Shown: positions 1 through 64,000 of the stretch, in pieces | Position numbering within the stretch: position 1 is the first letter of the stretch | Layout of the letters: each line of letters opens with the position of its first letter | NCBI GenBank assembly: GCA_964522105.1 | Contig: CAZFVA010000008.1 | Location: 20,225 to 84,224 of the forward strand | DNA: 64,000 nucleotides | DNA from: an uncultured Anaeromyxobacteraceae bacterium | Lineage (GTDB): Bacteria > Myxococcota_A > UBA9042 > DTJE01 | Direction of reading: 5' to 3' | The notes under the pieces: generated by a model | What the model saw: the letters and a program-made list of their open reading frames with translations, nothing else | Databases searched by the model: none | Told to the model about the DNA's origin: nothing | Made by a program: the position numbers and the translations under genes

Positions 1-370
1 CGGTAACCCACAGTTTTTCCAGGGCTTTCACAACGACAGTCTCATGCCGCTTTTCAGTCGTCCTGATGAAATCATCATTGCTGACGTCCAGCGTCGGCCA
101 CAGATTCCTGAAATGCGCCTGCATTTCGTCGCAATGTTCCTGCGGCGTCATGCCACGCTTTTTCGCAGCTTCTTCCACTTTCTGACCGTGCTCGTCCACG
201 CCTGTAAGAAAAAACGTCTCGCAGCCGAACATCGCATGGTAACGCTTCAACACGTCGGCCAGGATTGTGGCGTACGCGTGACCGATATGCGGCTTGTCGT
301 TAACGTAATAAATCGGGGTTGTTACGTAATAGCGCTTCTTTTCGTCCACCTGAATTCTCCGAAAAACCAC
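1..370 (-). CDS. metG: Methionyl-tRNA synthetase, N-terminal part (gene continues beyond window start)
   Basis: The minus-strand translation reads ...KKRYYVTTPIYYVNDKPHIGHAYATILADVLKRYHAMFGCETFFLTGVDEHGQKVEEAA... It carries the HIGH motif and the MetRS-typical N-terminus. The putative GTG start is near 370. The ORF track lists only an antisense ORF (44..412 +) here. Confidence 0.85.
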   Translation of the reverse strand, partial: MVFRRIQVDEKKRYYVTTPIYYVNDKPHIGHAYATILADVLKRYHAMFGCETFFLTGVDEHGQKVEEAAKKRGMTPQEHCDEMQAHFRNLWPTLDVSNDDFIRTTEKRHETVVVKALEKLWVT

Positions 371-451
371 GGGAAGTTTAATCCCGGACCGCGACAAGAG
401 GAAGGGGCATGACGCACCCGGCAGGCAGTATCACACTCACCGCAGGCAGTA

Positions 452-1279
452 TCACGTCAAACCGGTCACGAATTCCCTGTTCATGAAGACAGGTTCCGAA
501 AGGCCGGGAACATGCACGTCACCGCCCGCTGAACCGGTCGCGCAGGATTCAATGCGACGGGCAGCATGAACGATGTCGATCATGTAAAGTTCGACGGCTG
601 TGCCGGGCCCCGGTTGAACTGGGACAACAACTTCGGCGGCAAGCGCACATTCAGGCAGCACAACCAGACATTCTTCAAGCCTTTCGGCTGGATACATAAC
701 AACGGCATGACCGTCCGGCGCCAGAACGGCTGAAATCACGCCCATCAGGTCCCGCATGTTCAGATGCAGTTCATGCCTGGCTGCGGCCTTTTCTGAATCC
801 GGATTAACCCGCCCCGACCCGAGCCGGTAAAACGGCGGATTGGAAACGACCAGGTCAAATTGCGCGGATTCGTCAGCCTTACAGGCAGCGACGACAGTTC
901 TGACATCACCGGCGACAACCGAGATCCTGTTTTCAAGACCATTGATTTGTGTGTTGCGGACGGCCCTGTCAGCGGCCAGTGGCTGAATCTCGACCGCTGT
1001 AACCGCTGCCTGTGGCATGTGCGCTGCCAGCAGAATTCCAATAATCCCGCAACCGGCACCAACATCAAGCACAGCGCCGGCCTGGCCGTACGCACCAATC
1101 GCGTACCGCGCCAGGACAACCGAATCTATGCCGAACCTGTAGCCACGACTTGCCTGAATAAATGGCCAGCGGTCAAACAGGACTGTCAGGTCTTCATCTT
1201 CGCCAACAGCCCCTTCAAGGCGCAGCGCATCTTCAATGCCGACCGGGACAGGATATGGGATCGGGGATAGACGGCCCAA
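452..1279 (-). CDS. tRNA (adenine37-N6)-methyltransferase-like class I SAM MTase (TrmN6/YfiC family)
   Basis: Contains the motifs LDVGAGCGIIGILLA (SAM motif I) and VVSNPPFY (N6-adenine MTase NPPF/Y). The YRFGIDSVVLA region aligns to the YfiC N-terminus. The start was chosen at TTG 1279, 1 nt after the stop of the upstream DUF1015 gene. The 1381 start listed in the track is also TTG. Confidence 0.65.
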   Translation of the reverse strand: MGRLSPIPYPVPVGIEDALRLEGAVGEDEDLTVLFDRWPFIQASRGYRFGIDSVVLARYAIGAYGQAGAVLDVGAGCGIIGILLAAHMPQAAVTAVEIQPLAADRAVRNTQINGLENRISVVAGDVRTVVAACKADESAQFDLVVSNPPFYRLGSGRVNPDSEKAAARHELHLNMRDLMGVISAVLAPDGHAVVMYPAERLEECLVVLPECALAAEVVVPVQPGPGTAVELYMIDIVHAARRIESCATGSAGGDVHVPGLSEPVFMNREFVTGLT

Positions 1280-1280
1280 G

Positions 1281-2606
1281 CTACGGAACCTGCTCTTCAA
1301 GCGGGTGGATGACAAGGCCGGAAATGATCTTCGGGAAGAAGTAAGTCGATTTCTGAGGCATTTTTTCGCCAGCCTGGGCAACGGCCTCGATCTGACCTGC
1401 AGTAACCTGATTCATTATGATTCCAACCTGATACCTGGCAGGATTGGCGCGGACAGCGGCATCAATCTCGACCGGGTCATAATGGTAATCAATGTTGGTC
1501 TTGGCGGCCTGGGCTTCAAGTGAGATTCCAAGCATCTCAAGCAGCATGCGCTGGTGAATCCAGGAAACGTCCAGCGCGGCGACCGCAGGATGAAGCCCGC
1601 AATCCCGGGCAAATCTGGCGCGACTTTCCGGCTTCACCAATACGGTGTGCCATCCGAGGCCCTGCAGATACAACCCGAACACAAGCGAGCCGTCCTTTCC
1701 CATCGCTTCAACAGCCAGATCGACCTGGTCCACCGGCTTGTCGATATGCGTAACAACGCAGTCAGCGCGAAGTGCTTCAAGCAGACGTTCATTACTGAAT
1801 CCGGGGACGTCATGAAGCATGCGGTTAAACGGAAGTATTACCAGGCCATCCTGACACGTATTAGCCATATAAACGGTGGCAAAGTTGAACGGTTCGTCGC
1901 CGGTTGAACCACCCAGTTCGGCAATCCTTGCGGCGCGGTAATTTCGCGTCGTTTCGTATCTGTGGTGTCCATCGGCTATGAACTGGGGACTTGAAGAAAG
2001 CACGTCAGAAATGATGTCGACCGCATCCTGGCGGCGAACGATGTGCAGAATGTGCTTGATGCCATCCGGGGTCGTCCCTTCGGCCGCAAATTCCATGACG
2101 CCGGGCTGCGAAAGCACGGCGTCGATCTTTTTGGCAGGATCAGTATAGAAAGAAAAGACCTGTGAACACACGACCTTACAGGCACGGAAAAGCTTGAAGC
2201 GATCAACCTTTGGTCCGTCCAGAGTCTTTTCGTGGGCCAGCAGGCCACCTTCATCAGTCAGACGCCAGCGCCCGATGATTCCACGACGACAGACTCTGCC
2301 GCGACCGGAAAGATCAAACTCCTGGTCATAAACGTAAAAGCCGGGTTCAGCATCCTGAACGATGACGCCGTCTTTCAGAAACTTGCTGAAGTCGTCGCGG
2401 GCACGTGTGTACCGATTATTGTTTTCATCATCGGTATCATATTGATAACCAAGGATCATCCTGACAACGTTCGCAGGATGCTGGTCATAAAGCTCTTTTT
2501 GCAACTCGGGGGAAATGACATCGTACGGGGGCGCCAGAACCTGACCTAGATCCCCGACCTTCTTCGAGTCATACCTGAAAGCTTTAACTGGAAGCACACC
2601 CTTCAT
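1281..2606 (-). CDS. DUF1015 family protein
   Basis: The N-terminus MKGVLPVKAFRYD... and the ~440-aa length match DUF1015/COG4198. ATG at 2606 is preceded by a GAGGA RBS. Confidence 0.7.
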   Translation of the reverse strand: MKGVLPVKAFRYDSKKVGDLGQVLAPPYDVISPELQKELYDQHPANVVRMILGYQYDTDDENNNRYTRARDDFSKFLKDGVIVQDAEPGFYVYDQEFDLSGRGRVCRRGIIGRWRLTDEGGLLAHEKTLDGPKVDRFKLFRACKVVCSQVFSFYTDPAKKIDAVLSQPGVMEFAAEGTTPDGIKHILHIVRRQDAVDIISDVLSSSPQFIADGHHRYETTRNYRAARIAELGGSTGDEPFNFATVYMANTCQDGLVILPFNRMLHDVPGFSNERLLEALRADCVVTHIDKPVDQVDLAVEAMGKDGSLVFGLYLQGLGWHTVLVKPESRARFARDCGLHPAVAALDVSWIHQRMLLEMLGISLEAQAAKTNIDYHYDPVEIDAAVRANPARYQVGIIMNQVTAGQIEAVAQAGEKMPQKSTYFFPKIISGLVIHPLEEQVP

Positions 2607-2813
2607 TTTTTCCTCGCAAGCCTGAACCAGACGCAGCCCGACTGCCCACAATCAATGCAATCGGACCACTTACGGGGCCAAGGCTATCACAACAAACTGC
2701 CCGGTCAACCTTATGAACAAACTTCTAATGCCTGTTTCTGCGCCTGCGGCGACTGTGTAACCGTTTTCAGCAGACACCGCCGCGCTTACACACCACACGA
2801 ATTCGGACTGCAG

Positions 2814-4208
2814 TCATTTACCAAGCAAATCCAAAACCTTACCATGCACACCGAAAAAGTCACGTCCGCTCATGCCCAGAATTACATCACCGACATCAGC
2901 ACTGGCAACAGCTTCGGCCGCAAGTTCATCCATGTCCGCGATAATCGCCGCCGGAGTCCCCCGGGCGCTGATGTCAGAAACAAGGCGGGCCATGTCGATT
3001 TTCTGGTCCTGGGGAAGGCCATCGGCCTTTTCAAAAGGACTGCAGAACAGCACACGATCAGCCTGGGAAAACGCGTCTACATATTCAGACTGAAAAACCT
3101 TACGACGACTGGTGTTTGATTCCGGTTCGAACAACGCGATGATTTTGCTGCCGGGATACGCCAGCCTTACCGCGCGGATAGTCTCGCGGACGGCCGTCGG
3201 GTGATGGGCAAAATCGTCAATGACTGTGACCCCGCGCGCAACACCTTTTACTTCCTGACGTTTTTTGATGCCTGAAAAGGAAATAAGCGCATCAGCCAGT
3301 CGCGAATTGACTGCCCCGATTTCATGCAGAACGCCAAGAGCGGCAATCGTATTTGAAAGGTTATGTCTGCCAATCAACGGCGAAACGAACCGGCCGACGA
3401 CAACTTCATTGCAGATAAGATTAAAGCTGACCCTGCCCCCGGCCCACTCGATGCCAGTCGCATGCCACCAGCCTTCGTCGATGCCGAAAGTGCGGACTGT
3501 GGCCGCTGTTTCTGTGGCCGCCGCCGCCGCGTTGGCATCGTCAACTGGTATCAGCAGCGGGCTTCCCGCAGGCATGATCTTCGCAAATTTCGCAAACGAC
3601 GCGATTACTGCCGCAAGGTCGGCATAGATGTCAGCATGGTCAAATTCGACGTTATTGATGATTGCGGCCTGCGGCGCATAGTGAAGGAATTTCGGCCCCT
3701 TATCAAAATAGGCCGTATCGTACTCGTCGCCTTCAACTACAAAAAATCGGCCCGCCCCTGCCCTGAAATTGGACCCGAAATCGAGCGGCACCCCACCCAC
3801 CAGATAACCGGGATCAAACCCCTGGGCATACAGAAGCCACGACAACAGCGACGATGTCGTTGTTTTGCCGTGCGTTCCGGTCACGACAACCGGAAACCTG
3901 CCTGCCAGATAGTGTTCACGCAAAGCTTCCGGAAAAGACATGAACGGGATGCCGCGTGCCCGCATCGCTTCGGCTTCAGGATTGTCGCGCCTCATCACGT
4001 TCCCGACAACGACAAGGTCAGGTTCCCAGTCCAGATTGCTGCCGTCATAAGGTGACATGACGTCTATCTTCAGGCTGGCAAGCAGGTCGCCGACCGGCGG
4101 GTACGGATACACCCTGTCAGAACCCCTGACTTCATGACCTGAATCCTGAAGCAACCCGGCAACTGCCGACATTGCGGTACCGCCAATCCCCATAACGTGA
4201 ATCTTCAT
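2814..4208 (-). CDS. mpl: UDP-N-acetylmuramate:L-alanyl-gamma-D-glutamyl-meso-DAP ligase (murein peptide ligase)
   Basis: Begins MKIHVMGIGGTAMSAVAGLL, has the Mur ligase P-loop VTGTHGKTTTSSL and the DDFAHHP motif. ATG at 4208. Confidence 0.85.
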   Translation of the reverse strand: MKIHVMGIGGTAMSAVAGLLQDSGHEVRGSDRVYPYPPVGDLLASLKIDVMSPYDGSNLDWEPDLVVVGNVMRRDNPEAEAMRARGIPFMSFPEALREHYLAGRFPVVVTGTHGKTTTSSLLSWLLYAQGFDPGYLVGGVPLDFGSNFRAGAGRFFVVEGDEYDTAYFDKGPKFLHYAPQAAIINNVEFDHADIYADLAAVIASFAKFAKIMPAGSPLLIPVDDANAAAAATETAATVRTFGIDEGWWHATGIEWAGGRVSFNLICNEVVVGRFVSPLIGRHNLSNTIAALGVLHEIGAVNSRLADALISFSGIKKRQEVKGVARGVTVIDDFAHHPTAVRETIRAVRLAYPGSKIIALFEPESNTSRRKVFQSEYVDAFSQADRVLFCSPFEKADGLPQDQKIDMARLVSDISARGTPAAIIADMDELAAEAVASADVGDVILGMSGRDFFGVHGKVLDLLGK

Positions 4209-4300
4209 GACCTGACCTCCCCGGGACCAATCCGGCCCGGCTTCTGACGCCGATTCTATCCCGGGAACTGAAACTACACTAAATGGAACGACCCGCCGCG

Positions 4301-4329
4301 TTGACGTACGGGCGGCACGCAGGTATAAT
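4301..4329 (+). promoter_or_regulatory. Consensus sigma70-type promoter (TTGACG-17nt-TATAAT) driving the radical SAM/GT2 operon
   Basis: ttgacg at 4301-4306, a 17-nt spacer, and tataat at 4324-4329, only ~8 nt before ATG 4338. The transcript is either leaderless or the true start is the AAGGA-preceded ATG near 4371. Confidence 0.5.
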
Positions 4330-4337
4330 CGGCCTAC

Positions 4338-5486
4338 ATGACCACGCGGGAAATGAAGGAAAAACGGCGCATGCACGATTCCAGTTTGCTTAGTTCTGCC
4401 ATGATTCTGGGACGATCGATGGTGCGGTGCGTCATTGGCAGACCAAGCCCGACAATGCTGATTCTGGAACCGACTCTGCGATGCAATTCCCGCTGCATTA
4501 CATGTTACAACCGGAAAAATCTGAATCAATCTGGTGCAGACCTCGACGTCGCGACTTGTCGAAGGATTGCAGCAGACCTGCCCGACCTGCTTCTTCTGGA
4601 AATCAGCGGGGGCGAACCGTCATTACACAAGGAACTCCCCGATCTGATTGCCGAATTCGTAAAAGCCACACCAGTAAAATATATCAGCATCCCCACCAAC
4701 GCCATCATGCCCGACGCAGTGGAAAAGATGGCCCGGGAAGTCTGCAATGTATTCAAGGGCTTTGTAGGTATTGGCCTGTCGATGGACGGTATTGGCGAAA
4801 CTCATGACGCCATCCGGGGTGTGAACGGCAATTTTGATTCTTTGCAGGAAACGTACAGACGTCTGGTCGTTCTTAAAAAGACTCTGCCCAACCTTCATAT
4901 CAGTGTAAATACATGTATTTGTTCGCAGAATGAATCATCTTACCGGGATATTCTTTCCTGGGTTGCTGATAACTGGCCGGAAATTGAAGGTCACAGCATC
5001 AGCCTTGTAAGGGCACCGGGAACGGACCAGGCCAGAATGGATTGCGCCGGATTTCTGAAAAGGGAAGGCAAGTACCTTAAAGGACAGGCGCGGTTGCGTG
5101 ACGGGTATCGCCTCGGTCTGGCCGGTCAATTAAACAAGCTGTTCTGGGGGACCTATTACTCCGAGGCGCTGAAATATCATCGCGGACAGCCTCGACACTG
5201 GCGATGTTCGGCTGGGAGTGGATCCATCTACATTGACGCTTTCGGTTCTGTGCATACCTGCGAGCTGCGTGATCCGATTGGTTCACTGCGTAACCCCGGA
5301 ACAAGTTTAAGCAGCATACTTAACAGCGCGGCTGCAAATCGCGAACGCCTTGAAATAGATACCGGAAAATGCTCATGTGACCATTCCTGTTTTCTTCAGC
5401 ACAGCGCCTTTACAAGACCTGGAAACATCGGTTTCTGGTGGCGCGGCCTGATGAATTCCCATGATGAAGGCATCCAATATGACTAA
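4338..5486 (+). CDS. Radical SAM protein with C-terminal SPASM/twitch-like Cys-rich domain
   Basis: CNSRCITC forms the CxxxCxxC motif. Downstream lie GGEP and C-terminal CSAGSGSIYIDAFGSVHTCE...CSCDHSC clusters. The start is uncertain, between 4338 and ~4420. Confidence 0.8.
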   Translation: MTTREMKEKRRMHDSSLLSSAMILGRSMVRCVIGRPSPTMLILEPTLRCNSRCITCYNRKNLNQSGADLDVATCRRIAADLPDLLLLEISGGEPSLHKELPDLIAEFVKATPVKYISIPTNAIMPDAVEKMAREVCNVFKGFVGIGLSMDGIGETHDAIRGVNGNFDSLQETYRRLVVLKKTLPNLHISVNTCICSQNESSYRDILSWVADNWPEIEGHSISLVRAPGTDQARMDCAGFLKREGKYLKGQARLRDGYRLGLAGQLNKLFWGTYYSEALKYHRGQPRHWRCSAGSGSIYIDAFGSVHTCELRDPIGSLRNPGTSLSSILNSAAANRERLEIDTGKCSCDHSCFLQHSAFTRPGNIGFWWRGLMNSHDEGIQYD

Positions 5487-6558
5487 CCCTGTCATAGGCA
5501 TCGTTGTGATATTCAGGTTTCGGACAAGTTACGTTGATCAGTGCATCCAGAATCTGCTTAAGATGGAAGGCGGTCCCTGGCCGCTGGTGATTGTGCCGGA
5601 TCAATATGTCCCGGAATATGATGGACTCGCAATTCAGGTGCCGCGAAAAGCAGGCATTTCGGCAAAACGGAATTTCGGAGTTAACCATTTACCCCCGGAA
5701 TGCACACATGTCGCGTTCATCGATTCTGACGCATATCCAAGGGTTGACTGGCTTGTCAACGCTCGTGCCCGACTTCAACAGGCAGATGATTCTGTCGCCG
5801 CAATTTGCGGACCGACAATGACCCCTCCGGACGATTCGTGGTCGCGCAAGATTTCTGGACACGCGCTCAGCAGCACTTTAGTGATGGGTCCAACGCTCAG
5901 TCTCCTTTGCCGCGACACCGGCCCTGTACAGCCCGTCCGGGAAGCTTCGACATGCAATCTGATCGTCAATCTGGAAACCTTTCGGTCAGTCGGTGGTTTC
6001 GATGAAAACTTGCTGACTTCCGAAGATATTGCCCTCGTTTACGCCATCATCGACGCCGGCAACCAGATACTGCGTGATCCGCAGGTGGTCGTTTTTCACC
6101 ACAGGCGTGACTTGCTGCACTTCTGGCTGCAATGGTTTAACGAGGGACTCGCCCTGCGACAGCGCAGAAAGTCTAAACAGGGATACTCGCTGAAGATCTG
6201 TCTTCCTTCGGTTAAGATGCTGGCAATGACTGCTCTGGCATTATCAGCCTTCTGGATTGGAACGACCGCCCTGCTAATCCTTGCTGCCCTCCAAGTAGTT
6301 GAGTTTACTATCTTCTTTATAGATCGGATTATCGCACGCGTTCCAGTTGGCGAAGCTTTCGGGGCAGCTCTGGCGATGTGGGGCTTTCCAAAGGCTTACG
6401 GATTCGGCGGTCACTTATCTTATGTTCTTAGCAAGAATATATATGTTTTTAACCGTAACGACCCCCCGGCAACTACCTGTGTAATAAAAACCGCCATTGT
6501 CCGCCGGTTTACAAAGGAAATGCCGAAACTGGACCTGAAAATCAGTGATAACGCGTGA
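5461..6558 (+). CDS. Family 2 glycosyltransferase (GT-A) with C-terminal transmembrane segments
   Basis: GT2 N-terminal fold with VIVPDQY...FIDSDA (DxD) and 3-4 hydrophobic helices at the C-terminus. It overlaps the rSAM gene. An alternative ATG at 5479 overlaps the rSAM TAA stop, which suggests translational coupling. Confidence 0.75.
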   Translation: MMKASNMTNPVIGIVVIFRFRTSYVDQCIQNLLKMEGGPWPLVIVPDQYVPEYDGLAIQVPRKAGISAKRNFGVNHLPPECTHVAFIDSDAYPRVDWLVNARARLQQADDSVAAICGPTMTPPDDSWSRKISGHALSSTLVMGPTLSLLCRDTGPVQPVREASTCNLIVNLETFRSVGGFDENLLTSEDIALVYAIIDAGNQILRDPQVVVFHHRRDLLHFWLQWFNEGLALRQRRKSKQGYSLKICLPSVKMLAMTALALSAFWIGTTALLILAALQVVEFTIFFIDRIIARVPVGEAFGAALAMWGFPKAYGFGGHLSYVLSKNIYVFNRNDPPATTCVIKTAIVRRFTKEMPKLDLKISDNA

Positions 6559-6800
6559 AATTCATCAAGTAACCTCCCCTGACACATTTCCAGGGCCGTT
6601 TCAAGAAGTGCGCACAATGCACGCATCCCGGTTTATTTGTCTAACCCTGATGGCCGCAGACGCTTGAAGCGTTGACGCTGAACCCGCGTGGCACAATCTA
6701 CGGCTGGCACCAGACACCGGAACAATTATCGAAACGTCAGAGCTTCAAAAACCGAAATGCCTGCCGTGTTTTGCCCCCCCCTTCCTAAAAGGAGATTCAA

Positions 6801-8033
6801 ATGAAAAAGCGAACAGAAAACATGCCTGCGACGGTAGAAGACCATCTTTTCGACAGAGTTGCAGCAATACTGGAACAGGCTCGTGCAAACGTGGTTCGAG
6901 CCGTAAACCACAACATGGTCATCGCATACTGGGCCATCGGCCGCGAGATTGTGATAGACCTGCAGCGTGGCGAGAGCCGTGCTGATTATGGGCAGCAGGT
7001 ATTCAATGAACTATCCGAACGATTGACCGTAAAATATGGGGCGGGCTGGTCAAAAACAAACCTGTGGAGTTTCAGACTCTTCTATTTGTTATATGCCGAT
7101 CGAGTACCATCAATTCCACACACACTGTGTGTGGAATCTTCAGAACAAACTGATTTAATTGACTTAAGTCGTAATTCGAAACACTGGCCCATCAAGGATT
7201 CTGATCATTCGAGAGCCGCTGGCCCCGATTTAACTTTTCATCTTTCGTGGTCTCACTACCGAACCCTGATACGGGTAGAAAACGACGAAGCTCGGATTTA
7301 CTATGAACACGCGGCAATCGCCGAAGGCTGGAGCGTAAGAGTACTTCAGCGTCAAATCAGCTCGCAATATTTTGAACGTCTGGCAAGAAGCCGTAACAAG
7401 CGAAAAAAGGCAGACGGAAATTTTCCCATTGTGGTTGAACCCGATGCCGTTCCAGTCGCCACAACTGAGCATGAACCGATTCGCGCACTGATTGACACCA
7501 TTAAGGACCCGTACGTATTGGAATTTCTGGGCATCCCTGATCCAACTGCATTACATGAATCCGATCTTGAAACCGCGATCATCGGGCATCTACAGGAATT
7601 CATGCTCGAATTGGGAAAAGGATTTGCTTTCGTGGCAAGGCAGAAGCGATTGTCATTTGATGGTGACGACCTGTATGTTGACCTGGTCTTCTATAACTGC
7701 TTTCTGAAGTGCTACCTGTTGATTGACCTGAAGATGGGAAGACTGACGCATGGTGATGTCGGTCAGATGGATGGATACGTACGGATGTTTGACGACCTGT
7801 ACGCGGCGGCCGACGACAACCCGACCATCGGCCTGATCTTGTGCACCCAGAGTAACAACACAGTAGCCCGATATTCGGTTCTGAACGATCGCAGACAAAT
7901 ATTCGCCAGCAAGTACGTCACATATCTTCCGACCGAAGCAGAATTTTCCATTGAAATCACCCGCGAAAGAGCCCTGGCCGAACAACAGATTGCGGCGACG
8001 GCGGAGCGTCAAATATCCAAAATCTGCCGTTAA
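6801..8033 (+). CDS. YhcG/DUF1016-like PDDEXK nuclease family protein
   Basis: AYWAIGREIV...RADYGQQVFNELSERLTVKYGAGWSKTNLWSFRLFYLLY plus LSWSHYRTLIRVENDEARIYYE are typical of YhcG/DUF1016. A GGAG RBS precedes the start. Confidence 0.7.
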   Translation: MKKRTENMPATVEDHLFDRVAAILEQARANVVRAVNHNMVIAYWAIGREIVIDLQRGESRADYGQQVFNELSERLTVKYGAGWSKTNLWSFRLFYLLYADRVPSIPHTLCVESSEQTDLIDLSRNSKHWPIKDSDHSRAAGPDLTFHLSWSHYRTLIRVENDEARIYYEHAAIAEGWSVRVLQRQISSQYFERLARSRNKRKKADGNFPIVVEPDAVPVATTEHEPIRALIDTIKDPYVLEFLGIPDPTALHESDLETAIIGHLQEFMLELGKGFAFVARQKRLSFDGDDLYVDLVFYNCFLKCYLLIDLKMGRLTHGDVGQMDGYVRMFDDLYAAADDNPTIGLILCTQSNNTVARYSVLNDRRQIFASKYVTYLPTEAEFSIEITRERALAEQQIAATAERQISKICR

Positions 8034-8214
8034 CGATCAGAATTCCTGGTTCTTCATCCAAATCTGCGCCACCGACCAGGCTTTTATAAAACTCACTTTT
8101 GCCCGCCATTACGATTGCTTGACTCTTAAATCAGGGCCACCAATACTTAACCCGTAGATTGATTTCATGAAAGCAAGGTTCTGGACGCCATCACCGGCGG
8201 ACGGAGGGGGCGGC

Positions 8215-9330
8215 ATGGTGTCTGACAGGCTGAATCAAGTGGCGGATGAACCGTTTCTGGAAGCCCGCCTGCGGGCAGGTGCAGAAGGTCGCGCGCTGGG
8301 ACTGGGACTGTCGTCGTACTTCCCGCTGGAAGTGTTTGATGCCTTCGGGCTGGCGGGCATTCGCATGCCACCCGGGCCGATGACCGGCTACCCACGCGCC
8401 GATGGCGTCCTGCAGGCGTTTGCATGCACCACCGTCCGTTCGATGCTGGAAAGGCTTCTGCAGGCCGATCTGCCTGTCGGTCTGGTCGGTTCCACCAGCG
8501 GTTGCGATGCGCTGACAACCGTGCCGGGCATCCTTAACGCCGCGATACCATCGCTGCCGGTCGTTTCGCTGCGCCTTGCAGTCGCGGTTGAATCCGAAGC
8601 CGCCAGTCACCACGCAACACTTACACTTAAAGACATGTGCCGCGAAGCCGCCGCAATACTGGGACGGGCAATTGACATGGACCGCCTGGAAACGGCCATC
8701 GTCGAACGCGAAGCCGTGCGCATCCGAGTTGGAGACCTGTTTGACCGTCTGCCATCACGTGACGTCCCGGCATCCAGGATTTACGCCGCCGCCATTGCTG
8801 CCCAGGTCATGGCCCCGGCGGACTTTCTTGCGCTTTGCGAAACGTCGTTTGCGGTCGGTGCGGCTTCGGTAGATGACACAACCAAAACTACGGTTATCCC
8901 GATCCTGCTGTCCGGTGAAATGATTCCGTCCGTCCAGTGGATTCGCGACCTTGAAGATATGGGTGCAGCCATCGTATCGGACGACACCAACACAGGCTCG
9001 CGGGAAGCCGGTCGCCGTGTTCGCGCCGACCAGCCTGACCGGTTGCAGGCCATCGCCGAAAGCCTGATTCACCGCCCGGTCCACAGCCCTGAAAGGTTCG
9101 TATCAGGTCGCCCGGAAGGCGTCGCAGCGCGGGCCAGTGACGCAGGCGCGAAAGCCGCGATCCTGCTGCACTACAAGTTCTGCGACCCGAGCGCGTTCGA
9201 GGCACCGTCACTGGTGGCCGCCCTGAAAAAGGTCGGCATCCCGTCAATCGTGCTGGAAATCGATCGCCAGATCACGATGACAGGGGGCGACCGAACCAGG
9301 GTCCAGACTATGCTGGAGGCGCTGCCATGA
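8215..9330 (+). CDS. 2-hydroxyacyl-CoA dehydratase / benzoyl-CoA reductase D-component family subunit (HgdB/BcrC-like)
   Basis: HGD-D family features including LHYKFCDP. The start was chosen at ATG 8215, behind a GGAGGGGG RBS. The stop overlaps the next gene's ATG (ATGA). Confidence 0.7.
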   Translation: MVSDRLNQVADEPFLEARLRAGAEGRALGLGLSSYFPLEVFDAFGLAGIRMPPGPMTGYPRADGVLQAFACTTVRSMLERLLQADLPVGLVGSTSGCDALTTVPGILNAAIPSLPVVSLRLAVAVESEAASHHATLTLKDMCREAAAILGRAIDMDRLETAIVEREAVRIRVGDLFDRLPSRDVPASRIYAAAIAAQVMAPADFLALCETSFAVGAASVDDTTKTTVIPILLSGEMIPSVQWIRDLEDMGAAIVSDDTNTGSREAGRRVRADQPDRLQAIAESLIHRPVHSPERFVSGRPEGVAARASDAGAKAAILLHYKFCDPSAFEAPSLVAALKKVGIPSIVLEIDRQITMTGGDRTRVQTMLEALP

Positions 9331-10526
9331 TTAAGTTGCGTGCGAACAAGCGCCTGCAGTCGACTATCCGCAACCAGGTTCTGTGGACCAGATTCGGCTC
9401 AAAAATCGGGCGTCCGGTGGCATGGGTCACGTCAGGATCGCCGGTCGAAATTGTACTTGCCGCAGGTTTTATACCGTTTTACCCGGAAAACCATGCGGCC
9501 ATCTGTGCGGCACGCGGGATGTCCATGGAACTGGCAGAACAGACCGAAGCTGAAGGATATTCCCGCGATCTGTGCAGCTATTTCCGCGTCGATATCGGCA
9601 GTCAGATCAGTGGCAAGTCACCGATGGGCCATCTGGTTCCCCCGGATGTCATCCTGCTGTCAAACAACATCTGCGGCACAGTCCAGAACTGGTTCCGACT
9701 GACGGCCGAACGATTCAATGTACCGCTGCTGTTTCTGGACACACCTTTTAACGACGGTCCACCGACCGATGCTGACCTGGCCTACGTCCGCGAACAGATG
9801 CTCCACATAGCGGCAGAAGCCGGCCGAATAAGCGGCCACCGCGTAACCGATGCCCGTCTTGGCCGGGTCGTATCACGATCCCGGAAAGCCCTGGAACTGT
9901 GGGCCGAAGTCCTTGGAATGGCGACCGGACACCCGGCACCGTTCACATCGTTCGACGCATTTGTCCACATGGCCCCGATCGTGTCCATGCGCGGCACCAG
10001 ACGCTGCATTTCTTATTACAAGAAACTGCGTGACGAGGTTCGCGAACGCGCAAAGGCAGGCATTTCGTCTGTGCCCGACGAACGCGTCCGCGTGGTCTGG
10101 GACAACATCGCGATCTGGCCGGCGCACAAAGAGCTGAAGAAGCTTTTTGAAAAATACCACGTGTCTCTGGTGGCCGACACATACACCAGCGCATGGAGTG
10201 CCGAGGACTTAAACCCTGCGGACCCGTTCACCAGCCTGGCCCGCGTCTATACCGACATCATTTTGAACCACGGTGCAGAACACCGCGTCAAAGTCATTTC
10301 AGATATGGTGCGCAAGTTTGACGCCAGCGGCTTCGTGCTGCATTCGAACCGGTCGTGCAAACGCTATTCGCTTGGCCAGTTCGGCGTAAAAAACGCAGTG
10401 TCGGCCGCCACCGGCGCCACCGGTGTCGTAATCGAAGCCGACATGGCCGATCCACGCTCGGTCTCGTTCGAACACCTCCAGCAACGGCTTGTGCCGTTCT
10501 TCGAGGCACTGGGGGCATCCGAATGA
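9327..10526 (+). CDS. 2-hydroxyacyl-CoA dehydratase D-component family subunit (HgdA-like paralog)
   Basis: VAWVTSGSPVEIVLAAGFIPFYPENHAA and SCKRYSLGQ motifs of the HgdA/BcrB family. Overlaps its neighbours by ATGA at both ends. Confidence 0.7.
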   Translation: MIKLRANKRLQSTIRNQVLWTRFGSKIGRPVAWVTSGSPVEIVLAAGFIPFYPENHAAICAARGMSMELAEQTEAEGYSRDLCSYFRVDIGSQISGKSPMGHLVPPDVILLSNNICGTVQNWFRLTAERFNVPLLFLDTPFNDGPPTDADLAYVREQMLHIAAEAGRISGHRVTDARLGRVVSRSRKALELWAEVLGMATGHPAPFTSFDAFVHMAPIVSMRGTRRCISYYKKLRDEVRERAKAGISSVPDERVRVVWDNIAIWPAHKELKKLFEKYHVSLVADTYTSAWSAEDLNPADPFTSLARVYTDIILNHGAEHRVKVISDMVRKFDASGFVLHSNRSCKRYSLGQFGVKNAVSAATGATGVVIEADMADPRSVSFEHLQQRLVPFFEALGASE

Positions 10527-11278
10527 ACCGCGTAGCAGGGTTGGACATTGGATCTACCGCCACCAAGTGCGTCGTCATGGAAGACGGACAGGTCACGGCG
10601 CGCGTCGTTGTGCCGTCGATGCCGGACATGCGCGTCGCGGCCGAAAGCGCACTGCGGGAATGCGGGGCCGAAGGCATTCCGGTCCTGACTACCGGCTATG
10701 GCCGCGCCCTTTTCGAGTCGCGTCTGGCGCAGGTCAGCGAGATCACCGCCCTGGCGGCCGGCATAGGCTTCGTCGCGCCAGGCGCAGTTACGGTCGTGGA
10801 CATCGGCGGCCAGGACAGCAAAGTTGTGCGGGTTGAAGCGGGGAAAGTCCTTGATTTCGCAATGAACGACCGCTGTGCAGCCGGGACCGGCCGATTTCTG
10901 GAAGTCATGAGCCGCGTTCTGCACGTCCCTTTTGACCAGTTCGACGCGGTCAGTTCCAACGCAGTCGAACCGCTGCCGGTAACCAGCACCTGCACCGTTT
11001 TCGCCGAGTCAGAGGTCGTCGGTCTGCTTTCCGCCGGACACTCGCCCGCCAGAATACTGAAGGGCGTTCTGGCGTCGGTGTGCAGTCGTGTGGCGTCACT
11101 GGGACAACAGGTTGGCTTGAAAAGCCCGGTCGTGGCAACCGGCGGCACGGTCCAGTCGCAGGCAGTCGTCCGTGCCCTGTCATCCGCCCTGGGCCTGCCG
11201 GTAACGATACCCGACCATCCCCAGTTCGTCACAGCCACCGGCGCTGCCCTGTTGTGTGCAAGACGTGTGGAAGGCTAA
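10523..11278 (+). CDS. CoA-substrate-specific enzyme activase (BcrAD/BadFG/HgdC ATPase)
   Basis: Starts MNRVAGLDIGSTATKCVV (actin-like ATPase phosphate-1 motif). Shows VVDIGGQDSK and CAAGTGRFLE, which are typical of HgdC-type activators. Confidence 0.8.
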   Translation: MNRVAGLDIGSTATKCVVMEDGQVTARVVVPSMPDMRVAAESALRECGAEGIPVLTTGYGRALFESRLAQVSEITALAAGIGFVAPGAVTVVDIGGQDSKVVRVEAGKVLDFAMNDRCAAGTGRFLEVMSRVLHVPFDQFDAVSSNAVEPLPVTSTCTVFAESEVVGLLSAGHSPARILKGVLASVCSRVASLGQQVGLKSPVVATGGTVQSQAVVRALSSALGLPVTIPDHPQFVTATGAALLCARRVEG

Positions 11279-12054
11279 GGATTGACCCGCTGTTTCTTCC
11301 TGACATTCATACCAAGATTGCGAATCATGGGCCGCGGTCCAAAACGCGTAATCGCAGAAAGTATCTTGTACTGCCAGCCCGGCACCGACAACGCCTTCCC
11401 GGAAAGCGCATTCTTCCAGGAAGCGGCCACGACTGCGTCAGCCTCAAGCCACATGAACTCGGGCACACTCTTCATCTTCATTCCACCGCGCTGGTGAAAT
11501 TCAGTATGAGTAAATCCGGGACACAGGGCACAGACCTTCACGCCTGTTCCCTTCATTTCGGTATTAAGGGACTCTGATAAAACTGTCACATAAGACTTTG
11601 CCGCGCTGTAAGTACCACCGGCTATCCAGCCTGCCACCGAACTTACGTTAATGATTACGCCGTCGTTGCGCTGTTTCATGCCGGGAAGGACTGTATGGCA
11701 GAGCCGCATCGGGGCCGTCACCAGAACCTGCAGCATCTGGTCTTCAAGCTCACGGTTGCTGGCCAGAAAACCTTCCTTGATACCGAAACCGGCATTATTT
11801 ATCAAAACCGAAATCGGTTGCCCCTCCTGGTTCAGCCTGGCTTCAACCGCACCGCAGCCTTCCCTTGTACCTAAATCTGCCCGCAGCACCTCGACCATAA
11901 TCTGATACTTTTCCGTCAAGATCGCGGCCTGCGCCTGCATCCTGGCTTCATCACGGGCAACCAGGACAAGATCAAATCCTTTCGCTGCCAGCAGGCGGGT
12001 AAAGGATTCACCGATTCCGGCGCTGGCACCTGTTATCAAAGCTGTTTTTCGCAA
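11275..12054 (-). CDS. SDR family short-chain dehydrogenase/reductase
   Basis: TGASAGIG Rossmann motif, NNAG, and a YSAAK catalytic YxxxK. Confidence 0.85.
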   Translation of the reverse strand: MRKTALITGASAGIGESFTRLLAAKGFDLVLVARDEARMQAQAAILTEKYQIMVEVLRADLGTREGCGAVEARLNQEGQPISVLINNAGFGIKEGFLASNRELEDQMLQVLVTAPMRLCHTVLPGMKQRNDGVIINVSSVAGWIAGGTYSAAKSYVTVLSESLNTEMKGTGVKVCALCPGFTHTEFHQRGGMKMKSVPEFMWLEADAVVAASWKNALSGKALSVPGWQYKILSAITRFGPRPMIRNLGMNVRKKQRVNP

Positions 12055-12137
12055 TGGCTGTCCCCGCTCAAAATTCAGGCCAATTATAGCCGATTTGCGC
12101 TAGTATATGGCGCCTTCGACGTAGGAAGAATACGAAC

Positions 12138-13607
12138 ATGAAGAATCCCGACAAACGCACAAAAATCGTTGCTACTCTGGGGCCGGCCTCTGAAAGCCCC
12201 GAAAAGATCCGGGCACTTATCAATGCCGGAGTTAACGTTTTCCGCCTGAATTTTTCCCACCAGTCCCCTGAAGACGCCACACATATAGTCGACCTGATTC
12301 GCGCCGCCCGGGCCGAACTGAAGCGACCTGTGGCCATTCTTGCTGACATAAAGGGTCCCGCCGTCAGAATATATGGCTATGCCACGGCCATGCCACTCGA
12401 TGAAGGAAGCGTTCTGACCATCGAGTCCCGCCCACCCGAAGGCATAGAAAAGCTCGAAGCCGACGCACCGCTTCTGGTCTATACCAACCTGCCCGGGGTA
12501 GACAGTCTCTGCTCGATCGGACAGCGCATCCTTCTTATGGACGGCTCGTTTGCGGGTGAAGTTGTCGCAAAATCCCCGGATCGCATAGAGGTACGCGTGG
12601 GCAACCAGGGCATGCTGCGGCCAAAAGCCCACCTTACGATTCCGAACGTCGACTATCCCCTGCCATTCCTTTCCGACAAAGACATCAACGACATCGGCTT
12701 CGCCGTCGAACGCGAAGTTGAATACATCGCCCTGTCTTTCGTGCGCGAGGCCACCGACATTGAAGAAGTCCGCCGCCTTGTCGCGCGCTCGAAGACCGCG
12801 TCCGGCCGCAAGCCGAACGTGCTGCTTATCGCCAAAATCGAGAGCGCAAGAGGCCTGAAGAACGCCGGAGATATAGTAGCTGCGGCCGACGGGATAATGG
12901 TCGCGCGCGGTGACATGGGCGTCGAGGTGGCCATCGAATACGTACCGATAGCGCAAAAACGCCTGATCAGAACCGGATTCCTTGCATCGAAGCCAGTCAT
13001 AACCGCGACCCAGATGCTTGAATCAATGATCGAAAGCCCGATGCCCACACGGGCCGAAGCAAGCGACGTCGCAAATGCCTGTTTTGATTCGACAAGTGCC
13101 GTAATGCTGTCGGGCGAAACCGCAATGGGACGCTTCCCGGTCAAAGTCGTCGAGACGATGTGCGCCATCATCCGTGAAGTCGAACTGGAATTCGACTACG
13201 AAGGCTTCCACAACTCGATTCCGATGTCGGCGCGGTCGGGCGACCTGCCGGCCATCGTTTCATACAACGCGGTCTCGACTGCCTACCAGTGCGGGGCCAA
13301 AGCTCTGGTCGTTCTTACCGAAACGGGCCATGCCGCACGCCTGCTGTCGCGACTCAGACCGCGTATGCCAATCTGTGCAGTTACCCGCGACGAAGCTGTC
13401 TGCAACCAACTGTCCATGAACTGGGGTGTCTATCCTGTGTACCTCGACAAGCCTTACTGCAACCTTGACGAAGCCGAATGCGCCGCATTCGAACGGCTGG
13501 AAGCTGAAGGTGTCGTGTGCAAGGGCGACCGGGTCGTAATCGTTGCCGGTCTGCCACTTTCACAAAAAGGTACGACCAACATGATCCGGGTCGAAACGAT
13601 CGTCTGA
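12138..13607 (+). CDS. pyk: Pyruvate kinase
   Basis: Begins MKNPDKRTKIVATLGP and includes FRLNFSHQ, the MVARGDMGVE motif and the C-terminal domain. Confidence 0.9.
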   Translation: MKNPDKRTKIVATLGPASESPEKIRALINAGVNVFRLNFSHQSPEDATHIVDLIRAARAELKRPVAILADIKGPAVRIYGYATAMPLDEGSVLTIESRPPEGIEKLEADAPLLVYTNLPGVDSLCSIGQRILLMDGSFAGEVVAKSPDRIEVRVGNQGMLRPKAHLTIPNVDYPLPFLSDKDINDIGFAVEREVEYIALSFVREATDIEEVRRLVARSKTASGRKPNVLLIAKIESARGLKNAGDIVAAADGIMVARGDMGVEVAIEYVPIAQKRLIRTGFLASKPVITATQMLESMIESPMPTRAEASDVANACFDSTSAVMLSGETAMGRFPVKVVETMCAIIREVELEFDYEGFHNSIPMSARSGDLPAIVSYNAVSTAYQCGAKALVVLTETGHAARLLSRLRPRMPICAVTRDEAVCNQLSMNWGVYPVYLDKPYCNLDEAECAAFERLEAEGVVCKGDRVVIVAGLPLSQKGTTNMIRVETIV

Positions 13608-13727
13608 TAATCCCGCTGTTCCCGCTGACATATATTGGCTCATAAATACTGATGTAACGGCTGGTTGGCTTGACTATCCAGATATGGCTGCCAATACTTG
13701 AACCGATGGTCGCGCGAGGATAATGCA

Positions 13728-14669
13728 ATGGACGGACCGGACGATCAGATTAAGACCGATGCCGACGACAATTGCGACGACAGGAACACCGAAACGTCCC
13801 GTTTAACAAGGCGCAGCCTGCTGACATGGCTTGGCAGAGCATCGGTACTGGGACTTTTTTCACCCGTCATTGATGCGTGCGTCCGTGGAACCGAATACTC
13901 ATCTCCGGACGGCGGAGATCTTGCAGACTTCGGTGCCGAGACTATCACAGGGTTCGATACGTTGACCGATTCGGGCAGGGACAGGGATACAGGGGAAACA
14001 GGCACCGGGGATGACGGCTCCGACGAAACCGGGTTCAATGACGAGGGTGCCGTTGACGCCGGAACTGAAGAAGTCACAGCGCCGACGTGCGAAGATGCTT
14101 TCAACCCCGGTTCAGAAGACCTCCCCCTGTTTGAAGACTGGGGCGAGCGCACAGTTGACCGACAGGAACTTGCCACTCTGCTGGCCACATGGCGCCTGAC
14201 CGTAGACGGCCTGGTGGACAACCCGCTCACGCTGGACTTCTGCCAGTTACGGGACCTCGGAGTAGTTAATCAAGTTACCGACTTCCATTGCGTTGAAGGG
14301 TGGTCCATCTATGACATTCCCTGGAACGGGGTCCCGCTTTCAAGGGTTCTTGACCTGGCCGGCGTCAAGCCGGAAGCCCGCTTCCTGAAAATCACCAGCG
14401 TCGGCGGTAAATATACAGAATCACTGTCGCTGGACGTGGCCCGCGAACCGAAGACGCTTCTGGCCATAGGCATTTTGAATAACACATTATCCCTTAAGCA
14501 CGGATTTCCATTGCGCATAGTTGTTCCACGGCTGCTGGGATACAAGAATCCCAAGTACGTCACGCGAATCGAACTTACAACTGAAGAACACTCAGGCTTC
14601 TGGCCTGGATACGGCTATACCGTATCAGGCGAAGTGCCGTCTTCCCGCCTGCGGGACGGAAAGTACTAG
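13728..14669 (+). CDS. Sulfite-oxidase-family molybdopterin oxidoreductase (YedY/MsrP-like), Tat-secreted
   Basis: Tat motif SRLTRRSLLTWLG, the Moco-binding FHCVEGWS motif, and KNPKYVTRIEL. ATG 13728 follows a GAGGA RBS. The TTG at 13698 listed in the track is less likely. Confidence 0.7.
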   Translation: MDGPDDQIKTDADDNCDDRNTETSRLTRRSLLTWLGRASVLGLFSPVIDACVRGTEYSSPDGGDLADFGAETITGFDTLTDSGRDRDTGETGTGDDGSDETGFNDEGAVDAGTEEVTAPTCEDAFNPGSEDLPLFEDWGERTVDRQELATLLATWRLTVDGLVDNPLTLDFCQLRDLGVVNQVTDFHCVEGWSIYDIPWNGVPLSRVLDLAGVKPEARFLKITSVGGKYTESLSLDVAREPKTLLAIGILNNTLSLKHGFPLRIVVPRLLGYKNPKYVTRIELTTEEHSGFWPGYGYTVSGEVPSSRLRDGKY

Positions 14670-14695
14670 GAACACTTCAGGCAGGGGCTGCAGCA

Positions 14696-15451
14696 TTGAT
14701 AGATAGCCTGGAAATACTGCTGTCGCTGGGAACCTTTGTAATTGCTCTGCTTTATTCGTCTGTCGGTCACGGCGGCGCAACGGGCTATCTGGCCCTGCTT
14801 GCGATAGCAGGTATCCCGCATACCGAAGCCCGCTGTCAGGCCCTGATCATGAATGTATTCGTGTCGGGCATAGCTTTCGTCGGGTTCACCAGAAACGGCT
14901 CCAGACTGCCAATCGCCATATTCCTTCGTCTGGGAATCCCTGCAGCACTGTTTGCATTCATCGGGGCAAAAATTCCGGTCGGCGCCCAGACATACCAGGC
15001 AATCCTGGGAATCTTTCTGTTCATTGTAAGTGCCCGTATCTTCTGGATGCGCGCCGGCAAAGAGCTTTCCGCCTCAACCATATCAAACTGGTGGCAGGTT
15101 CTGCTCGGCGCTGGAATCGGTCTGTTATCCGGAATCCTTGGAATAGGCGGCGGCGTCATTTTAAGTCCGCTGCTGATACTGATATGGGGCTACCCGTTCG
15201 CCACCGTGGCCCGGATTTCGGCGGCATTTATCTTCTGCAATTCAATTGCCGGGCTTGTCGCAATCATCCCTGACATACAATTTGCATCGACGTTCAAGTG
15301 GCTGCCTGTCGTAACGGCTATAGCAGGCGCGATCACAGGGTCCATGACAGCATCACGTTTCGCAGGTGAATCCGGCCTGCGAAAGCTACTTTCCATAGTA
15401 TTGTTTCTGGCCGCAGTTAAACTGCTTTATCCGTTGGTAACAGCGCTGTAG
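14696..15451 (+). CDS. TSUP/TauE-SafE family permease (putative sulfite/organosulfonate exporter)
   Basis: A ~250-aa polytopic membrane protein with duplicated glycine-rich halves (GHGGATGYLALL and GIGGGVILSPLL), typical of DUF81/TauE. Confidence 0.7.
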   Translation: MIDSLEILLSLGTFVIALLYSSVGHGGATGYLALLAIAGIPHTEARCQALIMNVFVSGIAFVGFTRNGSRLPIAIFLRLGIPAALFAFIGAKIPVGAQTYQAILGIFLFIVSARIFWMRAGKELSASTISNWWQVLLGAGIGLLSGILGIGGGVILSPLLILIWGYPFATVARISAAFIFCNSIAGLVAIIPDIQFASTFKWLPVVTAIAGAITGSMTASRFAGESGLRKLLSIVLFLAAVKLLYPLVTAL

Positions 15452-15457
15452 GGGACG

Positions 15458-16669
15458 ATGAAACATATGAAAATCATCGGCAAACCGGTAACGATTCAGC
15501 AGGCACTTGAAAAAGTACTTGATCACCAACCGGCGCGTCGTTTCCTGCAAATGCCTTTGTCAGATGCATCTGAACAAACACTGGCCACAGACGTTGTTGC
15601 CCCGCACGACTATCCCCCTTTTGACCGTGCCATGCTGGATGGCTACGCCCTGCGTCGCAGCGAAGGCCGGATGCAACTGCGGATACTTTCAAGCGAACCG
15701 ACCGGTGCCGGACACGAATCACAACCACTGGCCCCGGGCCACGCCGCCCGCGTCATGACCGGCGCTCCGGTACCGCACGGAGCCGACCTTGTGATTGGAT
15801 TCGAAGACGCGGATCTTACCAACCCCGGGTACGTTCAGTTTTCAAACGTGCCGGACGGCCCCGCCATTTCGCGACAGGGGTGTGAAGCCGGAAAGGGCGA
15901 CACCCTTCTTTCAAAAGGCTCGCGGTTGACTCCGGCCGCACTTGGAGTTCTGGCTTCGTGCGGTATAACCCATGCTTCCGTAATTTCCCCGCCGATCGTA
16001 GACATCATCTGCACCGGGGACGAGCTGGTCGAACCGGATCAAATTGCACAGGGACCACAGATCAGAAATTCAAACGGAACCACATTGATGGCTCTGGTCA
16101 GGTCGCTTGGATGCCAGATCCGCTACCGTGGAATCGTTTCGGACAACTTTGATTCAATACAAAACCTGGTCACGCAGAGCGTTAACGCACCTGATCGATG
16201 CGATCTTCTGATATTGACAGGCGGAGCCTCGGCAGGCGACTACGACCATGTCCCCGACGTCCTTGAATCAACCGGCTTCGCCATACAGTTTCGCGCCGTC
16301 AAAATGAAGCCGGGAAAACCGGTAAGTTTCGGCGTTCATGGCTCGCTGGCGGCCTTCGGACTGTCTGGAAATCCGGTTTCATCGTACCTGCAGTTTCAAA
16401 TGCTGGTCGCCCCGCTGCTGCGTTCATGGCTTGGACAGGAACCGTGTCCCGGCAGATCGGCCATAATAGAAAACGATTTGCAGTGGCAGGATTCAGGTCG
16501 CACACAGATTCTGCCCATGAAAGGTTACGCGACCGGAATACTTGCTGAAGTACCATTGCAGGGTTCTGCCGATCTGATCGGTCTGGCACGCGCAGATTGC
16601 TTTGTCATCGCCCCCGAAAATCGGACGTACATGAAAGCAGGGGAGAAGGCACATGCGCGACCGCTTTGA
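15458..16669 (+). CDS. moeA: Molybdopterin molybdotransferase
   Basis: PFDRAMLDGYA hallmark, ~400 aa, MoeA domain order. Confidence 0.85.
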   Translation: MKHMKIIGKPVTIQQALEKVLDHQPARRFLQMPLSDASEQTLATDVVAPHDYPPFDRAMLDGYALRRSEGRMQLRILSSEPTGAGHESQPLAPGHAARVMTGAPVPHGADLVIGFEDADLTNPGYVQFSNVPDGPAISRQGCEAGKGDTLLSKGSRLTPAALGVLASCGITHASVISPPIVDIICTGDELVEPDQIAQGPQIRNSNGTTLMALVRSLGCQIRYRGIVSDNFDSIQNLVTQSVNAPDRCDLLILTGGASAGDYDHVPDVLESTGFAIQFRAVKMKPGKPVSFGVHGSLAAFGLSGNPVSSYLQFQMLVAPLLRSWLGQEPCPGRSAIIENDLQWQDSGRTQILPMKGYATGILAEVPLQGSADLIGLARADCFVIAPENRTYMKAGEKAHARPL

Positions 16670-17453
16670 CCGGGAGATCAGTTACCTGCGTATTTCCGTG
16701 ACCGATCGCTGCGATCTTCGTTGCCAGTACTGCCTGCCGCCGGGGCAGAACGAATGGTTTGAAAAGGCCGACCTGCTGACTGATCAGGAAATTATTGAAT
16801 TTACCAGGGTCGCAATTTCTTCCGGCATCACCAAAATCCGCATCACCGGTGGTGAACCCCTGCTTCGCCCCGGAATCGTTCCATTAGTGAAGGAAATGGC
16901 CTCGCTGCCTGGAATCAAAGACCTGGCAATGACCACAAACGGGATGTCTCTTGCCATGTATGCCAGGGATCTGTTCCTGGCGGGACTGCAACGCGTAAAT
17001 GTCAGTATGGACAGCATGGACACCGGACTGTTCCGCAAAATAACCGGGGGCGGAGACCTGGAACAGGTCCAGAACGGAATTCGCGTCGCACTTGCTGTCG
17101 GACTGAAACCTGTAAAAATTAATGTCGTAAATATCCAGGGGGTTAACGACGAAGAACGCGAATCTCTGATCCGTTTCGCAACCGATCTCGGGGTCGGTAT
17201 AAGGTTTATCAGGCAGATGTCACTGGCCGATGGCACTTTTGCACCGATGGAAGGCGGAGAGGGCGGCGACTGTGGAAAGTGCAACCGCATCCGTCTTCTT
17301 TCTGACGGGACTGTGAAACCGTGCCTTTTTGGTACGGAAGGCTTCAACATTCGCGAATTCGGCATTGAAGACGCTTTAAGAATGGCGATTACGTCCAAAC
17401 CTGCCCGGGGAACAAAGAATCCCGGGGGACGCTTCAATCGCATAGGAGGTTAG
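16653..17453 (+). CDS. moaA: GTP 3',8-cyclase (short-form MoaA)
   Basis: [17 protein letters not shown] radical SAM cluster, GGEPLLR, and a C-terminal CGKC...PC second cluster. It is 266 aa (short/archaeal-like) and overlaps the moeA end. Confidence 0.85.
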
Positions 17454-17454
17454 T

Positions 17455-17901
17455 ATGCTGACTCATCTGGACGCAGACGGCAGAGCTGTGATGGTGGATA
17501 TATCCCACAAGCCGGTTTCGCACCGCACAGCTGTCGCAGAAGGCTTCCTGCGCATGGCACCACAGACGGTGGCCCTGGTACGCGATGGATTGATGAAGAA
17601 GGGCGATGTTGAATCGGTCGCTGTGATCGCGGGAATTACTGCCGCAAAAGAAACGTCGCGACTGATTCCGCTGTGCCACAACGTCCCGCTGTCTTGTGTG
17701 AACATCGAAATCGAATTTCTGGAAAATGGCGCACGGTCAATCGCGACTGCAAAATGCACAGGTCAGACAGGTGTTGAAATGGAGGCACTGACGGCTGTAT
17801 CTGTGTCGCTGCTGACCATCTATGACATGTGCAAGGCCGTTGACAAGCAGATGGAAATCACGTCGGTACGGCTGGTCAAAAAGCAGAAGGAATCTTTATG
17901 A
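17455..17901 (+). CDS. moaC: Cyclic pyranopterin monophosphate synthase
   Basis: [29 protein letters not shown]; 148 aa. Confidence 0.9.
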
Positions 17902-18827
17902 ATGAACCGGAAATCAAGATCCTTTCTGTCAATATCTCGACGGCAAAAGGGACCGGCAAGACTCCGCGACAAAGCATCCAGATTGTTGCCGACGGTGTCG
18001 AAGGCGACAGCCACCGCGGCAGCCGGAATCGCGAAGTCAGCCTGCTCGGAATAGAAAGCATTGAAGACTTCAACACGGCCGAATCCCGATCACAGTCACC
18101 CGGTAACTTTGCAGAAAACATTACGACCGCAGGCTTCCCGATTTACAAACTGAATCCCCTTGACGTGCTCGATGCGGGGGACGTAATCCTTGAAGTGACC
18201 CAGATCGGGAAAAAGTGCCACGGTTCTTCGTGTGGAATACTTCGCGAAACTGGAAAATGCATTGTTCCTGCCGAAGGAATTTTTGCCAGGGTTATCAAAT
18301 CAGGCACGTTGACCACTGATCACCATTTCAGAATACAGCCGAAAGTTCTGCAGGTGACTGTTGTAACCGCAAGTGACAGGGCCTCGCGGGGCGAATATGA
18401 AGATCGATCCGGCCCCGCAGTTCAGGGCGTCCTGGAAACAGTAGTGGCCACCTTCGGTTACCCGCTGCAATGCACGCGAATAATAGTTCCCGATGGCATT
18501 GAACAGATTCAAAACGTAGTTCTGGCGGCAGACGCAGACATAATCATTGTGACCGGCGGGACCGGAATCGGTCCGAATGACTTCACGCCGGAAGCGCTGA
18601 TTCCCCTGCTGGACAAGCAAATTCCAGGGATCATGGAAATGGCACGGGTCAAATTCGGCACAACCAACCCGAACGCCCTTCTGTCACGTTCAGTCGCCGG
18701 TGTCCGCGGCACAACTGCCATCTATGGAATTCCCGGGAGTCCGGCAGGTGCAACTGAATACATGGAATTAATCGCACCGACGCTCAAGCATACGCTTCAT
18801 ATGCTTCACGGACTGGACGGCCATTGA
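17898..18827 (+). CDS. MOSC domain - MogA/MoaB (MPT adenylyltransferase) fusion protein
   Basis: The N-terminal ~150 aa form a MOSC beta-barrel ([18 protein letters not shown]...[12 protein letters not shown]). The C-terminal ~160 aa are MogA/MoaB ([27 protein letters not shown]). The ATG overlaps the moaC stop (ATGA). Confidence 0.75.
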
Positions 18828-18929
18828 TATCCAAATCATGTCCGTTTTTCTATCTGCCGGTCGAAATTTCCAAGAATCAGCCACCAGAACTACATTTGTT
18901 GCAGAAAATCAAGCACAAAGTTTGACGAT

Positions 18930-19298
18930 TTGCACTACCCGAACTTATCCTTGGACGGAAAGTGGCTGAAACGGGGATACCTTTTGGACAACAGGAACAT
19001 CGCGCAAGAAAAAACCTTCGGACACTGCGTAATTTGTGGCACAGAAGGAACAAGCGAACATGACTTCATCTGTTCGGAATGTGGCGATCCTTTATGCGCA
19101 ACGCTGTACTGTTCGAACTGCCACAGACGCCTGAACCTGGACCATGAATCTGCAAAGGCATTTCTTTCCGACTACGGGTATGAAATCGAAGAAGTGGCCG
19201 GTTTAATAATCAAAATCAGCCACTGCGGACACTGCCTGTCACCGGATCAAACTGCCGATCTCGAAATTTACCGCATCCACTTCGACAAGTTGGACTGA
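18930..19298 (+). CDS. Hypothetical Cys-rich small protein (four CxxC pairs; putative zinc ribbon)
   Basis: CVIC, CSEC, CSNC and CGHC. Only a TTG start is available and there is no clear RBS, so this may not be a real gene. Confidence 0.3.
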   Translation: MHYPNLSLDGKWLKRGYLLDNRNIAQEKTFGHCVICGTEGTSEHDFICSECGDPLCATLYCSNCHRRLNLDHESAKAFLSDYGYEIEEVAGLIIKISHCGHCLSPDQTADLEIYRIHFDKLD

Positions 19299-19453
19299 CC
19301 AGGTATTCAACCGGAAAATTTTCAGGGGATTACCATTTGCCGGTCAGATACATGCCCGATTACCGTTCGTTCGGGTTGACACCCTTTGCCTTGGGCCTTA
19401 CATTTCATATCACGGCAATAGGGTCGTGTTTGTACTACCCAAACGGATTTGAA

Positions 19454-19627
19454 ATGGACAAGGAACTTCTTTTCGATAACAGACTTATTAACAGATGGAT
19501 TGCAAAAAAAGCTGTCACCAGCACTGAATATGCGGCTTATCTGGAAAAGCTTCCAGACTGTGCTGACGAAGCTGAAAACATTGAGTCATCAGCCGTTGAC
19601 CACGGCGACAAGGCTGATACCAGATAG
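19454..19627 (+). CDS. Hypothetical small protein (58 aa)
   Basis: ATG-initiated MDKELLFDNRLINRWIAKK... inside a longer TTG ORF (19337). No recognisable family, weak RBS. Confidence 0.2.
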   Translation: MDKELLFDNRLINRWIAKKAVTSTEYAAYLEKLPDCADEAENIESSAVDHGDKADTR

Positions 19628-19670
19628 AACGGCCGATTTCAGGACTTTGTGATTCCAGGGGGTATCATTC

Positions 19671-19988
19671 ATGTCTGAAAGCAAAACATCGTGCGAAGAC
19701 CGACTGAACGAAGGTCTTGGTAATGTCGATTTTTCAACTTTCATCATATCTCTGGGTACGTCAGCCCTGTACCACCTCGGAGCCAATAATCCGGAAGCAC
19801 AGGAAAAGGCGATTGTCAGCCTTCCGATGGCCCGGAACGTTATTGATATTATTGTGATGCTGCGCGAAAAAACTGCGGGCAACCTTACAACAGACGAAAA
19901 CAAACTGCTTAGTGCGCTTCTTTTCGATCTGCGTCTTAAGTACGTTGAAGCATGCGGAAAACAGTCTGCATCAGGGCCGACTGACTGA
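19671..19988 (+). CDS. DUF1844 domain protein
   Basis: FSTFIISLGTSALYHLG...LPMARNVIDIIVMLREKTAGNLT matches the DUF1844 pattern. It sits immediately upstream of trxA, as is common in Deltaproteobacteria. Confidence 0.55.
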   Translation: MSESKTSCEDRLNEGLGNVDFSTFIISLGTSALYHLGANNPEAQEKAIVSLPMARNVIDIIVMLREKTAGNLTTDENKLLSALLFDLRLKYVEACGKQSASGPTD

Positions 19989-20006
19989 ACGCAAAAGGGG
20001 AACGCC

Positions 20007-20342
20007 ATGTCCAGTTCAAAAAACGTCCATGAATTCACTGACGCAAAGTTCAAAGCTGATGTACTTCAAAGTGAACAGCCTGTCCTGATTGACTTCTGGG
20101 CTCCGTGGTGTGGTCCGTGCAGGGCCATTGCGCCGCTGATTGAGCAGATTGCCGACGAATACGCCGGGCGCATCAAGGTTGGAAAAATCAACGTAGACAG
20201 CAATGTAGGCGTTGCAACCAATTATGCGGTCACCGCCATTCCCACGCTTCTTTTCATAAAGAAGGGGCAGGTAGTGGACCAGTTAGTCGGCGCCGCAGAC
20301 AAAGGAAAGATCACGGCCCGACTTGACAAACTGCTTGCGTAA
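20007..20342 (+). CDS. trxA: Thioredoxin
   Basis: WAPWCGPCR active site, 111 aa. Confidence 0.9.
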   Translation: MSSSKNVHEFTDAKFKADVLQSEQPVLIDFWAPWCGPCRAIAPLIEQIADEYAGRIKVGKINVDSNVGVATNYAVTAIPTLLFIKKGQVVDQLVGAADKGKITARLDKLLA

Positions 20343-20349
20343 CGCGGCC

Positions 20350-21333
20350 TTACCGCCGATGAAGCCAGCCCGTATCTGATTCAGTCTGAACACGCAGACC
20401 ATTGCTGAAAAGTGCCACACCCTGCCCCGCAGAGATACTACCGACACAATGCAGACCGGCTTCGACCATAAGCACGTGCGAACTGGCCGGCGCTACAAGA
20501 ATCAACTGATAGTCGTCGCCACCGTACAGCGCCGCCGGCATCAAGTCCGTCCGACCGGCTGCCAGGCAGAACGCGCGGGCTTCATCGCTGATTGGAATCA
20601 GATTAATGTCAACGTTTGCCATGACGCCGGAATCGGCAGAAATATGTTCCAGATCGGCGACAAAGCCATCGGAAATATCAATGACTGCGTGAACATCAGC
20701 GCGACCGATAATGTCCGTCAAATCAAGGCGTGGCAATGGGCGCCGAAACGACGCAACCAGGCGCGGGAAGTCCAGTTCCATCGACCGGTTTTCCAGCAGA
20801 AGCCGCAGTCCCAGTGCCCCGTCCCCGACAAAGCCGCTGACCCAGATTTCATCGCCTGCGACGGCCATATTTCTGCAGGGAACAGGCATGACAACCTGCT
20901 CGCCGACAGCAGTAATCGAGATGACCAGAGGGCCGGGGGTGCGCGTGATATTTCCACCAACGACAGGCACATGGAACTGCGCCGATGCCACGGCAATTCC
21001 TTCGGCTATCTTGCACAAAAACGTATCTTCCATTGAATCGGGAACGACCAGCGACACCAGCAGACCGACAGGTCGCGCGGCCATCGCGGCAAGATCTGAC
21101 AGATTCACGGCGATCGACCGGTATCCGGCATCGGCAGGTGAACAGATATCAAAAGAAAAGTGCACGCCATCGACAAGCGCGTCTGTCGTAATTGTGGCAA
21201 GACCGCCCGCGACCCGAACAACTGCAGCATCATCGCCATTTGGAATAACGATGCCGTCTTCTGCGAAACGGCCTGCGATGCCGGCCCCGTCAAAAATCCG
21301 ACGAAGTTCTGCTATCAGGGCAAATTCGTTCAA
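20350..21333 (-). CDS. thiL: Thiamine-monophosphate kinase
   Basis: EFALIAELRRIF...GDDAAV N-terminus, AIR synthase-related PurM-like fold, 327 aa. Confidence 0.8.
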   Translation of the reverse strand: MNEFALIAELRRIFDGAGIAGRFAEDGIVIPNGDDAAVVRVAGGLATITTDALVDGVHFSFDICSPADAGYRSIAVNLSDLAAMAARPVGLLVSLVVPDSMEDTFLCKIAEGIAVASAQFHVPVVGGNITRTPGPLVISITAVGEQVVMPVPCRNMAVAGDEIWVSGFVGDGALGLRLLLENRSMELDFPRLVASFRRPLPRLDLTDIIGRADVHAVIDISDGFVADLEHISADSGVMANVDINLIPISDEARAFCLAAGRTDLMPAALYGGDDYQLILVAPASSHVLMVEAGLHCVGSISAGQGVALFSNGLRVQTESDTGWLHRR

Positions 21334-21336
21334 CTG

Positions 21337-22554
21337 TCACTCCGCCCCGCCCGAGCCCTCTGGATTTCTTTGATCATCAAGATACTCAATGCCACGACCG
21401 GATATGCGACATCCTTTGATTCTTTGACCGGAAAGGCGTTCGCCGTCCCAGCTTAAAGTACCGGTCCGACCGGGGATGACCGACTTGACAGGAAATACCC
21501 AGCCGGTCGAGGCATGACTTTCGATTATGCGCATGGCAGCAAACGCCGCAACCGAAACGAAATCGTCAAGTTCAGCCACAAAAAGGTCATTTGCACCTTT
21601 TTGAAACACGTCATCTACGTCCAGGTCCACAAAAACCAGGCCGTTCAATGAAGCTCCGCCCTGGGCAGCCAGGCCCGGGTCATCAAACAACCGTGTACCT
21701 GTAACGGTAACGTTGACCGCTTCAAAATAGCCGGCGAAACGAAGGTATTCAACAAGGCGCCTGGCCTCGTTATTATCAACAATCAGGTGAAGGATCTCGT
21801 TTCTGCACTTCCTGAGCTCGCGATACTGTTTCGCAAACGCTGAAACTTCGTCGGCAAAACTGACTTCTTCTTCCCCGGACGCCGGCAGAGCACGACTGCC
21901 CATCAGACGGATCCCGGCCGCGTCCGTGGCAGCCTTGAAGGCGGCCAGTTCAGCTTCCCCAAACTGGTCGTCGCGCCGAACAACAAAGGCACAATCAACC
22001 GGCGAAGAAGCGTTGACCACTGAAACAAGCGATTCGGCAAGGCGCCTGCGCGAAACGGTCGTCTGAACAACCTTGAAGGCGGCAAGATCGCTGCGTCCCA
22101 TCGTCACAAGGCTTATGTTTGCCCGGTCGGCTGCCGAAGCCATCGAATAGGACTCACGATCCCCTATTCCACCGACCATCAGGGCCGCCCCGACGCGCAC
22201 AGCCATATCTACAGACTTTTCAGCACCTGCGACCGTGCCCCCGGTATCAAAAACCACCAACTTCAGCCCGTCCAGCTTCGACAGCGATCCCTGCATCGCA
22301 GCCTTTACCTTTTCCCCAAGCCAGGCGCGGGGCCCACTGAGCGGAAGTGCAAGGGCGATCACCGGGAATTCCGACGAACCATCACACGAGTCACCGACAC
22401 AAATGTCTACGGAAGCATCGGCGGGCTCAAGAACATCGCGGTCGTCTGCTGTGGCGGCCTGACCTGCCAACGCCAGCGTAAAAAAAGACAGCCCGACAAA
22501 AACTGACAAAAAATGATGGGTATATTGGCTTGCAGCCCTGACAGGGGCGGTCAT
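21337..22554 (-). CDS. LppC/LpoA-like (PBP1-fold) periplasmic protein; putative penicillin-binding-protein activator family
   Basis: Signal peptide followed by IALALPLSGPRAWLGEKVKAAMQG (LppC LPLSG motif) and a type-I periplasmic-binding fold. Confidence 0.45.
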   Translation of the reverse strand: MTAPVRAASQYTHHFLSVFVGLSFFTLALAGQAATADDRDVLEPADASVDICVGDSCDGSSEFPVIALALPLSGPRAWLGEKVKAAMQGSLSKLDGLKLVVFDTGGTVAGAEKSVDMAVRVGAALMVGGIGDRESYSMASAADRANISLVTMGRSDLAAFKVVQTTVSRRRLAESLVSVVNASSPVDCAFVVRRDDQFGEAELAAFKAATDAAGIRLMGSRALPASGEEEVSFADEVSAFAKQYRELRKCRNEILHLIVDNNEARRLVEYLRFAGYFEAVNVTVTGTRLFDDPGLAAQGGASLNGLVFVDLDVDDVFQKGANDLFVAELDDFVSVAAFAAMRIIESHASTGWVFPVKSVIPGRTGTLSWDGERLSGQRIKGCRISGRGIEYLDDQRNPEGSGGAE

Positions 22555-22575
22555 ATCACCCCTCCGAACGTGGAA

Positions 22576-24387
22576 TTACCCGTTCGAATCGCGGTACATA
22601 AGTTCCGCAATTCGATACGAAGACTTTTCAAGATTCTTGATAGCCTGAATGATGGTGGCCGGATCAGTCCCGGATCTGGCCCTGCGACAGTTTTCAAGGT
22701 CTGAATTGATTGCCGCAACTTCGTCGTCTGTAAGGTAGTTCAGGAACTCTTCCAGCGAACGTTCGGTCGTGTACATCAGGCCATCTGCCCTGTTCTTCAG
22801 ATTGGCGACTTCCTGACGTTTTTCATCTTCGCGGACACGGTCGTCGGCCTCGCCAACTATGCGTTCGATATCGCGTTCGCTGAGCCCTGATGTGGGCCGC
22901 ACACGCACTGTCTGAAGATTACCGGTTCCAAGGTCCCTGGCCGAAACACTCAGGATACCGTTGACGTCAACTTCGAACGACACTTCGACCTTCGGAATAC
23001 CCCTTCGCGCCGGGGGGATACCGATCAGTTCGAACCTGGCAAGCGACTTGTTGTCCCTGGCCATCGGGCGTTCACCCTGAAGAACATGGATATTAACCAT
23101 CGGCTGATAATCTTCAGCCGTGGTGAAAACTTCGTTCGTGGAACACGGAATAGCCGTGTTGCGGTCAATCAGCTTCGTGAACATGCCACCCTGGGTCTCG
23201 ATTCCCAGCGACAGCGGAACAACGTCAAGCAGGACGACGTCACCGACATCACCCTGAATAATCCCGGCCTGAATCGCGGCACCGACGGCGACCGCTTCAT
23301 CTGGATTAACGTTGCGGCTGGCCTGTGTACCAAAGAAACTTGTGACCTTCTGCTGAACCATCGGCATCTTGGTCATTCCGCCGACCAGCAGAACTTCGTC
23401 AAGATCCGAAGCCTTCATACCTGCATCGGCAAGAGCCTGCTTGCAATGGTCCAGAGTACGGTCTATCAGGTCTTCTACCAGCCCTTCAAGCTGCGACCGC
23501 GTAAGTCTGACCTGTAGATGCTTGGGACCGCTGTCATCGGCAAATATGAACGGAAGATTGATATCGACTTCACGGGAAGCCGACAGGTCTATCTTGGCCT
23601 TTTCAGCGGCATCGCGAAGTCTTTGAAGTGCAACAACGTCGTGCCGCAGGTCAACTCCGTGAATCCGCTCGAATTCCCCGGCCAGCATATCGACAATTCT
23701 TCCATCGACATCTTCACCGCCCAGGAACGTGTCACCGTGAGTCGTGCGAACCTGGAAAACACCGTCCCCAAGTTCCATGATCGAAATATCAAACGTGCCG
23801 CCGCCAAGGTCATAAACGGCCACGCGCCCGCTCGACCTTTTGGAAAGCCCGTAAGCCAGGGCAGCCGCTGTCGGTTCGTTAACTATTCGCTTTACATCAA
23901 GCCCTGCAATCCTTCCGGCATCGCGGGTGGCCTGGCGCTGTGCATCATCAAAATATGCAGGAACGGTGATTACGGCCTCGGTAACGGTCTCGCCAAGATA
24001 CTCCTCGGCAAACTCTTTCATGCGCTTGAGGATTACTGCCGACAGCTCGGGTGGCGAATACTTTCTGCCCGCGACGTTTACGGCCGCGTCGCCGTTCTGA
24101 GCCTTAACTATCTCGTACGGGTATGAATTCAATATGCGCTGGACTTCGGGGGAGTCGAATTTGCGCCCCATCATCCTTTTGATAGCGAACACGGTGTTAC
24201 GGGCGTTTGTGATTGCCTGTCTTTTTGCAACAGCACCGACTAAACGTTCGCCTTCATCAGTGAACGCCACTACTGATGGCGTAATCCTGCTTCCTTCCAG
24301 ATTCGGAATGACGACGGGGTTTCCGGCCTCAATGACCGCCACGCAACTGTTCGTGGTCCCCAGGTCAATACCGATTACCCTGCCCAT
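22576..24387 (-). CDS. Hsp70 family chaperone (DnaK-like), not linked to grpE/dnaJ
   Basis: [26 protein letters not shown] and a complete substrate-binding domain. ATG at 24387. Confidence 0.9.
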
Positions 24388-24569
24388 ATGGCGCTTCCCT
24401 CCAGCCCGGCGGCGTCCTGTGCAGGACAACCAATCATAAGAGTCACTATGCTAACACTGCCGGGCAGATTACTCAACCAGCATAACAACACGATTTGAAC
24501 CCTGAAAGGCTGTGATGTGCAACGAAAAACGTGAAAGTCACAGGATAATTAACAGATTAGACGGGGGAC

Positions 24570-25169
24570 CTATAAAATTGATTCAGGTACAAAAACAATA
24601 TCACCGGGACGCAAATAGAAATTCTTGGCTTTTCCAAGGCTTATCTGATCAACGGGAACTACAAATCTAGTCTCGGTACCACCGACCGTTCTGGTAACAA
24701 CCGTTGCGTCCGGACGGGCAATTCTGGAAAACCCGCCAGCAAGCGTAATCACCTGAATAATCGTCATCTGATCCTGATAGCGGAAAGTACCCGGCTTCGT
24801 AACCTGCCCCAGAACGTACACCCGCTTACTCATCATTTCTGTGACCAGAACGGTAACCCACGGATCTTTGATAAGTCCGCCGGCAAGGCGCCTGCTGATC
24901 TCATCAGATATCTCGGCAGAAGTCTTTCCATCAACATTTACTTCGCCAAGAAGCGGATAAGAAATAGTCCCTTTGCCAGATACCTGAAACGTGCCGCTCA
25001 GATCCTTTTCGCGATAGACCCGTACCTCGATTACATCACCGGGCCCCAGAGAGTCGGAAGGGCTGATTTCAGCCGGTCCGGCAGATTCCACATAAGCGAC
25101 GGAAGGGGCGCAACCGCCGACCAGCAGAACCAGAACAAGGCTGATTAAAGGGTATATAAAATGCAGCAT
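24570..25169 (-). CDS. Short Wza-like outer-membrane polysaccharide export (OPX) lipoprotein lacking the C-terminal OM helix
   Basis: Lipobox LVGGC, a Poly_export domain (LGPGDVIEVRVY...GEVNVDGKT) and one SLBB domain. At 199 aa it has no Wza-type C-terminal amphipathic helix. Confidence 0.7.
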   Translation of the reverse strand: MLHFIYPLISLVLVLLVGGCAPSVAYVESAGPAEISPSDSLGPGDVIEVRVYREKDLSGTFQVSGKGTISYPLLGEVNVDGKTSAEISDEISRRLAGGLIKDPWVTVLVTEMMSKRVYVLGQVTKPGTFRYQDQMTIIQVITLAGGFSRIARPDATVVTRTVGGTETRFVVPVDQISLGKAKNFYLRPGDIVFVPESIL

Positions 25170-25170
25170 A

Positions 25171-26451
25171 TCAGTACATCACGCGGAACTCGCCCATAAG
25201 CTTATGAGCCATATACTTTCCGTATTCAATCTGCTCGCTGTCAGCACCCCACCGCATCGTTGAGGTGAAATCCGTAAGTGACGACTCGAAATCGTAGCGG
25301 ACACGGAAATCCAGGTAACGCAGTATCTGAATATCAACAGCCATCCCGGCACTCAGCATGTGGTCGCGCCGCTCTGCCTGGGAAACAACGATGTCAGTAT
25401 AGCCACGGGCTGCAATTTCGGCGGCTGACGGGGAATATCCTGCGTACATCAGGTAGGCATACTTCATGAACACCGAAAGTCCGTATCTGTTTTTGAATTT
25501 CACGTCCAGTTTCAGATGAACCGAGTCGGCCGTGTACCATCTTGCGTAATACGAATCAGTGAAATCCCTGTCGTACCCGAGCTCCACAAGAAGGTTAGTA
25601 AAGGGCTTATAAGCAAAACTGAGTTCACCTATAAACGTCTGGACATCAGTTCCCTGCTTGAAGAAACCCTGACCGTAACCGGCCATGAAGGACATCGCCA
25701 GTTTTCTGGTGACATAGCCGCGGACGCCAACTTTGGCACGCAGGGGCATCGAATCTGCCCTGACGCCCACAACATTGGTGGCCCAGTACGAATACCGCCA
25801 GTCAACATCAACGACGAACGATGTGCTCGGGAAGAAGTTCCACAGCAACAGGAATCTGGTCGAATGATAGAACTGATCCAGTTCAGCATGACTGTCGAAC
25901 ATGTTCAGTCCAAAGGAATACGCCAGATCCAGGTCCAGCGCACCGCCCGGTCTGAACTGAACGCCGACGGCAGCTACGTTGACGTTGCGGTCATAGGTGT
26001 CAGATGTCGAATAGTTGGTCGGCTGGGTCAGACGCTTGTAATCGTCGGCAACATACAGACCGACAAGTGATTTCGGCAGAAAATCGGCCCGAAGCCCCGT
26101 GGCCGCGATGATAAGGCCCTGATTCTTGACCGCCTTCGAGTCAGCGAACCAGATATTGAAACCGACCTGGGCGTCCCATGTAAGCCTGACCCAGGACGGG
26201 TTCGGATTCTTCAGCGAGAAACCGGGGGTAAATACCAGTTTGGCACCCCATTCCGGGATTTCCTCGGACGACTCGCGGAACACGTTCGAATCGTATCCGC
26301 CCTGAATGCTGAGGCGCGGCACAAACACAAAACTTCCGAACCGTACACCGCGCACGTCGTCATATATTTCGGGCTTAACGGACACGCCAACGTCGGCATG
26401 GGCCGCACCCGGAATCGCGACAGCCAGCATGACTGCCACGATCGCGAACAT
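25171..26451 (-). CDS. Predicted outer-membrane beta-barrel protein (candidate OPX-partner porin)
   Basis: Signal peptide MFAIVAVMLAVAIPGAAHA, alternating amphipathic Y/G-rich beta-strands, and a C-terminal aromatic residue (…EFRVMY). Confidence 0.5.
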   Translation of the reverse strand: MFAIVAVMLAVAIPGAAHADVGVSVKPEIYDDVRGVRFGSFVFVPRLSIQGGYDSNVFRESSEEIPEWGAKLVFTPGFSLKNPNPSWVRLTWDAQVGFNIWFADSKAVKNQGLIIAATGLRADFLPKSLVGLYVADDYKRLTQPTNYSTSDTYDRNVNVAAVGVQFRPGGALDLDLAYSFGLNMFDSHAELDQFYHSTRFLLLWNFFPSTSFVVDVDWRYSYWATNVVGVRADSMPLRAKVGVRGYVTRKLAMSFMAGYGQGFFKQGTDVQTFIGELSFAYKPFTNLLVELGYDRDFTDSYYARWYTADSVHLKLDVKFKNRYGLSVFMKYAYLMYAGYSPSAAEIAARGYTDIVVSQAERRDHMLSAGMAVDIQILRYLDFRVRYDFESSLTDFTSTMRWGADSEQIEYGKYMAHKLMGEFRVMY

Positions 26452-26525
26452 CAGATTTTTATGAGGTCTGCCCAAAGCGCCCCCCACGAAAACAGAACTG
26501 CGTCTTCGCGACGCATCGCAAAAAT

Positions 26526-27095
26526 TCAGTTGAACGGACTGGCCGACGGCGGCGGCTCAAGATTGCACGGCATTGCCTGGCAGAAATCTGTCAGACCGCT
26601 GGTCGTGTAATCACTTGGAAGTCCGCTGTCGAACAACGGCTCCACCACAGGTTCACCGGAAAACAGTGTTTCTGTTTCAGTCCCCCCGCAAGCTTTAATC
26701 GAGTTCATCAAAGTCAGAACCCTGCCGTTAGCAATTGATATCTTCACAAACTCATGTTCGGCACCTGCCCGATCCTGGCCTATAACTCTTTCACTTAAAG
26801 CCACAGCATTATTATCCGATACCCTCAGCAGCCCCTTGATTCCTTCCAGATTAGTTTCGATACATTTCATCTTTTCTAAATCATTCTGGGTTCTGGCGGT
26901 TGATAAGGCTTCAAGGGCCTGGCGCACAAAGTCGTTCATCTCGGCAATCTTGGCTTTTCCCTGGGCAAGAAATTGATTGAGGGGCATGTTCTTCAACACA
27001 GCCGGATCAAGTTCCGCGGGCGATTCAGCAGCCGAGGCACTGAAACCGCTTAACATGATTACGAAAACCGCAATTATGGCAGATAACCTTTTCAT
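26526..27095 (-). CDS. Secreted hypothetical protein
   Basis: Signal peptide MKRLSAIIAVFVIMLSGFSASA followed by a helical region. No family recognised. Confidence 0.4.
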   Translation of the reverse strand: MKRLSAIIAVFVIMLSGFSASAAESPAELDPAVLKNMPLNQFLAQGKAKIAEMNDFVRQALEALSTARTQNDLEKMKCIETNLEGIKGLLRVSDNNAVALSERVIGQDRAGAEHEFVKISIANGRVLTLMNSIKACGGTETETLFSGEPVVEPLFDSGLPSDYTTSGLTDFCQAMPCNLEPPPSASPFN

Positions 27096-27141
27096 ACCGA
27101 CCTCCCTTTCAGCCCCGGGGAACCAGAAGAACACGCAAAAA

Positions 27142-28584
27142 CTAACCGCCCTTAAGCAACATGAAATGCCTGGTGACCATAACTATACCACCATCAGGCG
27201 GCGGGAAAGGCCAACGCTTGACCTTCGAAATAATGCACTGCCCGATTCCGCTGTCCCCGGTCTCGTTTTCTGTCACACTGGCCTGCGTAACAGTACCGGC
27301 TGATCCGATCGTGAAAGTAATGCTGACTTTACCCTCTACTGACGGGTTTACCTTAAGAGCCTTCTCGTAACAAGTGGTAATGGCCCCGCGGCGCCGTCTG
27401 AACACACTTTCGATGGATGCCGGATTAAGCTTGCCTGGACCGGCAGATTCGCCAAGACGACCACCAATCCTTATCTTGACCGCAGCTTCTGCGACACGTT
27501 CGGTCGCCTCGATCTTCTTTGTGGCAATAGCCTTGTTTGTACCTTTCACATCAGCCGCTGAAAGCTTCTGATAGGTATTTCCACCACCGCCACCGCCTGC
27601 ACCGCCCCGCCCGGCCGCGCCACCGCGATAACCGAACGCGTCGTCCGCGATAATGGTGCCGCCGCCGCTGCCGGATGAAGCAAACGCGCCTTCCATATCA
27701 TTGTCAGCCGCTTCAGCACCGATCATGCCGCGAACGCCGCCGGCACCACCGAGATACTTCAGGATTGTGCCTTCGCGAACCTTTGCGACCTGTCTGCGAT
27801 ATTCAGCAGCCTTGTCAACCGGTCCGGACGCAGCTTTCGTAAACTTCTTCGCCGGCTTGATGTCTTCCTCGATCTGAACTTCGCCGCCGCCCTTGTCGTC
27901 CGCGTCACCCTCGCCTTCGCCCTCGAGGGCCGCCTCATCAAGTTCGGGTGTTTTTTCCTTCAGAACGACCTCGGACTTCAACACACGGTAAACAATAGAC
28001 TTTTCAGCCTGATCAGCTTCATACTGACCTGAAGCATGCCACCAGTAACGTGCGCCACCCACACCAGCAATATTAACGATCATGCTGAAAACAAGGGCCC
28101 ACATGAACGGCCCTTCAAACGCCTTCAGCGGGCCACCCCTGGCGGCCGACGGCAGAGGCATCTTCTTCGGGGGCGGCGGCGGGCTCACCATCTGGAAAAG
28201 CAGTCTGACTTCGCCAAACGTAACTTTACCCGCGTCATTCATTCCGACTGGAAGCAGAAAGTGGTTACCTTCATTCCTGGCAAGGCCCTGTTCACGAATC
28301 TCGTCAAAGGTAAGAATCTTGCCATTAACCGATGTTTTTCCGGTCATTCCCTTGGTGAAGCGAAGACTGTACTTGCCATCCTTGAAAGCAAAAAGAGTAT
28401 AAGATTCCGGCGGTTTAGATATCGGAAGAATCAGCGTGTTTTTGGGATTCAGCCCGACGGTGACGTCGGCGCCGAATTTCACCAGTTTTTCCTCGATGAT
28501 TCGCGACTGGTGAACCAGACCAACCCTCAGAATTCTGTCGTCCGCGCTGATGTTTTTCTTATTCCTGGCCATCCTGTCCGCCAA
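27142..28584 (-). CDS. FHA-like/TM/Gly-rich/TonB-C domain protein (GltG/PglI- or AgmX-like)
   Basis: N-terminal FHA-like beta domain, a PPPPP linker, one TM helix (FMWALVFSMIVNIAGVGG), an acidic Gly-rich spacer, and a C-terminal TonB-C-like domain (EGKVSITFTIGSAGTV...KRWPFPPP). Confidence 0.55.
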   Translation of the reverse strand: MADRMARNKKNISADDRILRVGLVHQSRIIEEKLVKFGADVTVGLNPKNTLILPISKPPESYTLFAFKDGKYSLRFTKGMTGKTSVNGKILTFDEIREQGLARNEGNHFLLPVGMNDAGKVTFGEVRLLFQMVSPPPPPKKMPLPSAARGGPLKAFEGPFMWALVFSMIVNIAGVGGARYWWHASGQYEADQAEKSIVYRVLKSEVVLKEKTPELDEAALEGEGEGDADDKGGGEVQIEEDIKPAKKFTKAASGPVDKAAEYRRQVAKVREGTILKYLGGAGGVRGMIGAEAADNDMEGAFASSGSGGGTIIADDAFGYRGGAAGRGGAGGGGGGNTYQKLSAADVKGTNKAIATKKIEATERVAEAAVKIRIGGRLGESAGPGKLNPASIESVFRRRRGAITTCYEKALKVNPSVEGKVSITFTIGSAGTVTQASVTENETGDSGIGQCIISKVKRWPFPPPDGGIVMVTRHFMLLKGG

Positions 28585-28627
28585 TCAAATATTACCGTGA
28601 GCCATTACTACAGGCCCACATACTCAA

Positions 28628-28957
28628 TTAAAAGGGGTTGCCGTCCACCGAGGACTTCAACTCTTCAACGATGTTCCTGTCGAGCGGGAGGCTCACATAA
28701 TTAGTTTCACCCTGCGAGATTAGATAATCAACGCCTGGTTTTTGAACCTTGCCGTAAACTTTTTCTTCGTCGAAAGTAATTTCAACGACTTTCTTGGAAT
28801 CAGAACCGATCCATTCCCTTGTCTTCGCCGTACCGACCTTTTCCTGTGGCTTGTCAGCCACCGGAGCGGGCTCCTGAGCCATCGAAACCTGCGAACAGAT
28901 TAAGACCAAGCCAGCCATTCCAGCAAATCTAATCTTAACTGCGAGGTCCCTTATCAT
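28628..28957 (-). CDS. Small secreted protein (GltF-like position)
   Basis: MIRDLAVKIRFAGMAGLVLICSQVSMA signal peptide, GGAG RBS, ~109 aa. Confidence 0.4.
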   Translation of the reverse strand: MIRDLAVKIRFAGMAGLVLICSQVSMAQEPAPVADKPQEKVGTAKTREWIGSDSKKVVEITFDEEKVYGKVQKPGVDYLISQGETNYVSLPLDRNIVEELKSSVDGNPF

Positions 28958-29034
28958 CGTCCGGACTCCGTTCATTCCCGAATTATCCATCACCGGGGCT
29001 GACATTGCCAATCAGCCGACCCATTTTTGCACCG

Positions 29035-30474
29035 TTAATTAAAATCCCAGCCGTCATCTGCGGGCACCGGCGGTTTTGCCGGCGACCCGCCTTTGTCTTC
29101 TGCAGGCTGATCCACCGGCGATTCATCGGCACCATCTTCGTCTGCTTTTTCAGGACTGCTGACACCTTCCGCCTTGTCTTTTTCTGCTTTTTCAGCTGCA
29201 GAGCGCATCAAAGCCCCCTGCTGCTCAACGAAGTCAGCCATGCGGACGGCCTCGTCAATGTATTTATCAGCAGTTTCAGCGGTTCCCCCGCCGATCCTGA
29301 CCATAGTCTTGTACCGTTTCAAAAATTCAGCGCCGCGCCGGTAGTGATCCGCCTTGTCCATGCCATCAGCCGGGATATTTTCAATCTCGGCCACCCCCAT
29401 GTTGAAATAACATTCGGCACAAAGGGGGTTAATCTTGAGCGCTTTATCAAAAGCTTCAAAACCATTACCGAATTGCCTGTTCTTTCTGAAGGCGTTACCA
29501 AGATTCACAAACGCCTGCCAGCACACCGGATCAAGCTCAACTGCCAGGCTGAACTGCTCGACAGCGCCGTCAACGTCCCCGGCATTAAGGTAAAGAAGAC
29601 CGAGATTATTCCGCGCCCCGACAAGCCGCGGGTCAAGCTCCAGCGCTTTCGTAAACAATTCAATGGCACGACGGTTGTTGCCGTCGTTCATCTCGAGCTT
29701 TCCGAGGATGTCGTAAACATCGGCCTCTTCCTTGACCCTGATGGACTGAAGCAGGATAAATCTGGCCGCATCAACACGCCCCATCGCCAGATACGCCGAC
29801 GCCATGCTGACCATAATCTCGGTGTTGGACTCGTCCTTCTTCAGCAATTCGGTGTCAAGACGCAGAGCATCCATACCACGGCCGGCCATCATCATCGCAT
29901 CTGCAAGCGCCAGGCCCAGATTCAAACGACCTTTATTCTTCTCGTACAACGATTCCAGCAGAACGGCCGGTTCATTTTTTCTGCCCAGTTCCCTGCTGAT
30001 TTCAATATACAGACGCAGAATCGTCCTGCTGTTCGGCGCCAGAGTAACTGCCTGAGCTGCATTATCGACAGCCGCCAGGAGTGAACCCGATGCCCTCTGG
30101 GCCACGGCAAGGTTATAGTAGTCAACGGCAATGGCAGTCCCTGACGCGACAGCCACCTGAAGAATTTTCATCCCTTCGGTCATCCGAAGATTCTTGAACT
30201 GTGCGATAGCTTCGGTGGAAGCTGCGGACGAAGTCGGCACCGCATCAACGGGCTGCGCGGCGGAATCATCCGGCACCACTTCCACATCCTGAGCGGTCGA
30301 ATCCGCTGAAACTTCAGGCTGCGCAACTTCTGTAACTGACTGTTCCACAGGCGGTATTTCGATCGGAGACGGTGTTTCAACAGGCTGGACCGCGGCACAC
30401 CCGGCCACAACAATTGTGACCGCAGCAATCAGCGCGGACCTGAAATCACTTGTGAGGAAGAATCCCTTAATCAC
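29035..30474 (-). CDS. TPR-repeat lipoprotein (GltE/AglT-like, 479 aa)
   Basis: Lipobox VVAGC, an Ala/Pro/acidic linker, multiple TPR units (…AIELFTKALELDPRLVGARNNLGLLYLNAGDVDGAVEQF…), and an acidic C-terminal tail. Confidence 0.7.
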   Translation of the reverse strand: MIKGFFLTSDFRSALIAAVTIVVAGCAAVQPVETPSPIEIPPVEQSVTEVAQPEVSADSTAQDVEVVPDDSAAQPVDAVPTSSAASTEAIAQFKNLRMTEGMKILQVAVASGTAIAVDYYNLAVAQRASGSLLAAVDNAAQAVTLAPNSRTILRLYIEISRELGRKNEPAVLLESLYEKNKGRLNLGLALADAMMMAGRGMDALRLDTELLKKDESNTEIMVSMASAYLAMGRVDAARFILLQSIRVKEEADVYDILGKLEMNDGNNRRAIELFTKALELDPRLVGARNNLGLLYLNAGDVDGAVEQFSLAVELDPVCWQAFVNLGNAFRKNRQFGNGFEAFDKALKINPLCAECYFNMGVAEIENIPADGMDKADHYRRGAEFLKRYKTMVRIGGGTAETADKYIDEAVRMADFVEQQGALMRSAAEKAEKDKAEGVSSPEKADEDGADESPVDQPAEDKGGSPAKPPVPADDGWDFN

Positions 30475-33400
30475 AGAGCCTCCTCAAACGAAACGGCCCG
30501 CGTAACCCTGTCAACAGGAACAGAAATGTCAGCTTTCTGAAGCGGATATTCCTGCGGAAGGTACTTGTTCAAAGCTTCGATGGCTTTAACTGTCCAGACG
30601 TTGGCAATTTTCAGTTCGCGACCCTGTGTAATCAAAGTTGCGTACCGCTGCTGAGCCGTCTGAAGATAGATCTGGGCCTGATCCTCGATGGCCGTCTGAT
30701 AGATGTCCATTTCCTCTTCAGACATCTCGGGAATCTCGGCAGCAAACAAAGACTTGGCAAACAGTTCATGAATCTGAGCCAGTCTGAAATACGCCGCAGA
30801 TGTCCACTCAAGATTCTTGTACCTGATGACCTTCTTATAGGCCTCTTCAAGCTCGCCAAGAAGAACAGCCTTACCCTTCAGCAGGCGTCCCTGAACGGGC
30901 AGCGACCCCTGAAACTGAATCGCTTCGTACTTCTTGAATTCAGGTTCAATAAGCAGGAACACCATCTTTGCGGGCCAGGCGGCCACCGGTGTGTCCGGCT
31001 GAAGCGCCCGGGCATCAAATTCGGAGATGATCTGATTTGCAAGTGAAAGCCACTCACGCTTGTCGTTACGGGCCAGCGCCATATCGGACAGACTGGCAAG
31101 AACCTCGATTACAACGGCCGAATGGTCAGGCGACTTACTGAATTGTTTCAGGAACTGCCTGTAGATTGCAGACGCCTGTTTGTCATCTTTCAGTCTCTGG
31201 TAAAGCTTTGCAGCCCGCACCAGCGTTGCCCCCGCCGCCTTGTCAGACGGGAAAGCTGCAACAAACTTCACATAGGCGGAAGCAGCTTCGGCCAGTTTAC
31301 CCTGGGCCTCAAGCAGCGAGGCAGCCTGAAGTCTGGCATAAGAGACGTCCTTTGACGTCGGGAACCTTGATACAAGCGCTTCATATGAAACTACGGCCTG
31401 CTCGAAATCAAAGAACTTCCCTGCATTTTCGGCCAGTTGCATCAACGCGCCTTCAACAAATCCCGACTTTGGATAGTCAGACACAATCCGAAGATAGATT
31501 TTGGCAGCCGAATCGTAATGATGAACCTTTTCATACGCCAGGGCAGCGTTCTGCAGGGCCTTGTCGGACAAAGTCCCGGTCGGCTCGCTGTCAACAATCG
31601 CTATGAATGCTTCGGCCGCCTTGATGTATTCACCCTGATCAAAGGCCCTTTCAGCTTCCTTGAACTGGGCCCCCAGTTTGAAAAGCTTCACTTCCTTTGC
31701 CAGTGCCGTGCGATCTTCAGGCTTGCCGAGCTTCTGCTCGTCAATGCGTTTCGCCCAGACGGCAATGTTTTCCCAGTCGTTTTCAAGACGATACGAATTG
31801 ATGATATTTGCAGCTGCGTATGCCGCCACGACATCCTGCGGCCACGTCTCGATGATTTTCAGATAGCGCTGTCTGGCTTCATCCAGATTGTTGTACTTGT
31901 AGAACTCGGTCGCCACGCGGTAAGCCATACGACCTGGCAATTCAGGATCTGTCTGTGACTTTGTCTTCAAAGACACAAAGAAATCAGCATCTTCTACCCA
32001 CTGAAGCGTCAATTCAGGAATCGGAAGCGGAGTCACCTGCACTTTGCCTTCAATCTCGGGCATCGGAACGTCGGTCACGTCACCCGTCTCGCCGGGTACC
32101 GCAGACGCGGCCAACTTACCGTCCTTAACCTGTTTACCGGCTTCACGCTCTATTGAATCAATGACATTGAAGGCCGCTGATTCAAGATATTCCGTCTTTC
32201 CTACCCAGTCCCGGACCTTGCGGTACATAAGGGAAGCTGCGTCAAACTGGAACGAAAAGTAAAGGCAGTCGGCCAGCAGATATGCGTTTTCATAGGCGTA
32301 CTTGCTTTCCGGAAAACGCCTTAAATAGTCTTCATAAACATCAGCTGCTTTGCGGTACTCGGCAAGCGAAGCAACCAGGAATTTCTCGTCCCCGCTGACG
32401 CTGGCCTGGCCCTTCAGCTCCTGCGCGCGCTTATGATGGAACTGCGCGGCCTGATTCATTGCCAGTTCAAGGCGCTTGTCGACCCGCGCAAGAACTTCCG
32501 GGTGATCTTTGTTGTGTTCGTACCAGGCGCTTCCCGGACCATAATTTCTGGCCAGGGCCAGACGCTCGTTAATGGCAGACTCGGTATCCCGCAGCGTGTC
32601 GTAAACAGAAATAATCTTTTCCATGACGGCGGCGTTGCCGGGATTCATCGGATCGCGGGCAACTACCTGACGGTAAGCCTCGATCGCCATCGGGAACTTT
32701 CTGACTTCATATTCGTCATAAAGGGCATCGGCATAGCGTTCAAGGACTTCACGCTCGTACGGTTTTCCGTCCGAAAGATACTTCAAGGCCCTTGCCACGT
32801 CGGCATCAGGATCATCAATGCCATCGCCATCCCAGTCTTCATCAGCAAGGCTGAGCCCCAGATATTCAACAGCTTCTGACCGAATCGCAACAGCACGGGC
32901 GTCCGGTTTTTCCGCATTGTCGACATACTCGATCAACCGCTTGAACGTCCCGATGGCGACAGGGTAGTTGTAGTTCTGAAAATACGACCAGGCCAGTTTG
33001 TACAACAGAATCCCGAAGTATCCGGAATCCTTCGTGTCCAGAGCCTTCTCGTATGAAGCAATGGCCTGTGTGTAATCACCAAGATCAAAGTGATACTCAC
33101 CGACCAGAAGCCACGCCTCGGGAACCCATGAACTGGTCGGGTACTTCTTGATAAGCGCAAGGAATACCTTTTCGTAACCGTCCTTGCCGGCCATCCTTAA
33201 CGTATGACCGAACGCGTACATGGCGGTGTCAACTTCCGCAAAATCCGGAAAGTCATTGATAAGTCTTGAATAAGCGGCCAATGACTTTGAATAGTCACGA
33301 TCCGGTTCAAGCGGCTCGTCCGCAAGCTTTCCCCGGTAGTACAGGTCCAGCTTCTTTTCGTAATCAGGCACTGCCTTCAGGTAGTCTTCCTGAGACTTGT

Positions 33401-33815
33401 CAAAATACAGTTTTGCAATGCGGAAAAGCATCGCCGGGGTATATGTTTTGTGGTTCGGATACCTGTCAAGGAAACGCTCAAAAACACTGATTGCCAGGTC
33501 ACGGCTGTCCCTGACATCTTCTTCAACCGCCGCCGCTTCAAGACGATGGATGCGCTCTATTGCACCACGCCGCCGATCGATTTCCTTTTTCAGCGACGCC
33601 AGAATTTCTTCGCGATACTGCTGCGCCTGCTCGTCGTAACGACCGACAAGCTGCTCGAGTACCTGAATCTCGGACTCGGAGATAGACGTTTTCCCGACAG
33701 GCGCGGCCCCTTGTTCTGAAGGTACGGCTGACGCGGTGGACGACGACACCAGCAAGGTAAAGACCATCGCCGAAGAAATAGCGGACAACAATTTGTTTAC
33801 CGTTATCCCAATCAT
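30471..33815 (-). CDS. Large periplasmic TPR-repeat protein (GltD/AgmU-like, 1114 aa)
   Basis: Signal peptide, TPR-like repeats along the whole length, 4-nt overlap with the downstream TPR gene. Confidence 0.7.
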   Translation of the reverse strand: MIGITVNKLLSAISSAMVFTLLVSSSTASAVPSEQGAAPVGKTSISESEIQVLEQLVGRYDEQAQQYREEILASLKKEIDRRRGAIERIHRLEAAAVEEDVRDSRDLAISVFERFLDRYPNHKTYTPAMLFRIAKLYFDKSQEDYLKAVPDYEKKLDLYYRGKLADEPLEPDRDYSKSLAAYSRLINDFPDFAEVDTAMYAFGHTLRMAGKDGYEKVFLALIKKYPTSSWVPEAWLLVGEYHFDLGDYTQAIASYEKALDTKDSGYFGILLYKLAWSYFQNYNYPVAIGTFKRLIEYVDNAEKPDARAVAIRSEAVEYLGLSLADEDWDGDGIDDPDADVARALKYLSDGKPYEREVLERYADALYDEYEVRKFPMAIEAYRQVVARDPMNPGNAAVMEKIISVYDTLRDTESAINERLALARNYGPGSAWYEHNKDHPEVLARVDKRLELAMNQAAQFHHKRAQELKGQASVSGDEKFLVASLAEYRKAADVYEDYLRRFPESKYAYENAYLLADCLYFSFQFDAASLMYRKVRDWVGKTEYLESAAFNVIDSIEREAGKQVKDGKLAASAVPGETGDVTDVPMPEIEGKVQVTPLPIPELTLQWVEDADFFVSLKTKSQTDPELPGRMAYRVATEFYKYNNLDEARQRYLKIIETWPQDVVAAYAAANIINSYRLENDWENIAVWAKRIDEQKLGKPEDRTALAKEVKLFKLGAQFKEAERAFDQGEYIKAAEAFIAIVDSEPTGTLSDKALQNAALAYEKVHHYDSAAKIYLRIVSDYPKSGFVEGALMQLAENAGKFFDFEQAVVSYEALVSRFPTSKDVSYARLQAASLLEAQGKLAEAASAYVKFVAAFPSDKAAGATLVRAAKLYQRLKDDKQASAIYRQFLKQFSKSPDHSAVVIEVLASLSDMALARNDKREWLSLANQIISEFDARALQPDTPVAAWPAKMVFLLIEPEFKKYEAIQFQGSLPVQGRLLKGKAVLLGELEEAYKKVIRYKNLEWTSAAYFRLAQIHELFAKSLFAAEIPEMSEEEMDIYQTAIEDQAQIYLQTAQQRYATLITQGRELKIANVWTVKAIEALNKYLPQEYPLQKADISVPVDRVTRAVSFEEAL

Positions 33816-36226
33816 TCCGGCGACTCTCCCGCTTTCTTGCTGTCCCGCTGATTTTCCTTGTTGTACGCCTGCTCAAGGACTCCCAGCGATTTCATCTTGG
33901 CGGCCCGCTTTTCGTTTAGAACCTTCAACTTCTGACGCGCCCGCTGCTGTCTTTCCCACGCAACATCAACAACACCGAGATCTGCCTCAAGAAGGACGCC
34001 TGCAATACGCTGACGGACCGATTCAAAAAGCCTGTAGCCTTCGGTCTCGGAAAACCTCCTGGAATCCATCTCGACTCTCTGAACCTCGGCCACCATGCGC
34101 TCTAGCTCGGCTTTCTCGCCAAGAACACTCTTTTCCAGGGCAGCAGCACCTGAATCAACGACCTTAAGAAGCCTGCCAACGACTTTTCTGGTTGAATCGG
34201 CGGCTGAAACGGCCTTCCCGATTACCCGTGAAGCTTCAGACATGAACTTCCCGGCATCCTTGTCAACAGACGCGCCCTTTTCAGCAAGGACGCCGGCTTC
34301 AAAGACAAGGGCCTTCATCAGAAGTTCCCTGGCCATATCAGCGTTTTTCAAAGCCATCGGGGAATTTCTTACGGACGACGCCTTTGTCACGGCATTCTTC
34401 AATTTCGCGGCTTCCACGCCAAGATCAGAAAGGGCGTTTCTGACAGTTTCCATCTCGCTGCGAATCAACTTTTCCTTTTCCGCAGAGAGGGTTACATCCT
34501 GCCTGGCCTTCTGCTCACGAATCCACTCGTCGATTCCACGGATCTGCTGATACTCAATGTTCAAAACAGCGTCGATCATGAAAAGTTGCCTTTCCATAAC
34601 CTGCATGTCTTCCCCGACGGCCTTGTCACGGGCGAGGTATTCGCTTAATTTAATCGGCCCTTCCTGGAACTTCTTATAAGCCTGCTGCCGACTTTTGACT
34701 GCCGCCTGATACTGCGCCAGGGCTTCCCCGGTCAACGCGCGACTCACAATCGGCTCAAGCTCGACAGCAAGTCGCACTGCAGCCTCAAGAAGACTGCCTT
34801 CAGAACTCTTCAGATAAAGATATTTCTGCTTCAACACGGGGAATGTCTCGATTGCGCCGCCGGACTGAAGCGTATAAAGGAGCCTGCCGACAATCTCGAA
34901 TGACTGCCTGACGTCTTCCTTTTCCGTTTTCAAGTCCTTGAACAACACACCGACCGAATGCATTCCACCATCATTCTCGAGCCATTTTGTTGTCTTTTCA
35001 GATAACGGAACCCTGACCTTGAACGCTTCGTTATCGTTGACCGTCATGTAATCAAAGTATTCAGACAGACTGCTGCGACTTGCGGCAACAGTATCAAGTT
35101 CCTTCACAACCGGGGTCAGCACACTGGAAATATCGCGGTACGCACCCTCAGCCCCGTCAATGTCACCGAGCCGGGACATTATCCGGCCACGCAAGGCGGC
35201 GGCACGAAGAGACAGGTCACCAGGTTCAAGCCGCATGACCAGAATATTCAGCACGTACACAGCGTTCTTAAGATCGCCAACCTTCACGTGAACCCACGCC
35301 GAATCGTAAAGCGAATCAAAAAACGAAGAAGAAGACTGCTCAATCTGCTGAAGACTTAGAAGGGCTTCGTCATACCTGGCCTGAAGAAACAAAATTTTGG
35401 CCTGCGCAAGCAGAGCCCTGCCCCGGACATCTATCGTTGTCTGGTCTGTGCCCTGCGTGCGGGCAGCAGCGGCAAAGCCGGCCCAGGACTCATCAAGACG
35501 TCCCGCCTCGGCATCAATCACACCCATGAAATAGCGCGCCCGCCCAAAGTCCAGAGAACCATCGGCGATAGACGAAAATACTTTGTAGGCCTTGGAGTTA
35601 TTGCCCTGGTGGTACAGAAACTTTCCATAGCAATAAAGAACATTTGGTTCGGCAAGAAGACCTGAATCTATCTTGGCGGACCATTTTTCAGCCCCGGAAA
35701 AATCATTAATTGCGACAGATGATTCAAAAAGTCTGGCAACAGCGCGACCATAATCAGCACCGGCTGCAGGATTGGCGGCCAGCATGAAATAAACGCGGGC
35801 AGCAATCAGATTGCGACTTCTATAAAGACTCTCGCCAAGCCTGAAAGCCGTACCGAAATATTCGATCGAATTCTTGCGCGAAATCTTGTCGAGCGCGTCC
35901 TTATACAGTGTAGCGGCCCTTTCATAATCACCCGATTCAAAATACAGGTCGGCATCAAGCAGACGCCTCTCGACAGGAAAGTAATTCGTAACAGCGACAA
36001 GGCTTTCAATCTCGGCATCAGCCCGCTTTAACGCTGTCTCGACATTTCCGACGTCGGCCTCGACAGACGACACCACTTGAAAAAAGCGTTCAGCATCGCG
36101 GGCCTTAATCTTTTTTCCTGATGCATAAGAAAGGGTTACAGGTGACGAGGCGACACAGAAGGCAGCACAAAGAACGACCGGTCTAAAAAAACATGAGAAT
36201 GTTTTGTCGTTAAAGAACCCGGTCAT
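33812..36226 (-). CDS. Large secreted TPR/alpha-helical repeat protein
   Basis: Signal peptide (FRPVVLCAAFCVASSPVTLSYA), TPR-like repeats in the N-terminal half and a coiled-coil C-terminal half. The start was chosen at ATG 36226 to avoid overlapping the upstream gene. Confidence 0.6.
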   Translation of the reverse strand: MTGFFNDKTFSCFFRPVVLCAAFCVASSPVTLSYASGKKIKARDAERFFQVVSSVEADVGNVETALKRADAEIESLVAVTNYFPVERRLLDADLYFESGDYERAATLYKDALDKISRKNSIEYFGTAFRLGESLYRSRNLIAARVYFMLAANPAAGADYGRAVARLFESSVAINDFSGAEKWSAKIDSGLLAEPNVLYCYGKFLYHQGNNSKAYKVFSSIADGSLDFGRARYFMGVIDAEAGRLDESWAGFAAAARTQGTDQTTIDVRGRALLAQAKILFLQARYDEALLSLQQIEQSSSSFFDSLYDSAWVHVKVGDLKNAVYVLNILVMRLEPGDLSLRAAALRGRIMSRLGDIDGAEGAYRDISSVLTPVVKELDTVAASRSSLSEYFDYMTVNDNEAFKVRVPLSEKTTKWLENDGGMHSVGVLFKDLKTEKEDVRQSFEIVGRLLYTLQSGGAIETFPVLKQKYLYLKSSEGSLLEAAVRLAVELEPIVSRALTGEALAQYQAAVKSRQQAYKKFQEGPIKLSEYLARDKAVGEDMQVMERQLFMIDAVLNIEYQQIRGIDEWIREQKARQDVTLSAEKEKLIRSEMETVRNALSDLGVEAAKLKNAVTKASSVRNSPMALKNADMARELLMKALVFEAGVLAEKGASVDKDAGKFMSEASRVIGKAVSAADSTRKVVGRLLKVVDSGAAALEKSVLGEKAELERMVAEVQRVEMDSRRFSETEGYRLFESVRQRIAGVLLEADLGVVDVAWERQQRARQKLKVLNEKRAAKMKSLGVLEQAYNKENQRDSKKAGESPE

Positions 36227-36242
36227 GTCATCTTCACCGCGG

Positions 36243-36950
36243 TTATTCGACGCCTGCGGCTTCAGCGCTATCCTGACCACCAGACAGGTCACCGGACATC
36301 AGCCGTTTCTGCTTCAGACCAAAACGAACCGATGGACGGTCCTGAAGAGGGGCAGCAAGACCGCCCTTTTCGAAGGAAACCACACTGACCTGAGCTTCCA
36401 TTCCGGAATTGGCAAAGAATGTGAAAGACGATTTCACAATAAACGCATACCCGTCCACGTATGTGAACAGTCCGTTATTCGCCCGCATTTTGATTTCTAC
36501 GGAAAGCAGATGATTGCCAGTGGCCACGCTGCCGGTAAAAACCTCGAACGAATCTGCCGACGCCAGTTTTCCGTCACGATTGGTCCTGAAATAAACCTTT
36601 TCGCCATCCAGAAAATAAACAATTTCTTCGATATCCATCGACGAAGACATCGTGTTGCGATGGACTATCCGGGCCTTGGATTCAGAAATCAGGTTATGCA
36701 TAATCTGCTCGCGCAGAAGCAGAAGCCTGGTCTTTGAATCAAAGACACGACCTTTAAGTTCTTCAACCCGTTCCCGAAGCGCCCTCAACCGAACATCGAA
36801 TCCAGCACCCCCGGCATCACCGGCAGTTGAGGCAGTTGCGGCAGTTGCGGCCGTATCCGCAGGTGCAGTACCTGTGGAATCAGGCTGTTGCGCCAGTGCC
36901 AGGACAGGGCAGACAGTCAAAACACAATAAATGATTAACGCCCGGATCAT
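36243..36950 (-). CDS. Secreted hypothetical protein (coiled-coil + beta-rich C-terminus)
   Basis: MIRALIIYCVLTVCPVLALA signal peptide behind a GGAG RBS, an Ala/Thr-rich linker, a coiled-coil, and a beta-rich domain. Confidence 0.45.
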   Translation of the reverse strand: MIRALIIYCVLTVCPVLALAQQPDSTGTAPADTAATAATASTAGDAGGAGFDVRLRALRERVEELKGRVFDSKTRLLLLREQIMHNLISESKARIVHRNTMSSSMDIEEIVYFLDGEKVYFRTNRDGKLASADSFEVFTGSVATGNHLLSVEIKMRANNGLFTYVDGYAFIVKSSFTFFANSGMEAQVSVVSFEKGGLAAPLQDRPSVRFGLKQKRLMSGDLSGGQDSAEAAGVE

Positions 36951-37126
36951 CTGACGACTCCAGGTTTCTATTACCAAACCGTTGACGAACCCACCCTGAC
37001 AATCCGACCGGCACAGGCTAAAAGCACCCGCCATCTCTTGTCACCGAATTTTAAGCGAACTTACCCGGCAAGTCAAAAGCAGGCAGGCCGAAAGCACAAG
37101 ATTTACGGTATTAATTGCAGATTGGA

Positions 37127-38248
37127 CTAAACCTGGCCTTTATGAATTCCGGCATTCAGGGCAAGCCCGACCGCGACCATCGACGACAGCATCGATGATC
37201 CGCCATACGACATCAGGGGAAGAGTCAGGCCGACGACCGGGAAAAGCCCCAGAACCATTCCAATATTAAAGACTACCTGCCAGAAGATGGTCGCGACCGC
37301 ACCTACACTTACAAGAACCCCGAATCGTTCCCGGGCGCGAATCGCAACGACCAGAAGTGAAATGACAAGCACAAGATACACGACCAGCAACGCGACGCAC
37401 CCGATAAACCCGCGTTCCTCGGCAAAAGACGCGAAAATGTAATCATTGTGCATCTCGGGCAGATAGCGCAGACGCGATTGGACACCCTGACCACCGCCCT
37501 TCCCGGCGATACGCCCGCTTCCGACGGCCCAAAGCGCCTGTTCAGGCTGCATGCCTTTATCAAGATTGCGCTTTGCCGACGGTTCCTGCGTGCTCATCTT
37601 CATCCAGACCCGAACTCTGTCTTTTTGATATGGCCTGATAAGATTAAGGTTCCAGGCCAGAGGAATTACCAGCGCGGCTATCGCCAGCAACGAAAGAAAA
37701 GACCGAAAACGGATGCCTTCAAAAAACATCACCGAAAAGCCGATAGCTGCCACGACCATCGCAGTCCCGAGATCAGGCTGGGCAAGGATCAGAAGCATCG
37801 GAAGAAGAATAAATCCAAGTGGTTTCAGCAACATCCGCAACGTATAACGCTCGGGATTCTTTTCACTGTGAAAAAATCTGGCCAGCATCAGAACGACACC
37901 GACCTTGATGAACTCGGAAGGCTGGATACCGACCTGACCGATGTTGAACCATCGTCTGGAATTATTGATTTCCCTGCCGAAGATAAGCACAGCGACAAGC
38001 AGAATAATTACACTCCAGTAAAAAACCGGAGCGAGCTGCTGAAAAAACCGCATATCAATGACGGCCACGGCGATCGCGACCATGCAACTGATGACGACCC
38101 ACAGAACCTGCGTCTGATGAAACGTCTCGCCTGTATATGAAGCAGCGTTTGTAAGATTGACCAGGCCCATGACCAGAAGAACCATCAGCGCTGCACCGGC
38201 CACCCAGACGGCGCGACTGAATCTTTTTCTGTCCCGTGTCCTTATCAT
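37127..38248 (-). CDS. rodA: Peptidoglycan glycosyltransferase RodA (SEDS family)
   Basis: FtsW/RodA/SpoVE topology (PSEFIK...), positioned downstream of mrdA. Confidence 0.85.
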   Translation of the reverse strand: MIRTRDRKRFSRAVWVAGAALMVLLVMGLVNLTNAASYTGETFHQTQVLWVVISCMVAIAVAVIDMRFFQQLAPVFYWSVIILLVAVLIFGREINNSRRWFNIGQVGIQPSEFIKVGVVLMLARFFHSEKNPERYTLRMLLKPLGFILLPMLLILAQPDLGTAMVVAAIGFSVMFFEGIRFRSFLSLLAIAALVIPLAWNLNLIRPYQKDRVRVWMKMSTQEPSAKRNLDKGMQPEQALWAVGSGRIAGKGGGQGVQSRLRYLPEMHNDYIFASFAEERGFIGCVALLVVYLVLVISLLVVAIRARERFGVLVSVGAVATIFWQVVFNIGMVLGLFPVVGLTLPLMSYGGSSMLSSMVAVGLALNAGIHKGQV

Positions 38249-40332
38249 CAGTCCTCTTTATCCGGCAAATCAACCGGGTCAACCGGGTCAACCGATTCCC
38301 GCTGGCCTGACGGTCCGGCAAAACCGGGGGCGACCTGCCTGCTGTCGAAGATTATCTCAAGTTCCGGATTGTCCTTGAATCCCTCCCAGAGATCCCCGAA
38401 CTCTTCAGCATGTTCACGGTAATAAGTTTCAATCACCTTACGCGCAATCGGGGCAGCCACTGCGCCGCCGAAACCGGCATGTTCAACAAACACGGCGACC
38501 GCAATTTTTGGTCTTTTTGCCGGCGCAACCGCCAGGAACCATGCGTGATCTTCCTTAAGCCAGCTCTGAACTTCCGGAGCTGCATCTTTTCTGGACTCAC
38601 GGGCTTCCGCGGTGCCTGTCTTACCTGAAAACGGCAGTTCAGTTATGCGTGAAGTATAAGCCGTCCCGTCTTCGTCGTTCACTGCACCCAGCAGACCTTT
38701 CATCACAAGATCCAGGTGCTCACGCATCAATGGTAATGTGCGTGTAACTTCAGGTTCAACGGTCGTTTCTTCACCTGTCTCGATGTCTATCAGCGCCTGC
38801 AGAAGGTGGGGCCGCATAAGGCGTCCGCCGTTAACCAGTGCAGCATATGCCCTGGCCATTGACAGCGGAGTTGCCCGGATATCGCCCTGGCCAACCGATG
38901 CATTAATTGCAAAACCTGGTTGGAAACCACCACGGGAAGTCGTGTACCAGCGCTCGGTCGGCATCAAACCGGCCATCTCGCCAATTTCGATACCGGTCTT
39001 TTCACCTACCCCGAAAAGATCCCTGGCATAGTGGGCAATAACATCAATGCCGAGCAGGTCACCAAGTCTGTAGAAATAAGTGTCACAGGACTGAATAAGC
39101 GAGCTGACCAGATCAACTTCGCCATGTCCGAAACGCTTGAAACAGCGGAATCGCCTGTTCCGGTATTCATAATACCCGGGGCAGTCGACCCTGGTTCTGG
39201 AATCAATGACACCTTCCATCAAACCGGCCAGAGCCGTAAAGACCTTGAATGTGGACCCGGGTGGAAAAGCCGACACTGCCTTGTTCATCATCGGAGCGTA
39301 CTCCGGCGACAGGGGCGGCGCCGGTTCAGTTGCGGCGGCAGTAAGGCGCGGACCCAGTTCGAACGTCGGTTCGCTTGCCATCACCAGAACTTCGCCAGTC
39401 TGTACGTCAATCGCGACAACGGCACCGGACTTCTGCGGCTTCAAAGCGGCGGCCGCCGCCTTCTGAAGAACTATATCAAGGGTCAGCCTGATGTTTTTGC
39501 CGGACTGCGGGGGAAAGGAAACGAGATCCTTGAACGGTTCCGGAAGGTCAGAAGGACGAATCCTGTTTCCGGAAGCACTTCTTACATACACGTCTTCGCC
39601 GGCCTTACCGCGAAGAACTGAATCCATCGCCTTCTCGATGCCGGAGCGACCTATGACGTCAGCCGACTTGATTGCACCGCCCGAAGCGTCAACCTCTTCG
39701 CCGGTAACCTCGTTAACGTAACCGAGGGCATGAACGGTAGCAGGCCCCGCCGGGTAATAGCGCACCATTCTTGAATGAAGCGAAAAACCGGGCATCTCGT
39801 GAAGATGGGCCTGAACAACTGCCTTTTCGTCAAAAAACGTCTTCCCGCATTTTGAACAGACCATATGCCCGTTGGACGCATCGAATCTCAAAGGCTCAAG
39901 GTCGAATGGACACCTGGAACCGACAAGATTTCTTTTGATCGGAATCTTGTGAAAGCGCTTTGACCCCTGTCGGCCGTCAATAATCTTCTCGAGCGCATCT
40001 GCCGCCTCTGACGGATTCACGACGCCAAAATCTATCAACTTTTTTACGACTTCTTCCGGTTGTGAAACGTGATGCGGAATAACCATCAGGTCGGAAACTT
40101 CAACGTCTGAAGCCAGAAGAACGCCGTTTCTGTCGTAAATGGCTCCACGCGGGGGCACGATGCGTTCACGGACAACGTGGCTTACGGTTGCCAGAGTTTC
40201 GTACCGTTCGCCGTGAACAATCTGAAGTACAAAAAGGCGGGCGCAGAGAGCCAGAAACACCAGCACGATAAGGATTACCGCCCACCGGAAGTGGGTTCTA
40301 TATTCAACCAGCCCGTCCTGAAGACCGATCAA
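38248..40332 (-). CDS. mrdA: Penicillin-binding protein 2 (elongasome transpeptidase)
   Basis: PBP dimerisation domain plus transpeptidase domain (STFK, SGN, KTGT). Contains an internal Cys/His insertion (RCPFD...HMVCSKCGK). The C-terminus carries a VDPVDPVD tail encoded by a 9-bp tandem repeat. Confidence 0.85.
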   Translation of the reverse strand: MIGLQDGLVEYRTHFRWAVILIVLVFLALCARLFVLQIVHGERYETLATVSHVVRERIVPPRGAIYDRNGVLLASDVEVSDLMVIPHHVSQPEEVVKKLIDFGVVNPSEAADALEKIIDGRQGSKRFHKIPIKRNLVGSRCPFDLEPLRFDASNGHMVCSKCGKTFFDEKAVVQAHLHEMPGFSLHSRMVRYYPAGPATVHALGYVNEVTGEEVDASGGAIKSADVIGRSGIEKAMDSVLRGKAGEDVYVRSASGNRIRPSDLPEPFKDLVSFPPQSGKNIRLTLDIVLQKAAAAALKPQKSGAVVAIDVQTGEVLVMASEPTFELGPRLTAAATEPAPPLSPEYAPMMNKAVSAFPPGSTFKVFTALAGLMEGVIDSRTRVDCPGYYEYRNRRFRCFKRFGHGEVDLVSSLIQSCDTYFYRLGDLLGIDVIAHYARDLFGVGEKTGIEIGEMAGLMPTERWYTTSRGGFQPGFAINASVGQGDIRATPLSMARAYAALVNGGRLMRPHLLQALIDIETGEETTVEPEVTRTLPLMREHLDLVMKGLLGAVNDEDGTAYTSRITELPFSGKTGTAEARESRKDAAPEVQSWLKEDHAWFLAVAPAKRPKIAVAVFVEHAGFGGAVAAPIARKVIETYYREHAEEFGDLWEGFKDNPELEIIFDSRQVAPGFAGPSGQRESVDPVDPVDLPDKED

Positions 40333-40390
40333 AACGTAACTCCGTAAAATGGGTTTCGGGTCGTAACCCGCAGTCAGTCAGCCGGGATAA

Positions 40391-40906
40391 TCACACAAAA
40401 AGGCTGCGCGCGTCACGTTTACGATGAAAACGACCGTCTGCGATCCCAAACAGCTTGAACAACAAGGGGGCAAACACCGCCGTCATGACTGCCTGGGTAA
40501 GGCCGTTCGTGACTACCAGAGTCGAGTAACTGTACCCGCGATCAAATACGACCGAGAAAAGAAGAAACAGCAGCGCGGACAACACTGACGACGCAAACAC
40601 GACCAGCATCAACGGGATAGTTCTGCTTAACTGGAATCGCGACATTGCCATCCTGGCAAGCACAAACATGACAACCTGAATCTCCATCTGCATGCCGAAC
40701 AGGCCGCCGGGCATGAAGGCGTCGGTCAGCAGACCCATCAGCGAAACGATAAGCAGGGGCGCGACACCGGACGTGGAAGACGCAAGAAATATTGTGGCGA
40801 CCAGAGTTACATCAACAGAAAAATTCTGAAGGCCCAGGAGCGTCAGGGCAGGTATCTGCAACATCAGACAGACAAAGACAATTATCAGGACAAAGACGCT
40901 ACGCAT
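40391..40906 (-). CDS. mreD: Rod shape-determining protein MreD
   Basis: Small polytopic membrane protein immediately after mreC. Confidence 0.6.
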   Translation of the reverse strand: MRSVFVLIIVFVCLMLQIPALTLLGLQNFSVDVTLVATIFLASSTSGVAPLLIVSLMGLLTDAFMPGGLFGMQMEIQVVMFVLARMAMSRFQLSRTIPLMLVVFASSVLSALLFLLFSVVFDRGYSYSTLVVTNGLTQAVMTAVFAPLLFKLFGIADGRFHRKRDARSLFV

Positions 40907-41778
40907 TATCTGTCCCCTGGCTCATCACCTGCGTCCGCAGCAGCAAGATCAGTCACGATCATTGCATGACTGACCACAGCCGGGTCAACCGCAAGCGCGA
41001 TGTCATATTCCATGAAAGGCCCGACCTGGCGTCTGGCCTCGGGGTCTATCAGATATCCGACTTCAATGCCCCGGGGGAAAACGCGGTCGTGCCCGGAAGT
41101 CACAATTGTGGCACCTTTCTGCAGCAGCGAATCGTTCATGGAAATCTGCAATCTTGCCTGATAGCCGGTCTTGCTGCCGGAACCGACAACCATACCAAGA
41201 ACACCTGTCCCCATCACCTGACAGGCAACCCTGCTGCGGGTGTCGGTCAAGAGCATGACGTCAGCAAACCGACCGCTGGCTGAAGTAACCCGCCCGACAA
41301 GACCGGTATCAATTATCACAGCCATGTCAGCGGCCGGGGCCGTTTTGCCGTCCATCGCGACACGCAGACGTTCAATCCTGAAATATGGATTTACGTCACG
41401 GACCACCACAGAGGCTGCCGCAAGTTTCAGATCTACACGCTGCTCGCGAAGACCGAGCAGAAGGCGCAGATCACGATTTTCAACTGCCAGACGCTTTGAA
41501 TTCAGGGACTCGCCAAGAAGCTTGCTGTTTTCTGCAACAAGCCTGGTGTTTTCCCTGACGGCAGAAAAAATGCCGGTAATATCGGAAGTTACGCCGCCAA
41601 CAGACTGGGTGACGCCGCCAAAACCTGTCTGAGCCCACCCGGTCAGACTGATCAGACCGTTCTGAACACCGGACGGCGTCGTCCTTCTGCTTCCGGACAG
41701 GTACATAAGAAGAATCGGCAGAATAATCAGCAGAGTAGATAGTGCAGCCAATCTGTGCCTGAAAAGCCAGTCCCGCAT
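40906..41778 (-). CDS. mreC: Rod shape-determining protein MreC
   Basis: N-terminal TM helix, a coiled-coil, then the MreC beta domain. Confidence 0.8.
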   Translation of the reverse strand: MRDWLFRHRLAALSTLLIILPILLMYLSGSRRTTPSGVQNGLISLTGWAQTGFGGVTQSVGGVTSDITGIFSAVRENTRLVAENSKLLGESLNSKRLAVENRDLRLLLGLREQRVDLKLAAASVVVRDVNPYFRIERLRVAMDGKTAPAADMAVIIDTGLVGRVTSASGRFADVMLLTDTRSRVACQVMGTGVLGMVVGSGSKTGYQARLQISMNDSLLQKGATIVTSGHDRVFPRGIEVGYLIDPEARRQVGPFMEYDIALAVDPAVVSHAMIVTDLAAADAGDEPGDR

Positions 41779-41809
41779 GACAATGCCAGTTAAAACAATG
41801 AGTCTAAAA

Positions 41810-42871
<1,062 letters not shown>

Positions 42872-43065
42872 TCACCCACCATTTGCAGAAAAATGGGGAT
42901 GCTTTATATCATGGTGACCATGAATGATCAACACGAAGCCGGGGCGCGTCCCCGCTGCGGGACAATCAACATCAAACACTGTCGCGCGTTCCGTTTGACC
43001 GGCGAACACTAACCTGTTAAAAATAACACACCGGTCATCCCGGATATTTCGGAGGTATTCCAATA

Positions 43066-43596
43066 ATGAGAATCCAGCAATTGATCAGGTCGTCCCTGTT
43101 TGTTGGCGTTATTGCCGTTTCTGCAGCCTGTGCCAAGGCTCCTGCCGCGGCCGACCGGGAAGCAACCGAGGTTGCCCTCCCCCAGAAGCCTGATCTGAAG
43201 GCAAAAACGACCCCCGAAAAGTACGATGACGGCACACTGACCGTCACTGGCGTTGTGAAGAACGCCGCGCATCTGAACGGAAATTCAGTGAAGGTCCGTG
43301 GAAAGGTGATTAAGGTCGATACGTGTACTGTCGGCGAAGTATGCTCGGCAGAAGCGTCGGTCATGCTTGCCGATGACAGCGCAAAATCATCCCGCGTGCT
43401 GACTGTGATGGACCCGAGCGAAGGGCTTCATCATGACATCAAGAAAGAATTCCCGCTGAACGCGCTTGTCACGGTCGAAGGGAAAATTTCCATGTGGTCA
43501 CCGACCGGTCGGACGATCAACATGGATGGAATTCTGCTTCTTGATCCGCCGAAGAAAGAAGAAACCGAAGAAAATAAAGAAGCTGCCGCCAAATAG
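43066..43596 (+). CDS. Hypothetical lipoprotein
   Basis: Signal peptide with lipobox (VSAACAK), a Lys/Glu-rich C-terminus, and an AGGT RBS. Confidence 0.5.
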   Translation: MRIQQLIRSSLFVGVIAVSAACAKAPAAADREATEVALPQKPDLKAKTTPEKYDDGTLTVTGVVKNAAHLNGNSVKVRGKVIKVDTCTVGEVCSAEASVMLADDSAKSSRVLTVMDPSEGLHHDIKKEFPLNALVTVEGKISMWSPTGRTINMDGILLLDPPKKEETEENKEAAAK

Positions 43597-43616
43597 GGTC
43601 TAATTCCGCAGGCCTG

Positions 43617-44471
43617 TCAGCGTTTTGTAAAAACAACATTGCCGAACCGTATTCTGCCGCCGACATCAGGATGTCCTGGAATCCACTCACGTCCGTCACT
43701 GGCAGCTTCGATCAACAGGATGACAGTTGAACCAAGGTTGAACACGCCGTAGTCGTCACCTTTTCTGGCGGCCGCAGGATTTTCCAGAATCTGGACACCA
43801 TGGGCCCGGCCATTGTTCGAAACGATGTCTGAAAATGCCAGCGATATCCTGCCGACACTGGTCGCGCCGACCATGACCATGCAGACAAGGCCGTCAGCAG
43901 TTTCAATCAGACCGGAGACTCTCTCGTTCCTGCAGAACAGGCCGCTGATAACTTCAGTCGCTGCCGGCGAAACGGAAAGCAACCCGCCCTGAATGTGCTT
44001 CACCTTCAAAACCGAACCATCGACCGGGAAATGGACCCTGTGATAATCACCCGGGCTGAGATAGATAGTCAGATACCTGCCACCCTCGAAACGGGCTGCG
44101 TCAGATTCATCAGCCAGAAGGTCGGCCAGCCTGTAATCACAGCCCTTGGCCTGAAACAACATGCCGTTCGTGATAACGCCGTAACTCTGAATCTTTCCAT
44201 CACACGGTGAAACCACAGCATCCGGGGACATGTCGACCGGTCTTGCCCCCGGCTTCAGCCGACGCGTAAAGAAACTGTTGAACGAATCAAAGCCTGAAGC
44301 AGGAATTTCGGCTTCATCAAGATTTACCCCGAAACGTTCACAATAGACCTTCAGAAACGCGGGCATCAGGACGTCAGGAACGGGGACGTCTGCGATAATC
44401 CCGGCAATCCTGGATTGAAGTCTTGTGGAAGCGGCCGTGTAAGCCAGCTTCATTACTGTCTTCCTTACCAA
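43617..44471 (-). CDS. psd: Phosphatidylserine decarboxylase proenzyme
   Basis: YLSPGDYHRVHFP motif and the FNLGSTV (GST cleavage site). The start may instead be the ATG at 44453. Confidence 0.8.
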   Translation of the reverse strand: MVRKTVMKLAYTAASTRLQSRIAGIIADVPVPDVLMPAFLKVYCERFGVNLDEAEIPASGFDSFNSFFTRRLKPGARPVDMSPDAVVSPCDGKIQSYGVITNGMLFQAKGCDYRLADLLADESDAARFEGGRYLTIYLSPGDYHRVHFPVDGSVLKVKHIQGGLLSVSPAATEVISGLFCRNERVSGLIETADGLVCMVMVGATSVGRISLAFSDIVSNNGRAHGVQILENPAAARKGDDYGVFNLGSTVILLIEAASDGREWIPGHPDVGGRIRFGNVVFTKR

Positions 44472-44510
44472 ATCGCACCTCCCGGAGTTCCGCTGAAACG
44501 AGACCCTTAA

Positions 44511-45443
44511 TTATTCAGCGATGTCCGACATTATCCGGTCTGCATCCATCCCGGTCATTTCAAGATACTGCGCCAGCCTTGCCGAAAAATCTGAATTACG
44601 AACCTCGGCAAAAGCTCTGGGACCGAACCCTTCAACACAGAAAGAAGCCATCACTGTCCCGACGGCCAGTGCCCTGCGGACCGATTCAACATCAAACTGA
44701 CCGATGCGGTCCAGATAAGCAAGCGTTCCGCCTGCAAAACAGTCCCCTGCGCCGGTCGGATCAACGACCGCTTCAACCGGGAACGCCGGATAAAGTTTCA
44801 AGCCTTTTGCATCAAACAACATCGCACCGTGCTCACCTCTTTTGACGACAAGGGCGCGGGCCCCCATCTGAAGGATCCGGCGCGCCGCCTTCATAAGGTT
44901 ATGTTCACCAGAAAGCTGCCTGACTTCGTCGTCATTCAGGAAAAGCAGGTCGGTCGAAGGCATCAAGGCTGTCAGATCGTCTTTGAACAGCTCGATCCAG
45001 CATTCAATCGTATCAAGGGCGACGAAACTGCCGGCCTCTGTCTGTGACAGAACGAGTCGCTGAAGATCGGGCTTGATGTTTCCAAGGCACAGGACGTCGG
45101 GCGACAGCAATTCAGGCGGAATAACCGGACTGAATTCAGCAAAGACTCCAAGTTCGGTCCGAAGCGAGTCACGACCGATCAAGTCTTCATGGTATCTGCC
45201 GTGCCACCTGAACGTCGCGCCTTCTTTGCGCGCAATGAACGAGGTGTCAACGCCGCGCCCTTTCAGGAAGTCCAGGTCAGCTTCAACAAAATCTGTACCG
45301 ATGACGGCCACGATAACAGGCTTCGAAAACATCGAAGCGGCTGTCGAAAACCAGGTTGCAGACCCGCCAAGAACCTCGACCGGCTGCCTGCCAGGCAATT
45401 CAATAACGTCGTAAGCCACCGAACCAACAACAAGCAGACTCAT
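44511..45443 (-). CDS. PfkB family carbohydrate/nucleoside kinase
   Basis: Ribokinase-like fold with the DPTGAGDCFAGG anion-hole motif. Confidence 0.75.
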   Translation of the reverse strand: MSLLVVGSVAYDVIELPGRQPVEVLGGSATWFSTAASMFSKPVIVAVIGTDFVEADLDFLKGRGVDTSFIARKEGATFRWHGRYHEDLIGRDSLRTELGVFAEFSPVIPPELLSPDVLCLGNIKPDLQRLVLSQTEAGSFVALDTIECWIELFKDDLTALMPSTDLLFLNDDEVRQLSGEHNLMKAARRILQMGARALVVKRGEHGAMLFDAKGLKLYPAFPVEAVVDPTGAGDCFAGGTLAYLDRIGQFDVESVRRALAVGTVMASFCVEGFGPRAFAEVRNSDFSARLAQYLEMTGMDADRIMSDIAE

Positions 45444-45497
45444 CGCTTCCTCCGGTCAATCAGAATTCATGGGTTTACAGGCGCAGAAACAGCCGAC

Positions 45498-46382
45498 TCA
45501 CGACTTCACAAAATACCTTCCGACAATCGGTTCAAGACGATCGAGTGTCGCCTGCGGAATTCTGGAACGTTCGGTCAGAAAGGCATGTCGCAGGGAATCT
45601 CCACAACCGCAGTCATCAGCGTGATCAAGATGTTCGACCGCACCAAGAATCAGCTTCTTTGCCTTCGCGGCGCCTGCTGCAAGCCTTTCGACCACAGACG
45701 CGCACGAAACGTCGTCTTCTTCTTCGTGCCAGCAATCATAATCGGTGGGCAGCGCAATCGTGACGTAGCAGATCTCGGCCTCGCGGGCCAGTTTGGCTTC
45801 TGTGGCGTTCGTCATACCGATGACGGCGACCCTGACATAGTCGTGACCGCCGGCAGCCCCTATGTCCCTGTACCAGTGGGATTCGGCCCGGGACGAAAAC
45901 TGCGGGCCTTCAATGCAGATGTAAGTCCCGCCTTCCACAATCGGCATACCAATCCGGTCGGCCGTTTCGATCAGCAACTTACGCATCGAACTGCAGAACG
46001 GGTCCGCCATGCTGACATGCGCCACAAGCCCTTCACCAAAAAAGGTGCTGACCCGGTGAATCGTTCTGTCAATCATCTGATCAACGATAACGGGCGTCGT
46101 CAACGTGATCTCGGTGCGCATGCTGCCGACGGCACTGGCGGAAAAAATCCTGGTGACGCCAAGACTTTTCAAAGCCCAGATATTGGCGCGACACGGCACT
46201 TCAGTCGGAAGCAGCCGGTGGCCACGCCCGTGACGCGGTAGAAAAGCTATTTCATGTCCGGCATAAGTCCCGATGGTGATCACGTCTGACGGCGCACCAA
46301 ATGGCGTGGAAACCTCTACTTCCCTGACATTTTCAAGGTCGTCAAGGATGTACAGGCCGGTGCCCCCGATTATCCCTATCAT
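45498..46382 (-). CDS. mtnP: S-methyl-5'-thioadenosine phosphorylase (PNP family 2)
   Basis: Begins MIGIIGGTGLY, has FLPRHGRGHRLLPTEVPCRANIWALK and SASAVGSMR. ATG at 46382. Confidence 0.8.
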   Translation of the reverse strand: MIGIIGGTGLYILDDLENVREVEVSTPFGAPSDVITIGTYAGHEIAFLPRHGRGHRLLPTEVPCRANIWALKSLGVTRIFSASAVGSMRTEITLTTPVIVDQMIDRTIHRVSTFFGEGLVAHVSMADPFCSSMRKLLIETADRIGMPIVEGGTYICIEGPQFSSRAESHWYRDIGAAGGHDYVRVAVIGMTNATEAKLAREAEICYVTIALPTDYDCWHEEEDDVSCASVVERLAAGAAKAKKLILGAVEHLDHADDCGCGDSLRHAFLTERSRIPQATLDRLEPIVGRYFVKS

Positions 46383-46404
46383 GACTTTCCCCCCGGGCAG
46401 GATG

Positions 46405-46677
46405 CTAATCTTCGCCGATTTCTTCCTCGGACATTTCCTCTCCGCCATCAAGATCCTCGAGGGGGAGTTCTTCGTCTTCGAGGGTGGATGACGGTTCATC
46501 ATCATCGTCAATGATGTCATCATCTGGCGGAATGACTATCGTTACCGGGACTTCCGGCCGTCTGGAAACATCAATTCCACACCTGGGACAAACCGGCGGG
46601 TTCTTTTTCATGTCGTAGAACTTGCAACCACACTCGAAACAACTGTGCCTCTCACCGAACTTTTCTCTGTCAACCAT
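46405..46677 (-). CDS. FYDLN_acid (TIGR02300-like) zinc-ribbon protein with acidic tail
   Basis: MVDREKFGERHSCFECGCKFYDMKKNPPVCPRCG followed by a long D/E-rich C-terminus. ATG 46677 follows a GAGGT RBS. Confidence 0.65.
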   Translation of the reverse strand: MVDREKFGERHSCFECGCKFYDMKKNPPVCPRCGIDVSRRPEVPVTIVIPPDDDIIDDDDEPSSTLEDEELPLEDLDGGEEMSEEEIGED

Positions 46678-46902
46678 CCCAAACCTCAAAAACTGAATGA
46701 AAAGGAAACCCGAATAACCGGGACGGGCTAGGTATACAATCACGGAACCGATGTCAAGCGTATCGAACACCGGATTACAAAGGTCGTCAATATTTTGTTG
46801 TACCGTTTCCCCTTGACCTGATGCCATTGGTGCTTATTATGGCCTGCGGTCAGCAGACCTGGATAATCAATTAATTTGGGGACAAAGTCCCCTGTTTTAT
46901 GA

Positions 46903-48504
<1,602 letters not shown>

Positions 48505-48541
48505 CCACCCGCGAACTGCGCCTTTCAACGCTGTCCTGCTG

Positions 48542-49303
48542 TTATCTGCGGGAACACACAAGCGAAAAAACAGACCGCATGCCAGTTGCAGATATCGGTT
48601 CCAGACAGTATTCATCAAGTAAATCAGCAACCTTCTGAAGTCGGCCACCACCAAAATCAGCGAAGCTGACAATACCCCGCGCAAAGAAAGCTTTCTGAAA
48701 ATACCCTTCAGGAATCAGTTGTTTCAGGTCGTCACAGGAAAAATAATGCCAGTTGTTCCTGCCCGCAGAACCCCATTTCCTAAGCATCAGATGCGTCACT
48801 TTCAGGGAAATTCCCTTATCGACAATCAGGAGATGTCCACCGGGATTCAGAACGCAAAGACAGTTTTTTACAGCTTCACGGAAGGCCGCGATGTCGTGCT
48901 GACGGTTGACCCCGCCAAGAACGTCTTTCAATACGACCAGATCGAAGCGGTCCGCCCGGTCCAGGGCAAAGATATCTGCACGGGAAGCACGAAGCTTTTC
49001 GCGGGTCAGACCGTACCGGTCGGCAGCCGCGTCAAGCGCCCGGTCAAGCTTCGGCAGTTCTTCCGCCAGATAACAGGTGGCGGTGGCGTCGGCGCCCCTG
49101 GCAGCCAGAAACGGACTTACTGTCGAGTGACCGGTGGCACCAATTTCGAAGGTCTTCAGACCGTCGAAGCGCAGGTCAGGATCAATAACGGCCAGACCGT
49201 CAAGAATGACCTGCCGGTGCGGACGGACATGCCACGCCACGCAACGATTCAACAATTCATCTTCAAGCTGCGACAACTTGTACACGTTCGACTTCATCTG
49301 CAC
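48542..49303 (-). CDS. Class I SAM-dependent methyltransferase-like protein
   Basis: Rossmann-like FEIGATGHS motif I variant and a VLNPGGHLLIVD post-II region. The specific family is not recognised. Confidence 0.4.
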   Translation of the reverse strand: MQMKSNVYKLSQLEDELLNRCVAWHVRPHRQVILDGLAVIDPDLRFDGLKTFEIGATGHSTVSPFLAARGADATATCYLAEELPKLDRALDAAADRYGLTREKLRASRADIFALDRADRFDLVVLKDVLGGVNRQHDIAAFREAVKNCLCVLNPGGHLLIVDKGISLKVTHLMLRKWGSAGRNNWHYFSCDDLKQLIPEGYFQKAFFARGIVSFADFGGGRLQKVADLLDEYCLEPISATGMRSVFSLVCSRR

Positions 49304-49470
49304 ATCTCACCTGCCGGTCTGTCACTATCGTATGGCCTTCGCCATCAGAATTGAACATTTCAATTGCCGCTGCATCAAATGATTATTCAGAATTTCAGGA
49401 CACAGATGACTGCTTGACTGACTTGTTACTGCCACTGATACTTGTCGTCAAACTGCGTTGAGAGGGGCGC

Positions 49471-51003
49471 ATGGCACACTGGCTGTTCACCCGGAAACCG
49501 TTGTCACTGCTGATGGAAGAGATGGCCGGTGAAAACCGGCTGCGACGGATACTTGGACCTGTGGCGCTGTCCAGCCTGGGCGTCGGGGCCATCATCGGAA
49601 CCGGCATCTTCGTTCTGACAGGCATCGCTGCCCACGACAAGGCCGGACCCGCACTGATGCTGTCGCTCAGCCTGTCCGGCATAACGTGCATCTTCGCCGC
49701 CCTCTGCTACGCCGAGTTCGCGTCGATGGTCCCGATCGCCGGGTCGGCATACACATACGCGTACGCCACGCTTGGCGAACTTTTCGCGTGGGTCATCGGA
49801 TGGGACCTGATTCTGGAGTACGCGGTCGCCTCGGGAACTGTGGCCCACGGATGGTCTAAATATTTCCAGAATTTAATAGGGATGGCTGACATCCACCTTC
49901 CAAAGGCCATTACGCAGGCACCGTTTGACTACGATCCCGGTGTCGGCCATATGATCGCGACCGGCTCCATCGTGGATCTGCCGGCAGTGCTGATTGCACT
50001 GATAGTTACAGTGATTCTGGTCAAGGGCATCAAAGAGAGCGCCGGTTTCAACGCCGGAATGGTCATCGTCAAACTGTTCATAGTTCTGTTCGTCATCGTG
50101 GTCGGCGCGTTCTACGTAAACCCCGGTAACTGGATACCTTTTGCGCCCTTTGGACTTGGCGGGCTGAGCCTTTTCGGGCACACGATTGCAGGTCAGACGG
50201 GCGCAGGTGGCGAACCTCTTGGAATGATGGCCGGCGCTGCAATGATCTTTTTCGCATACATCGGATTTGATTCAGTATCAACGCATTCGGAAGAGGCTAA
50301 AAACCCGGCTCGCGACGTCCCGATCGGCATCATCGCGTCGCTGCTTATCAGCACGATTCTGTACATCGCGGTGGCCGCCGTGCTGACAGGCATGGTGCCG
50401 TACGGCGAAATTGACATCGACGCACCGGTTTCGGCAGCTTTCGCCAGCGTCGGACTGCCATGGGCGCAGTTGCTGGTCGCGATCGGCGCCTTGACCGGAA
50501 TCACGTCTGTCCTGCTGGTAATGATGCTCAGCCAGCCACGCGTTTTTCTGGCGATGGCCCGCGACGGTCTTGTGCCGCGCAGCTTCTTCGGCGCCGTTCA
50601 CGAGCGCTTCAGAACCCCTTGGAAATCCACGATTCTGGTCGGACTTTTCGTCGCGGCCACAGGTGGTTTCATCCCGCTGCGCGTGCTGGCCGAGCTGGTC
50701 AACATCGGAACACTGCTGGCCTTCGTGCTTGTGTGCGTAGCAGTTCTGGTGATGCGCCACACGCATCCGAAGGCGAAGCGCCCTTTCCGTGTACCTTTCT
50801 CGCCCATTACACCGATCCTGGGGATTGTGCTGTGTCTGATCCTGATGTTTTCACTGCCGGTGGAAAACTGGCTTCGACTTGGCGTCTGGCTTGCCATCGG
50901 TCTGGTAATCTATTTCGCGTATGGCCGCCGCCACAGCATCATGGCTGAGCGCCGCCGCGCCGGGATCGTCGAAAAGGACCACCTGGCCGGCCCTGATGCG
51001 TAA
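49471..51003 (+). CDS. APC-superfamily amino acid permease
   Basis: Twelve predicted TM segments; GVGAIIGTGIFVLTG motif typical of amino-acid/polyamine transporters. Confidence 0.8.
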   Translation: MAHWLFTRKPLSLLMEEMAGENRLRRILGPVALSSLGVGAIIGTGIFVLTGIAAHDKAGPALMLSLSLSGITCIFAALCYAEFASMVPIAGSAYTYAYATLGELFAWVIGWDLILEYAVASGTVAHGWSKYFQNLIGMADIHLPKAITQAPFDYDPGVGHMIATGSIVDLPAVLIALIVTVILVKGIKESAGFNAGMVIVKLFIVLFVIVVGAFYVNPGNWIPFAPFGLGGLSLFGHTIAGQTGAGGEPLGMMAGAAMIFFAYIGFDSVSTHSEEAKNPARDVPIGIIASLLISTILYIAVAAVLTGMVPYGEIDIDAPVSAAFASVGLPWAQLLVAIGALTGITSVLLVMMLSQPRVFLAMARDGLVPRSFFGAVHERFRTPWKSTILVGLFVAATGGFIPLRVLAELVNIGTLLAFVLVCVAVLVMRHTHPKAKRPFRVPFSPITPILGIVLCLILMFSLPVENWLRLGVWLAIGLVIYFAYGRRHSIMAERRRAGIVEKDHLAGPDA

Positions 51004-51105
51004 TCACCATGTCTTGACTGACAGCCCGGTGCCGTTGATACTTGCCGGGTTGAAGTAAATCGTGAATGGAAGTTCCCGGACACGCTTGAATTTTGGAGGT
51101 CACCC

Positions 51106-52839
51106 ATGTCCCGTTTCCCGATGCTGCCGATTCTGCTGGGGGTCATTCTGGCCCTTGGATGTTCTGAAAGCGTAACGCCCGGTACCGATCTCGGTCAGGA
51201 CACATCAGTCACTGACATTGCGGTCACGGATATTCCGGTGGCGCAGGACGTCGTCGCGGACAGCCGTGACACCGTCCAGACCGACGTGGAGCCTGAGGTC
51301 ATCGCAGACGTAACGGTTGACGTGGACCTGGATGTAATTACCGACGTTCCGTCAGACGTAGTCGTCATCCCGGACGTGGCCCCCGGCACGTTCCCGGCGC
51401 GCGAACTGCCATTCGCATACGCCCGTCCGGCTGAAGGCGACCCGATTTCCGAAGCTGACGTAACCGCCTTCACAAAGAAAGTCACCGGCCTGTGGAAAAA
51501 GACGGGCTGGGCCCGCTGGATTCTGCGCACCAGCACCGGCGTTGACCAGTCAACGGGCAAGGACGACTACCTGGCCTGGCACAATGACATCGCGGCGGCA
51601 AAGGCTGATGGCGTCGTCACATTCAGTCACATGGGCGGCGAACACAACATGTGGATCCCGGGATCAAAGGTCCTGTCCGAGGCAATCGGCGGTTACCTGC
51701 TGACCGGCGACTGGGAATTTGCCAAAATGACCGAACAGTACTGCAAAGGACTGTCAGCGGTAATCAAGGGCTTCGTCTGGGATGAAGAAGACACAAACAC
51801 ATTCCTGATGGCCCGCGCAATCTTCCCGATGGACCAGTCCTTCACGCTTGATGAAACGAACTGGCAGGACGACGGCCGCAAGAAGGACGTCATCTTCAGC
51901 ACCATGTACAAAATCGAAGACGGCTGGAACGCCCACACATTCCCGTGGCCGAACAACCCGACGTGGGGCGCCGAGTACGTCACCAACATGCGCAGCAAAG
52001 ACGACGTACGCAGCATCGTCCGCACGACGATGTTCCTGCCTTACGTTCTGGAAGATGCGCCGGACGAATGGGTCAAATCGGCTTGCCAGGAAACGTGGGA
52101 CCTGATGAAAGGCTTCAACAAGGACATCGTTGACAGCGGATACAACATCCGGACCAAGGACAACACCGGCGCGGCGTACATCATCCCGTGTGAAGACCAG
52201 GATCTGGGCAGCTACATGTGCTACATCGGAATGGACCCGACGAACGAGTGCTGCCAGCGCATTTCATCTGATTTGATTGCCTACGGCGAACAACTGACAG
52301 AAGAATGCGGTAACTGCACCGGCAGCGTTTATGACGCCTACGCCAGCGTGGTCCACTTCTACAACATCCCGATAATCTGGGACTATCATATGGCGGCAGT
52401 CGGCAACGCCCTGGTAAACCTTCAGGCAAAGCTTGCATACAAGCTGCTTGGCGGCCTGGACGATCGCATCGACAGTTACATGCACCCGACCGAAGACGAA
52501 CCTGGCCACACGGACAGTGCCTGGAACAAGGAACTGGCGGTCCTGCTGGTCCAGACGGCCTCCGTCGGCCTGCCGCTTACATGGTTCGAGGCGACTCACA
52601 TTCACAAACAGTGGACTCAGGCTGTCACCGACTATGAAAACTGGCCGAACTGGGATCTGTGGGCTGAAACAGTGGCCGATGGCCCGGTCCAGGTCCGTCC
52701 CGGCGCGACCGACGGCGGCATCGACATCGAAGCCATCACAATGTTCCTGGAATACTGCAATTCACCTTTCAAGAATCCGGCAGGCGTCAAATTCATCGAC
52801 TGCGACATCGTGAAAGACCCGACCAAGTGGGGCGAGTAG
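51106..52839 (+). CDS. Hypothetical secreted lipoprotein with N-terminal D/V/T-rich repeat region
   Basis: Lipobox LALGCSES, degenerate VTDI/VADV repeats, and a large Trp-rich domain of unknown family. The last 14 codons lie in a 42-bp sequence that recurs at 55726. Confidence 0.55.
   Translation: MSRFPMLPILLGVILALGCSESVTPGTDLGQDTSVTDIAVTDIPVAQDVVADSRDTVQTDVEPEVIADVTVDVDLDVITDVPSDVVVIPDVAPGTFPARELPFAYARPAEGDPISEADVTAFTKKVTGLWKKTGWARWILRTSTGVDQSTGKDDYLAWHNDIAAAKADGVVTFSHMGGEHNMWIPGSKVLSEAIGGYLLTGDWEFAKMTEQYCKGLSAVIKGFVWDEEDTNTFLMARAIFPMDQSFTLDETNWQDDGRKKDVIFSTMYKIEDGWNAHTFPWPNNPTWGAEYVTNMRSKDDVRSIVRTTMFLPYVLEDAPDEWVKSACQETWDLMKGFNKDIVDSGYNIRTKDNTGAAYIIPCEDQDLGSYMCYIGMDPTNECCQRISSDLIAYGEQLTEECGNCTGSVYDAYASVVHFYNIPIIWDYHMAAVGNALVNLQAKLAYKLLGGLDDRIDSYMHPTEDEPGHTDSAWNKELAVLLVQTASVGLPLTWFEATHIHKQWTQAVTDYENWPNWDLWAETVADGPVQVRPGATDGGIDIEAITMFLEYCNSPFKNPAGVKFIDCDIVKDPTKWGE
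52797..52838. repeat. 42-bp direct repeat, copy 1 (cgactgcgacatcgtgaaagacccgaccaagtggggcgagta)
   Basis: Exact 42/42 identity with 55726-55767. It encodes the DCDIVKDPTKWGE tail of the 51106..52839 lipoprotein. Confidence 0.9.
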
Positions 52840-52861
52840 ACAATCGCCCGTACGGTCAATC

Positions 52862-54289
52862 TTACAATGCCGGGGCTTCGTCACATCGACCGTCAGGAGT
52901 TATTACACAGCAGTCGGCATTACGCCGGCGGCAAAGGCGATCTTCAGGAATCGGCTCACGGGCCAGCCTGGCTCTGGCCCATTCAATCTGTTCCATCAGC
53001 GACCAGAGACCGCCATCCGCGTGCCCGGCGTTCTTGCACGAGAGATAGTCAAGCTGGTATCCCTGATCACAGAGCCGATCAAAGTCCTGTTCCTGAAGAG
53101 GCGTGTTGATCATTTCGTCCAGCTCGGAATACACCATGAACGTCGGAATATGGCGGCGCGGTTTGACCGGTGAAGTCGCCACAGTGTTGACCCTCAGATA
53201 GCAGTCCCACGGCGGCAGTTCTTCCCATTTGTCGGCCATTACTTTTTCAATGAATTCGGGCTGATAGAACGTCTCCAGGGGAAGCGTCTCAAGCTGTTCA
53301 ACAGGCACCACGTCACCTGCCGAGCACTCGTCCTGCGGAAAGACGTAGTTGAAGGCATTAGTCGCAAGGTTATAAGGCTCCACGTCGGTCAATTCGGAGT
53401 GAAGGTCTTCCGGCATGCCGTACCAGGCTCGTTGCGCCGTCAAAAAGGCGGCGAAGCTTATGGTCGTCGGACCAGGATCTGTAAACGCCAGTGCGCCCAG
53501 CGGCCGCAAAGACGATGGGGGAAGGGACGCCAGGACGGCGACTGGCTCGAATTCTGGAGCGTAATATGGTCCGTACAGTTCGGTCATCAACGCGGCATGG
53601 CCTCCCTGCGACCCTCCCCAGATCAGCAGATCGTCCGTTATCTTCACCCTTTCCTGCAGTTCCGGCAGAGCCAGCAGTTCCCTGCCTGCCCGCACTGCGT
53701 CCCACGAACCGATCGCTGTCTGTTCCGCCACAAGATACCCGTGCGTCACCGTCGATGGCGCTCCGGAACCGTTCATCCCAATATAGTCGGGTGCGATTGT
53801 TACAAACCCCTCGGCAGCAAAGATACCGGCATGGAACGGTCCAAGAATCCCGCGGCTCGGCGCGCAGGGATCCGAAAATCCTGTCGTTCCATGCATGAAT
53901 ACCACCAGCGGATATTCCAGGCCTTCCTGCTGCACGAAGTCCGGGATACCCAGAATGGCCGTGGCCTCGACAAGTTGCCCGCGATCCTGCGTCGTGTACC
54001 TGAAACTGTATGTCCGGCAGCCGTTCTGAACAGGTGCCAACTTACCCAGATCATACAGTGGCAACAGGCCGTTAATGGTTTCAGGGTCGATATTGAAAGT
54101 CGGCAGTTCTTCCCACGACACCAGCTTACCGACCTGCTCGCGGGGAACCAGTTCGTACGGAGTCATCCCGCACAGAGCTACCGGCATGACGGCAGGCCCC
54201 AACTCATCTTCACCGCAGGCAGTCACCAGACTCAGACAGCACGAAACCGCCAGAGGCACCAGCGCCTTCACCAGGATTGCGAATCTCAT
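52862..54289 (-). CDS. Secreted alpha/beta-hydrolase lipase (LIP/secretory lipase family-like) lipoprotein
   Basis: Signal/lipobox (LVTACGE) and a GGSQGGHAA nucleophile elbow (GxSxG). The start was chosen at ATG 54289 (MRFAILV…). Confidence 0.6.
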   Translation of the reverse strand: MRFAILVKALVPLAVSCCLSLVTACGEDELGPAVMPVALCGMTPYELVPREQVGKLVSWEELPTFNIDPETINGLLPLYDLGKLAPVQNGCRTYSFRYTTQDRGQLVEATAILGIPDFVQQEGLEYPLVVFMHGTTGFSDPCAPSRGILGPFHAGIFAAEGFVTIAPDYIGMNGSGAPSTVTHGYLVAEQTAIGSWDAVRAGRELLALPELQERVKITDDLLIWGGSQGGHAALMTELYGPYYAPEFEPVAVLASLPPSSLRPLGALAFTDPGPTTISFAAFLTAQRAWYGMPEDLHSELTDVEPYNLATNAFNYVFPQDECSAGDVVPVEQLETLPLETFYQPEFIEKVMADKWEELPPWDCYLRVNTVATSPVKPRRHIPTFMVYSELDEMINTPLQEQDFDRLCDQGYQLDYLSCKNAGHADGGLWSLMEQIEWARARLAREPIPEDRLCRRRNADCCVITPDGRCDEAPAL

Positions 54290-54426
54290 TACTTCCCCCG
54301 GATAATATGTAAATGCTTTTGACCGCACGTGACGACGACCATGGTCAATGTTAGCATAATAAGGCAGTAACTGTCACAATATCACGGCCACTTGCGGAGC
54401 TACCCATCAGGACGGGAGGTAAAACG

Positions 54427-55698
54427 ATGAAAGCCGGTTTCGCCACAATATCGATTCTGCCACCGCGCGCATCCCTGGGAGGTGTGGCCGACGATCGCAT
54501 GCCGCGCTGGTACACTTCGGTGCTGGACCAGCCACGCGCGCGGGCAATCGCCCTCGAGGACATCTCGACAAGTGTGGTACTGATTTCTGCCAACCTTCTG
54601 GATTTTCCCGCGCCACTTACCGACGCGGTCCGCGCCCGGTTCAGGTCTCGAGTCCCAGGTGACGTCGAACTGATCCTGCACGGCGACCACACGCACAGCG
54701 GGCCTGGAAATTTCTGGCCACATCTGCTGGCCCCGAAGTTTCTGGGTCCTTACATGCCTGAAAACCTGAACTTCCTGGCAGACGCCCTGGCCGAGGTTGC
54801 CGGGCTGGCGTGGGAATCGCGAAAGGATGCCTCGGTCAGGTGGGCACGAGCAGTGGTCGATGGCCTGCAGGTTAACCGCAGGCGGCCCGATGGTCCGACC
54901 GATCCGCAGCTTCGCGTATTGACTTTCCACGACGAAAACGAAGCAGCAATGGGCGCTGTCGTTCATTTTACAGCCCACCCCAGAATCGTTGCCGAAAGCT
55001 GCGACCAGTTCTGGGCCGCATCCGGGGACTGGCCCGGAGCAGTCTCGACAGCCCTGGAAAAAGAGTTCCCCTGCGTGGCCGTCCTGAACGGGGCGTTAGG
55101 CGGAATTGACCCGATAATGCCACCGCAGCCTTACCAGGCCGGACCTGCCCTGACTGCCTTCGTCGATCCACTGGTAGCCGCCGTCAGATCTGCCATTGAA
55201 GGCGCCGCACCTGCAAAGCCATTCGTGTCTTTCCACCGTTCCGAGGCGGTATTTGATCGATTCAGGGCCGACCCGTGGCCAGACGGCTTTGCCTGGTGGA
55301 CGCCACTGACCTGGCCGCTTGTCAGATTCTGGGATTTCGTGGCATCACGCCGCATCCCCAAGCCGCACCGCGTTCCAGTTTCCGCACTGCGCATCGGTGA
55401 CATCGCATTTGTCTTCCATCCATCGGACTATGGCGTCGGATGCGGCATTGTCACCCGCGAAAACGGACGGCTGCTGGGATTGGACGCCATGGCAGTCTGT
55501 CACGCCGACGATTATGCAGGGTATATCCAACCGGCTGACGAGATGGACAAGATCCCCCTGCCCCGGGATCCGTACCGGTTTTTCACAATCTATGAAAACC
55601 TGATGGGCTTTCACGGCCGTGATGCTGCAAAGATATTCGCCGCCGCAGAAAAGGACGCCCTGTCCCACGTCGCCAAAACCCGGTCCAGATTTCCATGA
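54427..55698 (+). CDS. Neutral/alkaline ceramidase-like hydrolase (N-terminal catalytic domain family)
   Basis: GFATISILPP…GGVADDRM…HGDHTHSGPG pattern resembling the neutral ceramidase N-terminal domain. AAGG RBS. Confidence 0.5.
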   Translation: MKAGFATISILPPRASLGGVADDRMPRWYTSVLDQPRARAIALEDISTSVVLISANLLDFPAPLTDAVRARFRSRVPGDVELILHGDHTHSGPGNFWPHLLAPKFLGPYMPENLNFLADALAEVAGLAWESRKDASVRWARAVVDGLQVNRRRPDGPTDPQLRVLTFHDENEAAMGAVVHFTAHPRIVAESCDQFWAASGDWPGAVSTALEKEFPCVAVLNGALGGIDPIMPPQPYQAGPALTAFVDPLVAAVRSAIEGAAPAKPFVSFHRSEAVFDRFRADPWPDGFAWWTPLTWPLVRFWDFVASRRIPKPHRVPVSALRIGDIAFVFHPSDYGVGCGIVTRENGRLLGLDAMAVCHADDYAGYIQPADEMDKIPLPRDPYRFFTIYENLMGFHGRDAAKIFAAAEKDALSHVAKTRSRFP

Positions 55699-55721
55699 AT
55701 TGATTGACCCGGGCCCAGGGG

Positions 55722-56390
55722 CTACCGACTGCGACATCGTGAAAGACCCGACCAAGTGGGGCGAGTAACCGGAACGGCATCTGCCTGACCAGGCGTATCA
55801 CCCGGACAGGTCTCGAAATCATCGACCAGCGGGTCAAATGTCCCGTCAAAATTCACCAATCTGCATACGATCGGCAGTGAGCGAACCGGATAACAGCCGT
55901 CCTGCACCAGCGCATCGTCATTTTCGATCTGCAGACAGTCCGGTGGCTGGCAGGCACGCCATCCGAATCCAAACGACGAGTGATAAAACCGGTAGGTCAG
56001 ACCATCGTATTTCAGTCTTATAGAGTCGTTATGGTGTTGCCCACCCCAGTTGTAGGTGGCGTCCTCGACCACTTCAACAACCCCGTTGATGGAGACCCAT
56101 GCACCCGCAGTTTCATAGTGACAGACCTCTTCCGTACCGCATGAAATCGGGGTTGTCCGGATGTAGAAATATCCGTTGATTTCGCCGTAGTTGAACGAAC
56201 ATACGAAGTCCGCATCGCTGACCGATTTGTACGGTTCCAGGTCATATTCGCGCAGAGTGCGAATCTGGAATCCAAAACAGGTCTCGAAGCAATCGGTCAC
56301 GACAGTTGCGTCATCATCCGGATTCCGGGCGACCGACTCACACCCGCCAGTTACAATAACTAGTAACAAAATGATGATGTTACGCAGCAT
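55722..56390 (-). CDS. Cys-rich hypothetical lipoprotein
   Basis: Lipobox IVTGGCES and ~14 Cys. Its C-terminal 14 residues are encoded by the repeat copy, which suggests the 3' end was remodelled. Confidence 0.5.
   Translation of the reverse strand: MLRNIIILLLVIVTGGCESVARNPDDDATVVTDCFETCFGFQIRTLREYDLEPYKSVSDADFVCSFNYGEINGYFYIRTTPISCGTEEVCHYETAGAWVSINGVVEVVEDATYNWGGQHHNDSIRLKYDGLTYRFYHSSFGFGWRACQPPDCLQIENDDALVQDGCYPVRSLPIVCRLVNFDGTFDPLVDDFETCPGDTPGQADAVPVTRPTWSGLSRCRSR
55726..55767. repeat. 42-bp direct repeat, copy 2
   Basis: Identical to 52797-52838. The next base after the repeat differs (taa here versus tag in copy 1). On the minus strand it supplies the last 14 codons (…TRPTWSGLSRCRSR*) of the 55722..56390 lipoprotein, in a different frame. 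Confidence 0.9.
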
Positions 56391-56391
56391 C

Positions 56392-57588
56392 TTAATCCTG
56401 CCTGTCCGGCTGGAAGGTTTTCACACATCTTACGTTAAAACTGGCTGAAGTCGGGGTTTGGTGCACATGACCGCTGGCCATATGCACTATGAAAACTGAC
56501 GCCGGGGTTGTCATGATCGGGTTGGGTGTAGAAGTCCAGAAATAAAGATTATTTCCGCAGAACTTTCCAAGGTCGTCGCTCCACCTGACACAACCTTCTT
56601 CGGCAACCATTACGTCGATTATTGAAACAATTTCAGTAGTTGTAGGAACGCGCCACCCGCTGCCTTTGTCAGCACATGCACTCAGGGCACCTTTCCAATC
56701 AATATCCAGACCTGAAAAAGTTGATTCCCATGCAATACCGGTCAGCCTGTCAAACACGATCTCCGGGAATTTCAGAAATCGCCCTGGAAGGCTGGCGCTG
56801 GCCGGCTCGGGGGCACGGACGCATCGCACCGGATAGAACGCTTCACGCTCGCAGGCTTCAATGTTTCCGCGACGATGAACTGTACAGAAGTTCGCCGACA
56901 TATAGGCCTGTGTGCCTGACCAGTACATCTGGTCTCCGGCACATCCGGTCCCGAAAACAGGATCCCACATACAGTCGTCATTACCGGCATCAACAAGAGT
57001 AAAGAGTTCAAAAATGTCGGCCATGCGCCAGCCAGCCCCGGGAAGATCAGGCGGATCTGAACAATAGCCGGCGGCAGCCTCAAGGGATAACGCCCCTGTT
57101 GCTCTGGCGGCCCAGATTAACGATGTTGCCGTATCAAGAACAGTCCCGTCATTATTATCTACAAAGGCGCGTGCACCACCGGCGACATGGGAATCCTGAC
57201 CGTACCAGGGCTGGCCGTATTGAATATTGCTGCAGGAAGCCAGATCTTCATCTTTCAGACACTGTTTTGAACCTGTGGGGACTGCCCGGCAGTGGCAACC
57301 GTCTGAAATAGCAAAATTGGACGGGCAGGTGTCAGTCCAACATTCTTCCAGACAGATTCCTTCCTGACATGCGCCGTTGTTACAGGGCGTACCATCGGGC
57401 GCCACTTCCGCCTGACAGTTTGCAAGTTCCGAATTCCAGACAAGAATCTCGCACTCACGGGTTGAAGGCGCGCAGGTCGAAACTGCGTCTGCCTGGACGT
57501 CGTCGATTACTTCCAACGGAAGTTGATTCGACAATCCACAGGCGCTCAAAGTCGCGGCAAGCAGAATTAAGAACACAGTCCACTTCAT
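56392..57588 (-). CDS. Lipoprotein with two DUF1566 (Lcl C-terminal-like) domains and Cys-rich N-terminal region
   Basis: Lipobox LSACG. Carries LIWAARATG…GYCSD…GWRMADIFEL…YWSGT and IAWESTFSG…GWRVPTTTEI…YFWTSTP, which are two DUF1566 signature units. Confidence 0.6.
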   Translation of the reverse strand: MKWTVFLILLAATLSACGLSNQLPLEVIDDVQADAVSTCAPSTRECEILVWNSELANCQAEVAPDGTPCNNGACQEGICLEECWTDTCPSNFAISDGCHCRAVPTGSKQCLKDEDLASCSNIQYGQPWYGQDSHVAGGARAFVDNNDGTVLDTATSLIWAARATGALSLEAAAGYCSDPPDLPGAGWRMADIFELFTLVDAGNDDCMWDPVFGTGCAGDQMYWSGTQAYMSANFCTVHRRGNIEACEREAFYPVRCVRAPEPASASLPGRFLKFPEIVFDRLTGIAWESTFSGLDIDWKGALSACADKGSGWRVPTTTEIVSIIDVMVAEEGCVRWSDDLGKFCGNNLYFWTSTPNPIMTTPASVFIVHMASGHVHQTPTSASFNVRCVKTFQPDRQD

Positions 57589-57783
57589 ACGTATAACCGA
57601 TTCAAGGAAGTTGATTCGGGCCCCGGAAATCGATCCTTGGCGGTCATATTATCAGTGTAATCAAAGACCTTCAAACATTAGTCCATCGCCGGTCTACCGG
57701 GTCAGAAAGCTGCTGCGAAACATTAGGAATGAGGTTTGTTTTTCATCCCGGCAACAAGGTCACCATTCCGAAAAAATTGGCGA

Positions 57784-59787
57784 TTACTGAACAGAGTCGG
57801 AATGTTCCAGCGCAGCAAGTTCTTCAGCGGCGGAAGTCCACTGGTCAAAAACCTCGTCCAGCTTTGAACGCAGTTCCCTTGCCTGGTCACCAACGACCCT
57901 CGCGCGGTCAAGGTCTTCATACAGGTCGGGGGAAACAAGTTCTTCTTCAACCTTGTGAAGCTCGGTTTCAAGGGCCGTTATCTTCTGTTCGAACTTCTCG
58001 ACTTTGTCGCGCAATGGCTTCAGCAGCCGGTATAGACGGTTTCTGCGCTCGGCTTCGTCACGCTTGCGCTCACGGTCCTGATTTCTGCGCGCCGCCGACG
58101 CAGCGTCGGATTCTGAAACAGGCTGCGCTTCGGTCTGCGCGGTAAGGCCACCGGTGCGCGAAACGTAATACGTGTAGTTGCCTTCGTACCTGGCAGCCTG
58201 ACCATCCCTGATTTCAACGACCGCTGATGCGACGTTATCCATAAAACGACGGTCATGGGTCGTGAAGATGATAGCCCCGGAATGTTCCTTCAACGCCCGC
58301 TCAAGGACTTCGCGCGACGCGATATCAAGATGGTTCGTCGGCTCGTCCATCACCAGGATTCCAAACGGTTGCAGCAGTATCCTGGCAAGCATCAGGCGGG
58401 CCTTTTCGCCGCCCGACAATGACACAACCTTTTTGTCGTAATCGTCATCACCAAAAAGGAAAGCGCCCAACAGCGACTTGACGTGCGGCGCGGTGTGAAG
58501 GTCGGCCACGGCAAGCATCGTCTGTTCCAGCGTCAGGTCCGGATTCAGAATTTCATACTGGTCCTGCGCGAAGTAGCCGACTTTGACGTTGTCGGCCAGC
58601 ATCACTTTACCTTCGTCCGGCACCGTCACACCGGCGGCAAGACGCAGCAGCGTAGACTTTCCTGCACCGTTCAGACCGACCAGCGCAAGACGTTCGCCGC
58701 GATGCAGGCGCAGATTCAGGCCCTCAAACACCGTTCGCGCGCCATATCTGCGGGTCACATCTTCAAGGCTCAGTGCAAGGTCGGGCGACCTTGGCGGCGA
58801 TGGAAACTTGAAACGGACGTTGCGGACGCCTTCCGGGGGATGAAGTCTTTCAACCTTTTCCAGCGCCCTGATACGCGACTGAACGACCTGCGCCCTGTCC
58901 TTCCTGACGCGGTTCTTCGCGATGAAGTCCTCGATATCCCTTATCTTATCAAGCTGTTCTTCATATTTCTTCCAGGCAAGTTCCATGGCCTTGGCGCGCT
59001 CTTCCACATACCGGTCATAAACTGGCTGCTTCGGATTGCCACCAAAATCGGTGGCACCGTCCCGCGACACCTCGACCACTTTTGTGACAGTACGATTAAG
59101 GAAAAAACGATCGTGCGCCACCATCACAACGGCGCCCGGGAACGTCTGCAGGTAATTTTCAAACCACAGAATCCCTTCAAGATCCAGATGGTTGGTCGGT
59201 TCGTCAAGAAGCAGAAGGTCGGGCGAATCAAGCAGCAGCCGCGCCAGTTCGACACGCATCAGCAGCCCGCCCGACATCGTCCCGACAGGTCTGTTCAGAT
59301 CGTCCTGAGCAAATCCAAGACCTGTCAGAATCGACATCGCCTTCGACGGCATCGCGTCTGCTTCAGCCGCGGTCAGACGGTCCTCAATTTCGGCAAGCCT
59401 GTGAACGACCGCATCATGAGAATCGTCGTGCACGTCCCCGCCATGAGCGGCCATATGCCTGTCCAGCTCGGCCAGACATTCCGCCTTGCGATCCAGAAGT
59501 TCGCCGACGCCACGCGCATTTCTGACACAGAATTGAACAAGACCGAGATCACCGGCGCAGCTCGGATGAATCTCCTGCTGCAGATAACCGAGCCTGATTC
59601 CTTTCTGAATTTCGATGCGGCCTGCATCGGCACTGATTTCACCAAGGATTATGCGGAACAGCGTCGTCTTGCCGGTACCGTTCGGCCCGACCAGACCTAT
59701 CCTGTCCCGCTGATTAATGCGGATATTTACGCCTGAAAAAAGCAGGCGGGACCCAAACGACTTCCTTATGTCTATAAGGTCAAGCAT
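57784..59787 (-). CDS. ABC-F family ATP-binding cassette protein (two ABC domains, no TMD)
   Basis: Two Walker A sites (GPNGTGKTT, GLNGAGKST), two LSGG signatures, and the inter-domain linker of ABC-F. Confidence 0.9.
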   Translation of the reverse strand: MLDLIDIRKSFGSRLLFSGVNIRINQRDRIGLVGPNGTGKTTLFRIILGEISADAGRIEIQKGIRLGYLQQEIHPSCAGDLGLVQFCVRNARGVGELLDRKAECLAELDRHMAAHGGDVHDDSHDAVVHRLAEIEDRLTAAEADAMPSKAMSILTGLGFAQDDLNRPVGTMSGGLLMRVELARLLLDSPDLLLLDEPTNHLDLEGILWFENYLQTFPGAVVMVAHDRFFLNRTVTKVVEVSRDGATDFGGNPKQPVYDRYVEERAKAMELAWKKYEEQLDKIRDIEDFIAKNRVRKDRAQVVQSRIRALEKVERLHPPEGVRNVRFKFPSPPRSPDLALSLEDVTRRYGARTVFEGLNLRLHRGERLALVGLNGAGKSTLLRLAAGVTVPDEGKVMLADNVKVGYFAQDQYEILNPDLTLEQTMLAVADLHTAPHVKSLLGAFLFGDDDYDKKVVSLSGGEKARLMLARILLQPFGILVMDEPTNHLDIASREVLERALKEHSGAIIFTTHDRRFMDNVASAVVEIRDGQAARYEGNYTYYVSRTGGLTAQTEAQPVSESDAASAARRNQDRERKRDEAERRNRLYRLLKPLRDKVEKFEQKITALETELHKVEEELVSPDLYEDLDRARVVGDQARELRSKLDEVFDQWTSAAEELAALEHSDSVQ

Positions 59788-59915
59788 GGTCGCGGAGATT
59801 AGCGCATCAACGCCTTTGTTGGAATACCTGTTTAACGCCGTCTTCAGTTGCAGCCACGGTCCAATAGGACTATAAAGCGCCTTGGGACACAGTACGCCGG
59901 AGGTCCGTCAGCATT

Positions 59916-60587
59916 ATGACCCGCAATTCACCGTACAACATCAAGGTTTCACCGTCGATCATCGCCGGCGACCAGGGACGGCTTGCTGAAGAAGTTCGAG
60001 CACTTGACAAGGCCGGAGCCGACATGATTCACCTTGACATCATGGACGGACAGTTCGTTTCAAATATCACGATAGGTCCCGATGTTGTCGCCGACCTGCG
60101 CAAACACACATCGCTGCCGTTTGACTGTCACCTGATGCTGCTGCAACCGTGGCGCTACGTGCCACAGTTCGTCAAGGCCGGGGCAGACAGAATAGCCGTT
60201 CATGTAGAAACGTCCAACGTATCAGACACTTTGAAGATGATTCGCGATGCAGGGGTAAGTCCGGGCATCGCGATTAACCCGCCGACCGGCATTGAAACAA
60301 TCTTCAACTATCTTGAATTAGTTGACTTTGTTCTGGTCATGACGGTCAACCCGGGATTTTATGGTCAGCCTCTTATCCCCGAAGCACTTGACAAGCTGGC
60401 CGTGCTGCGACAGAATTCCGTCGCTTCAGGTCGGAAGATGACCATTCAGGTGGACGGGGGCATCAGGGCCGCCAACATTCGGCAAGTGGCCGAAGCTGGC
60501 GCTGATGAAATTGTGGCCGGTGCTGCGGTTCTTAAAACTGCTGATTACCGGGAAGCAATCCAGTTCCTTCGGAAAGGCGGAATCTGA
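59916..60587 (+). CDS. rpe: Ribulose-phosphate 3-epimerase
   Basis: SPSIIAGD, HLDIMDG and VDGGI motifs; 223 aa. Confidence 0.9.
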   Translation: MTRNSPYNIKVSPSIIAGDQGRLAEEVRALDKAGADMIHLDIMDGQFVSNITIGPDVVADLRKHTSLPFDCHLMLLQPWRYVPQFVKAGADRIAVHVETSNVSDTLKMIRDAGVSPGIAINPPTGIETIFNYLELVDFVLVMTVNPGFYGQPLIPEALDKLAVLRQNSVASGRKMTIQVDGGIRAANIRQVAEAGADEIVAGAAVLKTADYREAIQFLRKGGI

Positions 60588-60599
60588 CCGGTTGTTAAA

Positions 60600-60676
60600 C
60601 GGGGCGTAGCGCAGTCTGGTAGCGCACATGGTTCGGGACCATGGAGTCGCTGGTTCGAATCCAGTCGCCCCGACCA
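60600..60676 (+). tRNA. tRNA-Pro (anticodon CGG)
   Basis: Hand-folded cloverleaf. The acceptor stem CGGGGCG/CGCCCCG has the C1-G72 pair typical of tRNA-Pro. The anticodon loop is TTCGGGA, with G37 next to the anticodon. T-loop TTCGAAT, encoded CCA, 77 nt. Confidence 0.85.
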
Positions 60677-60751
60677 ATAACAGTATCGAGTCTTCACTAA
60701 CCCTGACGGGGTTTCTGTACCCTCGATGACCGTATTTCATCCCCTGGCCGC

Positions 60752-60781
60752 TTGACAATGCTTTTCCCCGGTTGATACCAT
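60752..60781 (+). promoter_or_regulatory. Candidate sigma70-like promoter (TTGACA-18nt-TACCAT) upstream of the paired radical SAM operon
   Basis: ttgaca at 60752-60757 and taccat at 60776-60781, about 65 nt upstream of ATG 60847. Confidence 0.3.
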
Positions 60782-60846
60782 GTCACGTTATTTTGCCCGG
60801 GGCGGATGCGCCCGTACCACACCGATTTTTGCGGAGGACACCTGGA

Positions 60847-61362
60847 ATGCCTGCTAAGAAGGCCGATTCGAAATCCGAGATAAGCGCCGCCGTTAAAGGG
60901 GAAACTGCTGTCATTAAATTTCACAAGTCACTTTATTCGACCGACGCGCTTTTCGGCACGGCGTTTGTATTTCTTGACCGCTGCTACGTCCACCTTGATA
61001 TGGCCGGTGACGACCACATTGAAGTGACGCTGGCGTTAAGGCCGGATTCAGCCGTTTCGCTGGCCGCGCTTGCCGGTGAATTCAAGAACGAGATGGTCAA
61101 CCAGGCCCTCAGGTTCAAGCTGGCCAAGCAGACGGAAAAGGTCAGAACGATGATCGTCGGACGGGCCATCGGCGAAGCCATGCCTGCCGAAGAGCCTGCT
61201 GCGGATGGCCGCACATACCACTCGGTACCCGATCTGCCGCCGGAAGTTGCCAAACTTCTGAGTGAAGAAGAAGAAAGCCTGGACTTCCTGGACGACCCGT
61301 TTGGAATCGCCGTTCCGTGGGAAGAAAAGTACAACAAGGACAAGAAGCCTGAAGCCAAATGA
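60847..61362 (+). CDS. Hypothetical protein (171 aa), first gene of the paired radical SAM operon
   Basis: ATG follows a GGAGGA RBS. Globular N-terminal part (…AVIKFHKSLYSTDALFGTAFVFLDRCYVHLD…) with an acidic C-terminal tail. No family recognised. Confidence 0.5.
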   Translation: MPAKKADSKSEISAAVKGETAVIKFHKSLYSTDALFGTAFVFLDRCYVHLDMAGDDHIEVTLALRPDSAVSLAALAGEFKNEMVNQALRFKLAKQTEKVRTMIVGRAIGEAMPAEEPAADGRTYHSVPDLPPEVAKLLSEEEESLDFLDDPFGIAVPWEEKYNKDKKPEAK

Positions 61363-61386
61363 TTCGTCGCCCGCTGCGGAGATATT

Positions 61387-61602
61387 ATGAAAAGCAGTTT
61401 TCACAAGAAGATATACCCTCTTAAAGCCGTAAAAGCGGCCGTCGAGGCCTTTTCCGAAGTCGCAACAATCACCGTCGGAAAGGACGGTGATTACATCACA
61501 GTTGAACTCGAATCGGGCAACCCCACAGAAGATGCTGAATTTATGGGGGAATTCGAAAACTTCGTTCTGGGCGAAACTACAATGTTGCGAGGCGTCAAAT
61601 GA
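61387..61602 (+). CDS. Hypothetical small protein (71 aa), possible peptide chaperone or HxsD-like accessory
   Basis: GGAG RBS. The stop overlaps the ATG of the following rSAM (ATGA). No Cys and a beta-strand-rich centre (DYITVELE). Family unknown. Confidence 0.45.
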   Translation: MKSSFHKKIYPLKAVKAAVEAFSEVATITVGKDGDYITVELESGNPTEDAEFMGEFENFVLGETTMLRGVK

Positions 61603-63086
61603 CTTCGAAGCCCCTGAATAATCTGCTCAGATATCGCCAGGTCGGGGACAAGTTCGTTGTCACGAATGACATTGGCGAATTTGTTGTTTTGACCGCGGCC
61701 GAGCTGGACCTTCTGGCATCCGGCAAGGTTAAGGCCGGTTCCGAACTGGCTGATAGACTTCACGCGAAACATTTCCTGCTGAACGAAAACGAAGTCGAAA
61801 GTGCCGCCGACGCTTATGGCCGCAAGACTTCCTATCTGTACCACGGTCCTGTGCTGCACATCATGGTCATCACGCTGCGATGCAACCAGGTCTGCAAGTA
61901 CTGCCACGCAAGCCGTGCGTCGCTGCGCGAAACCGAAACAGACATGTCGATTGCGACCGCTGAAAAAGTGGTCGATATGGCGATGCGTTCACCGTCCGAC
62001 ACAATCACGATCGAGTTCCAGGGCGGCGAACCGCTGGTCAACTGGGAAACGGTCAAACACGTCGTTGAATACGGTTCACGCAAGGCCGATGCTGCCGGCA
62101 AGCGCGTCATGTTTTCACTGGTTTCCAACCTGTCACTTATTGATGACGAAAAGCTGGACTACCTGGTTTCCAGGCGCGTTCAGATTTCCACATCCCTTGA
62201 CGGCCCGAAGGACATCCACGACGGCAACCGCAAGCTGTCCGGCGCAAGCGCTTACGAAAAGTGCGTGTACTGGATGGACAGAATTAACGCCGCGTACGTC
62301 GCCGCCGGCCTTGACCCGAAGCTGTACCACGTTGAAGCACTGGCCACGATTACCAGGGAACACCTCGGCAGACCGAAAGACCTGGTCGATGAATACGTCG
62401 CCCGTGGCTGCCGCGCCATCTTCATGCGCCCGCTGAACCCGTTCGGTTACGCGAAGGCGACTGAAGACACGGTCGGATACTCGGCTGACGACTTCCTGAA
62501 GTTCTACAACGAAGCGCTGGACTACATTCTGGAACTGAACGGCCGCGGTATTGAAATCATGGAGCGCCTGGCTGCCATCTTCCTGACAAAGATCATGACG
62601 CCGGACGATCCGAACTACCTCGACATCAGAAACCCGTGCGGCGCCGGAATCGGCCAGATTGCGTACAACTACGACGGCTCGATCTTCACCTGTGACGAAG
62701 GCCGCATGGTCTATCAGATGGGCGATGACATTTTCAAGCTGGGCGAAGTCGGCAACATGACGCTGAAAGAAGTCGTCACCCATGACACGGTCAAGACGCT
62801 GGCGATGGCGTCAACACTTGACTCGCTGCCTGGCTGCGCGACGTGCGCCTACAAGCCGTGGTGCGGAACGTGTCCCGTGTACAACTACGGTGAACAGGGC
62901 AACATCTTCCCGCAGAACAGCACGAATCAGCGCTGCAAGATTTATATGGGTGTTCAGGACCGCCTGATGAAACACTTTGTCGAAGGTGACACAAAAACCA
63001 CCGACATCTTCAGCCGCTGGGTCGAGGTCAAAGACAGACCGGAATACCTTCACGACGGTCGTAAGCCGCAGGATCAGGGCCAGTAG
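61599..63086 (+). CDS. Radical SAM/SPASM domain enzyme with ~100-aa N-terminal extension (peptide-maturase-like; anSME/HxsB-type)
   Basis: CNQVCKYC (CxxxCxxC) and GGEPL. The SPASM domain is canonical: CGAGIGQIAYNYDGSIFTC, CATCAYKPWCGTC (Cx2Cx5Cx2C), and RCK. Confidence 0.85.
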   Translation: MTSKPLNNLLRYRQVGDKFVVTNDIGEFVVLTAAELDLLASGKVKAGSELADRLHAKHFLLNENEVESAADAYGRKTSYLYHGPVLHIMVITLRCNQVCKYCHASRASLRETETDMSIATAEKVVDMAMRSPSDTITIEFQGGEPLVNWETVKHVVEYGSRKADAAGKRVMFSLVSNLSLIDDEKLDYLVSRRVQISTSLDGPKDIHDGNRKLSGASAYEKCVYWMDRINAAYVAAGLDPKLYHVEALATITREHLGRPKDLVDEYVARGCRAIFMRPLNPFGYAKATEDTVGYSADDFLKFYNEALDYILELNGRGIEIMERLAAIFLTKIMTPDDPNYLDIRNPCGAGIGQIAYNYDGSIFTCDEGRMVYQMGDDIFKLGEVGNMTLKEVVTHDTVKTLAMASTLDSLPGCATCAYKPWCGTCPVYNYGEQGNIFPQNSTNQRCKIYMGVQDRLMKHFVEGDTKTTDIFSRWVEVKDRPEYLHDGRKPQDQGQ

Positions 63087-63103
63087 TCACTTCGAGGGCC
63101 CTG

Positions 63104-64000
63104 ATGAAGCAGCCCGCCACAACAGATCCAGTTGTAAAAGCCGTACTTAAAATTACGTACAGGTGCAACGCCAGATGTCTGTTCTGCAGGGCATCAGACT
63201 ACCGCACCACAGTCGATGACGAACCTGCCGAACAGATTCTGAAAAAGGCGCTGATGGCGCGGGAAGCCGGGGCCGGGATGATCCTGTTTTCAGGCGGGGA
63301 ACCGGCGTTGCGGCGCGACATATTCCTGCTTGCGAAAGGCGTCAGGGCGCTCGGGATGGAATTCGGACTGATTACGAACGGGTCGGTGCTGGCGAATCCT
63401 GCGTATCTGCAGAAGATGCTTGATGCGGGCCTGCGGTACGTCCACACGTCGCTGCACGGGGCATCTGCCGCCACACACGCCGCCATGACTGAACTGGACA
63501 GCTTCGACCTTGTCATGAAGCTGCTGGAACAGCTTGCGGAAACAGATGTCGATGTGCACGTCAACACAGTAATTACCCGCGCAAACGTGGGCGAGCTGGC
63601 CGCCATCGGGGACATGCTGGCGGCGCACGGCGCAATTACGCACAAACTGTGCCTGATGGAACCGCGTGGCCTTTTCTGTGAAAACGAGGCCGAGCTTCTG
63701 GTTCAACCGGAACTTGCAGGCAGGGCCGCGACCGACGAAGTTCACCGGACGACCGCTCTTTACGGCGCAACCGGATTTAAGACCGTGATCGAGGGATTCC
63801 CGCTTTGCCAGATCAGGTCGGCCCTTGATTCCGTTTCAAACCTGCTTGCCCACAACATCATTTTCATGAGCGAAGGCTTCGAAGATGCAATCTACCCGGC
63901 CGACCACGGCACCCGCGTTTTCACCGACATCTGCGCCGGATGTTCCGCCAGAAATGACTGCCCCGGCGTCTATCCTGGATACGTTGAAAGATTCGGGGTT
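63104..64000 (+). CDS. Second radical SAM enzyme (partial, continues beyond window end)
   Basis: CNARCLFC CxxxCxxC cluster 7 residues after the KAVLKITYR start, then GGEPALR. GAGGG RBS 17 nt after the previous stop. The frame is open to the window end (≥299 aa). Confidence 0.8.
   Translation, partial: MKQPATTDPVVKAVLKITYRCNARCLFCRASDYRTTVDDEPAEQILKKALMAREAGAGMILFSGGEPALRRDIFLLAKGVRALGMEFGLITNGSVLANPAYLQKMLDAGLRYVHTSLHGASAATHAAMTELDSFDLVMKLLEQLAETDVDVHVNTVITRANVGELAAIGDMLAAHGAITHKLCLMEPRGLFCENEAELLVQPELAGRAATDEVHRTTALYGATGFKTVIEGFPLCQIRSALDSVSNLLAHNIIFMSEGFEDAIYPADHGTRVFTDICAGCSARNDCPGVYPGYVERFGV

Follow-up and report, generated by a model that had tools for sequence, protein, structure and literature searches.

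Positions 4301-6558 of the 64 kb window (the whole stretch of DNA analysed here) hold a promoter followed by two overlapping genes on the forward strand. The first encodes a radical SAM enzyme (rSAM) and the second a membrane-anchored family-2 glycosyltransferase (GT2), and from comparison of their sequences the two almost certainly act together as a functional unit. Side by side or fused, the pair recurs across many uncultured bacteria and archaea; the window pair is a further member of an uncharacterised family and not a unique feature. A literature search for the rSAM-GT2 pair found no paper. It is plausible, if still tentative, that the GT2 attaches a sugar to a lipid carrier in the membrane (probably polyprenyl phosphate) and that the twitch-type rSAM then modifies this sugar at the cytoplasmic face.

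Conservation of the pair and natural fusions

Close rSAM relatives (at least 400 bits) could be tested for their neighbours at 50 loci, and all 50 have an adjacent GT2 on the same strand. The order is GT2→rSAM in 46 of these loci and rSAM→GT2, as in the window, in the other 4. The flanking genes vary by lineage. The divergence of the GT2 partners tracks that of the rSAMs (48/42/43% vs 52/53/52% identity).

Natural fusions also occur. In an exhaustive profile search, 8 of the top 150 family representatives were rSAM-glycosyltransferase fusions: six GT2-rSAM, one rSAM-GT2, and one rSAM-WecG/TagA. The WecG/TagA family acts on undecaprenyl-PP-linked acceptors. In the protein P0078, orthologues of both window genes are fused in the window's order (rSAM part: 43% identical, E 2e-95; GT2 part: 36% identical, E 1e-55). 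In most GT2-rSAM fusions a pair of hydrophobic helices separates the two domains, which puts both of them on one side of the membrane.

The initial annotation had raised the question of whether the two genes are conserved as a unit. They are, with fusions in both domain orders. It had also considered that the rSAM might belong to a known family with a GT2 neighbour that is not conserved; neither was found, with no NCBIfam cut-off reached and the adjacency complete. The probability that two genes of unrelated function lie together fortuitously is negligible. Such an accident would fit the window flanks of the pair, which are unrelated housekeeping genes (Mpl-like ligase, YhcG nuclease, dehydratase subunits), but the pairing is not chance because the adjacency holds in every testable close relative across phyla, in both gene orders and with overlapping coding regions, and because independent fusions, P0078 among them, recur.

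The rSAM family is large, with at least 150 50%-identity clusters at E < 1e-78 and 2,319 at E < 1e-30. Its members occur in anaerobic bacteria, CPR bacteria and DPANN archaea, and in the latter two groups the pair is common. Members from Thermoanaerobaculia are 78-93% identical among themselves and come from abundant uncultured soil and sediment lineages.

The two genes and their products

A sigma-70-type promoter is located at 4301-4329 (+ strand; TTGACG 4301-4306, 17-nt spacer, TATAAT 4324-4329) in a 129-nt divergent intergenic region. It had been described as perfect. The promoter is present and its coordinates are right, but it matches 11 of 12 consensus positions (the consensus is TTGACA) and the word is slightly generous. 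No other site in the window reaches at least 11/12 on either strand, against 0.35 expected per 64 kb by a Markov null. In a 92%-identical relative (L093) both hexamers are identical while adjacent bases have changed. An Rfam scan of 3800-7200 found no significant RNA elements.

The rSAM gene (4338-5486, + strand) has a maximal extent of 382 aa. As the initial annotation stated, its first ATG (4338) follows the promoter after 8 nt, a geometry that permits leaderless translation as a possibility. Alternative starts are ATG 4353, ATG 4371 (AAGGA at 4356-4360, 10 nt before) and ATG 4401, and depending on the annotation pipeline the protein is 382, 377-equivalent or 361 aa long. By sequence, a conventional start at ATG 4371 behind the AAGGA Shine-Dalgarno would be as good as the leaderless one. 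The NCBI-called start, ATG 4401, is probably too short; homologue alignments extend upstream of M22. One orthologue has a leader of ~35 nt and a GAAGGAAG Shine-Dalgarno. Over the first 40 rSAM codons, the substitutions between L093 and the window are mostly non-synonymous and do not discriminate coding sequence from leader.

The GT2 ORF was given by the ORF lister as 5461-6558. The annotated start compatible with homologues is ATG 5479, which gives a protein of 359 aa (5479-6558, + strand; 100% match to P0035). At the junction (5466-5486, + strand) a GAAGG Shine-Dalgarno (5466-5470) precedes the GT2 ATG, and the rSAM TAA lies at 5484-5486. The reported overlap of stop and start can thus be read directly from the sequence; it is 8 nt long (ATGACTAA) and is kept in L093. 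In orthologous pairs the overlap is 4 nt, as at most junctions of the 50-locus set.

The rSAM is detected by Pfam PF04055 (44.9 bits, cut-off 29.5). Its CX3CX2C motif (C49, C53, C56; 4482-4505, + strand), the predicted site of the radical SAM [4Fe-4S] cluster, is invariant in 148 of 148 family members, as is the SAM-binding GGE motif (G91-G92-E93). The twitch-like auxiliary-cluster region (5205-5390, + strand) contains C290, C308 (G303-x4-C308), C345-x-C347-x3-C351 and H349. C290, C308, C345 and C347 are found in 99% of family members and C351 in 93%; in the AlphaFold (AF2) model, C290 and C308 closely flank the two predicted strands (296-299 and 304-306). The initial annotation had proposed a CxxxCxxC enzyme of 382 aa with a C-terminal Cys-rich domain of SPASM/twitch type. 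The motif, the Cys-rich domain and the length, as a maximum, were borne out, but SPASM was not: PF13186 scores 17.7 bits, under its cut-off of 21.5, and instead of the seven-Cys motif CX9-15GX4C...CX2CX5CX3C...C only five conserved C-terminal Cys are present. The twitch subfamily model NF033640 reaches 51.9 bits (cut-off 170). With enough conserved Cys for one auxiliary cluster only, the region appears to be better described as twitch-like.

The AF2 model of the rSAM (pLDDT 86) has SPASM/twitch rSAMs as its nearest solved folds, and the best 46 Foldseek matches are all rSAM enzymes. At the N-terminus a single helix of ~30 residues is modelled, within ~35 residues ahead of the rSAM core. Among its structural neighbours are the sugar-modifying twitch enzymes BlsE, DesII, BtrN and SpeY, but peptide-modifying ones (SkfB, anSME, SuiB, CteB) are as numerous and the TM-score is modest (~0.55). 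The profile search against characterised families that had been suggested did not place the rSAM in any of them: among NCBIfam models run on the window proteins, eight family members and their neighbours, none reached its cut-off for rSAM or GT2. NirJ, AhbC, HpnH, PqqE and MftC were rejected as identities of the rSAM; these matches span the generic rSAM core only.

The assignment of the second protein as a GT2 with C-terminal transmembrane helices, made in the initial annotation, is confirmed by its DSD and ED motifs, its AlphaFold GT-A fold, and its C-terminal membrane helices. D82-S-D84 (5722-5730) and E182-D183 (6022-6027) are invariant in 29 GT2 relatives. The AF2 model (pLDDT 89) combines a GT-A domain with membrane helices 238-255, 262-285 and 290-316 (6190-6426, + strand), the last including an invariant Y307-G308; two hydrophobic segments are predicted at 240-258 and 263-281. 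The C-terminus is predicted to be cytoplasmic, given that natural fusions continue into a C-terminal rSAM.

Against the PDB the GT2 model gave 301 matches at E<=0.001, and the best 50 of the 301 all have the GT2 fold (GT-A). The best solved analogues are membrane-embedded GT2s, namely hyaluronan synthase and PcManGT, with the Chlorella virus hyaluronan synthase first (TMq 0.60-0.63). Despite this match, a processive polysaccharide synthase was rejected: the protein has only 2-3 membrane helices and no Q(Q/R)xRW/QxxRW motif, with HHRR...Q218-W219 in the equivalent region and a family consensus of QxxxYG without RW. All Pfam GT2 profiles stay under their gathering scores (PF13632: 20.5 vs 27; PF00535: 19.4 vs 23.3; PF10111: 18.5 vs 27.3). 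More distant partner GT2s, for example P0087, clear the Pfam cut-offs easily; the window protein belongs to a divergent GT2 subfamily. Its architecture, a GT-A domain and then two C-terminal hydrophobic helices, is that of ArnC, GtrB and DPMS, but the NCBIfam models of ArnC, GtrB, DPMS and HpnI gave no match at E<=0.01.

The best curated family of the GT2 is instead MftF (TIGR03965; 94.4 bits vs a cut-off of 280, E 7e-27). MftF glycosylates a peptide-derived cofactor. Together with the peptide maturases SkfB and anSME, which lead the structural and profile matches for the rSAM, this match would suit a RiPP or mycofactocin-like pathway, in which a ribosomal peptide or a protein residue would be the substrate of the rSAM and an MftF-like GT2 would glycosylate the product. 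Such a pathway is nevertheless very unlikely. The scores are far from the cut-offs (94 vs 280 bits for MftF, 30 vs 265 bits for MftC), no RiPP maturase model in NCBIfam came near its cut-off with the rSAM, and MftA/B/D/E, an RRE domain and a peptidase are all absent. Beyond the pair itself the flanks vary, and no small ORF is conserved in the window or in relatives. The small ORFs at ~6480-6830 are unconserved noise. A 59-aa ORF upstream of the rSAM of locus L004 was also rejected as a precursor, as it is missing in L003, which encodes an identical rSAM. The remark that no precursor peptide ORF is evident nearby is thus upheld, and the glycocin/sactipeptide-like logic offered along with it is not.

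Genomic neighbourhood and proposed function

A Pfam scan confirmed the YhcG-like PDDEXK nuclease noted downstream on the same strand (6801-8033, + strand). The nuclease is not conserved beside the pair in relatives and is an unrelated neighbour. To look for accessory genes in the 64 kb window, tblastn with six B12-rSAMs was combined with Pfam scans of 20 large ORFs. Neither a GT-C nor a flippase, sugar-nucleotide enzyme or B12-rSAM was found, and no hopanoid genes were seen.

Some relatives do have such genes nearby. The P0078 fusion is followed, after 153 nt, by a PMT_2 (GT-C) gene. Next to the pair, PMT_2 or YfhO genes occur in L001, L013, L015, L017, L025, L026 and L038; in L008 and L096 they stand beside a GT2 relative. 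The L096 cluster is Arn-like and comprises a formyltransferase, a deacetylase, Wzx and PMT_2. Sugar aminotransferases, epimerases, HpnI-like glycosyltransferases and deacetylases also occur in relatives' loci. A distant rSAM clade sits behind an HpnI-like glycosyltransferase (TIGR03472, 1.4e-35) and in one instance behind a polysaccharide deacetylase, and HpnJ/BchE-like B12-rSAMs adjoin the pair in 12 loci. This last cluster is the only use made of single-linkage clustering of neighbours, a method disturbed at high-GC loci by antisense shadow ORFs and ORFs extended too far. The GT-C link is limited to some lineages, since most loci, including all those of Acidobacteriota, have no GT-C within 6 kb. 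In addition, GT-C-bearing clusters often hold a separate small DPM1-like GT2, which could be the real carrier-loading enzyme there.

Positions 4301-6558 are a promoter with a translationally coupled two-gene operon. Under the preferred reading, its products would form one membrane-associated unit working on a lipid-linked sugar. The GT2, with its GT-A domain and its DSD and ED motifs in the cytoplasm and the two C-terminal hydrophobic helices as anchor, would take its sugar from a nucleotide sugar and pass it to an acceptor embedded in the cytoplasmic leaflet. The likeliest acceptor is a polyprenyl-phosphate carrier, as for ArnC, GtrB and DPMS, the alternative being a membrane lipid, as for HpnI. 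The rSAM would then use its CX3CX2C motif and one twitch-type auxiliary [4Fe-4S] cluster and cleave SAM reductively, and the 5'-deoxyadenosyl radical would abstract a hydrogen from the transferred sugar. The product may be an epimerised, oxidised, deoxygenated or ring-contracted sugar, among which the sequence does not choose. In a last step, read from relatives only, the modified lipid-linked sugar might become a cell-envelope building block, taken up by the GT-C (PMT_2 or YfhO) that several lineages encode beside the pair; in the window genome any such GT-C must be encoded elsewhere. As a hypothesis, the radical modification of a sugar or glycolipid suggested in the initial annotation fits the gene context in relatives (GT-C, sugar aminotransferase, epimerase, HpnI-like glycosyltransferase, deacetylase).

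The sequence evidence is neutral on the order of the two reactions. The opposite order is an unlikely alternative: the rSAM would modify a soluble nucleotide sugar as a DesII/BlsE/viperin-like dehydratase, deaminase or decarboxylase, and the GT2 would then transfer it to a membrane or polymer acceptor. The top structural matches include BlsE and DesII, which act on nucleotide sugars or nucleoside sugars; the target-normalised TM-score is highest for BlsE (0.66), which also has a profile match of 1.7e-9. Substrate channelling in this direction would fit the fusions and the adjacency equally. However, in HpnJ and Cds, the known cases of a glycosyltransferase and an rSAM acting on a membrane lipid, the rSAM comes after transfer (PMC13459092, PMC9092360). 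Membrane tethering in both fusion orders would also be less expected of an enzyme with a soluble substrate, and no nucleotide-binding signature was identified in the rSAM sequence.

It is improbable that the rSAM acts on the lipid part, forming a C-C bond, adenosylating or cyclising an isoprenoid or acyl chain (compare Tes/GDGT-MAS, Mss and HpnH) to which the GT2 adds a polar head group. GDGT-MAS is the second-best PDB sequence-profile match of the rSAM (2e-11) and a structural match too, and weak NCBIfam matches to HpnH (3.8e-13) and Tes (5e-8) point the same way. The pairing of the distant rSAM clade with an HpnI-like lipid glycosyltransferase would also suit this reading. Yet the HpnH and Tes scores are far under the family cut-offs (49 vs 225 bits and 32 vs 450 bits) and cover the generic rSAM core only, the family lacks the extra cluster and the lipid-binding domains of Tes, and the usual neighbours are sugar-pathway and GT-C genes. 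Lipid synthesis is largely absent from CPR bacteria and DPANN archaea, where the pair is common.

The preferred order, transfer followed by radical modification of the sugar, could be extended to a broader and more doubtful proposal. The pair may represent a so far unrecognised bifunctional GT2-radical SAM family of Bacteria and Archaea, split or in a single polypeptide, with a new reaction class: radical chemistry on a sugar attached to polyprenyl phosphate or a membrane lipid. Examples would be oxygen-independent epimerisation, deoxygenation, or a carbocycle-forming ring contraction. Such chemistry would imply an undescribed envelope glycoconjugate or lipid head group in Planctomycetaceae, Thermoanaerobaculia, Nitrospirota, CPR bacteria, DPANN and Methanosarcinales.

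To our knowledge there are few genetically defined cases of a glycosyltransferase followed by an rSAM on a membrane-bound sugar (HpnI/HpnJ, calditol synthase, pactamycin PtmC), and none has a biochemically established mechanism. Set beside these cases, the family is usefully compact (two genes or one fused polypeptide), widespread, and highly conserved in soil and sediment lineages, and its natural fusions could be expressed heterologously as they are. Knowledge of the reaction would add lipid-linked sugars as a new class of radical SAM substrates, could account for orphan glycolipids or modified envelopes in anaerobes, CPR and DPANN, and would correct annotations such as "heme synthase", "PqqE/MoaA family" and "hypothetical".

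Comparison with known systems

BtrN, DesII, BlsE and SpeY resemble the window rSAM in size, in the single auxiliary cluster and in overall fold, but with 13-20% identity and TM-scores of ~0.42-0.57. None of these soluble enzymes, whose substrates are soluble too, is paired with or fused to a GT2. MftC and MftF are likewise a SPASM/twitch-group rSAM and a membrane GT2. The window pair differs in falling far below the cut-offs of both, in having no precursor peptide, chaperone, peptidase, MftD or mftABCDE context, and in occurring alone or fused.

Sugars are modified while on a polyprenyl-phosphate carrier in the ArnC/ArnD/ArnT pathway and by mycobacterial DprE1/E2. ArnC has the GT-A domain and two C-terminal transmembrane helices of the window GT2 within ~320-360 aa. 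In the Arn pathway the sugar on its carrier is altered at the cytoplasmic face by a second enzyme before a GT-C (PMT_2) uses it; the PMT_2/YfhO genes flanking the pair or fusion in several lineages, and the one GT2 relative in an Arn-like cluster, parallel this. The Arn and DprE modifiers are a deformylase or an FAD/NADH epimerase, whereas the window modifier is a radical SAM enzyme. The window also lacks a GT-C, and its GT2 has no sequence-level match to ArnC or GtrB.

In the HpnI/HpnJ system a sugar is first attached to a membrane lipid by a membrane GT2 and afterwards remodelled by a radical SAM enzyme (PMC13459092). The HpnI/HpnK/HpnJ route to bacteriohopanetetrol cyclitol ether thus follows the same logic of glycosyl transfer before radical chemistry that is proposed for the window pair. 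The pair is nevertheless not an HpnI/HpnJ module: its GT2 has no HpnI match, and HpnJ is an enzyme of ~470 aa with a B12-binding domain, while the window rSAM is of twitch type, has ~360 aa and no B12 domain. HpnI-like and HpnJ-like proteins occur in relatives' loci only, with scores below the cut-offs there.

Calditol synthase (Cds) of Sulfolobus is an rSAM proposed to ring-contract a hexose after its attachment to the membrane lipid (PMC13459092, PMC9092360). Cds is archaeal and tied to acidophiles, unlike the window family with its range over anaerobic bacteria, CPR and DPANN. What the two would share is the logic of making the glycolipid and then modifying it by radical chemistry.

Promoter, start codon and gene junction

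The radical SAM (rSAM) gene and the membrane-anchored family-2 glycosyltransferase (GT2) gene form a promoter-driven, translationally coupled two-gene operon, the rSAM being twitch-like. The promoter is sigma-70-like (TTGACG 4301-4306, a 17-nt spacer, TATAAT 4324-4329, + strand) and lies in a 129-nt intergenic region between the rSAM gene and a divergent Mpl-like Mur ligase gene (2814-4208, - strand; Mpl equivalog 380.6 bits, just under the 388.7 cut-off, MurC match 291 bits). The initial annotation called this promoter perfect. Its position, 17-nt spacing and TATAAT hexamer stand, but it scores 11/12 against the sigma-70 consensus, not 12/12. No other site in the 64 kb window, on either strand, reaches 11/12; a first-order Markov null predicts 0.35 such sites for that length. 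The 92%-identical locus L093 keeps both hexamers and ATG 4338 but differs within the spacer and in bases on either side. Judging from the sequence, TTGACG-17-TATAAT is a real promoter.

Start calls for the rSAM ORF (4338-5486, + strand, at most 382 aa) conflict: NCBI and Logan give 361 aa (M22, ATG 4401), JGI gives 382 aa (M1), and the Logan start on the 92%-identical relative is the equivalent of M6. The public entry for the identical protein (P0001, 361 aa) begins at M22. This start probably truncates the protein, because the alignment with homologues extends 10-20 residues further towards the N-terminus and JGI has the longer form. The other candidate starts are 4338, 4353 and 4371. ATG 4338 lies 8 nt after the promoter end by direct reading of the sequence, and the geometry of M1 is compatible with a leaderless transcript, since transcription is expected to start at ~4336-4338. 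ATG 4371 (M12) is preceded by AAGGA (4356-4360) at a spacing of 10 nt, and the N-terminal length counted from M12 equals that of the orthologue in L002, a related locus with a TTGACA-18-TACACT promoter, a ~35-nt leader and GAAGGAAG 5 nt before the ATG. Substitutions between the window and L093 across the start region do not separate the candidates.

The GT2 gene (+ strand, 359 aa, 100% identical to the annotated protein P0035) starts at ATG 5479, with a GAAGG motif 8 nt upstream. As noted initially, its start overlaps the rSAM stop codon; the overlap reads ATGACTAA and the junction is kept in L093.

Conservation and fusion of the two genes

Relatives of the rSAM are abundant: a word-indexed search found only 34, but at E<1e-30 an exhaustive profile search yielded 2,319 cluster representatives, and the best 150 all score under 1e-77 over their full length. 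In every individually inspected locus the rSAM abuts a same-strand GT2, usually with an overlap of 4 nt, and the flanking genes vary. Species-representative genomes were scanned and 80 loci analysed with HMMs made in this analysis. An adjacent same-strand GT2 was present in 50/50 testable loci with an rSAM of at least 400 bits (4 further loci, at contig edges, fall outside this set). The order was GT2 to rSAM in 46 and rSAM to GT2 in 4. The latter, which is that of the window, is common to a Planctomycetaceae clade and one Elusimicrobiota locus, and within this Planctomycetaceae clade the GT2 diverged in step with the rSAM.

Among the best 150 of the 2,319 representatives there are 8 fusions: 6 GT2-rSAM, 1 rSAM-GT2 and 1 rSAM-WecG/TagA. 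P0078, the rSAM-GT2 fusion, has both window genes as orthologues and keeps their order; its rSAM part is 43% identical (E 2e-95) and its GT2 part, membrane region included, 36% (E 1e-55). GT2-rSAM fusions recur in many samples, and the P0130 cluster alone counts 16 sequences, of which 13 are full-length (686-687 aa). Most GT2-rSAM fusions carry two hydrophobic helices between the domains, so both catalytic domains are predicted to lie on the cytoplasmic side.

Chance adjacency of an rSAM and a GT2 is refuted, and sequence comparison indicates that the pairing is real. The two genes constitute one evolutionary unit and presumably a physical one. The suggestion that they act as a functional module on a sugar or glycolipid is supported by the invariable adjacency, the fusions and the sugar-gene context in relatives.

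The WecG/TagA fusion P0152, a 608-aa protein encoded on a 112 kb ENA contig, joins the rSAM family to a glycosyltransferase other than GT2 (PF03808, 1.6e-50). Acceptors of WecG/TagA enzymes are undecaprenyl-PP-linked.

Almost all hosts of the pair are uncultured. They include Thermoanaerobaculia and other Acidobacteriota, Nitrospirota, Planctomycetaceae, Elusimicrobiota, Fibrobacterota, Sumerlaeota, Patescibacteria and Saccharibacteria among bacteria, and Nano-, Aenigm- and Woesearchaeota, Methanosarcinales and Hydrothermarchaeota among archaea. Source labels are generic or wrong (e.g. "MoaA/NifB/PqqE/SkfB family", "Fe-coproporphyrin III synthase", "hypothetical"), and a literature search found no publication on the rSAM-GT2 pair. 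The window pair is an ordinary member of an extensive, uncharacterised family.

The two enzymes

The radical SAM assignment holds: the ORF contains C49-x3-C53-x2-C56, matches PF04055 above cut-off (44.9 vs 29.5 bits), and its three core cysteines are invariant across 148 aligned family members. In this alignment C290, C308, C345 and C347 are kept in 99% and C351 in 93%, a C-terminal pattern that would suffice for one auxiliary [4Fe-4S] cluster of the twitch-like kind. Of the initial 'SPASM/twitch-like' description the twitch-like part is therefore retained, but the seven-Cys SPASM motif is missing and the SPASM model stays below its cut-off (17.7 vs 21.5 bits). The two-cluster SPASM class was rejected since the conserved cysteines are too few. 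The AlphaFold model (pLDDT 86) has only a generic likeness to SPASM/twitch enzymes. Its structural matches are SkfB, anSME, BlsE, SuiB, DesII, GDGT-MAS, MoaA and BtrN (TM-score ~0.42-0.57, identity 13-20%), and profile searches against PDB sequences agree with them. Comparison with curated families gave no NCBIfam model near its cut-off (best NirJ1, 55 vs 650 bits).

Pfam GT2 models match the window GT2 under gathering scores only. D82-S-D84, E182-D183, K63-R64 and H207-H208-x-R210 are invariant across 29 relatives, the protein has two strongly hydrophobic segments, and its AlphaFold model (pLDDT 89) shows a GT-A domain followed by helices 238-255, 262-285 and 290-316. Taken together, the motifs, the predicted fold with its helices and the hydrophobic segments confirm the GT2 assignment. 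The closest solved analogues are membrane-embedded GT2s, namely Chlorella virus hyaluronan synthase (TMq 0.60-0.63) and PcManGT. The processive synthase class was rejected because the family lacks QxxRW and its helices are too few to form a translocation channel.

The top curated family for the GT2 is MftF, at 94 bits well below the 280 cut-off. A peptide or mycofactocin-like pathway is very unlikely, because a precursor peptide, an RRE domain and a peptidase are all absent and only the pair itself is conserved; the RiPP-like (glycocin/sactipeptide) reading offered initially lacks support on the same grounds.

Genomic context and the proposed pathway

In the window the GT2 gene is followed after 243 nt by a YhcG-type PDDEXK nuclease (6801-8033, + strand; DUF1016 N-terminal domain, E 2e-54), as the initial annotation stated. 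None of the relatives inspected carries this nuclease beside the pair, and it is therefore likely to be an independent and possibly mobile gene. Two overlapping HGD-D family genes (8167-9330 and 9327-10526, + strand) encode 2-hydroxyacyl-CoA dehydratase/benzoyl-CoA reductase-like subunits, the second matching HadB below cut-off (235 vs 750 bits); by homology they point to an anaerobic lifestyle. A second rSAM system, without relation to the pair, is represented by a 495-aa protein (61599-63086, + strand) that matches HxsB, the maturase of the His-Xaa-Ser system, over its full length (TIGR03978, 532 bits vs 370 cut-off), and this peptide-modification system probably extends past the window end. 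Next to the elongasome gene pair RodA/PBP2, tandem genes (30471-36292 and 37127-40332, - strand) encode very large TPR-repeat proteins of 1114 and 826 aa. A 577-aa ORF (51106-52839, + strand) has no Pfam or NCBIfam match. The rest is housekeeping (DnaK, GroEL, pyruvate kinase, MoeA, an ABC-F protein).

The pair stands alone in Acidobacteriota and in the window, and accessory genes recur outside those lineages. None of these accessory genes was found in the window: six B12-rSAM queries gave no tblastn match, and a Pfam scan of 20 further large ORFs returned housekeeping genes. PMT_2 or YfhO (GT-C) genes occur near the pair in L001, L013, L015, L017, L025, L026 and L038, immediately after the P0078 fusion (L098, L099), and, in L008 and L096, beside relatives of the GT2. 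The sugar donors of GT-C enzymes are polyprenyl-phosphate-linked. L096 is an Arn-like cluster with a formyltransferase, a polysaccharide deacetylase, Wzx and PMT_2.

A B12-binding rSAM adjoins the pair in 12 loci of very different phyla, its best curated matches being mostly HpnJ/BchE and once a Sden_1168-type P-methyltransferase, all under cut-offs. Archaea and bacteria of unrelated phyla share a tight three-gene unit of pair plus B12-rSAM (L058 2627-6203, L068 1015-4588, L013 3992-7702, L002 799-4330), in which the B12-rSAM is closest to HpnJ (in L013 to the P-methyltransferase) at 171-240 bits vs cut-offs near 575. The B12-rSAM looks like an accessory third component that is absent from the window.

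Other neighbours in relatives belong to sugar pathways: DegT aminotransferases, NAD-dependent epimerases/dehydratases, RmlD-like reductases and methyltransferases. Action of the rSAM ahead of the GT2, with a nucleotide sugar as its substrate, is rather unlikely. In a distant rSAM clade (Acidobacteriota L059, L069, L075, L084-L088, ~4700-7900) an HpnI-like GT2/GT21 gene (1.4e-35, under cut-off) precedes the rSAM and an MqnA-like PF02621 gene follows it; L080 has a polysaccharide deacetylase in place of the HpnI-like gene. This locus may serve a different lipid head-group pathway. A lipid chain as the rSAM target is improbable.

We tentatively favour a pathway in which the GT2 would attach a sugar to a lipid acceptor of the cytoplasmic leaflet and the rSAM would then carry out hydrogen-abstraction chemistry on the attached sugar. 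Polyprenyl phosphate would be the most likely acceptor because the architecture resembles that of ArnC/GtrB and relatives show linkage to GT-C genes; the HpnI-like partners in the distant clade make a membrane lipid the alternative. Modification of a sugar on its carrier has precedents in ArnC/ArnD/ArnT and DprE1/E2. The order of a glycosyltransferase followed by an rSAM has precedents in HpnI/HpnK/HpnJ and calditol synthase (PMC13459092, PMC9092360).

Follow-up and report, generated by a model that had tools for sequence, protein, structure and literature searches.

What does an envelope complex of the gliding type do when its locus encodes no motor, and from where, if at all, would it be powered? 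The question is raised by a gene cluster in the window, as we call the whole stretch of 64,000 nt from an uncultured Myxococcota bacterium that is analysed here, which the initial annotation read as a GltD-E-F-G-like core of the Myxococcus gliding or Nfs type, made up of five consecutive minus-strand genes at 27142–36226.

An operon-like array of nine genes

The unit is longer than this: one conserved gene upstream and three genes downstream (24570–27134) also belong to it, most relatives keep all of these alongside the core, and the full order is unk263, GltC-, GltD-, GltE-, GltF- and GltG-like, MXAN_1917-like, a WzpB-like porin and a WzaB-like class-3 OPX protein, all on the minus strand. 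For the five genes first described, ORF calls give the same sizes (803, 1114, 479, 109 and 480 aa). The upstream partner, unk263 (36243–37034), is an ORF of 263 codons with a likely start at M29 (36950), and it encodes a protein that combines a signal peptide with an Ala/Pro-rich linker, a coiled coil and a C-terminal domain rich in beta structure. It had no match in Pfam, NCBIfam or the PDB, and its single-sequence AlphaFold2 (AF2) model was unusable (pLDDT 42); in at least 32 related loci, some with a stator and some lacking one, a homologue immediately precedes the GltC-like gene.

The GltC-like secreted TPR and coiled-coil protein (33812–36226) has 803 aa if translation starts at the 36226 ATG, and 826 aa in the maximal ORF (33812–36292). 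It is followed by the GltD-like periplasmic TPR protein (30471–33815, 1114 aa), the GltE-like TPR lipoprotein (29035–30474, 479 aa) and a small secreted protein in the GltF/CglF position (28628–29011), which has 127 aa at most and 109 aa when started at M19 (28957). After a gap of 43 nt (28585–28627, sequence read directly), where relatives carry their stator genes, come the GltG-like inner-membrane transducer (27142–28584, 480 aa), the MXAN_1917-like secreted protein (26526–27134, at most 202 aa, likely start M14 at 27095), the outer-membrane beta-barrel porin (25171–26487, 438 aa, bearing a signal peptide and ending in an aromatic residue) and the OPX lipoprotein (24570–25169, 199 aa, lipobox VGGC). 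The labels originally given to the TPR, lipoprotein and secreted products are borne out by Pfam TPR matches in the GltC-, GltD- and GltE-like proteins, by signal peptides on the GltC-like, GltD-like and small proteins, and by the lipobox VAGC at residues 23–26 of the GltE-like protein.

The spacing is operon-like. The GltC-like stop overlaps the GltD-like ATG by 4 nt (ATGA, ...GAATGATT...), the GltD-like stop overlaps the GltE-like GTG by 4 nt (GTGA, ...CTGTGATT...), just as had been reported for the TPR genes, and the OPX gene starts 1 nt past the porin stop. All genes are co-directional, with gaps of 1 nt to about 40 nt.

The core corresponds to the M. xanthus G4 paralogue

By sequence comparison, the five core proteins are genuinely homologous to the Glt/Nfs envelope proteins of Myxococcus, and position by position the core is the counterpart of the M. 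xanthus 'G4' paralogue, MXAN_1923–1919. The proposed likeness to Glt proteins thus stands, except that its register has to be shifted by one gene: the 803-aa protein is the counterpart of GltC (MXAN_1923) and the 1114-aa protein that of GltD (MXAN_1922), so that the five genes are GltC-D-E-F-G-like.

The evidence varies along the array. For the GltC-like protein it consists of a weak NCBIfam GltC match (2e-5, 23.5 bits), a blastp match (1e-11) to the C-terminal region of its 809-aa counterpart in Myxococcus and a family HMM that scores 255 bits on the latter. The GltD-like protein is 32% identical to the Myxococcus 1110-aa protein over 1074 aa (E 1e-154), and the two have the same YbgF-type TPR pattern in NCBIfam. 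Its GltE-like neighbour matches MXAN_1921 over 412 aa (5e-24) and aligns over its full length to the NCBIfam GltE model, below the cut-off (residues 16–432 against 3–393 of 411, 1.3e-14). The small protein matches MXAN_1920 at 8e-5, a family HMM built from the small ORFs of related loci gives it 50 bits and MXAN_1920 104 bits, and NCBIfam CglF finds MXAN_1920 at 1e-8 and the window protein at 0.034. The GltG-like protein matches MXAN_1919 at 1e-41. Over their whole length the TPR proteins are closest to the G4/Glt set, and not to BcsC or PrsT.

The likeness extends to the whole M. xanthus locus, in which G4 (Luciano et al., 2011, PMC3169522) is followed by MXAN_1917 and WzpB/WzaB (MXAN_1923–1915 in all). 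Gene order is alike, the best match of each window protein is its positional counterpart, and the sizes run 803/1114/479/109–127/480/189–202/438/199 aa in the window and 809/1110/489/91/447/187/432/204 aa in M. xanthus; both loci lack a stator in cis and both lie near a Mur-ligase gene. They differ in a 148-aa cNMP-binding gene, MXAN_1918, which lies between gltG and MXAN_1917 and has no equivalent in the window, and in the surroundings: in the window, genes for a DnaK-like Hsp70 and a periplasmic binding protein follow the OPX gene, and mreBCD-mrdA-rodA lies in front of the array.

Could this nonetheless be a true gliding machine, or one for an Nfs-type spore coat, as its first label had it? 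The homology to GltC/D/E/F/G is real and the argument from size and order holds, but such a machine is very improbable here. NCBIfam equivalog scores are far under their cut-offs (GltG 117 against 650 bits, GltE 54 against 225, GltC 23.5 against 450), and the core proteins are not orthologues of the gliding (G1/G2) or Nfs proteins; the G4 proteins themselves give the same pattern. No homologues of GltA/B/H/K, the outer-membrane module, or of GltI/J are found in the window, and the N-terminal GltI-binding FHA domain is absent from the GltG-like protein. Furthermore, the M. xanthus orthologue of the GltD-like protein is dispensable for gliding, and Luciano et al. make the case that motility needs more than the core.

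The GltG-like protein resembles TonB and TolA

The 480-aa protein was described from the start as FHA-like, with a single TM helix, a Gly-rich spacer and a TonB-C domain, and profile and structure searches agree: a cytoplasmic FHA-like domain is followed by one TM helix, a disordered Gly-rich periplasmic linker and a TonB-CTD-like AgmX/PglI domain. The AgmX/PglI C-terminal model NF033768 scores 88 bits, above its cut-off of 40, and two TonB models fall just short of theirs (Pfam TonB_C, 22.1 bits against 24.6; TIGR01352, 27.0 against 27.1). The AF2 model, built from a 12-sequence alignment, has a beta domain at 18–133, a single hydrophobic helix at about 151–184, Gly-rich disorder at 207–369 and an alpha/beta domain at 388–477. 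Foldseek matched the model to TonB C-terminal domains (6sly, 7zc8 and 6fip, prob 0.95–0.99) and to FHA domains (5yyx, 5w7w and 3gqs).

The NCBIfam GltG model aligns only from position 212 (212–646 of 650, 7.7e-34), and the cytoplasmic domain retained is the TM-proximal FHA-like one, which contacts AglR in a published AlphaFold model of GltG. The TM helix carries an S-x3-N motif, and the TonB/TolA-like S-x3-H/Q/N is kept in GltG across stator-less clades, MXAN_1919 included. TonB-ExbBD and TolQRA share this design of a single-pass inner-membrane protein whose helix has a polar face of the S-x3-H type and whose long periplasmic linker leads to a TonB-CTD fold. The GltG-like protein departs from these systems in the linker, which is Gly-rich rather than Pro-rich, and in the extra cytoplasmic FHA-like domain, and, compared with TonB-ExbBD, the window has neither an adjacent exbBD nor a TonB-dependent receptor.

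The stator was deleted in situ

The same array occurs in 79 species-level Myxococcota genomes, and in about half of the loci a TolQ/ExbB gene and two ExbD genes lie between the small gene and gltG. This block of three genes spans about 2.1 kb (for example in loci L003, L004, L010, L012 and L024), and this stator belongs to the TolQ/ExbB family, as do those of TonB-ExbBD and TolQRA, and scores 70 bits against a TolQ cut-off of 221. The stator-bearing order is that of the Geobacter core complex (Gura_3070–3077), C-D-E-x-R-Q-S-G. An Agl-Glt 'core complex' of aglRQS, gltC, D, E and G and one extra gene has been described in Gammaproteobacteria, Geobacter and Fibrobacter (Luciano et al., 2011; Wartel et al., 2013); its four Glt families recur in the window in unchanged order, without the three stator genes. 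Beyond these core genes, the Myxococcota version includes the MXAN_1917-like protein, the porin and the OPX protein.

The array with TolQ/ExbB and two ExbD genes is the ancestral form, Luciano's 'core complex', and the absence of the motor is a derived state, a clean in-situ deletion in the sublineage of the window. Sister lineages carry the stator at precisely this place, after the small gene and before gltG. In a GltD tree (neighbour-joining, midpoint-rooted, without bootstrap support) the clade of the window lies inside a stator-bearing clade, as sister to the stator-bearing L004, L012 and L024, with which it has the downstream genes hsp70-PBP-thiL in common. The same tree implies at least three independent stator losses, that of the M. 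xanthus G4 lineage being separate from that of the window. That the window holds no TolQ/TolR-ExbBD-like motor had been claimed at the outset, and this is correct: Pfam and NCBIfam scans of its 60 ORFs found no MotA_ExbB or ExbD domain, and the stator proteins of relatives, searched by tblastn and family HMMs in six frames of the 64 kb, left no recognisable remnant (all E>1).

A deletion of this kind could have inactivated the system and left its genes to drift, and the OPX protein does lack two interaction motifs defined in WzaB, but we find such a relic scarcely credible. The window and six further species of the stator-less clade have intact copies of all nine ORFs. Within this clade dN/dS is 0.06–0.42 for all genes, including pairs with unsaturated dS (0.4–0.7), and the same arrangement without a stator persists in M. 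xanthus and in a large Polyangia-like clade. To judge by these rates, all genes of the array are under purifying selection and are still functional.

After stator loss the complex could be a passive scaffold. If the GltG-like protein were a mere inner-membrane anchor, the TPR proteins C, D and E could chaperone a polymer across the periplasm to the beta-barrel without proton-motive energy, like the TPR modules of PgaA, BcsC and AlgK. Periplasmic TPR proteins encoded together with a PgaA-like barrel of 16–18 strands are a known design of synthase-dependent exporters (PgaA, BcsC, AlgK/AlgE), and fold recognition has linked the Wzp porins to the barrel of PgaA. The window differs in that each TPR protein stands on its own and is much larger, in the presence of a TonB-like transducer and an OPX protein, and in the lack of a synthase gene nearby. 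The passive scaffold also draws on the motor searches: there is no stator within 10 kb beyond the right edge of the window, and among the 80 best metagenomic matches of the stator orthogroup, 40 are on contigs of sufficient length to judge, where in all 40 cases the stator is flanked by glt genes and in none relocated. No trans stator was found, which also counts against the reading favoured below. In addition, at least three independent losses imply that the remaining genes must be useful without a stator in cis. Against it, no gene in the stator-less clade is under stronger constraint than gltG (dN/dS 0.06–0.14), and its product retains the stator-proximal FHA-like domain and the polar helix face, both dispensable for a mere anchor; moreover, Nfs provides a precedent for an unlinked stator serving such a complex. 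On balance we regard the passive scaffold as unlikely.

Linkage to a putative polysaccharide exporter

The MXAN_1917-like protein has conserved Cys and His residues but belongs to no recognised family, with no match in the PDB or Pfam; it matches MXAN_1917 at 6e-16 (family HMM 202 bits). The porin matches Pfam BBP2_2 (3e-8) and OmpA_membrane (4e-5) as well as WzpB (MXAN_1916; blastp 8e-10, family HMM 279 bits on WzpB). The OPX protein has Poly_export, SLBB and SLBB_2 domains and no Wza_C outer-membrane helix. Its best PDB match is 9n9a_A (2e-48), a chain 100% identical to the 204-aa Myxococcus WzaB, to which the window protein is 50% identical (E 9e-55). In place of WzaB Arg106-Arg107 and Phe203-Phe204, which have been mapped as essential for WzcB and WzpB binding, it has K-D and I-L.

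Among the 54 loci with at least 9 kb downstream of gltG, the MXAN_1917-like gene is found in 48, the porin in 49 and the OPX gene in 38, i.e., the latter is missing from about 30%. Adjacency by itself is weak functional evidence, because synteny across these genomes extends to the housekeeping neighbours thiL and a Mur-ligase gene as well. The Glt-like core might then have another envelope role and Wzp/Wza a polysaccharide pathway of their own, the linkage being inherited synteny. Pfam and NCBIfam scans found no Wzx/Wzy/Wzc or glycosyltransferase genes in the 64 kb. In M. xanthus, WzaB/WzpB export BPS, and BPS-pathway mutants, wzaB included, have swarm phenotypes. In contrast, a polar insertion in the gltD homologue MXAN_1922 left gliding normal and caused no appreciable change on hard or soft agar (PMC3169522), so that BPS export may do without G4, or wzpB/wzaB may have a transcript of their own. 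Published BPS work, too, calls mxan_1915 'orphan-like' and needs no Glt proteins. However, the porin follows gltG and the MXAN_1917-like gene across clades whose GltD-like proteins are only 27–35% identical, the linkage persists despite insertions of 5–7 kb, the window genes are tightly spaced in one direction, and Nfs/Exo shows by precedent that a complex of the Glt type can act on a polymer exported through an OPX protein. Two independent neighbours are thus, to our mind, rather improbable.

A possible mode of action

We favour, with moderate confidence, the reading that this Myxococcota orthologue of the G4 array encodes a trans-envelope complex that handles polysaccharide and whose stator is encoded elsewhere. 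In its most likely working mode, which we infer, the GltG-like protein would be a TolA/TonB-type transducer anchored in the inner membrane, with its disordered linker spanning the periplasm and its TonB-CTD-like domain docking on a pillar of GltD-like TPR. The GltC-, GltE- and GltF-like proteins would complete a periplasmic scaffold reaching the outer membrane, a proposal that follows the Glt complex as modelled with AlphaFold in PMC11761067. At that membrane it would meet the 18-strand porin of the Wzp type and the lipidated OPX protein paired with it, the putative translocon for a Wzx/Wzy-made secreted polysaccharide, and the complex may guide, gate or distribute the polymer at the cell surface.

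The analogy is with Agl-Nfs, likewise a Glt-type complex, which acts on the Exo/MASC spore-coat polymer exported by the class-3 OPX/porin pair WzaS/WzpS. It is driven by the unlinked AglRQS stator, NfsG binding AglR (PMC3858216). Agl-Nfs differs in having GltA/B/H-type outer-membrane proteins and in being unlinked to its exporter; in the window the exporter lies inside the operon. With no stator left in cis, the complex would depend for its energy on one encoded at another locus, as do M. xanthus Nfs and presumably G4, be it AglRQS or a different one such as M2. The initial annotation had already entertained a non-motility function, such as polymer or spore-coat deposition, or a distant motor locus, and a polymer-related role outside motility, with any power coming from such a locus, is the best reading of the extended array. 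A literature search found no paper that treats G4 and WzpB/WzaB as one unit, and their linkage is a testable lead.

Organization of the core genes

The initial annotation described five minus-strand genes joined by 4-nt overlaps between the TPR genes, and both the sizes and the overlaps are borne out by ORF calls and by the sequence at the junctions. In reading order they encode a GltC-like protein (33812-36292, 826 aa, or 803 aa if translation starts at the ATG at 36226), a GltD-like protein (30471-33815, 1114 aa), a GltE-like lipoprotein (29035-30474, 479 aa), a small protein at the GltF position (28628-29011, 127 aa, or 109 aa from M19) and a GltG-like protein (27142-28584, 480 aa). The overlap is ATGA between genes 1 and 2 and GTGA between genes 2 and 3. 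The products of genes 1, 2 and 4 begin with signal peptides and that of gene 3 has a lipobox, in line with the earlier view of genes 1 and 4 as secreted and gene 3 as a lipoprotein; TPR repeats, also expected from the first reading, are matched by Pfam in genes 1-3. Gene 5 has a single hydrophobic helix without a signal peptide, and a TonB_C match below the Pfam threshold.

The AlphaFold2 model of gene 5, built from a 12-sequence alignment, has a beta domain (residues 18-133) and a long helix (151-184); disordered, Gly-rich sequence (207-369) separates these from an alpha/beta domain (388-477). In Foldseek the first of these domains resembles FHA domains and the last TonB C-terminal domains, so that the FHA-like domain, single TM helix, Gly-rich spacer and TonB-C-type domain first proposed are all recovered. 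The NCBIfam GltG model aligns over positions 212-646 of 650 (7.7e-34, 117 bits against a cut-off of 650). In the gliding protein, according to an AlphaFold study of Agl-Glt, an N-terminal FHA domain (residues 1-114) binds GltI, a second FHA-like domain beside the TM helix contacts AglR, and a long disordered linker leads to the TonB-CTD-like domain, by which the protein docks on GltD (PMC11761067). Unlike gliding GltG, gene 5 lacks the N-terminal GltI-binding FHA domain and begins with the second, TM-proximal one; that it has one FHA-like domain only follows from the GltG alignment starting at position 212, with which AlphaFold2 and Foldseek agree. The short type is widespread, since a GltG-like family profile collects 1,204 clusters (50% identity) at E<=1e-30, most with the same 440-500-aa architecture. 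A word-indexed search with the GltG-like protein found few close relatives (14 matches), whose neighbours on their contigs are alike.

The TM helix of GltG-like proteins carries a serine followed four residues on by H, Q or N, in stator-bearing and stator-less forms alike; the motif is SMIVN in the window protein and SLLVH in MXAN_1919. In TonB and TolA the S-x3-H face of the 'SHLS' motif contacts ExbB/TolQ, and TonB H20N is reported to be active. We take the S-x3-H/Q/N helix of the GltG-like proteins to resemble this face.

Relation to gliding, Nfs and Ton systems

The core-complex homologues gltC, gltD, gltE and gltG are clustered in the window, and the homology to Glt proteins claimed initially therefore stands, while the gliding- or Nfs-type identity attached to it does not: scores are far below the equivalog cut-offs and the Glt-type genes are limited to types C, D, E, F and G. 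Specifically, gene 3 aligns end to end with NCBIfam GltE at 1.3e-14 (54 bits, cut-off 225) and gene 1 weakly with GltC at 2e-5 (23.5 bits, cut-off 450). Because the GltC, GltE and GltG matches all fall below their cut-offs, the genes are relatives of the gliding proteins, not orthologues. Profile scans of the 60 window ORFs found neither the outer-membrane module GltA/B/H/K nor GltI or GltJ, the GltJ model being matched solely through a C-terminal domain that it has in common with the GltG-like protein. The Nfs set NfsA-H with its GltA/B/H-type barrels is likewise not in the cluster, where the sole barrel is of the Wzp type. Identity with the gliding or the Nfs machine was rejected on these grounds.

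Two other origins had been named as possible. A bona fide TonB system is rejected because no exbBD gene is adjacent, because the TonB_C scores of gene 5 are below cut-off (Pfam 22.1 against 24.6, TIGR01352 27.0 against 27.1), and because the AgmX/PglI C-terminal domain model is passed with 88 bits against a cut-off of 40. The TPR proteins are not BcsC or PrsT, nor PilW or YbgF, which match generic TPR stretches only and far below cut-offs, except that the YbgF threshold is exceeded when the repeats add up over a protein that is four times too long, as also happens with MXAN_1922.

Correspondence with the M. xanthus G4, WzpB and WzaB genes

A paralogue cluster of M. xanthus, 'G4', was described by Luciano et al., who called its function unknown, named MXAN_1922 as its gltD homologue and found motility unaffected by a polar insertion in that gene (PMC3169522). 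Their Table S3 lists MXAN_1919-1923 with 447, 91, 490, 1111 and 809 aa (PMC3169522); in this block the homologues are evidently listed in reverse, because the text gives MXAN_1922 as the homologue of gltD. In the literature on the BPS exporter, WzaB is MXAN_1915 and WzpB is MXAN_1916. A Myxococcus contig (L085) encodes proteins of 809 (cut at the locus edge), 1110, 489, 91, 447, 148, 187, 432 and 204 aa in this order, and the order in the window is identical except for the 148-aa cNMP-binding gene, which is missing there.

The counterparts match pairwise in blastp: C at 1e-11, D at 1e-154 (32% identity over 1074 aa), E at 5e-24, the small protein at 8e-5, G at 1e-41, the 202-aa protein with MXAN_1917 at 6e-16, the barrel with WzpB at 8e-10 and the OPX protein with WzaB at 9e-55 (50% identity). 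Among the proteins of this Myxococcus locus, each window protein has its positional counterpart as best match. On the Myxococcus proteins, family HMMs derived from the MAG loci reach 104-279 bits, and the Myxococcus G4 proteins are likewise below the NCBIfam cut-offs (GltG 158 bits, GltE 121 bits). MXAN_1920 matches the CglF model with 35 bits; CglF we take to be GltF.

The same gene set recurs in related genomes. When one genome was surveyed for each species, 79 loci were obtained, without exception from Myxococcota or 'Deltaproteobacteria' MAGs, and the window proteins map on them in a recurrent order that can be read in two parts. The first runs from a 263-aa protein (unk263) through C, D, E and the small protein, optionally followed by a TolQ/ExbB-like and two ExbD-like genes, to G; the second continues from G to a ~200-aa MXAN_1917-like protein, a beta-barrel and a Poly_export/SLBB protein. 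In the 54 loci where gltG is followed by 9 kb of sequence or more, the ~200-aa gene is found 48 times, the barrel 49 times and the OPX gene 38 times. In the window the last three are, on the minus strand, the MXAN_1917-like gene (26526-27134, 202 aa), the WzpB-like barrel gene (25171-26487) and the WzaB-like OPX gene (24570-25169, 199 aa). The gaps among the downstream genes vary with the assumed start codons and are about 8-75 nt, and the OPX gene starts 1 nt past the barrel stop. The orthology of the gene set to G4 and WzpB/WzaB, and its conservation, are established by these comparisons, and the cluster, spanning 24570 to about 37034, belongs to the G4-type Glt paralogues and has no stator. 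The loci show that G4, MXAN_1917, WzpB and WzaB make up one ancient, deeply conserved array across Myxococcota.

No paper naming MXAN_1917-1924, and none with both WzaB and GltD, was found in the searched literature, nor was the view of these genes as one array; Islam et al. describe mxan_1915 as 'orphan-like', 1.02 Mb from the BPS genes. PDB profile searches with unk263, the MXAN_1917-like protein and the barrel gave coiled-coil noise or no match. Pfam had no match among 24 unk263 members, and the single-sequence AlphaFold model of unk263 has a pLDDT of 42.

The related loci L027, L029, L030, L032-L034, L038, L041, L059, L073 and L074 have a 5-7 kb insert between gltG and the MXAN_1917-like gene, for example at 11394-17137 in L033 and 11415-18490 in L029. 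It encodes a ~350-aa protein without an assigned family, a 149-aa cNMP-binding protein, whose gene is also present in M. xanthus (MXAN_1918) and in locus L005, and a giant protein of 1289-1903 aa with FG-GAP/integrin-like beta-propeller repeats, which recalls the gliding adhesins CglB and CglD, themselves integrin-like.

The OPX protein

The window OPX protein has a lipobox (VGGC) and matches Poly_export, SLBB and SLBB_2 only. Being short and lipidated, with PES (Poly_export) and SLBB domains, no Wza_C outer-membrane helix and a neighbouring barrel, presumably of the 18-strand type, that matches WzpB, it belongs to class 3 of the OPX proteins. Its best PDB match is chain 9n9a_A (2e-48), the aligned fragment of which is 100% identical to the 204-aa Myxococcus protein. 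We infer that this chain is the sWzaB of PMC12819527, because the 204-aa protein has RR at the Arg106-Arg107 positions and ends in FF. In WzaB, Arg106-Arg107 serve in WzcB binding and the C-terminal Phe203-Phe204 in WzpB binding (PMC12819527). The window protein has Lys-Asp at the former positions and ends in PESIL, i.e., Ile-Leu in place of Phe203-Phe204, both motifs having been defined in M. xanthus WzaB. No Wzx/Wzy/Wzc pathway genes were found in the 64-kb window; in M. xanthus these partners are encoded 1 Mb from wzaB.

Loss of the stator

About half of the loci have three genes, for a TolQ/ExbB-family protein (70 bits against a TolQ cut-off of 221) and two ExbD-like proteins, between the small gene and gltG, and in these stator-bearing relatives the genes are arranged as in the core complex of Geobacter (Gura_3077 to 3070). 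In contrast to the core complex of Luciano et al. (2011), the window cluster is without aglR/Q/S-type genes, which its sister lineages have at the homologous place. The window has 43 nt at this site. Profile scans of its 60 ORFs found no MotA/TolQ/ExbB or ExbD/TolR protein in the 64 kb, and the relatives' stator proteins found nothing in its six frames by tblastn or family HMMs; the reported lack of a TolQ/TolR-ExbBD-like motor is thus upheld by both approaches. No stator was found in the 10 kb to the right of the window either.

In the GltD-like tree, which is neighbour-joining, midpoint-rooted, without bootstrap support and indicative only, the stator-less loci form at least three groups: one of the window, L001, L006, L008, L009, L011 and L013, the M. 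xanthus G4 group, and a large Polyangia-like one. The window group is sister to the stator-bearing loci L004, L012 and L024, and because both have Hsp70-PBP-thiL downstream, deletion of the stator in situ is independently supported. The stator was thus deleted in the window lineage. More generally, the loci show that the ancestral array carried its own TolQR-type stator, since dropped several times while the remaining genes stayed under selection. Purifying selection acts on the stator-less cluster: in the clade of the window, C, D, E, G, the MXAN_1917-like gene, the barrel and the OPX gene have dN/dS values of 0.06-0.42, gltG having the lowest (0.06-0.14, including pairs with dS 0.4-0.7).

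Relocation of the stator was also considered. The stator protein is highly conserved (65-95% identity across clades), and when metagenomes were scanned with an alignment of it, at least 80 close relatives came up, the stator lying beside glt genes in all 40 contigs long enough to judge, so that among the matches listed there is no sign of relocation. None of the matches listed lies on contigs of samples Ga0485167 (window species) or Ga0377235 (L001). At locus L016, from one related genome, the GltG-like gene and the stator set each occur twice, in back-to-back arrangement on the two strands, which suggests that the inner-membrane module was duplicated locally.

Neighbouring genes

Directly upstream of the array, in the same direction, lies a complete mreB-mreC-mreD-mrdA(PBP2)-rodA operon (37127-42841, minus strand). 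The rodA stop is only 92 nt from the 263-aa gene, and this gap contains a sigma-70-like consensus match (TTGACT-17-TAAAAT, 37076-37048). The linkage is present in contigs of the window species (L086-L088) and missing in the related locus L001, and is therefore probably lineage-specific. Downstream of the OPX gene, after a gap of 140-180 nt, come a DnaK-like Hsp70 (603-617 aa), which passes the DnaK equivalog cut-offs and has neither grpE nor dnaJ nearby, and a secreted Peripla_BP_6 protein (together 21337-24429, minus strand). This pair and thiL are kept after the OPX gene in one clade of relatives, stator-bearing and stator-less, and are not found there in M. xanthus. The M. xanthus DnaK paralogues SglK and StkA have a role in exopolysaccharide control.

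Further genes on the plus strand include two adjacent HGD-D (2-hydroxyacyl-CoA dehydratase D-component-like) genes (8167-10526), a molybdenum-cofactor block (13698-18827: Oxidored_molyb protein, TauE, MoeA, MoaA, MoaC and a MOSC/MoCF protein) and a GroEL-type chaperonin (46915-48504) with no groES in front, the upstream gene on the opposite strand encoding a FYDLN_acid protein. HxsD-like, 71-aa and radical-SAM genes (60772-63086), with a second radical-SAM gene just past the window edge (L170), look like a His-Xaa-Ser (Hxs) peptide-modification system.

A possible link to polysaccharide export

From the comparative analysis we infer a mechanism in which the GltG-like protein would be a TolA/TonB-like transducer that, with the TPR scaffold, bridges the envelope to the Wzp/OPX translocon and acts on the translocon's polymer, with energy supplied in trans by a stator encoded at another locus. 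In a 2015 opinion article, Agrebi et al. reportedly proposed that Glt/Nfs originated in capsule assembly. A precedent for the mechanism is the Agl-Nfs system: Exo polymer secretion is independent of Agl-Nfs, which winds the polymer onto the spore, uses the unlinked AglRQS and has NfsG binding to AglR (Wartel 2013, PMC3858216). The proposed mechanism is weakened because the MXAN_1922 insertion has no phenotype, because the OPX gene is missing in ~30% of loci, because the region shows general synteny, because the window OPX protein is without the RR and FF motifs of WzaB, and because the window holds neither pathway genes nor a stator.

A broader and rather improbable proposal is that class-3 OPX/Wzp polysaccharide translocons have an energised partner, so far missing, in the Glt core complex and the G4-type clusters that descend from it. 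Through a TonB-like GltG and a TPR pillar, a TolQR-like stator would open or drive the Wzp porin; alternatively, the stator-driven complex might pull and distribute the emerging polymer. If this were true, outer-membrane export of Wzx/Wzy polysaccharides would be coupled to the proton-motive force, a polysaccharide-secretion accessory would have been elaborated into the gliding and spore-coat machines, and repeated loss of the cis-stator, of which the window is an example, would be the sign of lineages where several such complexes make use of one stator.

Taken by itself the window is for the most part unremarkable and adds one more stator-less member, in an uncultured lineage. Since 2011 the G4 paralogue and the ancestral 'core complex' have stood as 'function unknown' in the Glt/Nfs field, and wzaB has been seen in the polysaccharide field as an orphan-like gene far from its pathway; both lines of research meet at this locus. 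The array is relevant to the function of the core complex, and to the possible origin of the gliding and spore-coat motors from a polysaccharide-handling ancestor.

Follow-up and report, generated by a model that had tools for sequence, protein, structure and literature searches.

Introduction

Inserted segments flanked by direct target duplications are left by transposons, insertion sequences, and casposons, for which the known duplications span 2 to 15 bp. Integron gene cassettes are small, cargo-only units without a recombinase of their own and, to our knowledge, are not bordered by long direct target repeats. In insertion-duplication, by Campbell-type single crossover or homology-facilitated illegitimate recombination, a carried homologous segment is duplicated around foreign DNA; the process depends on no enzyme encoded by the element, it can leave the target gene intact, and the junctions lack inverted repeats. 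Laboratory examples have been described in Escherichia coli, Acinetobacter, and Streptococcus (PMC3240628). In E. coli, single crossovers of circular molecules produced insertions with flanking duplications of 109 to 950 bp and were commoner than true homology-facilitated illegitimate recombination (PMC3240628), while the minimum homology reported for efficient RecA processing in Bacillus subtilis is ~40 bp (PMC4824099). Integrative islands display perfect repeats, one of which is a regenerated 3' end, together with a single-copy empty site, and CIMEs are elements that have retained attL and attR and lost their integration genes (PMC5704250).

Here, we analyze a locus in a stretch of 64 kb (the window) from an uncultured Anaeromyxobacteraceae bacterium, in which two 42-bp direct repeats bracket a pair of genes for a lipase and a ceramidase-like protein. 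The structure is a real but fairly ordinary strain-specific insertion of a known type, without a mobile-element enzyme of its own.

Results

Identical repeats at the end of a lipoprotein gene

The 42-mer CGACTGCGACATCGTGAAAGACCCGACCAAGTGGGGCGAGTA occurs on the plus strand at 52797-52838 and 55726-55767, with 0 mismatches between the copies, exactly where an initial annotation had placed it. The additional copies that the annotation proposed to look for are lacking from the 64-kb window, which holds exactly these two occurrences and no further match when up to 3 mismatches are allowed; apart from this pair, no direct repeat in the window reaches 22 nt (14-nt seed), and no match to the 42-mer was found in 100 dinucleotide-preserving shuffles. 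The features of the locus are as follows.

51106-52839, plus strand: target gene, 577-aa lipoprotein with lipobox LALGC (ORF call; 248 homologues with a conserved tail at the C-terminus)
52797-52838, plus strand: repeat copy 1, which supplies the 577-aa gene with its 13 functional C-terminal codons and with bases 1 and 2 of its stop codon
52830-52849: small hairpin, GGGCGA/TCGCCC with an 8-nt loop containing the stop codon, spanning the junction of copy 1 with the left end of the insert
52839-55725: inserted segment, 2887 bp, missing at the syntenic site of contig L008 (three-way junction alignment)
52862-54289, minus strand: secreted lipase of the LIP family (PF03583), predicted lipoprotein with a signal ending in LVTAC and a GGSQG serine motif
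54290-54426: divergent intergenic region, AT-richer; promoter-like hexamers occur on each strand, and both genes have ribosome-binding sites
54427-55698, plus strand: 423-aa ceramidase-like protein, borderline PF04734 match, no obvious signal peptide
55722-56390, minus strand: right-flank gene, 222-aa lipoprotein ending in 17 residues of non-conserved read-through into antisense copy 2
55726-55767, plus strand: repeat copy 2, an orphan of the 577 tail; the ancestral TAA comes next, and the 222-aa ORF runs through the copy in antisense
55768-55775: 8-nt patch with 5 substitutions relative to L008, which removes the TAG ending the orthologous 214-aa gene so that the ORF continues through copy 2
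56392-57588, minus strand: right-flank 398-aa lipoprotein with an Lcl_C domain, syntenic with L008 (82.5% amino acid identity)

Copy 1 opens on the last base of an Ile codon, continues through 13 full codons (DCDIVKDPTKWGE), and breaks off after base 2 of the stop codon; on the minus strand, copy 2 contributes 13 full and two partial codons to the 222-aa ORF, whose TAG lies 1 base past the repeat. The copies had previously been read as the last 14 residues plus stop of the 577-aa protein and as the C-terminal 14 residues of the minus-strand gene, respectively; a gene tail and antisense coding are indeed present, with 13 rather than 14 complete codons in each case and partial codons at the ends. 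The right edge of the repeat falls inside the 577 stop codon (TA/G versus TA/A), such that copy 1 is followed by TAG, completed by the first base of the insert, and copy 2 by TAA. The bases flanking the two copies are unlike (ttcat/T/g versus gctac/T/a), and neither insert junction shows microhomology. A degenerate similarity that had been proposed to extend upstream (attcatcgac versus attgattgac) does not hold, as the second string is located at 55699-55708, 17 nt short of copy 2, and the upstream flanks resemble each other no more than shuffled sequence does (1438 of 2000 shuffles equal or better). DNA folding identified no dyad symmetry or structure within the 42-mer. The hairpin region at 52780-52870 folds with z = -2.3, 5 of 200 shuffles folding equally well, and has no counterpart at copy 2; with its 6-bp stem, this hairpin is weak evidence and suggestive only.

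The family of the target gene is uncharacterised and occurs widely in Myxococcota, and the gene product has no match among Pfam, NCBIfam, and PDB sequences. It is strongly codon biased (GC3 0.74). More than 100 homologues of the 577-aa lipoprotein conserve the tail (V/I)DCD.V.DP..WG(E). Copy 1 is the authentic 3' end of the gene, and because the last 42 bp of the gene flank the insert on both sides as perfect repeats, the 577-aa protein is unchanged.

Two intact genes fill the insert

From left to right, the insert begins with 23 nt and the lipase gene; a divergent promoter region of 137 nt separates this gene from the ceramidase-like one, after which 27 nt remain. Two intact metabolic genes thus fill it, leaving over just these 23 and 27 nt, and decayed element genes are absent. 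The presence between the repeats of a GxSxG lipase on the minus strand and a ceramidase-like hydrolase on the plus strand, as originally described, is borne out by Pfam for the former (PF03583 LIP, E = 2e-10) and, barely, for the latter (PF04734, neutral/alkaline ceramidase N-terminal domain, 32.7 bits against a cut-off of 32.1). The lipase gene has an alternative GTG start at 54328, and the JGI gene call is 475 aa long. With the promoter-like hexamers and ribosome-binding sites of the intergenic region, the insert is self-contained as an expression unit. The nearest homologues are at most 62% identical for the ceramidase-like gene, and these are located in unrelated contexts, and ~50% identical for the lipase.

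Comparing the codon usage of the insert with its surroundings had been put forward as a check, and both genes proved to be native-like, in keeping with the window as a whole (z = 0.38 and -0.01). No terminal inverted repeats of the insert were found. Pfam identifies no recombinase among the insert ORFs, whose products are the lipase and the ceramidase-like protein, and the remaining window ORFs, as far as they were Pfam scanned or covered by precomputed Pfam calls, include neither an integrase nor a transposase, so that the absence of such enzymes noted in the initial annotation stands for these ORFs.

An empty site in a related lineage

In contig L008, from a related lineage, the gene order is permease, 577 orthologue, 222 orthologue, and Lcl_C gene, with amino acid identities to the window of 98%, 94%, 76%, and 82.5%, respectively. 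The 577 orthologue lies 1 nt from the 222 orthologue with a single 42-mer region and no insert, which is the empty-site arrangement anticipated at the outset. The left and right repeat flanks of the window join seamlessly in L008, and the insert can therefore be delimited as 52839-55725 (2887 bp) plus the 42-bp duplication. The ancestral site had the 577 and 222 genes tail-to-tail with practically no spacer. On its right side, copy 2 adjoins sequence orthologous to L008 just 3' of the 577 stop, where L008 keeps the ancestral TAA; being also DNA-identical to copy 1, copy 2 is consequently the displaced end of the 577 gene. L008 thus confirms the original proposal of an insertion or recombination by which the 3' tail of the 577 gene was duplicated and regenerated and the lipase and ceramidase-like pair was acquired, and we are highly confident that an insertion with a 42-bp duplication at the 3' end of the 577 gene is real. 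Because the two copies are identical at 42/42 positions while the L008 tail differs from both at 4/42, and because both carry one base change derived in the window lineage (ACC), the insertion would appear to be recent and to postdate the split from the L008 lineage.

The initial annotation also held that the insertion had remodelled the C-terminus of the neighbouring lipoprotein, which our analysis does not support in that form. The 17-residue extension of the 222-aa protein, VPVTRPTWSGLSRCRSR, is missing in all homologues and exists because the gene lost its own TAG, kept in L008, in the patch of 5 substitutions in 8 nt to the right of copy 2. Without the insert, the 222 frame would read through copy 1 to a TGA and yield the same peptide.

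Across the locus, divergence from L008 jumps from 4.4% to 15.7%, with a best change point at 52806 (support interval, 52767-55769), and dS climbs from ~0.2 to ~0.7. In the position taken by the Lcl_C gene in the window, the L008 lineage has a histidine-kinase gene, beside ABC-F. Taken together, the divergence step and this gene swap suggest that the locus may be a recombination-prone plasticity zone. The step falls on a gene boundary, and it could instead reflect differing constraint, the 577 gene being strongly codon biased, rather than a recombination breakpoint.

The filled allele in metagenomes

The filled allele is present in four JGI metagenomes and several SRA runs. Contigs in JGI samples 3300045131, 3300044987, and 3300044990 cross both junctions at 99.6 to 99.96% identity, and in sample 3300044991 the junctions are on the separate contigs L002 and L011. 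Single-nucleotide variants between samples occur in the insert and in the flanks alike. The Logan unitigs L063 and L064 of 2947 bp correspond to the insert plus 30 nt of repeat per side, and k=31 unitigs end exactly 30 nt into each repeat, as a true 42-bp repeat predicts. Among contigs with identical flanking proteins, retrieved by exact-protein look-ups, only the filled site was found and no empty-site allele.

Discussion

Likeness to known systems

When the locus is placed beside described systems, it resembles insertion-duplication in that the insert is flanked by a duplicated homologous segment in direct orientation and encodes no element machinery. It differs in the length of the repeat, 42 bp here against the 109 to 950 bp of the experiments (PMC3240628), and in being a natural event in an uncultured Myxococcota population with an inferred donor rather than a plasmid construct. 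CIMEs and integrative islands (PMC5704250) share the perfect repeats, the single-copy empty site, and, for CIMEs, the lack of an integrase inside the insert; they differ in that the insert at our locus is filled entirely by cargo without decayed integration or transfer genes, no cognate integrase-bearing element occurs at ~30 related loci, and the 42-mer lacks core-site symmetry. A DNA transposon or insertion sequence was rejected on the basis of the 42-bp duplication and the absence of transposase and terminal inverted repeats; casposons are likewise set apart by the length of the duplication and the absence of Cas1. An integron cassette was also rejected: the insert has no attC-like imperfect palindrome and consists of two divergent genes with their own promoter region, the repeats and their surroundings are structureless beyond the 6-bp hairpin, the window has no intI or attI, and its scanned or precomputed-call ORFs include no integrase.

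Origin of the insertion

The best explanation, which we hold tentatively, is an insertion-duplication between close relatives carried out by host recombination. The incoming DNA would have borne its own copy of the 577 tail; most likely, it came from a closely related strain in which the gene pair directly follows a 577 orthologue. This DNA could have entered either as a circular intermediate, through a single crossover in the 42 bp of homology, or through a homologous crossover within or ahead of the 577 gene combined with a single illegitimate join located 42 bp before the resident stop. In both cases, general host recombination machinery would integrate the DNA, and no insert-encoded enzyme would take part. 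That the incoming DNA carried the tail is suggested by the repeat boundary in the 577 stop codon, as expected if the homology ends with the gene, and the junction hairpin is what a native convergent-gene junction might show. The window-typical codon usage points to a close relative or the same genome as donor, and a plasticity zone would fit the same explanation. Against it, the donor arrangement, with the lipase gene next after a 577 orthologue, was not found, nor was a lipase or ceramidase-like gene near ~30 other 577 loci; the nearest homologues of the insert genes reach no more than 62% (ceramidase-like) and ~50% (lipase) identity; the 42 bp of available homology is at the low end for a RecA-dependent crossover, the ~40-bp minimum being from B. 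subtilis and not Myxococcota; and identical repeats require identical donor and recipient tails or later gene conversion. Moreover, RecA-type and tyrosine-recombinase crossovers are indistinguishable from the final sequence alone.

It is with a tyrosine recombinase encoded elsewhere that the second-ranked explanation, unlikely as we consider it, is concerned. Here, the 42-mer would be the attL/attR identity block of a small, non-autonomous, CIME- or cassette-like islet whose attP carries a replacement 3' end. Integrative elements classically leave perfect repeats of tens of bp that overlap and restore the 3' end of a conserved gene, and the repeat that stops at the gene end, the one-copy empty site of L008, and a target tail as highly conserved as those that integrases usually use all agree with it. 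The further marks of such an element, an integrase, a remnant, or a cognate element, were not found: the insert and the scanned or precomputed-call ORFs of the window encode no integrase, the two intact genes leave no decayed element genes despite the recent event, and none of the ~30 other 577-family loci has a second tail copy adjoining the gene. A degenerate tail pattern was unmatched in 2.9 million viral contigs. The missing symmetry of the 42-mer, the filled-only state of contigs with identical flanking proteins, and the native codon usage argue in the same direction. We regard as improbable an in situ duplication, in which a 42-nt staggered break was filled in and an unrelated 2.9-kb fragment ligated by a transposase-like enzyme or end joining, or in which a replication template switch returned 42 nt upstream. 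Identical repeats would then be automatic whatever the source of the insert, the junctions without microhomology are compatible, and Ku and LigD are encoded by many Myxococcota. Yet 42 bp is far above the known bacterial transposon duplications, neither a transposase nor terminal inverted repeats are present, and the position of the boundary exactly in the 577 stop codon is left unexplained; a copy from the same genome would, in addition, break assemblies at the insert ends, whereas contigs read through them.

There is a slim chance that the polarity is reversed, with the two-repeat filled state ancestral to both lineages and the empty site of L008 a secondary product of inter-repeat deletion, by which the gene pair was lost. 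Deletion between 42-bp repeats leaves one copy and mimics an empty site, and with two lineages only, polarity rests on indirect arguments. Had the duplication preceded the split, the chance of seeing no difference between the copies, given 4/42 between lineages, would be ~0.015, and copy 2 has no protein-level constraint, its read-through being non-conserved. Both copies also share the base derived in the window lineage, and an earlier insertion with duplication would still be required. The proposal that there was no real insertion at all, with copy 2 a relic of a paralogous lipoprotein gene or the product of chimeric assembly through a common k-mer, is effectively refuted. The initial annotation had named such a relic, with the repeat as a widespread C-terminal motif and no empty-site allele in related genomes, as the finding that would overturn it; a large family does share this conserved C-terminal motif, some genomes have two paralogues 4 to 6 kb apart with tails alike at 26/28 nt, and the sequence data are metagenome assemblies. 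Paralogues that are only 31 to 38% identical could not yield 42/42, however, and the relic was rejected on the 100% DNA identity of copy 2 to copy 1 and the orthology of its right flank to the single-copy flank of L008 after the stop. As for chimeric assembly, the junctions are both crossed in three independent JGI assemblies, with variants in insert and flanks, and unitigs end as expected for a true repeat at k=31.

Beyond the origin of this one insertion, there is a small chance that the 42-mer is a true recombination site and the lipase/ceramidase pair a minimal, promoter-bearing cargo cassette with a replacement tail for a lipoprotein gene conserved across Myxococcota. A chromosomal recombinase acting in trans might then shuttle this cassette into and out of the 3' end of that gene, or RecA alone might do so through excision, uptake, and re-integration. 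If this were true, such a mobile cassette would represent a so far undescribed shuttling of accessory genes between tightly packed convergent genes.

Repeat, insert and conserved gene end

The 42-mer CGACTGCGACATCGTGAAAGACCCGACCAAGTGGGGCGAGTA occurs as exact copies at 52797-52838 and 55726-55767, as the initial annotation had reported, and is the sole long direct repeat of the 64-kb window; no third match with 3 or fewer mismatches exists in the window, and none arose in 100 shuffles. The flanking bases of the two copies are unlike on both sides. A degenerate similarity previously described upstream of both copies does not hold, since the string is not contiguous with copy 2 and does not rise above chance. 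Neither structure nor dyad symmetry was found within the 42-mer, and there is no microhomology at the insert junctions. The locus is arranged as follows.

51106-52839: 577-aa lipoprotein gene; copy 1 comprises its final 13 codons and 2 bases of its stop codon
52797-52838: copy 1 of the 42-mer
52862-54289, minus strand: lipase (PF03583, LIP-type), with a lipoprotein signal and a GGSQG motif
54427-55698, plus strand: ceramidase-like protein (423-aa ORF), just above the Pfam threshold for the ceramidase N-terminal domain
55726-55767: copy 2 of the 42-mer, starting 27 nt past the stop of the 423-aa ORF
55722-56390: 222-aa lipoprotein ORF, reading copy 2 antisense and stopping 1 base beyond the repeat
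56392-57588, minus strand: Lcl_C lipoprotein gene

From left to right, the insert between the copies has 23 nt ahead of the lipase gene, 137 nt between this gene and the ceramidase-like one, and a final 27 nt. Within the 137 nt are predicted promoter-like sites in both directions, with good putative ribosome-binding sites. No match to Rfam was found in the insert, and structured RNA and terminators gave nothing significant.

A large lipoprotein family, with 248 matches in Myxococcota metagenome-assembled genomes, includes the 577-aa protein, and almost all its members end in ...EYCNSPFKNPAG..F(V/I)DCD.V.DP..WG(E). Because this C-terminal tail is conserved so widely, copy 1 can be taken as the authentic gene end, maintained by selection, with copy 2 a displaced duplicate. 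The protein has no sequence match in Pfam, NCBIfam or PDB. Its AlphaFold model is confident (pLDDT 87.5, pTM 0.85), and a Foldseek search with it against PDB returned nothing significant, the best hit (E = 0.3) being a faint resemblance to alpha/alpha-barrel glycoside hydrolases. The gene equals GroEL in strength of codon bias, suggesting that it is highly expressed. Across homologues P0001-P0120 the family is strongly conserved: about 50 residues do not vary, nor does a C-terminal CxSP...DC motif. Some genomes carry pairs of paralogues, 31-38% identical, on the same strand and 4-6 kb apart (contigs L006, at 10001-11698 and 15929-17698, L026 and L028); the two L006 tails have 26 of 28 nt in common, which shows strong conservation of the tail sequence.

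An empty site in a sister lineage

L008, a Logan contig from SRR26784071, encodes P0122 (214 aa), which among homologues is closest to the 222-aa protein; its gene there is convergent with a 578-aa gene, with 1 nt between them. Synteny with the window extends over the whole of L008.

Amino-acid identity between L008 and the window
Amino-acid permease: 98%
577/578-aa lipoprotein: 94%
222/214-aa lipoprotein: 76%
Lcl_C lipoprotein: 82.5%

In DNA alignment, the left flank of the L008 site matches the left flank of copy 1, the 42-mer region is present once with 4 substitutions, and the TAA stop and downstream DNA of L008 align with the right flank of copy 2. The empty site that the initial annotation had predicted, with the two lipoprotein orthologues adjacent, one repeat copy and no insert, is therefore present in L008. 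Since the two outer flanks of the window repeats meet at this single copy, the window lineage has almost certainly undergone an insertion of 2887 bp (52839-55725) together with a 42-bp duplication of the gene tail. More distant relatives could not serve as empty sites, as 577-aa homologues at 54-74% identity have wholly different neighbours; L008 is the sole usable comparison.

The source metagenomes are JGI 3300045131, 3300044987, 3300044990 and 3300044991, together with SRR35365870 and SRR35365923. Contigs from the first three run across both junctions of the filled allele, include both exact 42-mers and are 99.6-99.96% identical to the window; in 3300044991 each junction is covered, on separate contigs. 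Several SRA runs gave Logan unitigs of 2947 bp, which is the insert plus 30 nt of repeat per end and the length expected of a true 42-bp repeat at k=31. Single-nucleotide variants among samples fall in the insert and in the flanks, with none in the repeats. Against this background, an assembly artefact or a paralogue relic is scarcely credible. No empty allele was found in the population of the window: every contig with identical 577-aa or 222-aa proteins is filled. A same-strain empty site would read ...AAATTCAT + 42-mer + ACCGGAACGG..., and an insert excised as a circle would have the junction ...CCCAGGGGCTAC + 42-mer + GACAATCGCCCG....

All 42 positions agree between the two copies, and the L008 tail differs from both at 4. 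Polarised with outgroups, 3 of these changes are derived in L008 and 1 (ACC), common to both copies, is derived in the window lineage. For a duplication older than the split, the observed rate gives a chance of about 0.015 of zero differences, so the insertion is probably younger than the split from L008, unless gene conversion made the copies identical. We consider the reverse polarity, in which an old insertion was later deleted in L008, very unlikely.

The C-terminus of the neighbouring lipoprotein

In the family of the 222-aa protein the C-terminus is ...CPGDPN, and the 17 further residues encoded across copy 2 are a non-conserved extension. The initial annotation attributed this remodelled C-terminus to the insertion; loss of a stop codon accounts for it instead. 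The 214-aa gene of L008 has its own TAG stop just right of the 578-aa stop codon, and at 55768-55775, directly right of copy 2, the window has 5 substitutions in 8 nt relative to L008, so that the TAG is lost and the ORF continues antisense through copy 2. At copy 1 the same frame is followed by CGA TGA, and read-through would stop directly after copy 1 in the uninterrupted allele too. Because the same extension is predicted without the insert, it is not due to the insertion. That the read-through stop lies one base beyond copy 2 and also directly after copy 1 is a coincidence.

Mechanism of insertion

On its right side the repeat ends inside the 577-aa stop codon, TA|G against the ancestral TA|A. 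Such a boundary would be expected of incoming DNA that brought a copy of the gene end with it, homology stopping with the gene. We tentatively favour an insertion-duplication by host recombination, with DNA from a close relative strain that already had the tail beside the lipase gene. A circle could integrate by a single crossover via the 42 bp of homology, or a homologous crossover within the 577-aa gene could be combined with one illegitimate join placed 42 bp before the resident stop codon. In E. coli, single crossovers gave insert-flanking duplications and were commoner than true homology-facilitated illegitimate recombination (PMC3240628), and the reported minimum homology for efficient RecA processing is about 40 bp (PMC4824099). 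A 6-bp hairpin (z = -2.3) that reaches from copy 1 into the insert hints that their junction may be a native convergent-gene end. A 42-bp target duplication in situ, or a replication template switch, would also leave two copies, but a random staggered cut would place the repeat boundary within the stop codon only by coincidence, and we regard these routes as quite unlikely.

The repeats resemble the attL/attR boundaries of an integrative island, and a CIME-like islet bounded by att sites could be moved by a recombinase acting in trans (PMC5704250). Neither insert gene encodes a recombinase, and the lack of an integrase or transposase noted earlier was borne out for the insert and for the other window ORFs that were Pfam-scanned or had precomputed Pfam calls, which are housekeeping genes (Mur ligase, pyruvate kinase, molybdenum-cofactor synthesis, DnaK, RodA, PBP2, MreBC, GroEL, ABC-F, Rpe). 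No second tail copy was found at about 30 other 577-aa loci, and hence no recurrent use of the tail as a target; such an islet seems to us unlikely here. The mechanism cannot be fixed on sequence alone, as RecA-type and tyrosine-recombinase crossovers would leave the same final sequence and are not separable in this way.

Other known systems fit less well. A transposon is contradicted by the lack of a transposase and of terminal inverted repeats and by a duplication that is far too long, an integron cassette by the lack of attC and intI, and a self-encoded integrative element by the lack of an integrase. The only window gene reminiscent of a mobile or defence element is a YhcG-type PDDEXK nuclease gene (DUF1016; 6801-8033, GC 0.487), which lies amid housekeeping genes 45 kb from the insert.

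Search for a donor

Because GC and codon usage of both insert genes are within the window range (codon z = 0.38 and -0.01), composition gives no sign of a distant donor. No donor was found: ceramidase-like homologues reach at most 62% identity and lipases (JGI metagenomes) at most about 50%, all in other contexts. Neither gene lies beside any of about 30 other 577-aa homologues, lipase or ceramidase homologues elsewhere are not flanked by long direct repeats, and the degenerate tail pattern has 0 matches in viral contigs.

Distant ceramidase-like and LIP lipase homologues are adjacent on the same strand in only two contigs (L043, 6473-9311; L056, 6491-9311), and lie 4 kb apart in a third (L014, 4664-11139). 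This suggests a functional partnership of the two families; with adjacency in two distant contigs only, the pair was rejected as a recognisable mobile unit. In an unrelated metagenome contig, L039 (Ga0272442_10001116), an exact 38-bp direct repeat (331-368 and 3010-3047) brackets about 2.7 kb holding a 655-aa MutS2-like ATPase gene and a 203-aa ORF, possibly a further insertion with long duplicated ends.

A variable interval and its significance

Divergence from L008 rises from 4.4% left to 15.7% right of a change point placed best at 52806, inside the 42-mer (2-lnL support 52767-55769; lnL gain 27.6), and across it dS goes up from about 0.2 to about 0.7. Though statistically strong, the step coincides with the boundary between a strongly codon-biased gene and fast-evolving lipoprotein genes and was not accepted as proof of a breakpoint at the repeat; it may mark a recombination breakpoint, for which it is only suggestive, or reflect gene boundary and codon bias. 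In L065, a contig from the same sample as L008 (SRR26784071), compared with window 57589-57797, homology stops at the end of ABC-F. At 9 nt from ABC-F the sister lineage has a PAS/histidine-kinase gene, convergent and at least 495 aa long, where the window has the Lcl_C gene, and because of this the interval from the 577-aa gene to ABC-F is a plasticity zone shaped by multiple events, with several gene-content differences.

The locus is a natural case of an already known kind of event, working like laboratory insertion-duplication, and offers no new principle or class of mobile element. Its value lies in a clean pair of filled and empty alleles, in which accessory genes were wedged between spacer-less convergent genes with neither damaged, a second copy of the gene end being brought by the incoming DNA or created by the event. 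A lipid-degrading trait was probably gained recently in this way, at a strain-variable hotspot, between the 577-aa gene and ABC-F, of an uncultured Myxococcota clade.
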